Assembly (NCBI GenBank): GCA_900617105.1
Contig: UYFQ01000510.1
Coordinates: 1-64,000, forward strand
Source: Hydrurus foetidus
Lineage: Eukaryota
DNA length: 64,000 bases
Direction: 5' to 3'
Below the pieces are notes generated by a model. The model did no database searches. It had not been told where the DNA came from and saw only the letters and a list, made by a program, of their open reading frames with translations. The position numbers were made by a program, and so were the translations under genes. Below, piece by piece: positions 1 through 64,000 of this stretch (position 1 is the stretch's first letter; every line of letters begins with the position of its first letter).

Positions 1-660
1 ACGTTTTGACTCGAAAATTCACAATTTCTGAAGCCAGAGAGTGGCGCTTACAGTGCCTGATAAATGACACACGAGCACCCAGTTCACTCCGTGAAAGTTT
101 GGAGATTGGTAATCTCCTTGAAATGTCGTATAGCTATATGTAGCTTCGAGTTGTGATTTAATTGGCCCCTCAGTGTGCTCGGAAAAGAAAAGAGAAACAC
201 TGCTGCCGTTACACATTGTGTGGGCGGGTGACACTCATCTTTAATTAAAAAGCAAAAGCGACCTCTGAAAACCTCGGTTTTCATTTTCGGTCGCATTTCC
301 GACGATTTTTCGGTCGCTTTTCGTGCGAAAATTTTCGTATAGGTCCTGGGTCCGCTGTAACTTTTTCCGAAAAATAACAACCTTCTCGGACAGAAGTCTG
401 AAGGTGGGAGTAGCGAGCGGATCACAACATGGGTTCTCTGGACTGTAGAGAAGATTTCCAATTTGAGAAATTCCTGGACCCCGATGTGATTTTCATTTTG
501 AAACCTGAATATTGCACAAGCGTTCAACACTGAAACGCGTGCCTGCCAATACTGTAGCATAGACTGCAGCATACTCAATCGCATAATTCGTAAATACTGT
601 GGCGCCGATTTTCAAGCTATTTTCAGCTTTCAGTTTCTGAGGGGTTCTACTGTCAGAAAG

Positions 661-1740
661 TTGCCAAAGAGTTGCAAACTCTCTGTAATTTCCAGCAATT
701 TTGAGGACCAAAAGTACCATGAGCGTACCCCCAGACGACATAGCGAATATCCTGGTAGACATCTACAATCAGGACTTCGGATTAACGAACATCCCTCTAG
801 GAAGAGGCACAATAGGGACACCGATGCGGTGGTTGGACCCATTTTCAACATCATTTCGGACACAACTGCTTCCAGACTGACGCAAGCAGCTGCAATGGCG
901 AAAGACTATCAAACGGAAGACGGGCGCCGTTTCGCTACGGAGCTGTCGTCGATGCAAAAAGCAATCGATGTAGCACCAGCGACGTTTGTTATGTGGCCCG
1001 CAGATGACCTCGATGAGGGGGAAATTTTGAACGGAGACACATCATCCGACCTCAATTGGATGCTCGCGATGATCATCTCGATCTTGCCGACAACAACAAG
1101 GGCAAAGATACTCGGGACAATTTTCGAAGACGAGACCGTTCTCGCGGGATCTTTTGTTAGGTTTGATACCCCATAGGGTTTTGTAGTACCGATGGGAATC
1201 AACAGAGAAGCAGCAGAAGATTACAGTAACAAATTAGGAGACTCTTCAGAGCCATGTACAGTTCGTGTCGAGGAGCTGCAGGAGGAAGCCAGCACAACGA
1301 CATTCAAGAAGACAGGTGAGATAATAGCTAGAGGGTACTTAGATGATCTAGATGGAGGTCGTCGGCTGTGTCGTGACATGACACAGTCCTCGAAGAGAGA
1401 GGCCGTATTGGGACCAGTCTGGAAACTGACGAAAGGGAGCTGGGAGAGGAAATCTTCTCCAGGTAGAGGAATATTTGAGATTCATCTGGTCGGCAGCGAT
1501 TGATCCATCTTTGGATTCCATGGGACCTTTTTCTGGGGCTCCTCTTATCTTTCAAAATTGCAACGCTGAAGGTGACAACAGAGGTCGCAACCCTAACAGC
1601 GTTTCTCCAAGCGAAGTTTGGAAGCGGCGGGAATATAATGCTCAGTGACTTCCGGATATCGTCGGCTGTAACTTTGCAAAGCAAACCAACACTGCGGGGT
1701 CGTCGCCAGGTGGCAGAGGACCTGTCGACCCTGGAGATGG
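661..1740 (+). pseudogene. 5' part of the gag-like ORF of the YR retrotransposon (stop at 1174, frameshift near 1500)
   Basis: ORFs 661-1176 and 1192-1503 share a frame; the frame of ORF 1500 (...LSTLEM) continues exactly into ORF 8534 (MTMRVFYS) when the Gypsy is removed. Confidence 0.6.
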
Positions 1741-1948
1741 TGTGGTCGTACCGGGTATACCGGGCCTACGGGCCGTACCGGACCTTGTCACGATCCACCC
1801 GATCCTTCCGCCTACAGTACATATACAGCCCTACCACGACTAGCTAGCTAGCTGCAGCCTACTCGTAGAAGTTACCTAGCTTCTAGCATAGTCTGTAACC
1901 TAAGCACCACCCGCTCTTCTACCCATCTTCTTCTCTATCAGGACTACA
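1741..1948 (+). repeat. Gypsy 5' LTR
   Basis: TGTGGTCGTA...GGACTACA; identical by eye to 8326-8533. Confidence 0.96.
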
Positions 1949-2504
1949 ATAGCGCTATTCGTCCGCCCTTTCTTCTACTACTTCTCAGTCCATCTACTTG
2001 TCCTCAACTTTTAGATAAGACTTCTGAGCGATCTATTGTCCGCCACGGCCGACTTCTCTTGCAGCTTTGAGCTCAGAGAACTTTAGTTTAAGTTAGAGAA
2101 AGTCAGCATACCTGCTTTCTTGGAATCCCTAAGCTTGGGCTCTTCCATTCTTTAAGTTTCCGGTCGAAGTCGAAAGATCCTTCCCGAGATTCATTAAAGA
2201 TCTGCTCTGACGGTCGATTGAATCACGGATTCATCACCGCTGACATAAGATTAGTCAAGAGACGTCTTCTTGTCGCTGGAAAGCAGCAGCATATACCTTA
2301 AAAGGTACCAACTTTTTCTACCACTCAAAATTTGGCTCTTAAGCCATTGGACTTTTCAGTCCAAGAGTTGGTTAGAATTCTCTAACGCGTTGTTACTGAC
2401 GTTACAGTACCCGTTAGCGAACAAGGCAAACCCCTTGCAAATTTTTTTGACAACGGGGGATTGATCTCTGCTGTGTTTAAGCGAGATACATATCTAGTAA
2501 CGAT

Positions 2505-4031
2505 ATGTCCGCCGCACCTCCATCTCCACCACCTCCTGATGAGGAGGAGATTGCTCGTCTCGCAGCGTTGGCTGCCCTCAATGAGACTATTCCAACCAAC
2601 AGCTCATTGTTTGGTAACAGCTCGCTGACGATGCAACTCCAGAGTGAGGTATTCGTGCTCAGACACAACTTCATTGATGAAGCTGATGCCATTGAGTTCT
2701 ACGAACAGGCTCAACGCAATCCCAACATGAAGTTGACGGACTGTATGCAGAAGCAGGCAATCGAACTATTGAACTTCAAAATCTTAGTCGACCCTGAATT
2801 CAACATCATTGATCGTCGACAACGTCATGATTGGTTCACCATATTATCGGTGACTCAGGTAGCCACTCTAGTAGTGAAGTACTTCTGCCCAAACGGTTTG
2901 GGGGAGTGTACTTTGGCAGAGAGTTTTAGCCAAATTCCCTTCCACTACCAGATCGCTAATCACGATCATGAGAATGCCACATTCATTCGTTACAATGAAC
3001 TTGTGAGCAACTATGAGAGGTCCAAGGGCCCTCTGACTATGACTCAGCATGCTGAGCTTATTCAGATCTTGGAGAAGCGCCTAGCTAAGGGTAGTCAAAT
3101 TCAACAAGACTACCTGAGAGCGAAAGCTGCTGACACCTCACCACCCAACACGGGGACATGGTTAAAGACTATGCTACGCATTGGTCAGGTTCTGGCCGAG
3201 GCTAGGTCGATGACGAACCTCATCAAGAGCTACGGCAACCCGGAGGTAGTGTACTCGTTCCCTTCATCGGCTATTCCGCCTGAGGTTGGTAAAAAAGAGA
3301 CAAGCAGAGCAAGTGTTAAGGCACCCTCACCTACTCCATCCGGGACGTCTAAGTCACTTACAACGACTGTGCGTACAACAGGCTCGTACATTCCGACTCA
3401 GCACGGACTCGCTGTCCGTGCGTCGACGGAAGTGCCGTTCGTACCGAACTTGCTAGCGTGCCGTTCGTGCGGGTCTAAGTCGCACATGTTGATTGACTGT
3501 CCCATCCTGTATTACTCCGACTCCAATACAGACCATTCGGCTGATTGGGAGGATTCTACATTGGGTATGGCTTGGGCAGCGGTAGGGTTTGCAGAATGGC
3601 AACAACATCTCGTACTCCCAGGGTACGAAGATCGCGTTCTGTTACTCCCTAAGGGTTCTAAACCCTACTTGATGTCTAACGACAACAAGCGCCCCAAAAA
3701 CAGCCATGGTGGCGGTAACAACCCCAATGCCTCTGGTGGTTCAGATCGTTCCAACCAGGGACAAGGGGGGTATAACCAAAACCAGGGGAACCAAGGTAAC
3801 CAGGGAGGTGGTTACCATGGCTCCCATGGAGGGGGTAGAGGTAAGCAGAGGGGAGGATACAACCCCAATGCAAACCAAAACCAGGGTCGTGGATCCGGTG
3901 GCAGGGGAAACAAATACAACCCCCCACAGGAAACAACCCTCCCTCCTCTTCCAGTTCAGGTCAGGATCAAGGTAAGAACCTTTATTCTGATGACGTGGCT
4001 GCTGTCTTTGACAATGATTCCCATAATCTGA
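2505..4031 (+). CDS. gag: Gypsy Gag with CCHC zinc knuckle and G/N/Q-rich C-terminal region (3' end probably frameshifted near 3920-3945)
   Basis: CRSCGSKSHMLIDC knuckle; GGYNQNQG/RGG low-complexity tract; located directly after the 5' LTR leader. Confidence 0.85.
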   Translation: MSAAPPSPPPPDEEEIARLAALAALNETIPTNSSLFGNSSLTMQLQSEVFVLRHNFIDEADAIEFYEQAQRNPNMKLTDCMQKQAIELLNFKILVDPEFNIIDRRQRHDWFTILSVTQVATLVVKYFCPNGLGECTLAESFSQIPFHYQIANHDHENATFIRYNELVSNYERSKGPLTMTQHAELIQILEKRLAKGSQIQQDYLRAKAADTSPPNTGTWLKTMLRIGQVLAEARSMTNLIKSYGNPEVVYSFPSSAIPPEVGKKETSRASVKAPSPTPSGTSKSLTTTVRTTGSYIPTQHGLAVRASTEVPFVPNLLACRSCGSKSHMLIDCPILYYSDSNTDHSADWEDSTLGMAWAAVGFAEWQQHLVLPGYEDRVLLLPKGSKPYLMSNDNKRPKNSHGGGNNPNASGGSDRSNQGQGGYNQNQGNQGNQGGGYHGSHGGGRGKQRGGYNPNANQNQGRGSGGRGNKYNPPQETTLPPLPVQVRIKVRTFILMTWLLSLTMIPII

Positions 4032-7000
4032 TGGATAGTCATGTTGAAGAACAGCCACATGTAACTATTCGTGAAGAATTTTTGCATAATCCATCTGTCC
4101 TTCCTTCTCATCACCTCAACGTAACTGTTATCGTGCAGGATAAGGATAGGACTGGCCCAGCAAGCGAGCTGCGTGCCGTTGGAAGAGCCGTGCTGGACAC
4201 CGCGAATTACTCGGAGGATTTTATTTCTTTTACATGTTAGAAAAATTAAATGCCACTCACCTTTGTTACCCCGCTCCTACAGCTATCACTGTTTGTAGCG
4301 GCCTCGATGGTCAATGTTATGTAAATAACGAAATTTGCGATTTAAAAATCCTTTTTCATTCTTACGATGGCGAATGCCAGAGCATCAGCTTACCCATGAG
4401 GGTTAATAGAAAAACCGAAATTGAAATTTTGTTTAGCCGTAAGACGGTAAATAAGTATGATTTTTGGTCTTTGACTCCGTTTGCTTTCGGCATATCGCCA
4501 GAACTTAGCGCGGAGAACAAAAAGAAAAGCGATGCGCGCAAACGCGACTTCGATAAGAAGGAAGCTTTGTTGAAACTTGATCCCATGTATCAACATAAGT
4601 ATACGCGTCAAATGATAGCGTTGGGTGCCGAACCAGATACAGCTGAAGTCGAGTCTATCACGCCTCATTATGACAAGCTGAAATATCCAGGCGGTAAACC
4701 TGCCTCTAAAAAGAGGGTTACATATGGAGTACAAGAGTACCCATATAAGAAGAGCGTTTTGCTTGGTCAATCTTCTTCGAAGAGCAACGTCTCCTGTGTC
4801 CATTCAATGTCGACATGTAACGATACCCAAAAGGATATTGAGGGAGTCGCGACCCAAAATTCCTGTGGTGATGTAAGTTGTGAGCGACTGAATAGTGTCA
4901 CTCCTATTCTCGCAAAACGTACGGGTGATACACCGCACCTAGGTGGCGACCAGATTCCCACCCTTACACATACCTTTGGGGATTCTGATACCCCCGACTA
5001 TGTCACTGAGCCTTTATGGCCCAGTGGTGTCGCACTCTCAGTTGACGAGATTGACGATGGCAAGATAGACACGTTCGCACCCTTCTTAGCTGAGAAACCT
5101 AGTCAAGATGACTTGCCCAAGGGGCCAGAGGATTTCCTCAACGAGATTACCTTTGAGGGAGATGAAAGCTTTCAGAGGAAGCTCCGAGAGCTCTGTTCTG
5201 AATATTCAGACATTTTTAGTGATCAGTTAGCTGAGAAACCAGCGTCACTCAAACCTTTTGAGATTAACATCCCCTTGAGTTGTGGGAAAAGACGAAAACC
5301 GTACGCCGGTACGTCCCCAGTCATCGACTAAGGAGGTTGCTCTTAAGGAGAATCTCGATGAGATGCTTGCGTCGGGAGTTATAGAGCGGTCAGATGCTGC
5401 TTATTACAGTCATCCTGTAATCGTAACTAAGTCACCCGGTAAATTTCGAACCTGCATCGATTACCGGCCACTTAATAAGTGCCTGACTCCCGCCTCTTTT
5501 CCCCTGCCGAATATCAAACATCTTTTTGAGAGGATCGGTAATAAAAAACCGGATATTTTTGGTGTGATGGATTTAACCGCGGGTTACCATCAAGCACCGT
5601 TACACCCCGCACACCGCATATTCACAGCGTTTATATGCTTTGCGGGGGTTTTCAGTTCACGAGACTGCCCTTTGGTCCGTGTCGTGCCCCTCTTACTTTC
5701 AAGAGCAGATGGTAACGGCGGTCCTCTATGGCCTTATCTATCATTGTTGTGAGATGTATCTCGACGATTGTATAGTATATGGCAAGGGTGAAGCAGAGTT
5801 TCTTAAGAACTTGAATAAAGTCTTTGAAAGATTCAGACTTAAGGGTCTTAGACTCAAAGCAAAAAAATGCCGCTTTGGTTTACCTCGTATTGAATACGTT
5901 GGCAGAGTGGTTGACAAAGATGGTTTATCCATGTCAAAAGAAAAAATAGAAACAGTATTAAACTTTTCTATACCTAAGAACTTAACTTTGTTAAGATCAT
6001 TCTTAGGATTGGCGAACTATTTTCGACAGTTTGTACCGATGCATTCAACTTTGGTTAAACCAATGCAAGATATGATAGATCATTCTGCACCGAAACGTTC
6101 GGCCGTTGTATGGACTCAAACGAGTACCAACAGCTTTCACGATACACAGATCGCAATATCTCGTTGTCCATTAATGTACTTCATTGATGACAATAAATTG
6201 GATATCCGATTATATACAGACGCGTCTGATTTTGGAATCGGCGGTGTCCTTTTCCAAGTGGTTGATACCATTTGGCAACCGATAGCTTTTATAAGCAAAT
6301 CATTGACACCAACACAAATACGGTGGTCAACTATACAGAAAGAAGCGTACGCTATATTCTACTGTTGTACACAACTCGATTACTTAATCAGAGATCGTAC
6401 ATTCACAATCTATACTGATCATTTGAATATCACGTATATGAAACAAAACCCTACCTCAATGGTAGCAAGATGGTTCATTGCTATGCAAGAACTTCATTTT
6501 ACGGTTGTCTTCGTACCTGGCACGTCAAATGCTTTAGCCGACGCATTGTCGCGATTATGTCCTAACTTGACAGAAATCGCATTACCGTTACGAATAACGG
6601 AATTGGAATTACTTCCAACTTCGTCGTCGTCGGTCACTGTGTCAGCTTTGACAGCTATCGACCCAGCGTCAGACGATCAATTAGAATACATCCAAATGTG
6701 CCACAATGCGTTTGTCGGTCACAACGGTGTAGATCGTACCCTTACTCGGTTGTTCAGTCTACAACAAGTTTGGAAAAACATGAAACAACATGTACGTACG
6801 TTCATACAGAACTGTCCGTGTTGTCAAAAGCTGAGCGCAAAAGATCCTAAGATCAATGCGTCTCACTTTGCTACGTCGAATTATGCTATCTTCGATACGC
6901 TGAATGTTGACTATATTGGTCCATTCCCAGACAAAGGTTATATCCTTGTCATTATCGACACGTTCACACGGTGGACTGAACTATTTTGGTGTGCAAATGC

Positions 7001-7754
7001 AGACGCAAAATCAGCGGCCGACTGCCTACTCTCTCATTTTGGCCGTTTCGGCTCGCCAAACATGATACGATCGGATCGAGGATCCCATTTCGCAAACGAT
7101 TTAGTAAAAGATTTTTTAGATCTTTGTGGTACGCCACATAATTTAACCCTCGCATACTCGAAAGAGGAAAATGCGATTGTTGAGAGAGTCAACAAAGAGG
7201 TAAATAGACACCTAAGAGGTCTTGTTTTTGATAAGCAGACCCTAGAGGGATATGCTAAGTCAATCCCGTTTGTGCAACGCATCATTAACAGTTCAGTTAA
7301 TAGACGCACTAAAGTTGCGCCCGCACATTTACTGTTCGGAAACAAGCTTGACTTGAATCGTGGTATTTTAACACCACACTTAAGTGTGAATACACATTCT
7401 AGATCAACATACATTGAGGACTTAATCAGCGTTCAGGACAAGGTCCTCGATTCAGCTGTTCAAGCTTTAATGTCAGCAGACGCTAAACACGCGGCATCAG
7501 CTAAGTGTGCGACAGTGTTCCCTATAGGGACATATGTTTTATGTCGTTACACGGATCGACCGCCTACTCGGTTACACACTACGTGGCATGGCCCGTACCG
7601 TGTCATCTCCTACAAAGGATCCGAGTATATCCTCGCAAACCTTGTTACACACAAAGAACGAAGTGTACATATTAAAAATTTAAAATTTTTAATTATGATT
7701 CAGAGGTCGATGTACCTGCTGACACTGCTCGTCGTGACTACATGGAATTTGTAG
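3995..7754 (+). CDS. pol: Gypsy Pol (protease, RT, RNase H, integrase) split by several frameshifts
   Basis: AVLDTA protease-like motif; CIDYRPLN, DLTAGYHQ and YLDD (5757-5768); TDASD, KEAYA and ADALSR; integrase H-H-C-C, SDRGSHF, ERVN and WHGPY. Confidence 0.92.
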
Positions 7755-8005
7755 TAGAAAAGGTTCTTAGCCACTCAGGTGACAAAAAGAAGCCTACGAC
7801 AATGTCATTCAAAGTCAAATGGCTTAATTATGATGACACTCATAATTCATGGGAGCCGTGGAAAAATCTACGGCTTTGTGAAGCACTCCATGAATACTTG
7901 AGGGACAATAAAATGAAACATTTTATCCCCAAAGCACTCCATGAATACTTGAGGGACAATAAAATGAAGCATTTTATCCCCAAGAATCTTGAGGCATCAG
8001 TCTAA
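7742..8005 (+). CDS. Chromodomain at the integrase C-terminus (frameshifted from pol), ending in a 51-bp tandem duplication
   Basis: FVVEKVLSH...FKVKWLNYDDTHNSWEPWKNL is a typical chromodomain; ALHEYLRDNKMKHFIPK occurs twice. Confidence 0.9.
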   Translation: MEFVVEKVLSHSGDKKKPTTMSFKVKWLNYDDTHNSWEPWKNLRLCEALHEYLRDNKMKHFIPKALHEYLRDNKMKHFIPKNLEASV

Positions 8006-8302
8006 GAAGACTGATCTCGAACGTATTATCTTTTGAAGATTTTTCCTAATTTTCCCTCTATGGAGGTTTTATGGTTTTAGTCAGTAAAAATCTGACATAA
8101 TTACGTATCGAGGCCTCGGGCACATGTACTTACGTACTAGGCACCACTTTTCTCGTCGACCGACCCACCACCGTTTACATTTTGTAAATATTTTTATTAT
8201 ATTTTTCATTTTAGTTTTCGTTAAATTTTCTTTTCCTTTCTTAGTTATTATTAGTTATTATATTTTTAAACGTGGTGGTCGCGTCATAGATTAGATTTCT
8301 CC

Positions 8303-8325
8303 AAAAAAGAGATAAGTGGGGGAAA
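8303..8325 (+). other. Polypurine tract of the Gypsy element
   Basis: AAAAAAGAGATAAGTGGGGGAAA immediately 5' of the 3' LTR. Confidence 0.85.
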
Positions 8326-8533
8326 TGTGGTCGTACCGGGTATACCGGGCCTACGGGCCGTACCGGACCTTGTCACGATCCACCCGATCCTTCCGCCTAC
8401 AGTACATATACAGCCCTACCACGACTAGCTAGCTAGCTGCAGCCTACTCGTAGAAGTTACCTAGCTTCTAGCATAGTCTGTAACCTAAGCACCACCCGCT
8501 CTTCTACCCATCTTCTTCTCTATCAGGACTACA
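8326..8533 (+). repeat. Gypsy 3' LTR
   Basis: Identical to 1741-1948. Confidence 0.96.
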
Positions 8534-9136
8534 ATGACAATGAGAGTATTCTACTCTGAGAGTTTCCTGGACTGCTTTCAGCAGACACGCGTGGCACTCA
8601 TTGGAGCAACGGATCAATTAAAGCTAGTACCTGATGATCTTATTCAACATTCGATGGAAGGTTGTTTGGAGCGATGGGGCGCATCGGTCCAGACTGAACG
8701 GCGGTCACGGTCATTTCCGTAGCTCACGATGCGAACACCGTCCGGCTGTGCGATCCTCCTATCAGCCATGATGGGCGCGATGGTGCAGAGCCTGTGTGGA
8801 GACAAGGTTCTCCTACAAGACCTACACTTTAGAACGTATGTCAAGCCCGCCCTCGCACTCACCCCTCGCAAGGCAACTGGGACACCCAGCACTGCCGCGG
8901 TGAAGAAGGAGGTCGCTGGCCCTAAGGCGAGCGCCATCTGCTCCTATCATGTGTTGGCACACTTTGGAGTCAAGAATGAGAATGGAAAGCTAGAAGTGTG
9001 CACCCGAGGAGCATCCTGTCCTAAGGAACACTGTGACATATCTACCGTTGCCAAAGCGGATGTCTCCGCTGCTCTCAAATGGTTACCTGAGAACTTCCGG
9101 GAGGCAGCTTTGAAAAAGATGAGAGCCAAGGTGTAG
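8534..9136 (+). pseudogene. 3' part of the YR-element gag-like ORF with Cys/His zinc-finger-like motif (one internal stop at 8720)
   Basis: ORFs 8534 and 8729 are in the same frame; CSYH...CTRGASCPKEHC. Confidence 0.65.
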
Positions 9137-9271
9137 GATGCGAGTGGTTGCACTCTGCGGAGTCAACCACAAGACAAGCAATTGAACCCTGATCGAGATG
9201 GGGCGGCACCAGGTGCGGGCGAAGACCCAGGGAAATATGAGGGGTTTATAAAGGGAGATGATTTGGCTTTA

Positions 9272-9559
9272 CCGCACGTGCAGCGGCCATCTGAGAAAGG
9301 CACCTGGAGAGATCCTTCTTCGACATCTGCCCACATGCAGACACCTGATGGGGAGGAATTAACGAGGGGGCACGGCATGATGCTTGCCCACATGCAGGAA
9401 TTGATCGGAGTCCATTCACAGTTAGAGTCCGACGAGGTGTTGGTCCACATGCGAACACCCGGTGAAATAAAGGGATCTGATATGATGACTGCCCACATGC
9501 AGTCATCCAGCAGACATGAAGGGGGGACTCCTCTCGAGACATTGCCCGCCTACATGCGG
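9272..9559 (+). repeat. Six regularly spaced copies of a ~12-nt motif (consensus GCCCACATGCAG) with dissimilar spacers
   Basis: Copies start at 9272, 9329, 9386, 9443, 9491 and 9548 (spacing 57, 57, 57, 48, 57 nt); encode xHMQ/R in the pol frame. Confidence 0.75.
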
Positions 9560-9831
9560 TCACTAGAGGAGGAGAGCAATCTAAAGTGCACAGAGGCGGC
9601 TTCCATACGTGAGATAATGGCCACCATGGCATCGTATTTTGCACCAGGGGAAGTGTTCCCGTTCGCGGAACTTGTCGAAACCGTCAAGGATGCGCAGGAT
9701 ATGGCAGCCACAAACTATGGTGTGACTGAAGCTGTAGAGTGGGCGCAGGGGTACGAATTTCCGGAGGACATGCTTACGAATGACCTGAAGTCTTTCAAAG
9801 AAGCAAATTATGACTTCACGGATATGGTGAA

Positions 9832-9937
9832 AGTGTGACACTGCATTGGGCTCTCTAGGTCGGCGTCTCTCCAGACTACAAAAGCTTTTGTAGTCTGGAG
9901 AGACGCCGACTTAGAGAGCCCAATGCAGTGTCACACT
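9832..9937. repeat. 106-bp loopless palindrome (53-bp arms, one mismatch)
   Basis: AGTGTGACACTGCATTGGGCTCTC...CAAAAG|CTTTTG...GAGAGCCCAATGCAGTGTCACACT, centred between 9884 and 9885. Confidence 0.95.
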
Positions 9938-10112
9938 GCTCCCACTCATCTTCCCCTCGAAGAAGGTGTCTCACGGCTCTTGCCTGTGCAGATCACAAAT
10001 AAGGCCCACATGGAGAGTTGAACCCGCGACTCTTGTCTGTGGAACCGCGGGCACATGGGACCGAAGCTCTACCAAGTGTACAAGAAACGTTTCTTAAACG
10101 TTATAGTGTACA
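9834..10112. mobile_element. 279-bp non-autonomous insertion (solo-LTR-like or MITE-like) with TG..CA ends and AAAG target-site duplication
   Basis: AAAG at 9830-9833 and 10113-10116; ends TGTGACACT / AGTGTACA; removal restores the RT frame. Confidence 0.85.
10005..10080 (-). promoter_or_regulatory. tRNA-like RNA polymerase III internal promoter (A and B boxes)
   Basis: Minus strand TGGTAGAGC (10074-10066), then GTCGCGGGTTCAACTC about 40 nt later (~10030-10015); no full cloverleaf evident. Confidence 0.55.
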
Positions 10113-11951
10113 AAAGCTAGATTGACATCATTGCAGTCTAGCCGGCTGAATCTGAGGCGCATCAGTAGATTGACATCCGATAACCCGGAACTTGGGCTGC
10201 TGCGTGACTTAGCCGTGGGAATGCGTGTCCCTATACCGATTGGCTTCAAACCAAATGGTTCAGGCGCGTTGACACCGCTCAGTGCCTCTTATCTTAAGGT
10301 CCATAAAGCGGTGAATAAGATGGTAGCTGAGACTGTGTCAAGTGGTCTAGGGTTTCTGTTGCCGAAAGATCTAGCTATAGAGACCATCCCTAGGCTTCAC
10401 CTGTGCACCGCCCACTGGGCACAGAAGAAGGGCAAGAAATCCGGACGACCAATATGGGACATGACGTACGTGGATGGAACAGCGCTCAACACTGAAGAAG
10501 CTACCAAGGAAGCGGAGGAATACTATGGGCCCATCCATCATCCAACCATAGATGACATAGCAGTCATGATAATGGATTTCTTCACGGCGCATGGGGCGAA
10601 CCACTCTGGAAAAGAATGGAGCGATCTGAGAATATGGAAAATGGATTTGAAAGGAGCATATACTCTCCTGTCGTTCCGACCAAACGATGTCAGCCTCTTC
10701 GGCATGGAAGTAACAGGCGACCTGATCTACTTACAACTATGTGGTATATTTGGTTGGGCATGCACACCAGCAGCGTTCCAGATCGTGACAAGGGCATTAA
10801 AATGAGAGTTTGGCCGAGCTCTTAGGAGCTCTACGGAGACGTACGTGGACGACGTAATAGGCGTGTGCTTCGAATCTGACTTGACATCTGATATGGCACT
10901 CGCCAAGGACATCTGCACTAGCCTTCTGGGGCCCAATGCAGTGGCCGATGAAAAGTCCGAGACAGGGAGACGACTCGAAGTCATAGGCTACACAATCGAC
11001 TTGACCCTAAAACTAGTTTCAATCGCGCGGAAGAACTTTCTCACAGCGGTTCACGGCTTTATGGCTATTGACTTGGACGGCAGAACTTCCTTGAAGACCA
11101 TGCAAAAGTTGGCATCATGGGGTAGTCGATATGGACGCATCTGTCGACTCATGCGTCCCTTCTGCGGAGCGCTGAATAGGGCGATTGCAGGCAGGCTAGA
11201 TCGCCACGCGACATTTAGTCTCGCGGAAGAAACGAAAATAGCCATCAGATGCTGGTGAGCAATCTTATTCCTCGTTCGCTACAACGAGCAACGATTCACT
11301 CGACCCCTCGCATCATTCAAAAGTGGTGTGGCAGAGTACATTGTCGAGACGGATGCATCACTGCACGGGGCAGGATGCCTCATCTATCGACGGAACCGCG
11401 ACTCGGAGGTATGTGAAGGGGCCAGTGCGGTAGATCTCCGATCACTCGGCTTCACGACTGAGTCAAGATTTCAGAATGTGCGCGAGTTCATCGGCTCGAT
11501 AGTTGGAATACTGGGGTTAGTGAGATTAGGTGTAAAGAATGTGTAAAGAAATTTGCGGAGATAGGATATCTGCACTCACGTGGGCTCAGAAAGAGAAAAC
11601 CCGTGGGATGCAGGTATCGAACGCAGCGATGGTGTACACTCTAGTCTGCGTGTCATACGGCATAGAGGCCAAGTTTGCGACTCATATCTCTGGGGAGGCG
11701 AACTTTCGATGTGACCAGCTCTCGAGAGTATCAGAGTCGGGAAGGACGGTAGACGAAGTCTTAGTGGGTCTAGGGTTGGGAGGGGCACAGAATCTTAAAC
11801 TGGATCAGGACAGTCGGGTGCTACAGCTGATAGAGAGCTGTCGCCCTTGCGAGCCTTTTAAAAATGAAATCGACTTCATAACATTTTGGCATAGGATAGT
11901 CGAGACCATAGCCTCATAGACATCCACATCGCACTAACATCCTCATCCACT

Positions 11952-13164
11952 GTGTCCCTAGACTCCCTCGCCCCTTATTTCTTTCCAGGGCTTCCGCGCC
12001 AATTACCGGAGCTTAGCAGCGCAGGGGTAGGGTTGTTCATAGCGCACTCGGTCACAGCGGCGACAGCAAAGTCATACGAAGGGCACTGGATCAAGTGGTG
12101 CAGGTTCATCAACGAGGACCTAGACAGCGAGGACCCCCTGCTAGGCGAATGGTTGGAGAAAGACAAACCGGCCATAGTATGCCTCTTTCTACAATTACGC
12201 TATGATGAGGGTATGCGGGGGAAGCAGGCCTCCTCTGTCACTACAGGGATCCGACTGAAATTTGCAGCGGCTCTTAGGTCAACGACTTTTCTGGATTCAG
12301 CGATTGTAACGGCGGCATGCACTGCATGCCGCATGACCACGAAAGAATGAAGGACCCAATGAGAGCGTGAAGCTGCCTCTGTGTGAGAGCTTACTGAAGG
12401 ACTTGAGGGCAAAGCTCTGGGCCGGCAGAGGGTGGGAGCGAAAGGATATTGATTGCAGGATGACCTACATCGGGTGCATGTGGGGTTACGACATGGATGC
12501 TAGAATATCCGAGTACACCGCCCATGAGGTGGGAAATGAAGACCACTATGTAAGGTGTAGCGATCTGGTAATCGGGATCAGAGGTGCTATGGATAGCTAC
12601 CAAGTAGGGGGCGGGTCGTCTTTTTTAAGGGATCTAAGGGAGGGGAGAGCATCAGCTTCACATGTACTGGGGTTCCGAGTACTTACCGCGTCCCAGGAAA
12701 CGGGTGCACCCGTGAAGGCCAAGACAGTTGGTAGACGATCGCCGGAAGAGAGTCAGTTTTTAGAAGATCTGGTAACGTTCATAGCTTTCTCAAAGGTATT
12801 GCAATCAGATGAGCTGTTCTGCCGATATCTGGAACGGCGATGAGGAAAAGTCGACAGGAAACGGCTTCAGGGTAGGATGGTGAGAGAGGCGGTTAAGGGA
12901 GTGTGTCGCGATGCTGGACTACCGGCGGAATATTTTTCATCGCACTCTCTTCGGAAAGCAGCGACAACACAGATGAGAGCTATGGGAGTTTCATAGCTAG
13001 ACATGATCGATGGAGGGAACTACGTCGAAGGGTCCAAGATCATGACAGCCGTCTACGATTACTCTGCGGGAGGACATCGGCCACTGTCGTCGAACTCTCT
13101 TGTCGGAGGTACTCAACCTAGTAAGGACGACGTGAGAAGCTGGTTGCCCTTTGGGGTAGTATGA
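11952..13164 (+). pseudogene. Tyrosine recombinase of the DIRS-order element (stops at 12348, 12841, 12994; frameshift near 12360)
   Basis: Core-binding-like TAKSYEGHWIKW; catalytic R in ARISEY; FSSHSLRKAATT; GNY..SKIMTAVYDY read through the stops. Confidence 0.88.
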
Positions 13165-13278
13165 GTGTTGCTTTGAGTCCTTCGGGTGGGGTGGGGGGAA
13201 GGAGTCATCACAATCCACATTAGAGAACCTTCTAGAAGTAGGAGACACTTTCCCCGTGCTCACAAGAGTGAACCCCAA

Positions 13279-13756
13279 TGTAAGATTACAAAACATGTCG
13301 TATGAACCAGCTTCTGTGGTGCACACGTACGCGTAAGAACTGTGCCAAGCTTTGCTACGGGTTTTGTGAGCAAACTAAGAGGTCGGGTACGTGCGCGTTC
13401 GTTGGTGTACATACTCAGTGCTGTATGTGAGGATCTTGGGTCAACCGTACTTACGCGAACGTACGAATTAAGACAGTGGAAAGTGTTGTATGTTGCATAC
13501 GTAGAGCTGGCGTTGGTACGAGGTGTATGCACGTACGCGACACTTCCATGAACATTGTCTTGAGAGTAACACTTTGGATGTGTGTGACCGAACGTATATA
13601 TACATATCATGTTTGTGAACTGTAAACTTCGTGAACGTCATCAGTGATGATGCTACACAAGTTTTAATGACAAGTATCTGATCGTATAAGTCATTTTACG
13701 AGCCTTGAGAAGATTTCCGTATACCGAGTCATTCGAGAAATCACGATATCTCAACA
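13279..13756 (+). repeat. Probable 5' LTR of Copia 1 (3' end at ...TCTCAACA 13756; start uncertain)
   Basis: TATA-like TATATATA near 13595; CAACA end 26 nt before the gag ATG, mirroring Copia 2 (25 nt); no second copy in the window. Confidence 0.6.
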
Positions 13757-13782
13757 CATTAAAACTACGAGGAGCCATTGTG

Positions 13783-16700
13783 ATGCCTCCAAAACGTGCA
13801 GTAGAATCAAAGGATGTGCCAGAATGCATTCTACGCATCGGCAAGTACAACAACGTTGTAGCATGGAACCTAGAGATGCGTTCCGTTGTTGGCACCCTGT
13901 ACGGGACAATGTGGGATACGTCCCGCCCTATCCCAGGGAGGAGGACTACATGCCGATCAATCCAGACCTAGCTGACGGGCAGGCACCCCCGTCATACCAG
14001 CAGCGCTCATAACGAAGCTTAGAGAGGACTGTTTTACCGGTAGGCGCAAGGACATAGCGCTACAGCGTAAGGACGAACAGAAGATCTGGTCGAACATGTG
14101 GACACGAATGTCACCCGCGTCGCAAAGCAAAGTCCAAGAAGAGCCAGGCTACGCGAACGCTCTACTCGCACGAGACTGCGTAATGCTGTGGGAGTTCATC
14201 AGGCGCACTCATCTTACTCACATCTACGGAGATGGTGATCCGATGCTGGCTCTGAACATCCAAGACCAGGAACAACGATACAATGCTATCAAACAAGGGG
14301 ACAAAGAGTATGTCTCCAACTTCAAGCTGCGATTCGACGCACAGGTACAAGCGTGTTTAGGTGCGGGGGTGACCAACGTCACTGAACCGAAGCGCGCACT
14401 GGACTTCATATATAAATTGGACCCAAAGAGATTTGGAAAGATGTTGGCGTTCATGAGGAATAACGCGCTGGTTATGGAAGGAGAAGCATTCCCGCAGACC
14501 CTAGGGGCCGCATGCCGCATAGCATCCGGATGGGTAAACGAGGATACCGGTGGACCCCAGATCCCCGGATTTGAAACCCACGCTGCGTTCGTCGCTGAAA
14601 CAGAATCAAACCTGGTAGCAAAGTCCAAGGACCATGAAAAGGGAAAACGAAGTACGACTAAAGGAGACACAACTCCAAAGAAGAAATCATCAACGGATGT
14701 GGAATGCTTCGTGTGTGGCGAACTCGGCCACTACGCGCGAGACTGCCCGGCAAAGAAGAGTTCAGCGCGCGTCCTCGTCGCAGCAGCAGAGGCTGAGAAC
14801 GGAAAACGATATGGAGAATCCGACGATGAAGAAGAATATTGTGACGAAGTTGCCTACATCACGTCCAGCGAAACGGTGTTGTTCTCCCGAGACGATGTGC
14901 TACTTGATAGTCAGGCGTCGGTCAACGTATTCTGCAACGAGAAGCTTCTGCGCAACGTGAGGAAATCAGAGAAGCGAGTCGTGCTTAATGGAGTCCAGGC
15001 GAGAGCCGATGGGGTAGTCATCAATCTAGAAGGAGAATTCGGTGATGTCGGAAAGGTATATTTCAGCAAAGACTCTACGGCGAATATCTTATCCTACGCG
15101 GTTATGGTCGACCAAGGCAACGACATCAGTTACGATAAGATTAACGACCTATTCCTACTGAAAGCACTAGGAAGCTCGAAGGTATATTCGTTCAGCAGAA
15201 AGCAAGTGAGCGGCAGCGGAGGCCGGTTCTACTGCTGTAACGTCAAATCAATGACGAGCACTCAAGACACATCAAACACTGTAGAAGAGCTCGCGTTGAT
15301 CGAAACGATTGCAGACAACATGCAGAAGTATTCGAAGAGAGAGGTCGAGGGAGCGGATCACGCACGACGACTACTCAGCAAAATGAGATTCCCGTCAATC
15401 AGCCAAGCGATAGACATCATCACACGAGGAAGGAACTTCGACGTGACGGCCAGAGATTTCTTAGTGGCGGATGCAATTTATGGGAAAGATATCGCGTCAT
15501 TGAAAGGAAAAACAACTAAGAAAGCAACGAAGGTGGCTGACATTACAGTGGGCGCAGCAATCGTACAGCAAGAGCAAGTGCTGTCAGTTGACATAATGTT
15601 CGTCGACGGGGTCGCGTCGCTAATCGGGTTGGCAACCCCGCTAGACCTAACCATGGCCGTCTCACTCCTATCGTTCGATACGCTCCAGAGCTCAAGATCA
15701 GCAGTTGCGGTGAAGAAAGGACTCGAAGGATTCATGTCTACATTATCATCAAGGAATTTCGTTATACGTCTGTTTATGAGTGATGGCGAAGGAGCCGTAG
15801 GAGCTATCAAGGATGACCTGAATCTTCTCGGCATAGAAGTCGACGTAAGCGGGGCAGGCGGCCACGTCGCGAGAAGCGAACGAAGGATCAGAACTGTGAA
15901 GGAGCGTGTGAGAGCATATATGTCTCATGAGCTGCCGTTCTCCCTCACTGCGGTTGGAATAGCTATGCTGGTTTTATTCTGTGCCTCGAGGATCAACTAT
16001 CAGACTTCCGAATCGAGGTGAGGTGACGAATGTCCACGAGTAGCTTTCAGCGGTAGACAAGTAGATGCGCTGCTCGACTATAGAATCGGATTCGGGCAGT
16101 ATGCGCAATGCACCGTGGCGAACACAGACCGATCGATGTCTGCTAGAACAGAGGACTGTCTAGCTATGCTACCAACTGAAAACAGAACAGGTTCTGTAAA
16201 AATGATGTCAATCGGTACGGGCAAACTAGTCACACGGGACCAATTCATCATCCTTCCTATGCCCACGTCTGTGATCAACAGATTAAATGAGATGGCTGCA
16301 TCAGAAGGTAGGAAGATCGTCATCAGGAGCGACATGGTGTATGATACAGAAAGCGGATTACGGAAAGCGGACGATCCCACCTACAACAGTAAGATTTACG
16401 GTAGACCAGGAGATTACGGCCAACGGGGTAGATATGGGAGAGGTCTTCGTACCGCCTCAATACTCTTCACCAAATCATCAGAATCTCGCGGACGATGGTG
16501 GACTTGGAGCGGCACACGCCATAGACAATGCCAACGAGAGCTATTTCGACATTCCGGATTTGGATGTTGGTCCGTTGGTAGAATTCGAGCAGTATGTAGA
16601 ACCCAACGCCAATCCAGATGCCTCTATACTGGTGTCACCACCAAGGACTGCTGTCACCCCTACTTACTCGAGATACAATACAACTGCAGAGCCGATCCAG

Positions 16701-18404
16701 TCTGTGAGACAGGATCTGATGGACTATTATAACAACAGCGATGTGCAGACTACTGCCCTTATTGCGCACGAACAGGTGGAGCATCTAATAGAGCACGCTA
16801 TGAACATTACGGTGAAGGAAGCACTGAGAAGTAGGGGTGCCGAAGCTGAAAGGGTAATCCTGAAGGAGCTATCTCAGATGGTAGATAAGAAGGTGTGGAC
16901 ACCCGTACAACTGAAGAAACTTACGAACACAGAAAAAAGGGGAATCGTTCGCTCGCAGATGTTTTTGAAGGAAAAATACCTTCCAACCGGAGTGTTCGAG
17001 AAGCTTAAAGCTAGACTAGTAGTGGGAGGAAATCAGCAGGATAAGGATCTATATGACGACCTCTCTTCCCCAACTGTCTCGACATGTGCGGTGATGACTA
17101 CCTTTGCTATAGCGGCGTATGAAAAGAGACATGTCTCTGTAGTGGACATTACGGGTGCATATCTGAATGCGGACATGAATACAGGAATCATTGTATACAT
17201 GCGTCTCGATCAAACTATGTCGTCAATGGTATGCAAGATCAACAAGACGTACGGAGAGTACCTGGACGACAAGGGGTGTATAGTCGTACGCCTCGACAAA
17301 GCCCTATACGGGTGCGTTGAATCTGCGGCTCTATGGTACGAAAATCTGTCCGATGCGTTGAGTGCAGCTGGATATGTCAAGAACAGATATGAGATGTGTG
17401 TGTATAACAAGACGAATATAAAGGGGATCCAGTGTACGGTGGCGGTACATGTGGATGACCTCATCATATCTAGTATCGATAAGGGCATGATCGACTTCCT
17501 ATGCGAACACCTCCGCATAAGATATGGAATGATCACTCGAGCAGATGGTCCAGTAGTCAACTACCTAGGCATGGTATTCGACCTCACGGTCGCTGGAGAA
17601 GCAAGATTGACTATGAAGGGGTATGTCGAAGATACAATCACGTACGCGGGAGTTACGGGTACGGCTAAAAGCCCAGCAACAGACGGACTGTTTGAGATCA
17701 GGGAAGGTGCTGTGATGGCGAATGAAAAGATGAGAGTGTGGTTCCACAGCGTAGTCGCTAAACTAAGATACCTTGCTAAGCGGGCAAAACCGGAGTGTCT
17801 TACTGCGATAGCGTTCTTAGCCACCAGGGTCACGAAGTGTACTGAAGATGATCTGGAGAAACTAAGACGAGTACTGAGATACATTGCTGGAACGTGAGAC
17901 AACGGAGTCGTGTTCAGACCAGGGGTGTTAAGGATATGTGTGAGAGTATATGTGGATGCAGCATACGGGGTGCATGCTGACGGTAAGTCACACACCGGAA
18001 GTTGTGTCGCCATAGGAGATGTCGGGCCTGTCCATTGCAAGTCGAGTAAGCAGAGTATTGTGACGAAGTCTAGCACAGAAGCGGAGCTAGTAGCTCTATC
18101 AGACTCAGCTAACCAAGGTCTGTACTTGCGTAACTTCTTGAAGGATCAAGGATACAAGATGGGACCTATCGTGATATACCAAGACAACACATCCTGTATG
18201 GCTCTGGTAGACAGAGGAAGATCGGGAGCAGAAAGGACAAGGCACATAGGAATCAAGTACTTTTGGTTGAGCGAGAGGGTTACGAGAGGTGAAGCAGAGG
18301 TGCGACACAAAGGAACAAAGGAGATGTATGCTAACCTGCTTACTAAACCCCTACAGGGAGCACAGTTTCAGCACGAGAAGAAATTACTAACAGGTTGGCT
18401 GTAA
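13783..18404 (+). pseudogene. Copia 1 gag-pol polyprotein with stops (16019, 17895) and frameshifts
   Basis: Starts MPPKRAVES; colinear with the Copia 2 polyprotein; ORFs 14096, 16115, 16287, 17910. Confidence 0.9.
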
Positions 18405-18506
18405 TGCTAACGAAGGCGCCTGACGAATAGGATGATATGCGAGTGATACAACATACGATATCATAAAACGAGTGAAGTATAATCTATGCATACTATTCGA
18501 AATACT

Positions 18507-18817
18507 AGGATCTTTGGGTTCCGAGGTCGTGCACGAACGAGGTAGTACAGTACCGAAAGATCTCAGAGCCAAGGCTTGTAGAATAAGACAACCGTTGTCA
18601 GTAAATTCTTGTTAATTTGACTGTGATGCATCCTCATGACAACCACTAGTCTCTCTTGATGCATCCATGTCTATATATTCCTACACTACGCTTGAAGTAC
18701 AGAACAAATGCACAGGGTCCATACATCTCATTTACGCCACACAAATAGTCCGTACCGCCGTACGGAGCCATAAGTACACATATTGTGTTCGTGTCATAAA
18801 CTACGATACCTCCAACA
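18507..18817 (-). repeat. Copia 2 3' LTR, missing its last 6 nt
   Basis: Matches 23775-24085; terminal TGTTGG (plus strand) is absent. Confidence 0.93.
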
Positions 18818-18883
18818 CACCCCTATGCCACATCACAATTGTTACTATTCACGCATCAAACGTAAGACGTAATGAATAAAATT

Positions 18884-21800
18884 CTATACTATAATGTCGT
18901 CTTCCCACCCGGTGAGTCCATGTCTCTCTCACTTGAACTGGGCTCCTTGCAGAGGCTTTGTCAGGATGTTCGCATACATCTGCTTCGTCCCTAGGTGCTT
19001 CACCACCGCTTCTCCCATGTCGACTCGCTCCTTGAGCCAGAAGTACTTGATCGCAATGTGCCTGGTCCGTTCCGCCGCTGACCGCCCGCGCTCGATGAGA
19101 GACATGCACGACATGTTGTCTTGATACACTGTGACAGGCTCGCACGAGTGTCCTTGTCCTATAATGAAATTTCTCAAGTGTAGTGCTTGGTTAGATGAGT
19201 CAGACAAGGCCACCAGCTCCGCCTCGGTACTGGACTTGGTGACTATCTGCTGCTTCGCCGACTTGCAATGAACTGCACCCCTCTCTCCGACCACAACACA
19301 GCTTCCAGTGTGCGACTTGCCATCCGGGTGCACCCCGTATGCCGCATCGATCACCACGCTCAGCACTATCCCCTTGTTCCCTGGGGCGAACACCAGTCCT
19401 CTGTCTCGAGTACTGCACACGTACTTGAGTAGTCTCTCAAGTTTCACCAGGTCATCCACGCTACACTTGGTCACTCTCGTCGCCAGGAACGCCACCGCTG
19501 TAAGGAGGTCCGGCCTTGCACGCTTTGCCAAGTAGAGTAGCTTCGCAACGTGACGGTGGAATCGCACTCTCTGCTCATCCGTCGCCATGGCTGCGCACTC
19601 CCGAACATCAAACAGTCCTTCTGTGGCGGGTGTTCGCGCTCCTCCGACTGTCCCACTCTCCTTCAGCATGTCTCCCACATACCCGCTCATCGACACTCTC
19701 GCCATACCTGCTTTAGTCATGTCGAAAACCATACCTAGATAGTTAACCACAGGTCCATCTTTGCGAGTGATGTCTCCATACTTCTTAGTCAATCCCGCGG
19801 CTAGTGACTCGATCATGCTACTGCTGATACTAGTGATCATTAGGTCATCTACATGGACTGCACCCCGTATTCATCGTGTTTGTTAAACACACAGATGTCG
19901 TGAGTGTTCGGCACGTATCCCAGCTGTGACAGACTCTCTCGCAAGTTCTCGTACCATAACGCCGCTGATTCCACACACCCATACAGTGCCTTGTCCAAAC
20001 GCACCACGACGCACCCCTTATGATCTGCGTACTCCGAGTACTCCGGTGCAAGCTTGATCATCATGTTGGTCATGTTCTTATCTAGCCTCATGTGCACCGC
20101 AAGTCCCGTCGTCATGTCGGCGTTAAGGTAGGCTCCGCTTATGTCAATAGCAGTGATACTTCGTTTCTCATACGCCGCTATGCATAGTAGAGTAAAGACG
20201 GAGCTTGTCCCGACAGTTGGTGCCGATAGATCATCATACAGTGTCTTGTCTTGCTGATCGCCTCCAGCGACCAGTCTTGCCTTTAATTTCTCAAACTCAC
20301 CACTGGCGAGAAACTTCTCCTTCAAATACATGCTTGAACGGATGATCCTGTACTTCTCGTCTCGAGACAGACCTCTGAGGTCAACCGGTGTCCACACCTT
20401 CTTACTAATCATCTGTGTGAGCTCTTTCTCTATCACACTCACGGCTGCGTCGCCTCTTGTCCGTAGTGCTTCATTCACGGAGATGTTCAACACATGATCA
20501 CCCCAGTCCACTCCGTCACCATCATAGTTCCGAGTCAGTAGTGCAGCTCCACCTTTGCCGTTCCTGAAATAGTTCATGAAATCTTGGCTAGTGACTCGAG
20601 GGTGACGCGGGACATCACTGTTCTTCTCTGCTGAATCGATGTTCGTGCTACCTGTATCGTCCTCCCCTGCGTCTACGCCGTCCACCGCTGTGTAGTCCAC
20701 AGGCACGCCTTGTGCATCGTGTGTTTCTTCGCTGTCCTCTTCTCGAACAAATCTTCCTGCATCCATGCTTTTGAAACTGTTGATGAGTTCTTCCATGTCG
20801 CTCAGCTTCTGTTTCGCAGGCACATTCAATGGAACGATCGCATCGTCGCAATAGGTAGACTGGTTCAGGTCTGGGAGGTAGTCTGTTACATCGTTTCCTT
20901 CCTCCTGCTGCTCATCCGGAGTATCGTTGACGACATCAGTACGGTCATCGCTTTCGAGTACTGCTACCGAAGGGTCTATTCCGTTGTTCACAGTGATTTC
21001 TATCGTGTCAGACAGTCCTCTCTTGGCATCACTGTCCTGCATGTAAGATATCGGTCTGGTCTCTAAATCCCCTTTTCCCTTCACTCTCCCATCCGCTAGT
21101 GCGAGTTCATTCAGTCGCTTGATTACAGACTCCGGCATGGGTAGTATTTGGAACTGATCGCGATTGACTAGTCTCCCAGTTCCCAGCGATAGCATTCTCA
21201 CAGTACCAGTTCTGTTCCCCAGAGGGAGCATAACCACGCAGTCCTCGGTTCTTGATCTTAGTGTGCTATCTGTGTTTGGCACAGTACATTGCGCGTAGTC
21301 GCCGAATGAGCATCTAAAATCTCGCTTCCCATCTGGCTTCCTTCCAATAAAAGCTTCTCACGGGGTGGGGCCCGATTCCCGTAAACCACCCGGCTCATAG
21401 TTCAGCCTTGATACGCAGTACAGTACGCACATCGAGATACCCACGGTCGATAAAGTAAAAGGTAGATGATGTGCGACGTGCGCTCGTACTCTCTCCTTAA
21501 TTACACGAATCTTTCTCTCCATTCTAGCAACGTGTCCTCCGGCACCGCTAATGTCTACTTCCACGCCGAGCCTCCCCAGCTCGTCGACAAGGCTGACGAC
21601 TGCTCCCTCTCCGTCGCTCATGATCACGGACGTCCGAAAATTCTGTGATGCGAGCACCGCCAAGAAATGATTGATTCCCTTCCTGACTTCTGCTGCCGCC
21701 CTCGATGACTTCTTCGACACGATGTTATTCAAACTGTATGCGATAGTTAGACCAAGAGGAGTTGCAACCCCGATTAGTATAGCCAGCTTTTCAATAAACA

Positions 21801-23743
21801 TAATATCGATTGATAGCACCTGATCTCTTTGAACAATCTTGGTGCTGACTGTGATGTCAGCTGCGTCTGTCGATCTCTTGACTGTCTTTCCTTTTACGGA
21901 AGCGATGTCTTACGGAAGCGATAGCATTCTCACAGTACCAGTTCTGTTCCCCAGAGGGAGCGTCGGCAATCTGGAAGTCCCTAGCAGTAATCTCGAAGTT
22001 GCTCCCAGTATTGACGATCGACATGGCCTGTTCCACTGTTGGAAATCCCATTCGTGCTAACATCTCGCGGGCTCGTCGAGCCTGCTCAATCTCTCTCTTA
22101 CTGAAGGCTCTGGAATTCGCTGCTACCGTTGTCACTAGGGCAGTATCTGCGTCGACCTCTCGCCAGTCGCACGAGTAAAAGCGACCCTCACTTCCTTCAA
22201 TCTGTTTCCTCCCGAATCGGTAAGTCCGCTCGCTACCCTTCGGCTGTAGAGTGAAATAGTCTCTCTCGTTATCGTAATTGATAGTGGCTCCCGCATCCTT
22301 CTGTGACGCGAAGGATAAGATGTTGGCCGAAGCCGATCCACTGTAGAACACAGTGCCGAGCTCCCTGAAATCTCCTTCACGGTCGACTGTCACGCTGGTA
22401 CCCAGCTGAATACCGCCGACTTGAATGGACCTTTCCGCTTTCCTTATCCCGGTAAGTAACTCAGCGTTGTTGAAAATGTTTAACGAAGCCTCGTTGTCTA
22501 GAAGGACGTCATAACGAGAGAAGCAGCATTTCTCACCCGACGCTACAAGTGCTAGCCCCCACTCATCTTGCTCACTCAGATCTTCATCGTTTGGTTCCTC
22601 CACCGTTACGTGGGCTTTGGCCGATGACGATTTCGATTTCCTTTGTGGGCAGTCTCGTGCATAGTGGCCCATCTCCTCACACAGGAAACATTCTACTACA
22701 GTTAACGGTTTCTTCTTGGCCCCACCGGTCTTCCCCGCTTTCTTCTCAGGAGGGTCCTTAGATGCGGTGACGAGTGCGCTGTCTGTAACGTATGCAGCGT
22801 TCGGAGCACCGGGTGTGGGTGTGTACGGGGCGGCATCTCCGCCGCTCCAGCGGGATGCTATACGGTATGCGGCAGGGAGGGTCTTAGGGAATGCCTCCGG
22901 ATTACGGCGAAGCGCGTCGTTCTTCATGTTGTCGAGCATCCTCTTGTATCGTCGGGGGTCGAGTTTTCCTAGGAAGTTAAGTGCGCGCTTTGAGGCAGTC
23001 ACCGGCGCCATTCCCACAGCGTTATTGGCTGACACTTGTTCGTCGAATCTGAGCTTGAATGAAGTGATCAGTTCTCTCTCGCCTTATCTCATCGACGTGT
23101 ACTTACTCTCTTGTAGGTGTTGGTTGAGCTCCTGCATAGGGTCACCGTCGCAGAACATGTGAGTGAGGTGGGTCTTCCTGATCAGTGTCCATAACAGGAC
23201 GCAGTCAAGGGTCATGTATGCCTCTTCATAGTCGTCCTCCTCTCTAACTCTGCTCTGTGATTCGAGTGACATTCTCTTCCACATCATAGGGTACATCGTA
23301 CGTTCGTTCGCGTATTGTATTTTGATGTCCCGCTTCCTCTGTATGTAATCGTCTTCTTTGAACTTTGTCCTAGACCTTTCAGACAATTTTATCTTTCTTT
23401 TTCTTCTCACCGCCCTAGCCTGACTACGCGCTGCCTTTTCAGCGGCGTAAACTGCGAGTACCGCAGGGTCCTGGGCTGGTAGTTCTTCTTCAGCATCCGT
23501 AGGCTCTACTTCGTCTGCTGAGCTTTCGCTCTCCGACGATGAATCATAGGGATAATCCCTGTATGAAACTCTCGGAAGAACGTATCTCTCATTCGTGGTG
23601 AAGAACATCCCAATGATACCGTAGAGTTCGGTGATGATTGTCTGCATATGTTCTTTCCATTTGATGATGTTGTTTGATTTGCCGTATTGCAGTATACACT
23701 CATCTGGAGCTTTCAACGCTTCTACGGCACGTTTTGGAGGCAT
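18884..23743 (-). pseudogene. Copia 2 gag-pol polyprotein with stops (23084, 21358, 18929) and indels (~21910, ~19855)
   Basis: MPPKRAVEA start; CFLCEEMGHYARDC; LLDNEAS; SDGE; KARLVAGG; ANILTKPL. Confidence 0.9.
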
Positions 23744-23768
23744 TGAAATGCCGATGCCAGTCAAATTA

Positions 23769-24085
23769 TGTTGGAGGATCTTTGGGTTCCGAGGTCGTGC
23801 ACGAACGAGGTAGTACAGCACCGAAAGATCTCAGAGCCAAGGCTTGTAGAATAAGACAACCGTTGTCAGTAAATACTTGTTAATTTGACTGTGATGCATC
23901 CTCATGACAACCACTAGTCTCTCTTGATGCATCCATGTCTATATATTCCTACACTACGCTTGAAGTACAGAACAAATGCACAGGGTCCATACATCTCATT
24001 TACGCCACACAAATAGTCCGTACCGCCGTACGGAGCCATAAGTACACATATTGTGTTCGTGTCATAAACTACGATACCTCCAACA
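23769..24085 (-). repeat. Copia 2 5' LTR (317 bp)
   Basis: TGTTGGAGG...CCTCCAACA terminal inverted repeats; TATA-like sequence near 23940. Confidence 0.95.
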
Positions 24086-24212
24086 ATAGAAACTGAAGAA
24101 ACAAGAGACACCTCCGCTTCAAGTGCAGATCAGGTCGTTACTCTGCTGTTCCCAGACGGCTTCGTTTCTTGGCCGAGAGATATCACTTCTCGTGCGCTGT
24201 AGATGCCTTGAA

Positions 24213-27200
24213 ATGGCCAGTCTATTGAAGATATTCGTATGGCTGATGACTTCATGGTCAACCATGTCTAAAATCGATATTGGAAGGAATTCGCACCACA
24301 CCTCGACTTTTGATCGCACAGCGCCACAAGAGACAACAATGGAAAAAGCTCTCAACGGAGACAGTTTTCGAAAAAGCAACATTAGAGCTGATGATGGTAG
24401 GCGATGAATTGTTGACAAAAAAATATATGATCGTAGAATGATTACCCTGCCACATTTCCCTCCTACTTTACTATCAATGAACTAGAAAGAATGACTTACA
24501 CAATTTGAATCCATAAATCGTTTCACATAGCAGGCAGTCGTCGTGGGTTGATGACAACCTACTATCCCATTGGCGTGCAATACAATACGACACTTTCCTT
24601 CATCAACAGCTATTGCACACCGTGCCTGTACGTCGACTATTATCAGGCCACCAAGTCTACCGACATTTTTGGATGCAGAGGACCTTATCTATTCGTTGGT
24701 GCCATAAAGAAGGGAAAGAGTGTATTTCAATTAGGTGGCTTCAGTCCGGTTGATGTGATTCGCTCTACAACCCTTCTTAATTCACCGGCTCTCTCGAATG
24801 GTATATACTGGTACTTTACTAGCGGTCACTCTTTCGGGTTCGCAGATAGTCCCACTATCAATCAGAACTACGCCGATTCAGCTATCAATCCTGACCCTTT
24901 CTCCCGACTCTCATGGCTGATTGATTCAACTGCTGGTGGCGACCGCGCAGGGACCTCACTACATGTCAAGAGCGGGGAATTCTTCAAGGTTATCTACAAC
25001 TGCCCTGAGAAATATCAAAATTCCCGTCTTCTGTCAGAGCTGCCGTTCCAACCAGCATATGCTCCAACCTATGTTCTAACAAATACTTCATCAACGCCCA
25101 CAACTCAACCTAGTCAAAAATCAAGTGGCAAACCGACAGGACAGCCAACAAATAAACCCTCTGGACAGCCAACCAATGTGCCAATAGCCCAGACCACGAT
25201 GCAGATTACGGAACAGCCGACCTCATTGCCAACAGGGCGGCCAACGATGCAGCATACTGGTCAGCCAACGGTGCGACCGACGGGACAGCAGACTTCACTG
25301 CCAGTACCGACAATTAAACACACTGCTCGACCTACTGGTCAGCCAACGATGCAGCCCACCGATCAGTCGATAGAGCAGCTTACGGGGCGGCCTAACGTTC
25401 GTCCAACAGGCCAGCCAACATCTTCACCAACGGGAAAGCCGACATCTCTTCCAACAAGTATACCGACAAGTCATCCGACATCACTTCCAACAAGTATGCC
25501 GACAGGTCATCCCACCGGTCAACCGACGACGGAACCCACATCTTCGCCGTCTGGTCAGCCTACGATGCAACCTACTGGTCAGCCGACTGGAAAGCCGACA
25601 TCCTTACCGACAGGACAGCCGACATCTGTACCGACAACGCCATCAGGACAACCGACAGGACAACCCTCTGGTCAGCCATCAGGACTACCAACAGGTCTAC
25701 CGACGACGCAGCCTACAGGAGAGCCCACCTCACTGCCAACGAGCCTGCCGACATCTCTACCGACTGGAAAGCCGACATCTCTACCGACATCTTCACCAAC
25801 GAGAAAGCCGACAGGTCTACCGACAAGCATACCGACGTCACTTCCAACAAGTATACCGACAAGCATACCGACAAGTCATCCGACGTCACTTCCAACAAGT
25901 ATGCCGACAGGTCATCCCACCGGTCAACCGACGACGGAACCCACATCTTCGCCGTCTGGTCAGCCTACGATGCAACCTACTGGTCAGCCGACTGGAAAGC
26001 CGACATCCTTACAGACAGGACAGCCGACATCTGTACCGACAACGCCATCAGGACAACCGACAGGACAACCCTCTGGTCAGCCATCAGGACTACCAACAGG
26101 TCTACCGACGACGCAGCCTACAGGAGAGCCCACCTCACTGCCAACGAGCCTGCCGACATCTCTACCGACTGGAAAGCCGACATCTCTACCGACATCTTCA
26201 CCAACGAGAAAGCCGACAGATCTACCGACAAGCATACCGACGTCACTTCCAACAAGTATACCGACAAGCATACCGACAAGTCATCCGACGTCACTTCCAA
26301 CAAGTATGCCGACAGGTCATCCCACCGGTCAACCGACGACGGAACCCACATCTTCGCCGTCTGGTCAGCCTACGATGCAACCTACTGGTCAGCCGACTGG
26401 AAAGCCGACATCCTTACCGACAGGACAGCCGACATCTGTACCGACAACGCCATCAGGACAACCGACAGGACAACCCTCTGGTCAGCCATCAGGACTACCA
26501 ACAGGTCTACCGACGACGCAGCCTACAGGAGAGCCCACCTCACTGCCAACGAGCCTGCCGACATCTCTACCGACTGGAAAGCCGACAGGTCTACCGACAA
26601 GCATACCGACGTCACTTCCAACAAGTATACCGACAAGCATACCGACAAGTCATCCGACGTCACTTCCAACAAGTATGCCGACAGGTCATCCCACCGGTCA
26701 TCCGACGACGGAACCCACATCTTCGCCGTCTGGTCAGCCTACGATGCAACCTACTGGTCAGCCGACTGGAAAGCCGACATCCTTACCGACAGGACAGCCG
26801 ACATCTGTACCGACAACGCCATCAGGACAACCGACAGGACAACCCTCTGGTCAGCCATCAGGACTACCAACAGGTCTACCGACGACGCAGCCTACAGGAG
26901 AGCCCACCTCACTGCCAACGAGCCTGCCGACATCTCTACCGACAAGCATACCGACAGGTCAACCGACATCTACACCGACAAGCATACCGACGTCACTTCC
27001 AACAAGTATACCGACAAGCATACCGACAAGTCATCCGACATCACTTCCAACAAGTATGCCGACAGGTCATCCCACCGGTCAACCGACGACGGAACCCACA
27101 TCTTCGCCGTCTGGTCAGCCTACGATGCAACCTACTGGTCAGCCGACTGGAAAGCCGACATCCTTACCGACAGGACAGCCGACATCTGTACCGACAACGC

Positions 27201-30200
27201 CATCAGGACAACCGACAGGACAACCCTCTGGTCAGCCATCAGGACTACCAACAGGTCTACCGACGACGCAGCCTACAGGAGAGCCCACCTCACTGCCAAC
27301 GAGCCTGCCGACATCTCTACCGACAAGCATACCGACATCTCAACCGACATCTACACCGACAAGCATACCGACGTCACTTCCAACAAGTATACCGACAAGT
27401 TATCCGACATCTCTACCGACAAGCATACCGACGTCACTTCCAACAAGTATACCGACAAGAATACCGACAAGTCATCCGACGTCGGAACCCACATCTCGCC
27501 GTCTGGTCAACGAAGTATGGTCAGCCAAGCACACCAACAAGTCGCCGACGACAGAACCCACAACTTCGCCGTCTGGACAGCCTACGATTCAGCCTACTGG
27601 TCAGCCAACAGGCAGCCGACGATACAGCCTACAGGACAGCCACCAACTGCCAACAACAATACCGACAATGCAGCCCACAGGTCAGCCAACAATGCAGCCT
27701 ACCGGTCAACCGACAGGTATACCGACAAGCATACCGACAAGTCATCCGACATCACTTCCAACAAGCCGACAGGTCATCCCACGGTCAACCGACACCCACA
27801 GCCGACTGGTCAGCCGACGATGCAACCTACTGGTCAGCCGACTGATCCGACACCTTACAGGGACAGCCGACAATGTACAACCCATCAGGACAACCACACA
27901 GGTCAGCCTCAGGTACCAGGTCCCGACGATGCAGCCTACTGGACAGCCACCTCACTGCCAACAGGCCGACATCCAACAAGCAACCGACATCTCAACCCAT
28001 CACACCGACAAGCATACCGACGTCACTTCCAACAGGTATACCGACAAGTTATCCGACATCTCTACCGACAAGCATACCCACGTCACTTCCAACAAGTATA
28101 CCGACATACCGACAAGTCATCCGACGTCACTTCCAACAAGTATGCCGACAAGCATACCGACAAGTCGTCCGACGACGGAACCCACATCTTCGCCGTCTGG
28201 TCAGCCTACGATTCAGCCTACTGGTCAGCCATCAGGCCAGCCAACGATACAGCCTACGGGACAGCCAACTTTACTGCCAACAGGTATACCGACAATGCAA
28301 CCCACTGGTCAGCCAACAATGCAGCCTACCGGTCAACCGACAGGGCATCCGACAGGGCAGCCTACTGTTCAACCGACCTCACTGCCAACAAGCATTCCCA
28401 CGATACAACCCACTAGTGAGCCGACAGGGCAGCCGACAATGCAGCCTACGGGACAGCCTACTGATCAACCAACAGGGCAGCCGACAATGCAACCCACCAG
28501 TCAGCCTACTGATCAGCCGACAATGCAGCCTACTGGTCAACCGACAGGGCAGCCAACGATGCATCCTACGGGACAGCCAACATCACTGCCAACAGGTATA
28601 ACACGCCTACTGGTCAGCCTACTCAGCCAACAGGCAACCGGCAGCCGACAGGTCAGCCAACAGGACAGCCAACAGGACAGCCTACTGGTCAGCCTACGAT
28701 GCAGCCTACCGGTCAGCCGACAGGGCAGCCTACAAAGCACCCTTCTGGTCAACCGACAGGGCAGCCAACGATGCAGCCCACGGGACAGCCGACCTCACTG
28801 CCAACAGGTACACCGACAATGCAGCCTACGGGACAGCCTACTGGTCAACCGACAGGTCAGCCTACGATGCAGCCTACGGGACAGCCAACATCACTGCCAA
28901 CAGGTATACCGACGATGCAACCCACAGGACAGCCTACTGGTCAGCCTACGGGACAGCCTACTGGTCAGCCGACAGGTCGGCCAACGATGCAACCGACAGG
29001 GCAACCGACAGGTCAGCCTACGATGCATCCTACGGGACAGCCAACATCACTGCCAACAGGGATACCGACGATGCAACCCACTGCACTACCAACAGGGCAG
29101 CCCACCGTGCAACCGACAGGCCAGCCGACAGGTCAACCGACCATCCAGCCCACAGGACAGCCAACTGGTCAACCAACTGGTCAGCCTACTGGTCAACCAA
29201 CAGGTCAACCCACAGGACAGCCAACAAGTCAACCAACGATGCAACCCACGGGACAGCCAACAGGGCAGCCGACCACGGAACCTACTAGTCAACCTACTGC
29301 GCAACCGACGATGCAACCCACAGGACAGCCGACAGGTCAACCAACTGGTCAACCAACAATGCAGCCCACTGGTCAACCAACAGGTGGGCCTACCAGTCTA
29401 CCTACGGGTCAGCCTACTGGTCAACCAACAGGTCAGCCTACTGGTCAACCCACAGGTCAACCCACAGGTCAGCCAACAAGCCAACCAACGATGCAACCCA
29501 CGGGACAGCCAACAGGGCAGCCGACCACGCAACCTACCGGTCAACCCACTGCACGACCGACGATGCAACCCACAGGACAGCCGACAGGTCAACCGACCAT
29601 GCAGCCCACAGGACAACCGACAGGGCAGCCGACCACGCAACCTACCGGTCAACCAAGTGGTCAACCAACAGGTCAACCTACCAGTCAACCAACTGGTCAG
29701 CCGACAGGTCAACCAACGATGCAACCCACGGGACAGCCGACAGGTCAACCAACCATGCAACCGACAGGACAGCCGACAGGTCAGCCGACAGGTCAACCAA
29801 CTGGTCAACCCACAGGTCAACCAACTGGTCAACCTACAGGGCAGCCGACAGGTCAACCAACAGGTCAACCCACTGGTCAACCAACAGGTCAGCCTACTGG
29901 TCGACCAACAGGTCAACCAACCATGCAACCGACAGGTCAGCCGACAGGTCAACCAACGATGCAACCCACGGGACAGCCGACAGGCCAACCAACCATGCAA
30001 CCTACCGGTCAACCAAGTGGTAGTCAACCAACAATGCAACCCACAGGACAGCCGACAGGTCAACCATCTGGTCAACCAACAGGGCAGCCCACTGGTCAAC
30101 CCACAGGTCAACCTACCAATCGACCAACTGGGCAGCCGACAGGTCAACCGACCACGCAGCCCACGGGACAGCCGACAGGTCAACCAACCATGCAACCGAC

Positions 30201-33200
30201 AGGACAGCCCACAGGTCAACCAACTGGGCAACCAACAGGGCAGCCTACTGGTCAACCAACAGGACAGCCCACTGGTCAACCCACAGGTCAACCTACCAAT
30301 CGACCAACTCAGCCGACTGGTCAGCCGACAGGTCAGCCGACAGGACAGCCGACAGGACAGCCGACAGGTCAACCGACCATGCAGCCGACAGGACAGCCCA
30401 CAGGTCAACCAACTGGGCAACCAACAGGGCAGCCTACTGGTCAACCAACAGGACAGCCGACAGGTCAACCATCTGGTCAACCAACAGGGCAGCCCACTGG
30501 TCGACCAACAGGTCAACCTACCATGCAACCGACAGGTCAGCCCACTGGTCAGCCGACAGGTCAACCAACGATGCAACCCACAGGACAGCCGACAGGCCAA
30601 CCAACCATGCAACCGACAGGACAGCCGACAGGTCAACCGACAGGCAGCCAACACGCAGCCCACAGGACAGCCCACAGGTCAACCAACAGGTCAACCAACA
30701 GGGCAGCCTACTGGTCAACCAACAGGACAGCCGACAGGTCAACCATCTGGTCAACCAACAGGGCAGCCCACTGGTCAACCAACAGGTCAGCCTACTGGTC
30801 AACCTACAGGTCAACCAACAGGTCAGCCTACTGGTCAACCAACAGGTCAGCCTACCAGTCAACCAACAGGTCAGCCGACAGGTCAACCAACGATGCAACC
30901 CACGGGACAGCCGACAGGCCAACCAACCATGCAACCTACCGGTCAACCAAGTAGTCAACCAACAATGCAACCCACTGGTCAGCCTACTGGTCAACCTACA
31001 GGTCAACCAACAGGACAGCCAACTGGTCAACCAACCATGCAACCGACAGGTCAACCAACAGGTCAGCCGACAGGTCAACCAACGATGCAACCCACGGGAC
31101 AGCCGACAGGCCAGCCGACAGGCCAACCAACATTGCAACCTACCGGTCAACCAAGTAGTCAACCAACAATGCAACCCACAGGACAGCCGACAGGTCAACC
31201 AACAGGGCAGCCCACAGGACAGCCAACTGGTCAACCAACTGGTCAACCAACGAAGCAGCCCACTGGTCAACCAACAGGTAAGCCTACCAGTCTACCTACA
31301 GGGCAGCCATCATCAGCTCCGACGACACAACCAACTGCACAGCCAACTGGGCAACCGACCATGCAGCCCACAGGGCAGCCGACGGAGCAACCTACAACGC
31401 AACCCACAAGTCAACCTACAGGATTACCTACTGGCCAACCAACGTCGCAACCCACAGGACAGCCGACAGGTCAACCAACGACACAACCAACGGGAAAGCC
31501 GACATCAAAGCCCATGAGTTCGCCTACAGGACAACCCACTAATCAGCCGTCAGCATCACCAACATCACAACCCACTGGCACACCAACCGGCGAGCCGTCT
31601 GCGCGACCAACATCTCAACCCACCACACAGCCAACTAGTCAACCCACTTCACATCCCAGTAACAGACCAAGAGCGCAGCCAACAGGGCAGCCAACAATGC
31701 AGCCAACAAGTAGTCCGACTTCACGACCCACCGAGAAACATTCATCACATCCCAGCCTGGTGACAACGAAGCTGCCTACAGGACAGCCGACAAGTAAACC
31801 CTCTGGGCAGCCCTCCTGCAGCCCCACCTCCAAGCCCAACAGCAGACCGAGTGGGCAACCAACAGGGCAACCAACGAGGCAACCCACTGGACAACCCACT
31901 TCACGACCAACCCACGCCCCCACGACTTCTAAACCTACACATCGCGGTGACACTTTGAAACCAACGAGCACATCGAATCCAAGTTTCACTCCGACTGTGA
32001 TGAGCTTTCCATCCTCAATTCCGTCAGTGCGACCTACAGAGAACATCACCCCATCCGTTCCAAAAATTTTAGGGATATCCTTAAAAATAGCAGCGCACAA
32101 CGTTACATTAAACGTGACACTGTCTGCTCTGCCTATCATCAGGGACTCAGCTGGTTCGGTCTACTGCATAGCATCGACAAGCGGTGCGCCTCAATCGATC
32201 GGAGCGGTCGTGGCTGGCGGGATATTACAGCATTATCGAATAGCCTCAACATCAGTTATTCTTACCATCAGTGGTTTACTTGCATTACAGCAGTACGATG
32301 CCTACTGCTACGTGCAGATTTCTGATGGATCAGGATCAAGTATGGCTAGCATCAACAACACTCAGCAATCCTTCACGACGTCATGCTGTCAGGGAATTGC
32401 CTTCACATTTGCGCCTGCAGCGGTCTTCGGTAACATCTCACTCTACTCCAGCCGGGATAACTCCTATTCCCGTATATTCTCTTATGCACTCGATTCGCCC
32501 CCTACTAGCGGACCGATCACGGTCACTCCGATCATCACTGCTGTCGAGAACAGTCTCTCGGATCACTCGGTCATCGCCACTCCGTCATCGATTACATATC
32601 TCAGAACCTACTCCTCAAGTGAGCTTACTGGTAACTTCTATTTGTCATCGGACTTCGATACTGCTGGCGTCTTCCTCGTGTCTTTAAAAATTACGGGTCA
32701 AGATCGCAGCAACTTCACCTCCGATACGGCATTAGTCAACATACTCACTAACAGTCAGCCTCTACCAGCACCAATGATCTCGTCCTGCATCTTCGACAAT
32801 AGTGGAGGCTACTTCGTCGTTGCTTTTAGCACTGTGACTGATGAGGCAAACATCCGGTTTCTCAGTTGGAAGTGCAGCATGCTCTTTGACTTTCATGATG
32901 CTGACAACACGAACTGCTCTTGGACAAGTCTCTCCACTGTGAAGGGCTTTTTCTCCGTCTTAACAGACATTTCACTGCACCCTGGAGACACTCTGTCAGT
33001 AAGGGGGGGTAAGCTAAAGGCTGCCTGCAGACCGAAGACCGAGTGCTCCTTAAATGCATACCTGTTAGCCCATCCAGCTGTTGGGAGCGGTAGATTATTG
33101 GGTTCTAGCATATCCTCGTCCGTCATCGTACAGCAGCCGCTGGTACCTCTGGTACCACTGATTGTGCTCGGAATGCCCAGTCGAATAGGGTCGTGCAACA

Positions 33201-36200
33201 ATCTCACTGTTGACCTCTCATCGTCCACAGGCAACGGTGCTCGGCGCTGGAGCAGCGTCAATTTCACACTCTTGTCGTCCAATGGTGCTGCCTACGGTGA
33301 AACCGTGGCCATCGCGGCTTACATGACTAATAATTACGTCTACTCGTCCAACACGATCACCGTTCCCAGATCTCTGATGAATCCCACGACATACGCAATC
33401 ACAGTCACTGTCAAAAACTTCCTTGGATCTTCAGCCTCGAAGACATCATTACTAGATGTGTCTGGTGACCCCAATCTACCAACTGTGACCATCCTCGGCA
33501 GCTACGCACGGACCATAAAAGCGCTCAATCCGCTGACTGTGGAGGGCACCGCTACTCTGTCCAATTGCGCCAAGTCTTACAGCCTTCACTACAACTACAC
33601 CGTCACAGACTCCCTCGGGGTGATTCTGCCTTATCGGTATACTAACATAGATCCCCGAAAGTTCTACGCCCCAGCGTATTTCTTCACTGCTGGGCAGTCG
33701 TACAAGATAACACTTTCAGTGGTTACATCTAGCACCATTACATTATCGAGAATAGCTTCTGCCTCCTCTGTTACACAAGTATATGTCAAGCACGGCATTG
33801 TAGTGGCTGCTGTTCGTGATGGGTATTCAAGAGAAGCCTCTATTGACGACGAAATCGTGCTGGATGCGGCAATATCGACTGACGAGGACTCTCCGAGTGC
33901 ATCCAACACGCTGTTCTATCGCTGGACATGTTCCATTGCAACCCCGGCTTTCTTTGGAGCACCATGTAACTTCGCAAGTAACACCGCCACCCAAAGTGAC
34001 AGAAGTTCCTACACCATCCCCTCCCATACTATGCAGGCCAAGACATCGTACAACTTCGTAGTCACGGTCACAAGCAGCGATGGACGTTCAGCAAGTCAGA
34101 CTGTCTTCATCACCGCCCTATTGTCAGGCGCTCCTGTCCTTACCTCAACCAGCTCTGCTTTGAAGTTCAATTCAGATTCTCAACTGGTTATTCCAGCAGC
34201 AATTTACAGCAACTTGTCAACTCTGGGTGCATGGAGTGCATATTCCTATGGCTATCCCGTGCCTTTGGATGCGGCATACACACCAATAACGAGAATTTTC
34301 GCTGCAAAAGAAGCTGTAAAGACCATTTCATATCCTTTAGCTGTTGCAGCAAATACGTTCATTGGTGGCCGAATCTACACATTTCGACTAACCGCTACTC
34401 CCACTCTCTATCCAAATCAGCTGTCCTTCATTGAGATTACGATGCTAGTAAACTCTCCTCCTGTGGGTGGATACGCCACCGTGACTCCTCTTGTGGGATT
34501 TGCTCTTGAGACCAAGTTTTACATGGTCACAGGTGGATGGATAGATGACGTTAGTGACTGTCCACTCGCTTACAGCTTCGCGTACGAGAGTGCAATCAGT
34601 GATTACATCCCAGCATTGATCCTCACTGTCGCCAGTCCTCTCCCATACGCGCGATCAAGCCTACCCCCTGGTCTGCTAGGAGGTGAATTGCTCCACATTC
34701 TTCTTTTCACAGCTCATCTATCTCATCACCGACTCGTCTAAAACAATTTCATGTACAGGTCTAGGGGCACCTGGTGACCTCTACATCTTCGCCTCTGCGA
34801 TTGACATCTACGGATCGTCAGCCAAAGCACTGGCTATAGCTAATGTGAAATCGAACCCTTCCTTCAACTCTTCAAAGTATCTCGAGAACTCCCTCCGCAA
34901 GCACATTCCCTCGGGAGACATCGATGCAATATTCCAGACAATCAACCTGGTGTCCTCCGCTGTGAGCGTGGTAAACTGCACCGCCTCGCCAAATTGTGCT
35001 GCACTCTTCCGTTACCAATGCCTCGACACAGTGAACACGTGCTACTTGTGTCAACAAGGTTATAAGGGTGTGGTGGGAAGTGACAACTCCTTGTGCATAC
35101 CAGAGGCGAAGACATCGGGCGCCATCGGAAGACCCTGCACGAAAGCCTCCGACTGCCTATATGGCTTGTGTGCCAATGGAGTGTGTGCTGCTCCTAAGAA
35201 AGCCTGTCAAAGTCAATCGCCCAACACTATCTGTTCCGGTCACGGAAATTGTTTCTCTTACGACACCTCTCAAAATATTGTTGCCAACTGCACGATCTTG
35301 GATCCTTTATGCTCCGCCAAATGCAAATGCGACCCCGGATACGGTGCTGCAGACTGCTCCCTCAATCCCCTAGAATCAGCAGATAGGTCTTCAGCAAGAT
35401 CGAGCATGTGTGGTGCATTGCTGCACGTCATATCCGTGTCAGACAGGTCACCCCAACTATTCGACTCCATAGCAAGCGCTCTGCTCTCCGCTTTCGAGGA
35501 CACGGAGATATTCACTGCTGCGGGCAAAGTTCAGTGCTCAACTGTCCTGAGATTCCTAGGAACTCTCGCCACGAAGGGGTTCCTAAAAGGTGCCTTAGCA
35601 AAGACAGCAGGGGTATACAGTGAAGCTTCGTCTCAGTTCGTTGGCTCCGGTGTGACTGACTACTTCCTGCCGACAGCGGGCTCCAGACCGAACGAAGCGA
35701 CTCGTTTTGCCAATGACATTACGGATGCTGTAGTGGGCATGACTCAGGGCACCATGAAAACAATGGTGGTTGGGCAAGCTCCCGTGTCTCTAGTCACTGG
35801 CAACGTTCGTCTCACTGTCAAAAACGACCTCGTGAGTCTTCTGCTCAACGCCGAATTGTCACCCCCAAGAACCACTTCAGAATCAGTCTACGGCTCCGTG
35901 CAGCCGAAGATTAAAGTTGTTGGCAATGGTCTATCGTACTGCAGCGGAAAGTCCGCATACGCCCAGGTGTCGACTCTCCAGTACGGGACAAACCCTCATG
36001 CTGGATCAACAGCACTGCAAACCTCGATGTTGCAGTTCACCTCAACCATCACCACGCAGGTTCCTAAAAAGACTACCAAAACGAAGAAAGCACCTGTCGC
36101 TTCCAGTGAAATCGTTGCTGATGCGATTGCCCTCGCCCCCGCATACTACATCATCTTGCAGTACGCGACAACGAGGAATTTCAATTTATCTATTCAGGCC

Positions 36201-39200
36201 AAACCGTACGACAAACACCTCAATGTGACCCTCCCAGAGTGTACCTTGTACGACTACGACAAGGCCAAGTATGTTAGTTGCTCCAATTGCAACATATCCT
36301 CCTACACCAACCACAACGCCACTTTCGGCTGCTACAACATCCGCAATCTCTGCCCTGCCATTGGAAGTAAGAGACGTCTCACCAGCTCAGGCGATAATGA
36401 TGAGGATAACGGTGATGATGATGGTGATATCGAAGATAACGTCGACAATTACGACAAAAAGATAAAAGACAACAAATTCGACGAGGACTTTGCTGATTAC
36501 TATCATTCTAGAGCTTCCCAATTGATATTTGAAGAGAGGAAGGGCTCCTACAGGACAGGACGGAGAAATCTCATCGGTGATGATGAGTACCAGCCTTCAA
36601 CTGATGACGGACCCGCTTCTGCCGATGATCAGTTCACATCCAAAAATCAAGCAACCGGCAGTGAATTTGGATCCGTTTTGAACGCAATAGGTGCCGAGCT
36701 TGGTAGCATACTGTCGCAGAATCCATTCGCCATCAACCTCAGCAAAGCGACCCCTATCCTGTCATTTGTTGGCTCCCTGGCTGGCTTCCTTCTGATAGGA
36801 CTGGTGTTCTTCCTAAGATGGGACAAGGACGACAGACACAAGACTGTTTACCTCTACGAAGAGAAATTGCGTGTCAGCAGACTGAAGATTCAAGACGATT
36901 TAACGAAAGGAGGCAACGGAATTCATTTCGCAAAAGAAAGAAGAAAAGAGTTCGAAAGTACCCAGAGGGCCATTAAATCAATGAACAAATCTTTTTTCAA
37001 TTTAAGTCGAGGGACCCTGAACTCACCTTCTGAGCAGTATCCCCAACACTGCTCTCAAGTGTCCTTCTTGAGTGACGATATCATCTCTGAGGAGGAGTCA
37101 ACAGATCCACTAGACCATCCTCTTGCAACTACTGTGCTAGTGGCCGACTTTACTCACAAGGTCTTGCCTACCATGTACACGTTGAACAAAGGAGAGCTCC
37201 ACTATGAGAGAGGGAGGTACAACATCAAATCAAACACAACTGCCGACACTCTCCGCACCCTCCTCAAAACTCACTACTTATCCGCCATGTGGTACGGATC
37301 GTCCATGCGCATCTCTCGCACCCTTCGCTTTCTAGAGCTGATGCGTGTGGTGCTTATGGGTTTGTTCATCGACACAGTCATATACGGCGTTTACTTTCCC
37401 AGCGATGCAACTTGCGAGAAGTTCGAAACTAAATCGACATGTCTCTCCCTCCCCAGCAAGGTAAGTTATTTTCAAATTGCATGATGCGTAAGTACGTTCT
37501 CCCGTACCATATTCACAGTGCTTTACTTTAGACCAGAACACTTACATTTTATGATACCATGATCCAGGTGATAGCCGGTGCAACGCTGTGCGTATTCGAC
37601 AAGATGAAGGGCTGCTCATTAAATCCTCCCCCAAAATCGGCCACTTTTGTTCTTCTGATGGCTTTCATAATCATCATATTTATCTTGCCAATGGACTATT
37701 GCATCGGGTACATTCAAGAAGAATTCGCTTCTAAGAGACCCCGACTTGAGGAACTCAGTCTGTCCACCAACAGCTGGCTGGGCTCCATGCACCACTCTCG
37801 AGGCGTCACAGATTCTGCAATTAAGGAAGCCATATCCCGCGCAGCCTCAGCTCGCAGCATTGAAGGAGCTTCCGCTAGTGAGGAGCAAGATTCGTATACT
37901 AGTAAAGGGGGGGAAACGGTGACGCAAGAGGGAGGTGTAGGCACAGTGACAGATGAAGATGCAGAGTTCGGTGAGTGGGATCGAAACTTTTTGGCGAAAA
38001 AGCAATACCACAATTTAGGATCACCTCTAGAGGAACTCACAGCGCTGCTGGCCAAAATCGATGAATCAATCAGAGAGAATGCAAATGTGTCAAGTGCTAC
38101 AGTGGCAAGTCTGTGCGCCTCTTCACGAGGTCGACTTGCAGCCATGAAAGCAATCAGGATGCAGCTAATGGTGAATGCTGACGGGACTCAAAACTCAATC
38201 ACATTTCGACAAAAAATTCAACACGGAAATCTCCAGAACATGCTTATAAAAAAACTGACCAAAGTTCGATTGGATGCTGATATGATGTGCGATGAAATCG
38301 AGGAATTAGAAGTCGCTGATGAGTGCGTCAAGGACATCGCATTGCTTAGAAACTTCATTCTAGAACATGTCAGCTTTTATTCGCGATTTTCACTGCGTCG
38401 TTGCTTCCAAGAAATAGATGGTTGTGGTCCAGGACGAGTCAATGTGTTTGTGTGGATCGCCTCCTGGACTGTCATAATCTCGTGTCTTCTTTTCTGCCTA
38501 TACTGGACATTCGCATGGGGAGTCGCTAACGGGGGAGACACGTTGCGTGACTGGGGAATGGATTACGGGGTGGGGATGATTTCAGATATTTTGCTCTGCG
38601 AAGTCGTCAAGATCCTCATCATGTTCGTCTATGCAATTATTAACGTGAAGCCACAACTGCAAGTCATTAAGAGAGTCATCAACGACTGCGGGTTGTCTTT
38701 GATTCAAGACAAGGCCGTCTACAAGGAGGAGGTCAACGTGGTACAGCACTTCTCTCCTGCATGTCGCGCTGCCACTACGAGTAGGCTCAGCACACTCCCA
38801 GCTGCTGCTGTGTTGAGGAAAATCACAGATGAAGACGTGGAGCGTTGTCGCGAGCACAGAAACCACTCATCCGGATCTGGAGTCCTCTATTTGGTGCTGC
38901 TTGCCGCAACGATATGCGCCTTGAGTGAGGGACTGATCAATCAGACGATGGACATTTCTATCCACAGCGTGTGGCTGAGCTTCCTGTTGATTAACACGAA
39001 GACCCTCGCGGTGTCTCCCGTTCTCCTAGCTGCCTTGTACGCTGTCATAGGAGGCGCTCTGCTGTACCATCAGCTCGTCTTTATCCCCACAGTCGCCAGG
39101 TTGAGGCGTCAGAGATCTCTGCAATCTATGTCAAGCGCAGACTTCTTAAGCAGCAAATTGAGTCGCAGTAATTTGTCTCGTTGGAATAGGCTCGGTGTAC

Positions 39201-40204
39201 ATAAATATTTCGGAAAGCTGTCAGCGGGCATGGGCATGATGCACATGTCTGTCTCTTCGGAGAGGACAGAACTTAAAAAGGAGCGAGTCAGGTTCGTCAC
39301 CATCATATGGACCGGAATGAACAAGGCGTCCTACTTGCACGGACATGGCGCGGAGACGCAACCTGCATCTAGGAATAACTTGACGCATTCAGCGAGTCCC
39401 ACCCGAGATCGTTCCTACGGCTTGGAAGAGTCTAAGTCTAACAACCCCGACAGTTTCGATATTAATGACTCAAGTTGCCTTGACCTCACCCCAGCTGCTC
39501 CTTCTATTCCACAGTGTGTTCTCGACATGAGGGTGAGAAGCATGGCGATGAGTCTCGAGGAAGACGACAAGCAGCATCTAGCTCCGTCCGCAAGGTTCTT
39601 CCGAGCTGTACCCGCTTTCCATGGCGTAGACGTATCCGTGCCGACAGTGACACGGTGGACTCGAATCAAGAGGGTGCACACGACATGCCTCATTCAAGCA
39701 TCTTCCGTCATTACATATGATGCTCACATAGCGCTGAACCGCATGCTGCTCAGACACGACTCACAGCTCAGAGCACTCAATGCCGGACTTGAAGTGTGCG
39801 AATTTGAAGTGAGCGCCTTCGACCCCCTGAACCCCACACAGGACTTCATGTCTATCAGCGAGGCAGCCACGTTGCTGCAGTGGGTGTGGGACGCATTCCA
39901 TCCCTACAGGAGAGAGCTATCTCTGGAGGAGAAGGAAGACACAGTCGAAGAGTTCCTCTCTTGGAGAGCCCGATGTGTTTCTATCAGCATCGGATCTGTC
40001 GAGCACACTGACAGCGCAATAGGCATCGACAGCATAAGTCATGCGGACTTCTCCAAATGGTTTATCGCACTTGTGGCGAGGATTGCCTCCTCTCGTGCAT
40101 ATGACTACGATACACGCGAAATTTTGGAGGACGTCGAGGAGTCTGCTGCGGCAGACCAATATCATGAACTATCCGACCTTTCGACCCCGCAGCAATTTCA
40201 CTGA
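24213..40204 (+). CDS. Giant cell-surface membrane protein: signal peptide, small N-terminal domain, PTxx mucin-like stalk, REJ/PKD-like beta region, EGF-like Cys repeats, GPS-like motif, multiple TM helices (polycystin-1/adhesion-receptor-like architecture)
   Basis: Inferred exons 24213-24396, 24531-34682, 34759-37460 and 37568-40204 joined by GT..AG introns; [19 protein letters not shown] and VNSPPVGG are REJ-like; [20 protein letters not shown] is EGF-like; several hydrophobic segments. Confidence 0.8.
25090..31990 (+). repeat. ~6.9-kb coding tandem repeat of 12-bp units ([12 protein letters not shown]) with a 405-bp higher-order repeat at ~25470-27400
   Basis: Direct reading; the antisense shadow ORFs recur at 405-bp offsets (25672/26077; 25713/26118/26523). 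Confidence 0.95.
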
Positions 40205-41821
40205 AGTAAAGACGATTCTTGACCCTTACTTCATATAGATCGTAACTCGAAGCCCTGTCACCAACCGATAAGTACATTTAATGGTTAGATTCCTCGCATC
40301 CCTTCCTTCCGCAACATGTCTTGAGGAGGAAAACACAAATACACTCGCCCCACAGACCCCGCCCTGGCGCAGGCCATGCGTCCAAACTCCATATTCCACA
40401 CTCAACTCAACTCGGCCAATTCAAATTAAATCTATGTCCTATCTGCACAACGCCCTAAACATCACCTACATTCTGCAAACGTCATCAACCAGCTGCAGCT
40501 CAATAACACTAATCCGACGAAAAGTGACCATTCATTGGCACCTCTCTGGCACAAACTCACAGTCATCTGAATAATTTCACGGCAACTAGATGTACTCCAA
40601 GTCACATGAACACTCAACGACTCCCCCTAGCTCTCTGGTCCTACCGCATGTATGCATATTCTGCAGCTTTGTAGCTGCAGAGAGCATGGGATGTTAGGGT
40701 ATGAGGAACAGTCATGTCATGTACAACCTCGTAGCAATTGTCAATTCCTTTTTTATACGGTACAACACAGTGAAGTATGAACTATGTCTATATCTTCGCT
40801 CTTAAAGCTGGATATATATGTATAGCTCAGAAACCACCAGGCTGTGCCTTCCAGCCGTGTGCGTACATTTTATTAAGAGTCTTCTCTAACAGACCCGACC
40901 TACTATCATTCAGGAAGACTTCTTAAAAGTCCTCTTCTCGTTTTTTTTCACTACACATCAGCACAATTTTTCAATTTTTTTATCATAGCAAGCTGCGTTC
41001 TGCGAGGATAGAATTTCCGCGCACACGATAGTCGCACTTGTATACGCCTTTCCGACAATTGATTCCACCCCTGTTTATATTGCTGCAATCGAAGACTTCG
41101 AGACAACATGATTTCATAATGCCTTGGTAGATAAGTGGAGTGAAATGTCTTGAGCGCTTCAGTGTCTATCAGGTCTGTGCGTTGTTCCGAATACGTTGGA
41201 TGTAAATTAATGAGTCCGTAATCTTACAGTCAAAGTTTTGAATGGTTTGGTCTGTGGTCTTCCAAAGTCTCAGCTAGCGCTATCTAATCTCCGTATCAGT
41301 GTGGGGATGAAAGTATGGCTCAGTCCTTTTGCCACGCCACTATGTGGCACCGTGTAGGGACACCATTACATCTGGAGGTTCAGTGAGTCTCAGCTTGCCT
41401 CCTCACTCATGTTTCTGTCGTGCTTCAGTCGACAGGAAACCGACTCTGCCTTGGAAACTGCACGGTACTGTGTCATGAGTCGAGAAATAGAAGCAGCCCC
41501 CAGGGGGATCCTAGACATCATGCATCAAGCGGGGAATGCAGTGCAAAATGATAAATTATGCGTCTTTTTTCTCAGCGGCCAGTAGTCAATAGCAGTCGGG
41601 TGCATGTAGTGGTCCACTTCTACATAAAGTATAATTTTTCAGAAACAGCATTTGAATTCTATCAACCTTAATGAAATTGCTTGAAATTGACGGACACTAT
41701 ACAAACGAGGGGTATGGTTCTCTGATATAGCCGTAATCACGACTACAAGCAAAATACTGTTAGACTTGACTATGCAGTACTGTGTCTTTTTTTTTTTTTT
41801 TTAAATGTTTATAGGCTGTAA

Positions 41822-41990
41822 GGCTACAATTCACGGGAACGCTAAAAAGTTTTCCCATATAATTATTTTATGGTAAGGTTCGAAATTTACCCTAAACTAC
41901 CCCTTTTTATGGGAAAGTTTCCCTTTTTCCGCATATTTTATGACAAAAAATTATATGGGAGACTTTTTAGCGTTCCCGTGAATTGTAGCC
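41822..41990. mobile_element. PIF/Harbinger (Tourist-like) MITE, 169 bp
   Basis: ~43-bp terminal inverted repeats GGCTACAATTCACGGGAACGCTAAAAAGT.. with one mismatch; TAA duplicated at 41819-41821 and 41991-41993. Confidence 0.9.
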
Positions 41991-42328
41991 TAAAAGAGGT
42001 GGAGACGAAGGAGTTCCATCGAGATCTGCAGAATCCGTGTTTTGGGTGATATTCGTGATATAATTCTCAACAGTGGAGTAGTGTGGAGTGTGGCATTGGC
42101 CACAACCCCCACCCCCACAACTGTTTCGAGACCAAGATCAAGATAATATAAGACTCAGGCACTTCAGCAGCGCTCTATATTGGATCTATCTCCAGAAGCA
42201 GAATCTGCATGGAATGCGGTGTTTGTGAGCCTCGAGACTGTTGAATAAAATCACTTTACCGCCCATTGAAACGTTACGAAATTCATAATTCCTTCCTGTT
42301 TCCTCCGAAGTCCAAAATTTCCTGGGAA

Positions 42329-44292
<1,964 letters not shown>

Positions 44293-44698
44293 GGCCGCAA
44301 AGCCACGCTGCTCAGAGCGGCATCAATAGGAGAAGGGAGGGGGAGCACTCAATAAGAGGAGTCGAGTAGTGCCTGCTGAGGACTGGGTGACCAGACACAG
44401 CATACGATTCTTCTTGGCACTCTTTATTTAACATCAGCAAAGAATTCGCGTGCATGCAATATCGTTCTCTTATTAAAACTAGTTGGTGGTAGTGCAGCGT
44501 GGGTTTAAGTAAGCACACGTTGTTTCGCATTACATGGATAACTTTAGCACATAACTGGTCGTGTATATCATCATCTCCCTTCCAATTATGCCGGATATTG
44601 CTGACAGCTCAGTCCGATCTATTGCTTCAAACTCGATGCGAGGTCTGTAAGAGTGCACTCTTATTCTGCCTCCACACAGACCTATTCAGAATAGACAT

Positions 44699-46954
44699 CT
44701 AGGACCTTATCCGGAATCTGTACTCCCCCCCACAGTCCCCGAACACCGTCATCAAGTCCTTGCTCTTGGCCTGCACCGCAGCGATGGCAGCGAGATCCTG
44801 CGCATCCAGTGAGAAGGAGAATACCTTCTTGTTGTCCGCTATGTGCTCTTTCAAGCCGAGACGCACACCCACTATCGCCCCCCCTACAGCCTGCTGATCC
44901 AGCACCCACCGCACCTATTTTGGTAATGGGACAATGGTGAGAGTCGAACAGATCAGATGAGATTAGATTAATTTAGGTGCGAAATGACTGTTCTGTTTGA
45001 GAGCAGTAACTGCTTGAAGATGATGTCTATTGCGCGTACCGCCACATTAGATATGGACACCGAATGCTTCTCGGCTATTACGCCCAGCACGGCCAACATC
45101 TCCTGTAAAAGTCCCCAGCCGCCCCAATACTGAATCCAAGGCAGGTATTTCCGCAGAGACACATTGGAGAGGGAGTCGATGAGCGGCTCCGGTTTGTTCA
45201 CCCACTCTTTGGACAGAAATCCGCCCTAGTCACGACAATCCATGAAGTTAAAATGGTCGAATTCGTATTCCAGACAGTTTCAAATGCAAATAAAGATGGT
45301 AGGTAAGGAAGCATCGCTAACCATGAGAGTGCCGTAGCAAAGCAGCTTGACATTCTTCGCAGTGCAGAACTCTACCATTTTCTTCTGAGGTCTCGTGTCA
45401 ATCACTGAGTAAGCGATCTGAAGAGTAAGTACGTACATTTGGTGCATCATGAGTTGTTCAGATACCTAATATCCTATCAATACATGGTAAAATTGAATAT
45501 GCAGTACCACTCAAGCCCTGGTGCTTTACGTAATGGTATCATGTTCTATGCATGGCGAAGGTCCTGATATCGAACAGCAGCGCCTGAATAGCCATGAATC
45601 ATGTAGCCGCCGATACTGTAGCAGCAATTGCTGGTTGCATCTCACCGCTGCAATAAATTCCGCAGCACATCAGTGCATCTCAGCCCCTCTTCTATCACCT
45701 CACCTAAGTCACCTATCTTACAGATGCATCCCGTCTCATGTTATCAAATTACGTCTCATGCCATGCCATGCTGTGCTATGACACCTCACCTCACCTCATT
45801 TCATTTCATCTCATTTCATCTCACCTGATTGGAGACTATCGGTGCTCCTCTATTCATCAATCCCTCCATGTGCGTGGTGTCGAAGTTGGTCAGTCCGATA
45901 TTCTTTATCTTCCCAGCACCCTTCAGTTCCACAAGGTGATCCATCGCATCGAAATAGTTCAAATTCTGATACGGAAACCTTGTGCAAAAAATGCATTCTC
46001 AGGTAAACATCACAGTATTCTTGGGAGAAAGAAAATTTAAAGTGACCTAGGATGTGAAGAAATATGGTGACGCACCAGTTAAATTGGATGAGATCTAGAC
46101 TGTTAGTGCCCATTCTTCGGAGAGACCGGTCTATGGCAGCAGTTGCAACGCTCTGTGACATTTCCCCAGGAGATGGCACCCACTTCGTGAAGAACTTCAA
46201 AGATCATTTGGAAGAAAGGCATGATTTGTTATCAGGATTAGTTGCAGATGGAAACAAATTTCAGAAGCAGAGCACATCGCAAGACTTTTGTGATTAGCAT
46301 TTTCGATAGAGACCAACATAAATAGAATTAGCGTAGCAAATTGCGGAATAGATATACAAGATTGATCAATAAATTGTCATCACCTGACAGTCTTTGGCGA
46401 TCTTCTTGCTCTTGCCTCCATTTTGGAAAGCTCCAACATATTCTTCAGCAGGGCCATATATGTCAGCAAGATCAAAGGTGGAGAATCCCTCCTCTACACA
46501 ATGGTAATAAGGAATAAGTTCTCACCATTCAACGCAATGTTGCTGCTTGATCACGTTGCTTACCGGCGCAATGTGACATTTCTGCAACAGCGGATTGCTT
46601 CTGAGGCTCATACCCATGTGCTCCACTAACTTGCCACATTCCTGTTAGAATTTTACACATTTTCATTCCACCTAGATCAGTGTAGGCATCACTCCCCAGC
46701 GAACAAGGAGCTGCATTTGCAACGGCATCAGTTGCAAATGCCTTCGTAGGTTTCAAAATGAGTGCTGCTGCCAGCGGTGCTGCTGCAGCGAATTTGACGA
46801 CTGAGCTCTTTAATTCAGTTGATTCTCTCACAGGAATATGCGAGGATTGCAACTCTTTCCCAGCTGCAATCATTTTCACATTCAAATGGGATTTGGCGAG
46901 GGCATTCACAACTGCCGACACAGTTCCGCTTAACACAAGAAAATTAAATAACAT
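44699..46954 (-). CDS. Aldo-keto reductase family protein with N-terminal targeting extension (multi-exon)
   Basis: ILTGMWQVSGAHG, FDLADIYG, FFTKWVP, SLRRMGTNSLDLIQF, IGLTNFDT, YSVIDTRP, GDCGGEYR. Confidence 0.88.
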
Positions 46955-47245
46955 GATAATGAAATTATTCCCAAATCGAAGCCAGACTATCAGACGACGA
47001 AGAAGGTCGCCATCAATACAGGATCTCTATGAAGCTGCTGAATGATAGTAATGCTTGCATTCAGCAAGAATTAATCAATCATTACGTATTGAAGGTGTAC
47101 GTATGCGTCGCGTCACGTAAACATTCCGTACCCACAGGAGGGTTGTCATTTCAAACTCGAACTTCTTCCTCCTGCCTGATTATGTCACAATTTGCTACTT
47201 GGAATTACTCGTCTTCTGTTACCTTGAAGATAAGTCAGTTCTAAA

Positions 47246-50200
47246 ATGTTGAGGAGCGTATTGCATCGCAAAGGATCAGTGATCAATTTGAGCAAAGCCG
47301 TTTTGCGGACAACGAAAAGGAATGTGATAGTCTCGAAATCAATATTGGGTTCTATTCCGCAGTCAGCTATCACTGAATCCCTATGGCCAAAGCTTCGAGA
47401 AGCGGTTATGATGGATCCAAGAAGATTAATCGTCCTTGATGATGATCCAACTGGATGTCAAACAGTATACGACATTAATGTTTTACTTGACTATAGCGTT
47501 ACCAGCATAGAAGAACAACTGAAACTGGACGACAAGCTCTTCTATATTCTCACAAACACAAGATCTCTTGGTGAAGCAGACGCGATTAGCGTTACTAAAC
47601 ACGTTATCGATAATATTCAGACTGCGGTTAAGAACGTTCGGTACCCCCATACGATACAATATATATCGAGAAGTGACTCTACTTTAAGAGGTCATCATCC
47701 CGCTGAAGTAGAAGCTATAGCAGAAGCACTCAATGTTCCTTTCGAGAGTACGATAGTCATGCCTGGTCAGTATTTCCGGAAGACGCTTAACGAGATGTCC
47801 CAAGAACATGAAGCTCGCATAATTAACGACCTGACATGCCAATTTATCATCACAGCATTTTTCGAAGGTGGAAGACTGACCTTCAACGATGTTCATTATG
47901 TTCAAGAGGGAGAGAATCTCATACCTGCGGGAGAGACGCCTTTTGCCAACGATGCTCACTTCGGTTTCAAAGCATCAAACCTCAAGGACTGGGTAGTCGA
48001 GAAAACTGGCGGAGCGGTTAAAAGAGAGAATGTCAGTTCAATAAGTTTGAACGATATCAGGGAGGGAGGACCCGCAACAGTGGCGAATATCTTAGAGAGT
48101 CAGCAACACGGAAACACTGTCATAGTGAATGGTAAGAGGGAAGTACGCACGGTACACATGATCAGATCTAATGACTAGCTCTGACCATATTGGCTTCTTA
48201 TATCTATTTTGTGTGCATCTGTTTTGTTTTGTTTACAGCTGTCCACGAACACGATATGAACTTATTCATGCTGGGATTACTTCAGGTGAGGTTATTTATA
48301 GCTTGACTCTGCGTGTGAAATAAGATAAACCCTTGCACTGTTCGATGATACTCCCTTTCAAATTGCATCAATACAACGTGTCGGTGTCATAACTTAACTA
48401 TCATCAACAGGCTGAGACTGATGGATTAAATAGCATATACCGTACCGCTGCATCTTTCGTGTCAAGCAGAGCTGGACTGGAGCCGAAGAGTCTTCTCACC
48501 ACTCAACAGCTGAGGGGATATTCTGACGATAAAATGGGGGGTCTAATAGTAGTGGGTAGCTACGTTCCTAAAACAACATTGCAGCTGAAGTCATTAGTTG
48601 AGGGGTCTAATATAGTGCCACTAGAGCTGAGTGTAAGGGAGATCATTGAGGCATCTAGAGCCAGTAGAGACTCCTCATCAGTGGGTCTTGGACCCCTCAT
48701 CAAAAGAACAGCCGCACAAATAGACCAACTACTACTCACAGGCCAAAATGTTGTATTGTACACCACACGAGAGTTCCTAACAGGAACGACCCTCACTGAC
48801 GCTGCGGCTGTCTCCGACACACTCACAGATATTGTTCGAAAAGTAAAATCAAAACCTGCCTTTTTAGTGGCGAAAGGCGGCATCACCTCTCATGACGTGG
48901 CGTCTAAAAGTCTTGGTATAACCACTGCGAGAGTCATTGGACAAATTGAACCTGGAGTTCCTGTCTGGAAGGTACTGAATGCTACAGTTTGATACTGTAT
49001 TTTACACCACACTCCACTTCATTTGATCACACGACACATCACTGCACTACAATTAAATGCATTACACTTCAGCACACAACACTACACCACACTACACCAC
49101 ACTATACCACACTACACTACACTACACTACACTACACTATTCCGCACCCATTCACAACACATTCATACCACCCCATCCTGCTGTTCATACAGACATGACG
49201 CTAATGGTAACACCATCAATTGACTAAACAACAGGCAGGCCATGACAGTCGATTTCCCGGCATGAATTATGTAGTGTTCCCTGGCAATGTAGGCGACAAG
49301 AATGCACTACTAAAAGCTGCCATTACACTGGGAGTGTCTGAGAAGAGCCCCTCTGAACAACAGGGGAACAGTGGAGGAGGGTCACAGACACCAGGCTCAG
49401 CACCCTCTTCCTCTTCTGCATCGTCAGTGAAGCCTTCTGCCGCAGCATCCAACAGCAAGCTGCTCTCTGCCATGTCCAATGCACTGGCACATAGCTATGC
49501 CATTGCTGCATTCAACGTGTACAACTTAGAGGGCGCGAAAGCTGTTGTAGCTGCAGCAGAAATGTCCCGATCACCCGTTATTCTCCAGGTGCCTTCAATC
49601 GACCTGACATGACCTGACATGACACAATCCGATCTCATCTACAAACGCAATCGCACTCAAGTACAGTCCCATCGAAATACAGAACGGCTTTCTCTTCTTA
49701 ACTTCAATTCACCTCCCTTCTCAACCACTCATTCTGTATTTGTTAACTTATTGACTCAATTATTTATTTCTCGGTTTATTTATTTAGTTATTTATTTATT
49801 TATTCTCCTCCTCTCTCGTTCCCTGCAATTCCCTCCTTTTCTCTGCTCGTATTCCTAACCTCTCCCTTCAAGGTGCATCCTTCTTCTTTTCGATTCGGAG
49901 GGCGGCAACTGTTGGACCTGCTCTGCTCGTTCAGAACCCACGCGACTGTTCCCGTCTTCATACACATAGGTAAGCTATGCTGTGCTATTTAGTCACAACG
50001 CATCGCATCATCGGATGACGTTTTGAACTTGTTCTTCATCGATGAATCTGTGACACTACCGTTTCTTTCAATAGATCATTCAGACGTGCATGACGAGAAA
50101 ATAGTACTAGATATACTGGGCTGCAACTGCAACGTGGATTCCGTCATGATAGATGGATCCTCCCTGCCCTTACCGGAGAATACGGCATGGACGGCTAAAA

Positions 50201-51077
50201 TGGTACTTCGCAGTTACTTCTAAAGAGATCCGTTTTGATGAAGAAATGTCACACAAGGATCAATAACTACTGCTCTTCTGACGATGTTAATGTTACATTC
50301 TGTTATTTATTTTAGGCGAAGTACGCACACGATGCAGGAGCTATTGTTGAAGCGGAGCTGGGCAGACTGACCGGAGAGGAGGTCTGACATGATGTGATGT
50401 GATGTGATGTGACAACTCTATTCTGTTACTCTCTAGCTATCAGAACAAAGATCAGTTGCAAGATATATTCCACTGTCAGTCACATCTTATTTTTACCGTC
50501 CTTCACAACTCTCTTCTTCTTCTACTGTCCCAGGATGGTATGAGTGTGTCGGAGATGGAGGCAAAGATGACGGACCCATCTAGCGTGGCACAGTATGTGA
50601 GAGAGACAGGTGTAGACATGCTCGCAGTCACGATAGGAAACGTGCACGGACAGTACAAGTCACCGCCCCTACTGGACTTCCCTCGACTGGAGGCTATTAG
50701 GAGGGAGGTGCCCTTCGGGTTCCCCCTCGTGCTGCACGGAGCGTCAGGGCTTTCGAAGGATCTCATTTCTGGGGCCATTTCCAGAGGGGTGTGCAAGTTC
50801 AACGTCAACACGGATCTCAGAATAGCTGCTATGGCGTCAGTCACAGACATTATCCACAACCACAAGAAGGTCAGTCATGTCACATCCATCAGGCTGTTGT
50901 GCCACTACTTCACAGGTCAATCAATGAAGGCCTTTCTCTCATGACATAATTATTTCTATTTTCTTTTATCATCTCCAGCCTGATGTCCTCCAGTTGATGC
51001 AAGGCACCACTGCCGCAATGCAGGAGGTAGCACTCAGCAAAATTGCTCTCTTCCGTTCCAGCGCGAAGAAAATGTAG
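47246..51077 (+). CDS. Fusion of four-carbon acid sugar kinase (DUF1537/OtnK-DtnK family) and class II ketose-bisphosphate aldolase (multi-exon)
   Basis: LDDDPTGCQTV, SRSDSTLRGH, GSYVPKTT, AKGGITS, VVFPGNVG; then AFNVYNLE, HIDH, EAELG, IGNVHG, LVLHGASG, KFNVNT. Confidence 0.92.
49050..49140. repeat. Intronic (CACTA)n-type microsatellite
   Basis: ACTACACCACACTACAC... degenerate pentamers. Confidence 0.85.
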
Positions 51078-51431
51078 ATAGGTTCTCTTTGTTATACAAT
51101 ATTAATATTCATTTTTTGTACCCCCTTTTTTAAAAAGCGAGTTTCTTCTGGGTCTGTAAAACCGTCAAAGAATGAGAAAGATGCACTTCATTTCAGTGCA
51201 TCTCGCAGGAGAATGAGAAGTAAAAAATCTCAGTCAACACCAGTTGGCGAAAACAGCGCACAGGGATATCGTAGAGTTGGTCGTAGTACGATGTCAGAAC
51301 AGGGATTTCATCAGCACTCAGTGGATGTGTTGGTATTGAAGCTAAAGGAGCTTTATAGAAAACAAAGAAATGGAGGTGTATGGAGTCACTTTCACTGTAT
51401 TTGTCAGCGACAATCAATATCTGTTCATTCT

Positions 51432-52144
51432 TCAATCCTCCTTCTCAGCCCTAAGGGCAGCAGCAGTCTTCTTTACTTTTACAGGCGTGCCCTCAGCGGG
51501 AGTCATTATGAGGAGTAAGAATATCAGACCAAATATGATCGGCAGTGCCATCAGGAAGACATTGGCAGTGATATAATTTCCCGACGAAATATCTTTCTCA
51601 GCGTCCTTATACGCTTTTGTGAAAGTCTTCATGATTTCTCCAAAGTAGCCCTGTGGCTTTGGTACATCCTCTGGATCCGTAGTTGTGAAGCCTCCCTTCG
51701 CAAAGGCGACAAGATCCTCCACGTTACGCCTTCCTCTGTAGGTGTAGATTTTGCCTTTCGAAAACATCTTTAGAGTGGGGAAGCCCTTGATGTCAAATCT
51801 TGTACCAAGGTCACGACTTTGATCAACGTTGACTTTGGCAATATTGACAACTCCTTTGAGTTCCTGCGCGACTTCGTCAAGAATAGGCGCTAGTGTTTTA
51901 CAATGTCCACACCATGGGGCGTAAAACTGTTCAAATATAAATTGAATCGTCACGTCCTTTCGGGGAACAGGAGAGTGATATTTTCAAACTCTACCTTCAC
52001 GAGCCAATCTCCGGTTGTGTGGCCCGTAGATGCTTGAGTCAGATGCTCGAAGTTGGCAGTGTTCAGATCTACAACTTCGCTGCATTTACTAACGCTCAAC
52101 AAAAGACTAGCCGCCACATACCATAAGCACGACCTAATTGCCAT
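51432..52144 (-). CDS. Thioredoxin-domain transmembrane protein (PDI/TMX-like), one intron at ~51928-51994
   Basis: Signal peptide; FEHLTQASTGHTTGDWLVK|FYAPWCGHCK; GFPTL; C-terminal TM helix and charged tail. Confidence 0.92.
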
Positions 52145-53242
52145 AGTTTCTGAGCGATTTCAAATCTTCCCTGATAGATTCTGTGGATCCTCGACGAGCT
52201 ATTTTTGATGACTTCTAAGTGGAAGTATCACGAATCAATCACGATATGGGTGCATCCATCTGTGGTGTAGTACTGTACTGTATGAAAGTGTGAGTACGTG
52301 CATCTGATCTATACCTCCCCTTTAATATCCTACCTTGTCAATAACTTCTTCTGTATACAGTAGGATGCAATTCCAAAATCACCAACTGATTTGAAGCGTT
52401 TCAACTGAAGTGGAAGGGGTAATACAGGAACGCCAAACATTGAGGTGCAAGAGGAAACATAGCGAAATTGTAATTACGAAGAATTTATGACCTTGCATTT
52501 GATTTATTTTATGATAATGATCAGATTAGTCGCTAACTTACACTTCATGCTGATTTATTAGTTTATAGAATGCAGGCAAATAATTATCCATGATTGGAGG
52601 AATCAATTGCTGCGAAGAATAATGCCGATATTATGCCATGACTGCACACCATACATTTTAGACTTTCGTGAGTATGTAATTGATATTTTTAGCAGCTTGA
52701 AACGCTTTTAATATATGCAAATGTAAGCAGCCACAGCTGAAGTGTCATGCATTTGACATTATTGTGATCTTGAAACCGTCACTTGTGCAGCCAAGCCAGT
52801 CATCTCGTGATCTATTCGTCTCGCGGAAAAGTTAATTTTTTGGAGCACGACTGAAAATAACAGTAGCGCATCATTCCGGCAGCCCACCAATAGTGTTTAC
52901 AAATACTGTTATTTGTTCGGGTGAACACTGAGCACTTCTCAAATAGAAAGTGAAATTTTAAAATTTTGGGTCTGAAGCTCTAAAGGGGGGTTATCAAATG
53001 ACAGTTTGAAACTGGACAAAAAGTGATAAACTTGTTCCGGGCAAACTTGCTCAGATTATATTTGTTCTTTTCCAGTACGAAAATATGTTGAAGAATTTGA
53101 CGTCAAACGCGACATTGCAAAGGTGCATTAAACTGAGACCGTTGGAAACCTCAGCGATCTGGCCTCTTTGTTGCGCTTGCAGGTTGGAAAAGGGTATAGA
53201 GATCAAGTGGTGGCGGTAATGATGGGGTGGATTAACCTTAGA

Positions 53243-54837
53243 ATGTTTCGTTGCTACAAAACTGCTGTTCTCTTCGTCGCTCTTTACATTGCGACGACAC
53301 CATCACAGTCCTTCGAGATAAGGAGATGTTGCACAGTCTCTGGGAAGTATGCTGTGTCCTCCTCAACAAGGCTACTATTATCGACGAAACAGAGCAATTT
53401 TATCGAGCAACGGACATCAGATAAAACCTCTTTTACGAATGCTGATCAACCTGAAGTGAAGTCATCGACAGACAGCATGCTTTACGGGTTACTTGCCACC
53501 ATTCAGTTGCTTCCTCCATTAGCCTTGGTTGAGCTGCCGGAGGATTTAGAAATGATTCGTAGACCAGTAAGTTACATTTACTTCGTCACTACCGCCACTA
53601 TCCTAGTGATGTTGGGATCGAAACGTCAAGATCTCAAGCAAGCAGTGCAGCAGAAGCCGATTTCCCTCAAATCGGCTGTTTTAGCACCAGCTGCTTCATC
53701 AGTTGTGATATTCTCCATATATTTACTTCTCAAATACACTAGCATCGAAATTTACTTCGATAGAGTGTACCAACTTTTAGGTGAAGACGTACTAGTAGTG
53801 ACATGCTTCATACCACATCACTCTCCTGACTCTCCTCAATTTGCTGATGTCCCCCTCTTTCTAAATTATTAGGAACGATTTTGGGCATACTATCCTTTGA
53901 CTCAATTTACACAGCTGCTGGAAAGGCTGTGTTCCCAGAATGGCAGCCCACGAATAAAATATTTGCTGATGGATCTCCAGAGGAGGATAACACCGAAGAA
54001 TCTCTCGCTGCTTCCAACAGTGATGAAGGACTGATCGCTGGACTTGTCATCGGGGGATCTTATTTACTCCTCTCATACTTCGGTGGAGGCGTTGCAAACC
54101 CAGAATCTCTTTTCGCGCTGAGTTTTTTCAACAACATGTTGGCCTCAGCCATCGCCATGCAAGCCATAGGAACGGTCAAAGTGGACAGCTTTGCGGTGGC
54201 GTGTGCGCTGCTGTCTGGCTTATTTTTTTACGACATTTACTGGGTCTTTTTCAGCGAAGTAATGATGACCGTTGCCACTAAAGTAGACGCGCCAATTAAG
54301 TTTCTTTTCCCTGCCTCCATATTGTCGATGCCTGCCAGACCGTATCCATTTTCAGTGTTGGGATTGGGTGACATCGTGGTACCCGGAGTGATGGCTGCCC
54401 TAGCGCGCAAGATAGACGTAGAAGGTCTGCCGAGTAACAGCTTCACAGTACCCACCATATCGGAGATGACAGCAGTAGTGACTCCGAAGGCGGCCATTGT
54501 TTGGCCAAACTTCTACACCACCCAGGACTACATCAAGGAAATGTTCCGCAAGAAGGAAGTGGAGGAGAAAGTAGTTGAGAAGCCCATACCTATTGAAGAG
54601 ATGCGGAGGCAACAAGGCAAGGTCAGCTATTTGAAGTGCGTCACTGTGGGCTACACCACAGGTTTGCTGGGTGCGTTTGCTGCTAATGAAATCACACATT
54701 CGGGTCAACCAGCACTGCTCTACCTTGTCCCTACCGTGATACTGTCCATGCTGTACGGTGCGAGCAGGAATGGAGAGTTGAAGGGTCTGTGGGGCGATGG
54801 ATTGTCATTCGCCAGCAAAGATGATCCACCAAAGTGA
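53243..54837 (+). CDS. Signal peptide peptidase-like aspartyl protease (A22B), one intron at ~53781-53871
   Basis: FFYDIYWVF, LGLGDIVVPG, GQPALLYLVP; multiple TM helices. Confidence 0.93.
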
Positions 54838-55598
54838 TATGGCTGTATCTCCTACCTATTTCTTTCTTTCTTTCATCCCAGCGGCCTTGCAGTAGTCCAG
54901 TGCAATGTAGTGATGCGATGTGACTGTGGTCACACTGTGCTGTAAATATAAATATATTAGTACGTACGGTAGAAACGAACAACCCAACCCAGTCACGAGA
55001 AGATGTTTCCCTTCCAACAACTCCAGTTGAGGGCTACTCTGAGTTATGAGGAGTTTGCTCATCCTGTTTCATTCGATGCCACATGAGGTTCATAACTTCA
55101 GTTGTATCTGAAGTACCAAGTCTTCCGATTTGACGGTTTACGAGTGGAACCGCTTTTGACTGACTAAGATAAGCGGACACTTACAGGTCAGACTTGCACT
55201 CGATTTATTAGAATTATGTCAAAAAACGATGGATTGTCTATTCACAAGGGAGTCAATGTACGGGACAACTTCACTGATTCAGTTGGAAAAAAAGTTAGTA
55301 TAAGGATAAATAGGAGTTCGAGAAACTGACAGCTCTATAGGCGTTCTAAAATGGTGCAATTCAAGTACGGAATATAGAGTGAAATCTCGTACGTGGCGCT
55401 TGACAAGCAAAACAGGAGACTGATGAAGCCACATGAGAGTGTGCATACAAGATATGTTCAAGAGAGTAGAGGGGGAAATGGGGAAACAAGTATTTGAAAA
55501 AGAGATTTGGGGAAATTAAATTGGACGGAAATATATGACGTGATGGACATGTGCAGTGCAGCGCCTCTAGATATGCCGGGTCGGGTCGGACTTGCCCC

Positions 55599-58434
55599 CT
55601 ACTCCCACAGCGCGCTGTCCATGGATGTCTTGCACCACAGCTGGTTCAGGACGGACACAGAGTAGAAGTCCTTGCCGTCAAGATACTCCAAGCACCGGAG
55701 GGCACACATCTTCGGGGCGTGTGGTAGGTCGGATCCGAAGTAGGGGTACACGATCTTGGTCTCGTTGAGTCGCCTTCGTTTCTGCTGCTGAGAGGAGATT
55801 TGTGCGAGTGTGTTGTCATCTGCACCCTCAGGATGCAGAAGTGATGAGGAGGAAGATGATGAGGAGGATGAAGAGGGCTGTGTGGTGCATGGACGAGTGG
55901 ACAGGGAGGGAGTGCGGTCACTGTCTACCGATGGTGAAGATGCGATGCACCGCAAAGCAGATGTCACACTGTGATCCGATCTGCCATAGGAGGTGCCGTA
56001 TGGCTCAGGGCTGATCAGGGTGAACAGCTCGGAGACTGGTCGCAGTGCAGCGGGGATGCTCTGACCATCCCTGTGGCGCGATGACCTCGTCTGAGCCCCT
56101 GGCTTGTTGACCGCTGAGACGACAGCTCTCTCCTTCGCATGACCTCTCGACACTGTGAGCGCTTTGTTTGTCGCATCAAATGCACTGACAGCGCTGTCTG
56201 CTGGGACTGGCTGTGCGTCCCACTGGCTGCATGCGATCTCGTCATCGACCCCCTCTTCACCCGACATGGACACATCGGCTGACCTCACTCTGCTGAGACT
56301 GATGTCCATGGAGGGTGTGAGGGACTCCGAGCTGGCATCGTATGACTCCTGCTTCAACTGCCTTGGTCCCGCTGTGTAGGGCTCGTCCGCCTCATATGCC
56401 CTGCTGCTGTACTTCGCTCTAGTAGCCGCATCCTTCAGAGCCTTGCTACTGCTGCTGCTGCTGCTGCTTCCTGGGTGCAGAGATGAGGACTCAGGGTTCC
56501 TCGCCACAGCTAATGCCTGCAGGTACGCAGAAATAAGATAGCATCAGTGCGGCTATCAGGAATCAGAAGGGACATTATTGGATGCAGTGCAGTTAGTGGC
56601 ATGAGATGAGGTGAGGTGAGGAGAACAGGTGGTGACGCACCTCGGAGCCCGGATAGTTCTTGCACGACTGACACTTGCAGCTTGCCCCGCATGTCGCTCC
56701 ACCCTGACATGGAGGGAAACAATTGTTTTATATTGTAAGATTTACTGGTATGAGGTAGAAGCGTGTCTGCTGGGGAGTGAGAGGGTGATCAAATAGCATC
56801 TGTCAATGTAATCTTCACTAAAGTACAGAACTATTCAGTACACAACAGTCGAAATGACACAGTAAATACGATCATGTGAGGTACACACCAGGAAGCACTC
56901 GCAGTACTTCTTGAGGCAGTTACTTTTAGAGCAGTTGCACCCGGCCACATGGGAGCTGGTGGGCGTGACTTTGCTTGTGAAAGCAGTGGCTGTGCGCTGC
57001 ATCGTTGCAACTATTGCTATTCTGCGGATCTACGTACGTACGTGTGTAGAATAGGGGAAGAAAAGGAAATCGAAAAGGGAGGAAGGAAAAGAGGAGGAAA
57101 GAAAGGAAAAGAAGGAAAGGAAAGGAAGGTGAGGGGGTGGAAAGTGAGGGAAGGGAGAGAGAGGGAGGGAATTTGAGAAGTTCAGAGCACCCTCATCCCC
57201 ATCAACAACTGAAATGCATTTCATTTCATTTCATTTCCAATATTTTGATACAGCTTACTCACCTCCTCATGAGCGAGGTCATTATGACAATCGGTGCAGC
57301 CGCAATTCGGTCCGCAGAATTTTAGTAAGGCAAAGCAGTCACAATATCTGGCGGACAAATTAAAAGAAAGTGTGCATCAGGTTTGGAGTTATTGAAGACT
57401 GTTTGAGTCGATCACTTTCATCAGCAAATCGGACTTCAGAAGACTTACAATTTAAGACATTTTGTCTTCTTGCATTTGCACTGTGAAGGAGTGACCGGCA
57501 TTGACTCTGCGTATCCCAGTTGAGTGGGGTCTCTAGGATTCGAGACTGCTGGACTCGCATACGCAGAGCGAGTCGGACCCGCGCTGGACAGAAGAAGGTT
57601 CTTAGGAACATCCGGTACCTTCCGTCCCATCACCCGCGATGGAGGTCTGCTCTGTGATGGCGTGCATCCCGATGCATGTGAGATCCTATCGTCGATATTG
57701 GTTCCCCGGTCAAGTTTGTCCGTCACTTGGTGAACGGATTCTGAACGATCTCGTCGATCTCGCGCACGCAGCTTGGCTGCATAGTCACCGCCTGCACCTA
57801 TTTCGGCAATACCGGAAACAAATCCTTGGCTGCTGCTTGTCGATGAAGGCACCCCAGACGCTTGTGGCTTCACACTTACTCCAGGGGAGAAGAAGCTGGA
57901 TCGCATATGAGACGCTTCCACTGATGCCTTGCAGTCGTCCTCAAGAGATGGTGCCGTGCCAGTATTAGTTCGGGGATAGTTGGATGATGATGGAGCGGAA
58001 TAAATTGCTCGGCGGAAAGTGTTTGAAGTGTTGACCATGGAATAGTTTTCATCATTCATATGTGACGATGAATTGTTGGGAAGAGAAAAAAAATAATTGG
58101 CATTTTTCGCGAGGTCATCATCGGCTAGAGGTATGCTCATCGAGTTCATGTTCCTCTTTTGTGCTGATATCAATCTAGATGTCACGCTGATTTCCGATTT
58201 GGATGGCGAAAACATCGATGGAGAGAATATCGAGATAGAATCTGAATTTTCAGCATCTGCAGTCTCAAAAACTATCGGAGAAAAGAGCTGGAAAGGTGAT
58301 CCCATCTCCATCGAAAGAAGACCCTCGCAACCGAATGGTGAAGGCGAGGGTGCCCAACTGATCGGTGCATCGACTTTCCGGAGTTGTTGAGGACTTGCAT
58401 TACCAATAGGTTTTTCGGTTAGTCTCTCAGTCAT
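55599..58434 (-). CDS. Tesmin/TSO1/LIN54-like CXC (CRC) domain protein (multi-exon)
   Basis: CKCKKTKCLKL|YCDCFA..CGPNCGCTDCHN (57480-57280) and GCNCSKSNCLKKYCECF (~56945-56893). Confidence 0.88.
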
Positions 58435-59250
58435 TTTACTTGAATACTTCAGCAAGCTAGCGAGCTGCGCGACTGTTGTTCTTCTCTACATTTAGATGGT
58501 CATTACTAGCGCTTGTCCCATACAATATGAGGGGCGTTGCGGGATGACTACTCATGTTAGCACAATCTACGTATCAACAGCAGGCAGCAGAGGGTGTTCT
58601 CCTTTTGGAAGTGCGCAGTGAGTAGCGCTGGGCAGCACACACGATTATCTATCCAGCTTATTTTGAAAAAAAATTAATTTGAAATAATTTGAAAAACAAA
58701 TGGTACCCACCCTTTGGCCTCCACCCTCCACCATCTACCCTTTCGTTTGCCCTTTTCGATGCATTTTGAGCAGATTTTTCGATTTGGAAGTGCATCTTGA
58801 TCTTTGAGCATTTCAGTCTCCTTCAACTCTTTGCATAATCTCTAGGGACCATGAGTCATACGATGAATTCTCACTTCTCAAATTTGTGCTGTATAGATCA
58901 AGCAATTTGGAACTCTTCATGTAGTGCAAGTCATTCACCTATGAGCGCGAACTTTTCTTGAGATGATGGGGCTGCGATAGAAGGTAGTTTGTTACCGATG
59001 GTCGATTTGCATCGCTCGGGTAGCTGCATGATTGAACTCTCAAAAATTAGATGCTCCCGCCGATTGAACATGATATTAACAGGATTTTTTAAGAACAATT
59101 AAACAACTATTTATCTTATTTATTCTTATTTCAGATAAACATTTCGGATTTCGACCAAGAAGTTTCCCATGGAATTTGTGTGACATTTCACTTCGTGCTC
59201 TCCAGATCAGAGATATCTGTAGAAGTGACAACGTATTTGCAAGCGAAGCA

Positions 59251-60402
59251 ATGCGTTGGGCACTCATCATTTTGGCGGTCGTGCAGAAATCATTCGTCAC
59301 ATCGAAGCTATTCTCCAGCAGCAGCATTAACCCAATGTCGCAGAAACTTCAATTGACGTCCAAGAATCTGCACTTGAAGGAGTCTATTGACTTCGGTCTC
59401 GCAGGACCAGAAAACTTTGAGATCAAAGAAACATCTATATCATCCGATGATTTGGCTGACGGGGACGTCCTTGTCCAGGTACTGGCCATCTCCGCCGATC
59501 CTTATCTGCGAAACTCGATAAAAAAAACACCTGGAGCAATGAATGCTGGCACGAACAAACAAGGCGAAATCATGCAGGGCTTCGTATCCGGAAAAGTACT
59601 CCGCTCCAACAATCCTGCTTGGGTCGAAGGTGATTTCTTCGGAGCTCACAGTCATTTCTCAACAGTTCAGATCGTATCAAAAAAAGCTGCAGTTGGCCTC
59701 TGGAAACTAACAGATTTAATCGAAGGCGAGCATCAAATCTCACTCGGAATTGGAATGTTGGGAATGCCTGGATCAACCGCTTACGGCGGTCTTCTTGATG
59801 TGCTCAAGGTCAAAGCCGGTGAGACGATTTTTGTGAGCGCCGCTGCGGGTGCTGTTGGCGGTCTCGTTGGCATGATAGCGAAGAATGTGTACGGTTGCAA
59901 AGTTATTGGATCTTGCGGTGGCCCTGAGAAGTGTGCGCTTATCAAAGAGAAGTACGGATTCGATCATGCCATCGACTATAAAACAATGTCAGACGCCGCT
60001 GCACTGATAGCGGCTCTGAAAGAAGTCGCGCCCGACGGCATCGACATGTATTTTGAAAGTGTGGGTGGAATGCACTTTGAAGCGGCATTCGCGTCACTAA
60101 GGACTGGCGGCCGCATCGCAGTATGCGGTGAAATAGCAGAATACAGCGCAGAATTTCCAAATTTATCGTCGATAAGTCTCATGAAAATGATCTACACAAG
60201 TCAGAGGATCGAGGGTTTCTTATGTGGGCCCTGGCTACGGCGTGAGAGGGGCGACTTCGTCTCTGACATCAGTCGCTGGATAAAGGAGGGAAAGGTCACT
60301 CTCCAGGAGGAGTCAGTCACCAACGGAATCGAAAACTGGCCAACTGCATTTAATTCTCTTTTCACGGGAGCTAATGTTGGCAAAGTGGTTGTGCGTGTCT
60401 AA
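59251..60402 (+). CDS. NADP-dependent alkenal/prostaglandin reductase-like MDR oxidoreductase (PTGR1/CurA family); start could be 59251 or 59335
   Basis: ISADPYLR, LGMPGSTAYGGL, VSAAAGAVG, GIDMYFESVGG, GRIAVCG, GANVGKVVV. Confidence 0.93.
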   Translation: MRWALIILAVVQKSFVTSKLFSSSSINPMSQKLQLTSKNLHLKESIDFGLAGPENFEIKETSISSDDLADGDVLVQVLAISADPYLRNSIKKTPGAMNAGTNKQGEIMQGFVSGKVLRSNNPAWVEGDFFGAHSHFSTVQIVSKKAAVGLWKLTDLIEGEHQISLGIGMLGMPGSTAYGGLLDVLKVKAGETIFVSAAAGAVGGLVGMIAKNVYGCKVIGSCGGPEKCALIKEKYGFDHAIDYKTMSDAAALIAALKEVAPDGIDMYFESVGGMHFEAAFASLRTGGRIAVCGEIAEYSAEFPNLSSISLMKMIYTSQRIEGFLCGPWLRRERGDFVSDISRWIKEGKVTLQEESVTNGIENWPTAFNSLFTGANVGKVVVRV

Positions 60403-61139
60403 TTTCACCGCTAGCTAATCTGCGAATCTCCAGAAGAGAGTTTCCTTCGTGCTTTCGATGGTTTCTTCCATGCGAGTGCAGAAGAGGTAAACCTTATTTT
60501 TAAACTGGCCGGCAGAAGGTGCACGTGGGAGGGCTTTGATGAGTCCATCTCTTCAAACTGCCTTTCTCATTCCTCTTCTATTTTCTATTTCGTTCATTGC
60601 CACAAAAACTACAGTAAAACAGAATGTAAAATAATTGCTAATTCTAAAGTTACAGTATGTTATGATAACAAATTTATTCTGCAGAAAGCTGTGCTAGCTG
60701 TTACGATAAACATGCGAACTTCAATTTACTTGTATTTATGATGAGAGACAATCTCGATAAAGCAAACTATCCATCTTCCGTTTCGAAAGTTTAGTGTGAA
60801 TAAGGAATGATGTGCTCCATGCAATAATGAGAATATACGTGCGTCTCTCAGAATTGGTTGTGCAGCGAGCCAGTTGATGAAATAATAAAACAGCACTCAA
60901 AGTGCGTCACTAGAGTGTGATTTGAATTTTGAGAAGCACCAACAATAGTCCTCAGAGGACGACAGGCGGCTCTCGTCTTTAATGTAAAACAGACATGAGA
61001 ATTCTTCCTATCCCAAGTTACGTTTGGATAGGTCACAGTAGCTGTACACGGTTCAGCACAGTAAGGCTTGTAAAAAGTAACCGAAGAATAGGACAGGGTG
61101 GGGGACAACGTCTAATACTGGTCATCTCGTTTCTAGATC

Positions 61140-63580
61140 TAGGATCTAGCTTTCCTCTGTGAGCTTCCTCTGCATTTCATGTGCCTCGATGACGTGTGTG
61201 TGCACCACAGATGACGTGTGTCTGCACCACGATCCGCTAACTGATCACAGTTGTACTACTGTGTCACTCTACAGTACCACACTACACTACACTACACTAC
61301 ACTACACTACACTCACACTACACTACACTACACTACACTACACTACACTACACTACACTACACTACACTACACTACACTACACTACACTACACTACACTA
61401 CACTACACTACACGATATCATCTATGTCGCACCCGTATAGAATGAATGGTTCCCTCATGCCTACGAGGAGCCGTTCTTTGGGTGCTTCCTTCTCCGTCTG
61501 TCCGTCAGGATGGATGCGCACACCGTGCTTGAAGTTGAAGTTGGGGTCCCGCTCATCGGGACCTTGGATCAACATTGCTGCATCGTCCAGAGAAAAATAC
61601 ATCTGCAACGTTTTGCGGTGGAGCGTATATCAGAGAATTCGTAAGGGAATCGGAAAGGGGTGGTGAATGAAGCAATTAACGAAAGAGAATACCCTGCCGT
61701 GCAGTGAGCGATGTCAATGAACGAAGGGTCAGAAGAAAAGAGATGGCAAATAGAAGAAAAGAATAATGGAATTAAAGAATAATTGTAGAAAAGAGAGAAG
61801 AGAACAAAATAGAACAGAAGCAGCAGGGACCCTGGCCCTCTCACCCTCGCTTGTTCCAGAGCTTTGATCTTATAGCTGTGATTTTCATTTTCCAGAAGGG
61901 CAGAGTTCCTCTGTTGATTAGCGGACCGTGGAAATAGAGAGGATAAAAATGAGATCACACGATGCAGGTAAGATTTACATGACAAGTAAGTGACTAGTGC
62001 TCGGTAGAATAGAATAGAATAGAATAAAAGAATAGAATAGAATAAAAGAATTGTATGGAATAAAAGAATAGAATATAAGAATAGAATAGATTGATTGACG
62101 CAATCTCCCCTCTCCAATTATACGATAGATACGATATAATGTGACATGATGCGATGTCGTGTGGTAAAATGTAACTAGACGCGATGTGCCGTGGTGTAGA
62201 CTGTATGTAGCAGTGACTGACTGACTGACTGAATTTGAGTGAGCTGATAAGATCAGCAACGCCAGGAGATGAGAGCTTGATATTAATCCAGTGCAAGACA
62301 AGACAAGACAAGACAAGACAAGACAAGACAAGACAAGACAAGACAAGACAAGACAAGACAAGACAAGACAAGACAGCGACAGGACAAGAAAAACAGAGAA
62401 AACAGAACGACCACCTACCGCGTCTTTGATCATGTTCTCCGCTATCATCGTTTTTACTGCGAGGGGGAGGAGGTAACTTTTCCTGATGTCCAAATCGATT
62501 TTACGTTGAAACCCGTGACCAGATTTCTGACATGCAATAGTTAGTTTTTATGTGTCTATATTAATTGAAGTGTGTTGTTTTGTATTAATTGAAGTGTGTT
62601 GTTTTGTATTGTATTGTGTTGTGTTGTATTGAGTTGTGTTATGTTGTGTTGTATTATTTTGTGTTGTCTTATGTTGTGTTGTATCGTATCATATCATATT
62701 GCATTGCATTGCATTGCATAGCTGTACAGTCCAACAAGTTTAATCGACAGTATCAAGGAAGGGACCATGCTGGAGTCTCTCTCGATATCTGTATCGAAGA
62801 AAAAGTAATACTGTTCTTCTTACACTGTCAAAAACACGGAATTTCTCTTTCAAGGCGATCCACTTCAAAGCTTGAATCCTAGAGGGTCACGATCGGATAG
62901 GAAGATTTGAAGGCGAGAAATAGTGCGGATGGATTGGTGCGTGTGGTTTAGAATTGGTGTCAAGTATGGTGCGATATATTTCCTATAGTACAGAATTTGC
63001 ATCTCACTATCATAGTAGCGAGCATTTGATTCCATGGAATTGGCTCACTGCTCATCGCACATATTGCACAGTGAATCTAATATCATATCATATCATATCA
63101 TCTCATATGATAGCACAGTGCAGCACATCACTTCACACAACATCCCATCATACTACATCCCATCCCATCCCATCCCATCTCATCCCATCATAGCACAGTA
63201 TCGCGCATGCAGCATAATGTATTATAGTATAGTATAGTATAGTATAGTATAGTATAGTACAGTACAGTACAGTACAGTACAGTACAGTACAGTACAGTAC
63301 AGTACAGTACAGTACAGTACAGTACAGTACAGTACAGTACAGTACAGTACAGTACAGTACAGTACAGTACAGTACAGTACAGTACAGTACAGTACAGTAC
63401 AGTACAGTACAGTACAGTACAGTATAGAATAGTACAGTTCAGTACAGTTCGTACCTGTTTCTCTTTAGGGTGCTGGAGGTCCGACCCCCCACAGCCGGTT
63501 CCTCAGTCTGGACCTTTGGGGTTTCCTTTGCGATTGTCTTTCCCACGGATTCCACTTTGCGCTGGGTCTCCAGCATGTCC
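61140..63580 (-). CDS. 3' portion of an unidentified multi-exon gene; 5' end lies beyond the window
   Basis: AG/GT-bounded open segments at ~63580-63455, 62880-62766, 62529-62417, 61926-61845 and 61602-61433, separated by microsatellite introns; no recognisable domain. Confidence 0.5.
61278..61411. repeat. (CACTA)n microsatellite
   Basis: Direct reading. Confidence 0.95.
62294..62374. repeat. (CAAGA)n microsatellite
   Basis: Direct reading. Confidence 0.95.
63226..63450. repeat. Compound (AGTAT)n(AGTAC)n microsatellite
   Basis: Direct reading. Confidence 0.95.
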
Positions 63581-64000
63581 TGTAAAGTGATGTGATTTGA
63601 AGTCGAGTAAGGTTCATTGAAATGAGGTGAGGTGAGGTGAGGTAAAGTGGGGCAAGGTAAGGTACGGTACGGTAGAGTAAGGTTAGGTAAGGAGAGGTGA
63701 GATAAAGCAGGGTAAGGTGCAAAGCACAGACTTCAGTATTTCAGCGTGTACGATGACACAGCACGTAGACTGCGTGAGTGATTCTGCGTATGTGTGTGGC
63801 CCATCTGTCTTCCTACTTACCTGCCTGTATGCGTTGTGTGTGCGTGTGTATGTATATATATGTATATGTGTGCGTGTCTATTAATGTGTATCTGTTCGCG
63901 AATGTGTCTGCCTATATGCCCGTTTATCTGGCTATGTGTCTCCCTGTCTGTGCGTCTATGTGTCTGTTAGTCTGTCTGTCTGTCTATCTGTCGATCTGTC

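Follow-up and report, generated by a model that had tools for sequence, protein, structure and literature searches.

A 279-bp insert at positions 9834-10112, which starts with TG (9834) and ends with CA (10112), interrupts a retroelement reading frame in the 64-kb window, that is, in the whole stretch of 64,000 nucleotides analysed here. Our best explanation, which we hold with moderate confidence, is that the insert belongs to a multi-copy non-coding mobile element in which an LTR-like unit with tRNA-type A and B boxes is followed by an 8-bp palindrome and then by the last 47 bp of the same unit in inverted form, and that this element probably moves by means of the reverse transcriptase (RT) and integrase of a Gypsy element. 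The identity of the element as LTR-type and Gypsy-dependent is probable, and recurrent priming by its own RNA is proposed tentatively, as a model.

Results

A clean insertion into the pol frame of a YR retroelement

The window is eukaryotic and nested transposons are abundant in it. It contains an exon of deoxyhypusine synthase (91% identity to an Ochromonas protein, 74-79% to other named chrysophyte proteins), which makes a golden alga the likely host. Also present are an open frame of 3,410 codons that encodes a REJ domain and a long tract of Pro/Thr repeats (24509-34741), and a 181-bp MITE-like element with 40-bp arms that are 90% complementary (41816-41996).

The insert splits the plus-strand pol open reading frame of a tyrosine-recombinase (YR) retroelement into a 5' part (9137-9833) and a 3' part (10117-10805); RT motifs follow and, downstream of these, an HSLR motif, which we take to be of the recombinase type. 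Three copies of a 13-21-bp motif, with spacings of 57 and 105 bp, lie in the 5' region of the YR pol (9320-9503). The initial annotation had placed the insert within the RT; it sits in the pol frame, some 175 codons ahead of the RT motif KMDLK and outside the RT core.

Removal of 283 bp realigned the flanking pol frames and restored the reading frame exactly. When 120 homologous proteins were compared, 111 aligned on both sides of the insert, with residues adjacent across the gap in 109 of these and offsets of 8 and -5 (by simple arithmetic) in the other two. We also aligned contigs of four runs from four studies, out of 20 runs with matches, namely 76 contigs from X1, 14 from X3, 16 from X7 and 4 from X11. 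The empty site was present in contigs of X1, X7 and X11 (three studies), which skip the stretch between 9831 and 10116 and have 221-255 letters on their shorter side; no empty-site contig was found among those of X3. Because homologues are contiguous across the insert and empty-site contigs come from three studies, the insertion is real and clean. The interrupted YR copy differs from its paralogues by about 1% (7 differences in 641 letters against X1).

The letters AAAG flank the insert directly on the plus strand, on the left (9830-9833), where they form a candidate target site duplication (TSD), and on the right (10113-10116). However, all three empty-site contigs have a G between 9831 and 10116, which makes the paralogues AAGG at the position of the two AAAG copies in the window. 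The AAAG repeat can be a 4-bp TSD only if the interrupted copy had first undergone a silent, private G>A change; otherwise it is no TSD. Of the original description as a clean insertion with an AAAG TSD, the clean insertion and the AAAG on both sides therefore stand, whereas the 4-bp TSD, and integrase action at 9834-10112, are uncertain. The filled right junction (10108-10115) was covered by no contig of X1, X3, X7 or X11 beyond the empty-site contig, which does not signify absence since contigs drop variants.

On the right flank, positions 10113-10118 are identical to the first six letters of the palindromic spacer described below, a 6-mer with a frequency of 3.4e-4 in the window. As had been noticed before, this is part of a 10-mer shared by the palindrome centre and the right junction (9877-9886 equals 10109-10118). 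The 6-bp match may be due to chance, to a preference for certain targets or to capture aided by homology, of which Tf1 offers an example (PMC11042837).

The left end is a loopless hairpin

We confirmed that the left 102 bp of the insert are two inverted 47-bp TG..CA units (9834-9880 and 9889-9935) around the 8-bp palindrome AAAGCTTT (9881-9888). The unit at 9889-9935, on the minus strand, is a U5-like arm that is conserved across diverged subfamilies. Its counterpart at 9834-9880, on the plus strand, is an inverted copy of this U5-like end of the LTR-like unit and supplies the element's left TG end. The spacer between them, found in pieces of X1, X3, X7 and X11, lies at the position of a primer-binding site (PBS), a role that it may serve. 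Pairing of the arms spans 53 bp on each side (9832-9937, a 106-bp palindrome) with a single mismatch (G9858/T9911), and elsewhere in the window no inverted pairing with up to one mismatch exceeds 12 bp. The hairpin folds with z = -13, and folding of the body is unremarkable (z = -1.8). Since contig depth at 9911 is mostly that of the base that makes the arms perfect, the mismatch in the window is probably private. Matches of the hairpin to miRNA precursors in Rfam were all below the gathering score and reflect the stem only. A retrozyme was also considered and dropped, as no ribozyme family was matched in Rfam.

The right end holds an imperfect hairpin (10077-10112) with a 14-bp perfect palindrome (10082-10095), and it differs in other copies. 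The main X3 contig departs from the window's sequence after 10095, which indicates that the right end varies, and its next letters would stretch the 14-bp palindrome to 20 bp, again in the order CA-palindrome-TG.

The LTR-like unit carries tRNA-derived promoter boxes

Read on the minus strand from 10112 to 9889, the insert contains a 224-bp TG..CA unit that is LTR-like, tRNA-cored and Helenus-like. The whole 279 bp had initially been interpreted as a solo LTR, which is not supported, since 55 bp (spacer and inverted arm) lie between the CA end of this 224-bp unit and the left repeat. By contrast, the A and B boxes announced on the minus strand are present. The B box and T arm (GGTTC) at 10014-10024 are the window's top match to a tRNA profile, albeit a weak one (E = 0.4), and the A box and D arm at 10065-10083 imply tRNA position +1 at 10090. 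For the D arm we used a weight matrix derived from 96 viral-contig tRNAs selected on the basis of their T arm. Over the 88 nt that lie upstream of the B box, the matrix had its optimum at 10083, above the median score of the 96 tRNAs, and scores as high were reached at 8 of 127,962 sites in the window and in 8 of 1,828 comparable windows. Among 5,000 shuffles of the body, 1% had a B box preceded by a loosely defined A box. The A box has YGG and lacks TRGCY. Canonical A-to-B spacing is about 45 nt; the 60 nt found here fit a lost intron or a long variable arm.

A tRNA gene was rejected, as ARAGORN called none down to a threshold of 85% and Rfam yielded none at E up to 10; with no cloverleaf from either program, the promoter boxes alone remain. 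The earlier proposal of a non-autonomous LTR-type element with a tRNA-derived promoter is supported. We also rejected a tRNA-derived SINE (SINE2). The hallmarks of SINE2 elements are an A-rich or simple-repeat tail at the 3' end and a long, variable TSD; the 3' end here is an inverted arm ending in CA and the flanking repeat is 4 bp.

The sense strand has a single T4 run, located in the hairpin centre (9880-9883, minus strand), which is a predicted Pol III stop. A Pol III transcript would therefore probably stop before the second arm, which renders doubtful the idea that the hairpin transcript is a source of siRNA; dsRNA could form only if transcription read through the stop or if the element around the insert were itself transcribed.

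The hairpin is a trait of the family

Among the matches listed (29 of 118 pieces and 21 of 44 loose ends), the hairpin centre was found in at least five pieces and in all four runs (X1 record 2, X3 record 13, X7 records 23 and 24, X11 record 9). The X3 piece, a contig of 66 nt, had no differences from the window and started exactly at 9834. Only X1 record 2 had 31 letters on both sides of the centre (with 10 gap letters) among the five centre-holding pieces listed; the others end 9-15 letters past the centre, those of X3 and X11 at exactly 15, as would be expected of a perfect palindrome in a 31-mer assembly. The 76 contigs of X1 fall into four identity classes, with one variant letter common to 17 of them, and at least one contig is a centre-deleted variant (about 9873-9908). 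Given the centre in contigs of four studies, beside a centre-deleted variant, the hairpin is a family trait and not an accident at 9834-10112.

At the loose ends before 9832, a conserved arm seems to adjoin diverged bodies, one of which aligns by eye with the body in the window. Arm-only forms, which end at CA without the mirror copy, are represented by loose ends after 9881 in X1 and, with identical letters in both runs, after 9885 in X1 and X3. By eye, the first letters of the loose end at 9885 match the site following the Gypsy LTR in 7 of 8 positions. The summed depth of the body relative to the YR flank was 43-88x in X1 and 2-7x in X3 and X7, values that are not copy numbers. Rough contig-depth arithmetic, in which depths again do not stand for copy numbers, put the hairpin share of arm-bearing forms at about 0.1 (X1) to about 0.5 (X3). 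One X1 contig, with 31 letters on its short side, joins 9886 to 10090 on the opposite strand; 10090 is tRNA position +1, and the joint would correspond to head-to-tail units that begin there. An X3 contig (record 16) matches the tRNA core only (10005-10075), both of its sides being different, and may represent a related family or a source RNA gene.

No second copy of the insert was found within the 64-kb window, none was recovered complete with its flanks, and pattern scans for further copies returned none in viral contigs and none in genome contigs. Scans of metagenome contigs returned none and then 17 matches that ended at 19-23 bp, which we took as chance.

The inner end resembles that of a Gypsy LTR

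The window contains a Gypsy element (1741-8533) whose 208-bp LTRs are identical and which appears to be nested in the YR element; in this Gypsy a 12-bp palindrome replaces the tRNA PBS. A short tandem duplication (7885-7984) ends its pol/chromodomain region, as judged by eye. The 5' LTR and the palindrome at the PBS position (1948-1959) together occupy 1741-1959 on the plus strand, and the element stands here for a candidate helper lineage. The palindrome includes the last A of the LTR, and no TGG follows the LTR. Since only 32 perfect palindromes of at least 12 bp exist in the window, one at the exact post-LTR spot is unlikely to be there by chance. No Tf1-type perfect match of the Gypsy PBS site to its own LTR was found (best 8 of 11), and a search for Gypsy relatives with LTRs returned one 320-bp scrap.

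The CA end of the LTR-like unit matched the Gypsy LTR end in the window at 12 of 15 positions, compared with 7 of 15 for the Copia LTR end. Without the last three letters, this U5-like end matched the Gypsy LTR end at 9 of 12 positions (p ~4e-4, post hoc). Beyond the end, no alignment between the body and the Gypsy LTR was obtained (local score 15, with 233 of 300 shuffles as good). Two Copia-like elements face each other at 13976-24085, with a 311-bp repeat at 18507 and 23775.

A tentative model of self-priming

We speculated that the hairpin arises by recurrent self-priming, a possibility that we regard as tentative. Pol III would start near 10090-10104 and stop at the T4 just past the CA end of the LTR-like unit, and the resulting RNA would end in a self-complementary tail through which two RNAs could pair tail to tail. 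Each paired 3' end would then sit at the position of a tRNA primer and would prime minus-strand DNA exactly at TG. Second-strand synthesis might continue into the primer RNA and copy 47 nt, giving the loopless hairpin; if the primer were removed instead, the arm-only form would result. Integrase would act on the TG..CA end at 9834 and on the opposite end. A priming site of its own is guaranteed in the hairpin form alone, which would allow a single LTR to recycle. In the fullest version of this model, which is slightly less likely, the element would be a self-sufficient single-LTR retroelement in which the terminator of the Pol III RNA also serves as primer, in a tail-to-tail dimer, and each cycle restores the hairpin through copying of that primer. 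Such an element would be a parasite of Gypsy elements in a chrysophyte, of a lineage in which priming, too, takes place at a palindrome and not with a tRNA. Identical DNA would also result if two cDNA ends had on one occasion been joined tail to tail at the same site.

A tail dimer is predicted (-6.7 to -8.5 kcal/mol), which speaks for self-priming. Against it, the dimer is weak and folds of the whole RNA leave the tail free or pair it with the RNA's 5' end. In addition, no purine tract adjoins either end of the insert, the two purine runs of at least 8 both being internal (near 9950-9966), so that the model leaves second-strand priming unexplained. Nor does it rebuild the right end, because the outermost 8-22 bp (to 10112) would be missing from a Pol III transcript. 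Finally, the T4 run may not stop Pol III in the host; yeast Pol III needs T runs longer than T4.

Alternative explanations

The insert could instead be a MITE moved by a Ginger-like transposase, that is, one of the Gypsy-integrase type, although we regard this as unlikely. The 102-bp palindrome, which alone has TG..CA ends with 47-bp terminal inverted repeats (TIRs), would be a perfect-TIR element that took up a tRNA-derived neighbour via a look-alike end at 10112, the promoter boxes being passengers. Consistent with this, the two outer ends of the insert have a common imperfect 9-bp repeat, and Ginger elements have TGTNR ends, TIRs of 40-270 bp and 4-bp TSDs (PMC2836005). However, the TIRs of the 279-bp element are imperfect and only about 9 bp long, the 40-270-bp range being reached by the 102-bp palindrome alone; the left end TGTGA fits TGTNR but the right end TGTAC does not, and the target is neither CCGG/CCGT nor RTATAY. 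Moreover, all 11 X1 contigs at 9938 continue into the body, arm-only forms that end at the inner CA exist, and it is the inner end, not the outer, that resembles the Gypsy LTR end.

We assign a similarly low probability to an ordinary two-LTR TRIM family of the Helenus type, in which the hairpin arose once by accident (by joining of cDNA ends at the primer site or by a template switch) and multiplied passively or as a dead-end subfamily, with no new priming mechanism. By rough count arm-only forms look like the majority in X1, the 9885 loose end common to X1 and X3 could be a normal junction of 5' LTR and leader, and solo LTRs are common in Helenus (PMC10886601). Yet the hairpin form occurs in all four studies and is perfect in X3; in the window it has outer ends of its own and lies within a YR copy that differs from its paralogues by about 1%, an indication that the hairpin form itself moves.

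For this particular site, integrase-free capture is conceivable but improbable. An unprocessed cDNA (9832-10115) would have replaced one G at a break, aided by the match between target and spacer, and the AAAG repeat would not be a TSD. Tf1 does insert without integrase at PBS-like sequence, but the homology of Tf1 adjoins the U5 end and truncation is assumed for the other end, whereas the insert has its homology at the end opposite to U5 and has TG..CA termini (PMC11042837). In favour of capture, the joint reads as 284 letters replacing one G in comparison with all three empty-site contigs, the arm pairing reaches 2 bp beyond TG, and the 6-bp match is rare.

A fold-back confined to 9834-10112 and formed during integration, as the initial annotation had envisaged, or a library or assembly chimera, against which it had cautioned in case of a single copy lacking independent support, is very improbable: palindromes are common chimeras and the centre's first six letters equal the right flank, yet the centre is found in contigs of all four runs and studies, with the YR element empty at the site in three, a centre-deleted variant exists, the arms differ at one base and the frame is restored exactly.

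Discussion

Our preferred explanation, a Gypsy-dependent LTR-type element with a hairpin end, would extend the tRNA-promoter LTR parasites, which have been described for fungi, animals and a clubmoss (PMC10886601), to a stramenopile, the host being likely a chrysophyte. Its 210-nt RNA would provide a small and direct test case for the start of reverse transcription in LTR elements that have a palindrome instead of a tRNA primer site. If the plain reading alone holds, the result is a new Helenus-like family with an odd subfamily. Searches of the open-access literature returned no element of this architecture, although a family of such shape could exist in Repbase or in subscription journals.

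The insert resembles Helenus/TRIMp3 elements in being a short non-coding TG..CA unit with tRNA-derived A and B boxes that do not form a working tRNA, and 4 bp is the TSD class linked to Gypsy in Helenus (PMC10886601). Promoter-only tRNA remnants are described for Helenus (PMC10886601), and the words of the insert's D arm and T arm occur 24 and 11 times, respectively, in the Helenus consensus file (PMC10886601 supplement). Its A box, however, lacks the TRGCY motif of most Helenus (PMC10886601). Helenus elements have two direct LTRs, whereas the insert is one unit with no direct repeat of it within the window. In place of a tRNA-complementary PBS it has the 8-bp palindrome followed by its own inverted U5 end, and it lacks the polypurine tract that precedes the 3' LTR in Helenus. 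The TG..CA ends agree; where Helenus has a TSD of 4-5 bp, the insert has AAAG on both sides and its empty paralogues have AAGG. The main text of the Helenus paper makes no mention of palindromes, hairpins, inverted structures, stramenopiles or oomycetes, and a search of its supplement did not find the 8-bp spacer (PMC10886601). Cassandra, to which the insert had initially been compared, likewise has a Pol III promoter inside the LTR, but this is 5S-derived, and Cassandra has two LTRs and occurs in land plants (PMC10886601); the comparison is apt as regards a Pol III promoter in an LTR, and Helenus, with its tRNA-derived promoter, is the closer parallel.

For the palindrome, the fungal GalEa Copia elements offer a parallel. 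Their 'Conserved Hairpin Site' is a palindrome after the 5' LTR, in place of the PBS, that includes the LTR's last A, as does the palindrome of the Gypsy element in the window, and their priming mechanism was left open (PMC5445492). GalEa elements differ from the insert in being autonomous Copia elements without a Pol III promoter and in having a 9-bp stem with a loop of 12-41 nt, compared with a loopless stem of 51 bp (PMC5445492). The proposed cycle resembles that of Tf1 in that the element's own RNA, not a tRNA, would act as primer (PMC5445492), and in Tf1 homology to the PBS can steer insertion (PMC11042837). Tf1 has two LTRs and primes with the 5' end of its RNA after cleavage, whereas the primer proposed here would be the 3' end of a Pol III RNA. 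Ginger elements share TGT..ACA ends and a TIR range that fits the 47-bp arms, and their 4-bp TSDs compare with the candidate AAAG duplication, but in the insert the long inverted repeats stand together at one end and not at both, and the target motif and right end do not fit (PMC2836005). Taken together, the insert is Helenus-like in its promoter and Gypsy-parasite-like in its ends, and structurally it is not a Helenus.

What the first reader, a model, noticed from the sequence alone, without database searches (positions are those of the whole stretch)
13595..24085. Candidate self-priming (tRNA-independent) Copia lineage: PBS pairs with the element's own LTR, with compensatory changes between two elements
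Seen: neither Copia has a TGG-type PBS. Copia 1 PBS CATTAAAACT (13757-13766) is the exact reverse complement of AGTTTTAATG (13660-13669) in its LTR. Copia 2 PBS TAATTTGACTG (minus strand, 23768-23758) is the exact reverse complement of CAGTCAAATTA (minus strand, 23891-23881). Both LTR motifs lie ~50-60 nt downstream of a TATA-like box, are preceded by GATGCnnCAC and are followed directly by ACAAGTAT, so they are positionally homologous. They differ at 5 of 10 positions and every difference is compensated in the PBS. Known: S. pombe Tf1 and related Gypsy chromoviruses prime minus-strand synthesis with the first 11 nt of their own RNA, released by RNase H cleavage, whereas Copia elements are described as using whole or fragmented tRNAs. 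Inference: this Copia lineage self-primes, independently of or in parallel with Tf1. I am not aware of a described Copia example but could not search the literature.
Basis: partly seen in the sequence, partly recalled or inferred. Interest (0 to 1): 0.88.

Follow-up and report, generated by a model that had tools for sequence, protein, structure and literature searches.

The report
Self-priming Copia lineage in protists
Two Copia-type jumping genes from a probable golden alga, and most of their relatives in aquatic metagenomes, carry a primer site that matches their own terminal repeat, so they likely start copying themselves with the first bases of their own RNA instead of a tRNA, a trick shown for a yeast element and already predicted for one plant Copia group.

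Summary
With LTR ends called blind to pairing, 27 of 40 elements (2 from the window, 38 from metagenomes) have a 9-21 nt perfect reverse complement of the PBS inside their own LTR. Controls give 3 of 1560 cross-element pairs and 0.36% of shuffles. The pairing starts exactly at the LTR end, and close relatives show compensated changes. The LTR tract starts at an initiator-like Y|A in 27 of 27, so it is likely the RNA 5' end. Tf1-like self-priming is the best explanation. No start site, primer or cleavage was observed, and the host tRNAs could not be scanned. This is a separate, strongly supported clade on a long stem, away from plant-type Copia. Its independence from TAR is favoured but not established (AU p 0.07 and 0.16; the TAR label is recalled). 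Both window copies are broken. The scan has noted the same design before in diatom Copia on other DNA; this window adds a probable chrysophyte host.

The parts
13484..13756 (+). Copia 1 5' LTR, 273 bp, TGTTG...CAACA
   Evidence: Contigs of run X1 begin at 13484 and end at 13756, and a loose end places a GGGGTG-type purine tract before 13484 in another copy. The flanking element continues differently behind 13483 in other copies.
13595..13601 (+). TATA-like run, 65 nt upstream of the tract; role not shown
13657..13659 (+). Predicted transcription start (C|A initiator-like, A at 13657 or 13659); inferred
   Evidence: Sequence; lineage-wide Y|A enrichment at the tract's 5' edge
13660..13669 (+). 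Copia 1 predicted self-primer, 10 nt
   Evidence: paired with the PBS in the minimum-energy fold
13757..13766 (+). Copia 1 PBS, directly after the LTR, complementary to 13660-13669
13783..18404 (+). Copia 1 gag-pol (Gag zinc knuckle, protease, integrase, RT, RNase H), broken by frameshifts and stops
   Evidence: Pfam zf-CCHC and RVT_2; pieces in three frames against P0009 and motif order
18506..18507 (.). Tail-to-tail junction: Copia 1 has lost its PPT and 3' LTR; Copia 2's 3' LTR has lost its last 6 nt
   Evidence: contigs of runs X1 and X2 follow Copia 1 up to 18508 and then continue with other letters
18507..18817 (-). Copia 2 3' LTR (2 differences in 311 nt from the 5' LTR; the tract copy at 18623-18613 is intact)
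18818..18829 (-). Copia 2 polypurine tract GGCATAGGGGTG
18929..23743 (-). Copia 2 gag-pol, broken by stops and frameshifts; 85-98% identical in its pieces to the intact protein P0024
23758..23768 (-). Copia 2 PBS, 11 nt, directly after the LTR
23769..24085 (-). Copia 2 5' LTR, 317 bp, TGTTGGAGG...CCTCCAACA
   Evidence: a contig of run X9 leaves the window sequence at the LTR's end, 23768/23769
23881..23891 (-). Copia 2 predicted self-primer, 11 nt, directly behind TC|A (predicted start at 23892)
   Evidence: mean pair probability 0.98; fold

Best explanation
Both elements belong to a large protist Copia clade whose primer-binding site pairs with a tract in its own LTR, and which likely primes reverse transcription with the first 9-25 bases of its own RNA, without a tRNA. 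Shown: the complementarity, its position flush with the LTR end, its conservation with different letters across the clade, and an initiator-like Y|A at the tract's 5' edge. Inferred, by analogy with Tf1: (1) transcription starts at that A; (2) the RNA 5' end folds onto the PBS across a loop of about 50-200 nt; (3) the element's RNase H cuts at the 3' end of the paired tract to give a 3'-OH; (4) RT extends it from the terminal CA of the LTR to make minus-strand strong-stop DNA. The two copies in the window are broken and could only be moved in trans.
For: Blind test: 27 of 40 elements have at least 9 nt of perfect complement in their own LTR (19 at least 10, 13 at least 12). Controls: 3 of 1560 cross-element pairs, 0.36% of 12000 dinucleotide shuffles, 0 of 40 for same-sense matches. 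The signal peaks at shift 0 from the LTR end (27) and falls to 2 at shift -2 and 0 at +15. All 27 first 9-mers are different, and none has TGG in the first 8 nt. Relatives with matching flanks differ in the tract and stay perfectly paired: L027a/L027b 4 of 9, L022/L025 2 of 9, L063/L028 2 of 9, L076/L078 1 of 14. On a MAFFT alignment of 6 close elements, 93% of cells pair and 8 of 10 pairs change on both sides; 0 of 500 shuffles reach this, and slid controls pair 20-42%. Y|A lies within 1 nt of the tract's 5' edge in 27 of 27 (background 40%), CA in 22 of 27 (15%), TCA in 14 of 27 (5.6%); a TCA-type initiator is proposed for diatoms (PMC4686930 passages). The helix has mean pair probability above 0.5 in 22 of 27 predicted leaders. 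Copia loci with tRNA-type PBSs reach at most 6 nt of self-complement. Tf1 mechanism: PMC7175516 passage.
Against: No transcription start, primer, strong-stop cDNA or cleavage was observed. The host tRNA set could not be scanned, as no genome is held. 13 of 40 failed the blind test; 9 were rescued only post hoc by moving the LTR end or the anchor, and 4 stay unresolved (L021 partial; L036, L038, L072). The duplexes are AT-rich (19% GC) and some are weak (-5 kcal/mol). For Copia 1 the mean pair probability is only 0.43 in the longer leader and the fold z-score is -0.9. In 9 of 27 the likely +1 A lies just outside the duplex, and Copia 1 may have 1-3 unpaired 5' bases, whereas Tf1 pairs its first 11 bases. 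No common U5-leader stem was found (2 of 27). The shuffle control does not keep relatedness.
Confidence: 0.85

Rival explanations
1. The 5'-end/PBS helix is real but structural (it masks the PBS, or serves packaging or strand transfer), and the primer is still a host tRNA or tRNA half that displaces it.
For: Host tRNAs could not be scanned. Copia lineages use several half-tRNA primers (PMC6317226). 4 of 27 PBSs fit a strict half-tRNA pattern.
Against: 4 of 27 is near the 9% chance rate, both positive controls pass, and neither window PBS fits. There are 27 different PBS 9-mers, none with TGG, whereas tRNA-primed lineages use one or a few tRNAs. Close relatives change 2-4 of 9 PBS bases in step with the LTR, which a fixed tRNA partner would not allow.
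Confidence: 0.07
2. Self-derived priming, but not by the Tf1 route: the primer comes in trans from the 5' end or the 3' R region of a second genomic RNA, or is released by a host nuclease instead of the element's RNase H.
For: The tract is also present in the 3' LTR. Duplex length varies from 9 to 25 nt and the loop from about 50 to 200 nt. No shared accessory stem was found.
Against: The intramolecular helix dominates in 22 of 27 predicted leaders, and the geometry equals that of Tf1 and Tj1.
Confidence: 0.06
3. The match is a by-product: chance among AT-rich tracts, or copying of the PBS into the LTR by template switching, with no function.
For: The tracts are short and AT-rich. A relaxed cross-element search reaches 10 nt in 3.8% of 1406 pairs.
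Against: The blind nulls are 0.2-0.4% against 27 of 40. The position is fixed at the LTR end, the partner sits at an initiator-like site, and changes are compensated.
Confidence: 0.02

Closest known systems
Tf1/Tf2 of Schizosaccharomyces pombe, Tj1 and the Tf1/sushi group (Ty3/gypsy)
   Same: PBS next to the 5' LTR, complementary to a tract in the LTR that is the RNA 5' end; no tRNA-type PBS (PMC7175516 and PMC4600332 passages).
   Different: These are Ty3/gypsy elements; the window elements have the Copia order PR-IN-RT-RH and RVT_2. Tf1 pairs its first 11 bases and RNase H cleavage is shown; here duplexes run 9-25 nt, some leave 5' bases unpaired, no shared U5 stem was found, and nothing is shown experimentally.
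TAR lineage of plant Ty1/copia (includes Houba and Osr-1)
   Same: Copia superfamily; self-priming predicted from a match of at least 10 nt between the PBS and the LTR in 89% of 203 elements (PMC6317226).
   Different: TAR was described from plants; this host is probably a chrysophyte. The clade here sits on a long stem (100/100) apart from plant-type Copia, including two loci that I label TAR-like from a recalled RT motif. The AU test does not reject joining them (p 0.066 and 0.161).
CoDi elements of diatoms (CoDiI and CoDiII lineages; Blackbeard, Surcouf)
   Same: Stramenopile Copia lineages described as distant from Ty1 and Copia proper (PMC2806351 passages). Earlier notes of this scan report the same PBS design in diatom Copia.
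   Different: No named CoDi sequence was available, so membership is untested. The paper's main text does not discuss primer-binding sites (its one 'PBS' is a buffer, and it has no 'tRNA'), and its Additional file 1 is an image that I did not see.
Fungal GalEa Copia elements with a Conserved Hairpin Site
   Same: Copia elements without a tRNA-type PBS (PMC5445492 passages).
   Different: There the site is a conserved 9-nt palindrome that pairs with a downstream tract, and the authors found no complement in the LTR. Here the partner lies upstream in the LTR and the sequence is free to vary.

Membership tests
Ty1/copia LTR retrotransposon | LTRs with TG...CA ends and a polypurine tract | tested here: met
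   (Copia 1's 3' LTR is deleted in this copy)
Ty1/copia LTR retrotransposon | Domain order Gag-PR-IN-RT-RH with an RVT_2-type RT | tested here: met
Ty1/copia LTR retrotransposon | Target-site duplication | not testable with these tools
   Both elements lost their 3' flank at the 18506/18507 junction
Tf1-type self-priming (works like) | PBS flush with the LTR end and complementary to the element's own LTR | tested here: met
   27 of 40 blind; nulls 0.2-0.4%; covariation
Tf1-type self-priming (works like) | The complementary tract is the 5' end of the transcript | tested here: inconclusive
   Initiator-like Y|A in 27 of 27; no mapped start site
Tf1-type self-priming (works like) | No tRNA complementary to the PBS | tested here: inconclusive
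   No TGG in 27 of 27; strict half-tRNA pattern 4 of 27 against 9% chance, neither window PBS fits; host tRNAs not available
Tf1-type self-priming (works like) | RNase H cuts the RNA duplex to release the primer | not testable with these tools
   Needs biochemistry; RNase H motifs are present in both elements
Tf1-type self-priming (works like) | Accessory U5-IR-like stem (known to me only from a paper title in reference lists) | tested here: inconclusive
   U5-leader pairs in 2 of 27 minimum-energy folds; the primary paper is not held
Tf1/sushi group (membership) | Ty3/gypsy domain order (IN after RT-RH) | tested here: not met
   Integrase precedes RT
TAR lineage (membership) | Self-complementary PBS in a Copia element | tested here: met
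TAR lineage (membership) | RT/RH clusters with TAR among plant Copia lineages | tested here: inconclusive
   Best trees separate the clade from L093/L094; AU p 0.066 and 0.161; the TAR label is recalled, and the reference FASTA of the paper was too large to read
TAR lineage (membership) | Plant host | tested here: not met
   Nearest named relatives of two neighbouring host genes are Paraphysomonas (59%) and Ochromonas (58%) and Mallomonas (49%)
CoDiI / CoDiII (membership) | RT clusters with named diatom CoDi elements | not testable with these tools
   No named CoDi protein among the 120 listed of 808 hits or in 10 clusters; the atlas did not answer
Fungal GalEa CHS (membership) | Conserved palindromic 9-mer with a downstream partner and no LTR complement | tested here: not met
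   The partner is upstream in the LTR and the sequences vary

The most novel reading that the evidence does not exclude
A deep-branching Copia clade, widespread in aquatic protists, gave up tRNA priming wholesale and independently of both Tf1/sushi and plant TAR, with a freely evolving self-primer of 9-25 nt. Together with the unrelated locus L088 this would mean self-priming arose at least three or four times in LTR retrotransposons, or is an ancient state kept in this branch.
Probability: 0.6. Interest if true: 0.7.

Novelty: new variant of a known kind. Interest (0 to 1): 0.58.

Why it matters
Self-priming has been demonstrated in Tf1 and predicted for TAR. A large Copia clade of protists with dozens of naturally compensated primer/PBS pairs gives comparative evidence that the mechanism works with a Copia RT/RNase H. 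It makes testable whether self-priming is convergent or ancestral, the latter being proposed in PMC3601003. It also shows which primer lengths and 5' overhangs are tolerated. In practice, LTR finders that demand a tRNA-type PBS would score these elements as defective. It is not a new kind of system.

Tried and rejected
No whole genome is held, so genome-wide family collection and a host tRNA scan were impossible; ARAGORN found 0 tRNA genes in the window. No RNA holder was listed among 21 runs, so no start site could be mapped; the runs laid were contigs only. Viral contigs: 26 pattern matches, none a relative. The protein atlas gave no answer in five tries, so the clade has no taxon table. A loose half-tRNA loop pattern was uninformative (15 of 27 against 42% chance) and failed one of two positive controls; it was replaced by a stricter test. 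The first rule for LTR ends was replaced by a rule blind to pairing; rescues after that are reported apart as post hoc. AU tests did not reject joining the clade with L093/L094 or with L088. Primary Levin papers were not held. Sequence and chrysophyte word look-ups among earlier findings gave nothing. The TATA-like boxes were not taken as evidence for the start site: their distances differ (65 and 54 nt), and TATA boxes were not detected in an oomycete (PMC3599244 abstract). Rows left out: 38 of the 78 metagenome loci lacked a called PPT or gag start within 800 nt and were not in the blind test. The trees used 103, 44 and 33 rows; L140, L114 and L082 were dropped from the RT-only tree as long branches, and L127 and L141 as too short.
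Full report
1. Observation. Both reported pairs are exact reverse complements at the stated coordinates. Copia 2 lies on the minus strand, with LTRs at 24085-23769 and 18817-18507 that differ at 2 of 311 positions, and a purine tract GGCATAGGGGTG. Copia 1 has one LTR, 13484-13756; its ends are supported by contig breaks and loose ends in public runs. The two elements meet tail to tail at 18506/18507, where Copia 1's 3' end and the last 6 nt of Copia 2's 3' LTR are missing. Both coding regions are broken, but they keep the Copia order Gag-PR-IN-RT-RH. Neither of the two LTRs reached the observed match length in 300 dinucleotide shuffles.

2. Host. No genome is held. The nearest named relatives of two neighbouring host genes are chrysophytes: Paraphysomonas 59% and Ochromonas 58%, and Mallomonas 49%. 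The listed holders of the DNA are mostly freshwater, sediment, biofilm and air metagenomes. A chrysophyte host is therefore likely but not certain.

3. Relatives. The RT region found 808 longer proteins, 120 of them listed, with 47-74% identity. In 38 of the 78, a purine tract, an LTR start and a gag start could be called. With the two window elements this gave 40 test cases. I called LTR ends by terminal inverted repeat and distance to the ATG only. 27 of 40 then have at least 9 nt of perfect PBS complement in their own LTR, against 3 of 1560 cross-element pairs, 0.36% of 12000 shuffles and 0 of 40 same-sense matches. The count is 27 at shift 0, 2 at shift -2 and 0 at +15. The longest blind match is 21 nt; L057 reaches 25 nt once its LTR end is placed correctly. 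Of the 13 misses, 9 were rescued post hoc: L004, L010, L025, L026, L030, L046 (interrupted), L053, L070 and L073. L021 is partial; L036, L038 and L072 are unresolved, and some of these may be wrongly anchored. A relaxed search has a null of 3.8% at 10 nt, so the rescues are weaker evidence. Further loci outside the blind set also show the match, for example L015 16 nt, L043 15 nt, L049, L076 and L078 14 nt, L033 13 nt.

4. Covariation. All 27 PBS 9-mers differ. Pairs of relatives with matching flanks change the tract and the PBS together: L027a/L027b 4 of 9, L022/L025 2 of 9, L063/L028 2 of 9, L076/L078 1 of 14. On a MAFFT alignment of six close elements, in which L001 is misaligned and was kept, 93% of 60 cells pair and 8 of 10 pairs change on both sides. 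No shuffle of 500 reaches this, and slid partners pair 20-42%; the shuffle does not keep relatedness. In Copia 1's own family, public contigs show C>T at the first PBS base (13757), and one loose end shows the matching G>A at the end of the tract; that both lie on one contig is only my inference from the depth sums.

5. Is the tract the RNA 5' end? A Y|A step lies within one base of the tract's 5' edge in 27 of 27 (background 40%), CA in 22 of 27 (15%) and TCA in 14 of 27 (5.6%). A TCA-type initiator is proposed for diatoms (PMC4686930, passages), and an initiator occurs in oomycetes and a non-oomycete stramenopile (PMC3599244, abstract). Folding from that A, the 5'-end/PBS helix is in the minimum-energy structure of both window leaders and has mean probability above 0.5 in 22 of 27: 0.98 for Copia 2 but 0.43 for Copia 1. 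This is inference; no start site was mapped.

6. tRNA rival. None of 27 PBSs has TGG in its first 8 nt. A strict anticodon-stem-half pattern fits 4 of 27 (chance 9%), both positive controls, and neither window PBS. Copia loci from another branch with TGGTATCAGAGC or GGTTATGRGCCC sites show at most 6 nt of self-complement. The host tRNA set itself could not be scanned.

7. Position in the Copia tree. The elements form one side of a branch with support 99 (103 rows) and 100/100 (44 rows of RT; 33 rows of RT-RH), on a long stem. The trees are midpoint-rooted. L114, which I recognise from memory as yeast Ty1-like, joins the stem, but it is a long branch. L093 and L094, labelled TAR-like from a recalled motif, fall among plant-type loci in the RT tree; L093 is unplaced within the outgroup in the RT-RH tree. 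The AU test does not reject holding them together with the clade (p 0.066; p 0.161). Independent origin is thus favoured, not shown.

8. Literature. Neumann et al. 2019 (PMC6317226; passages, section 10 and Additional file 5 read) predict self-priming for Copia TAR (89% of 203) and gypsy Tcn1, and cite an earlier proposal for Houba and Osr-1 (their reference 62, seen only as a list entry). Their per-element table and FASTA were too large to read and may bear on the comparison. Fungal GalEa elements lack a PBS but have no LTR complement (PMC5445492, passages). The Tf1 mechanism is taken from review and Tj1 passages (PMC7175516, PMC4600332); the primary papers were not held. The CoDi paper does not discuss primer sites in its main text (PMC2806351, passages). 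PMC3601003 proposes hairpin priming as ancestral (passages). PMC10886601 has no 'self-prim'. In the listings of nine searches I saw no report of self-priming Copia in stramenopiles or other protists. I read only the papers named here, and subscription journals and Repbase/GyDB entries are not covered.

9. Earlier notes of this scan. Eight notes in at least three other genomes describe the same design in diatom Copia. They are unchecked AI notes and are not counted as support. I looked them up after the blind test. No look-alike by sequence and no chrysophyte note was found.

10. Verdict. The feature is real and lineage-wide, and Tf1-like self-priming is likely (0.85). The mechanism is known and was already predicted in one Copia lineage. 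What is new is a separate, large protist clade with variable primer length and direct covariation. New variant of a known kind; interest 0.58.

Noticed in passing
L088, reversed orientation as, about 1900-1975: A Copia of another branch, grouping with the half-tRNA-Met element L115 and with L091 (99/96), has a 14-nt PBS complementary to its own LTR, starting flush with the LTR end, with a TATA-like box about 27 nt upstream of the tract. It may be a further independent self-priming Copia; single element, host unknown.
   Followed up: partly
window 1741-8533 (+): Ty3/gypsy element with identical 208-nt LTRs whose PBS position holds a 10-nt palindrome (ATAGCGCTAT), with no TGG and no complement in the LTR. 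Priming unexplained; it recalls the palindromic site of fungal GalEa.
   Followed up: partly
window about 8700-13483 (+): Degenerate element with RT-, RNase H- and tyrosine-recombinase-like pieces (DIRS-like by my reading of the translations; no Pfam hit for the one RT-like piece rescanned). Copia 1 is inserted into it at 13484; its high depth in runs suggests many copies.
   Followed up: partly
window 9832-9937: Near-perfect 106-nt inverted repeat (98%) inside that element's RT-like region; possibly a small hairpin insertion.
   Followed up: no
window 18506/18507: Tail-to-tail fusion of the two Copia elements with loss of Copia 1's 3' LTR and 6 nt of Copia 2's 3' LTR; contigs of runs X1 and X2 continue Copia 1 differently there.
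   Followed up: partly
window 24509-34741 (+): Open frame of 3410 codons with a long 12-nt-period PT repeat and a REJ domain, directly upstream of Copia 2.
   Followed up: no
window 21185-21229 and 21917-21961: Exact 45-nt direct repeat inside Copia 2; all four runs show other letters across 21911-21959, so this copy carries a local rearrangement.
   Followed up: no
L004 and L053: The predicted LTR ends read CAACG and CAATA instead of CAACA, yet the 10-11 nt self-complement starts right behind them.
   Followed up: partly
   Followed up: no
P0114, P0121, P0070: Some polyproteins of this clade carry an extra domain by precomputed Pfam: PF00856 in P0114 and P0121, PF01693 in P0070. From recall these are a SET domain and a caulimovirus-type RNase H1 N-terminal domain.
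   Followed up: no
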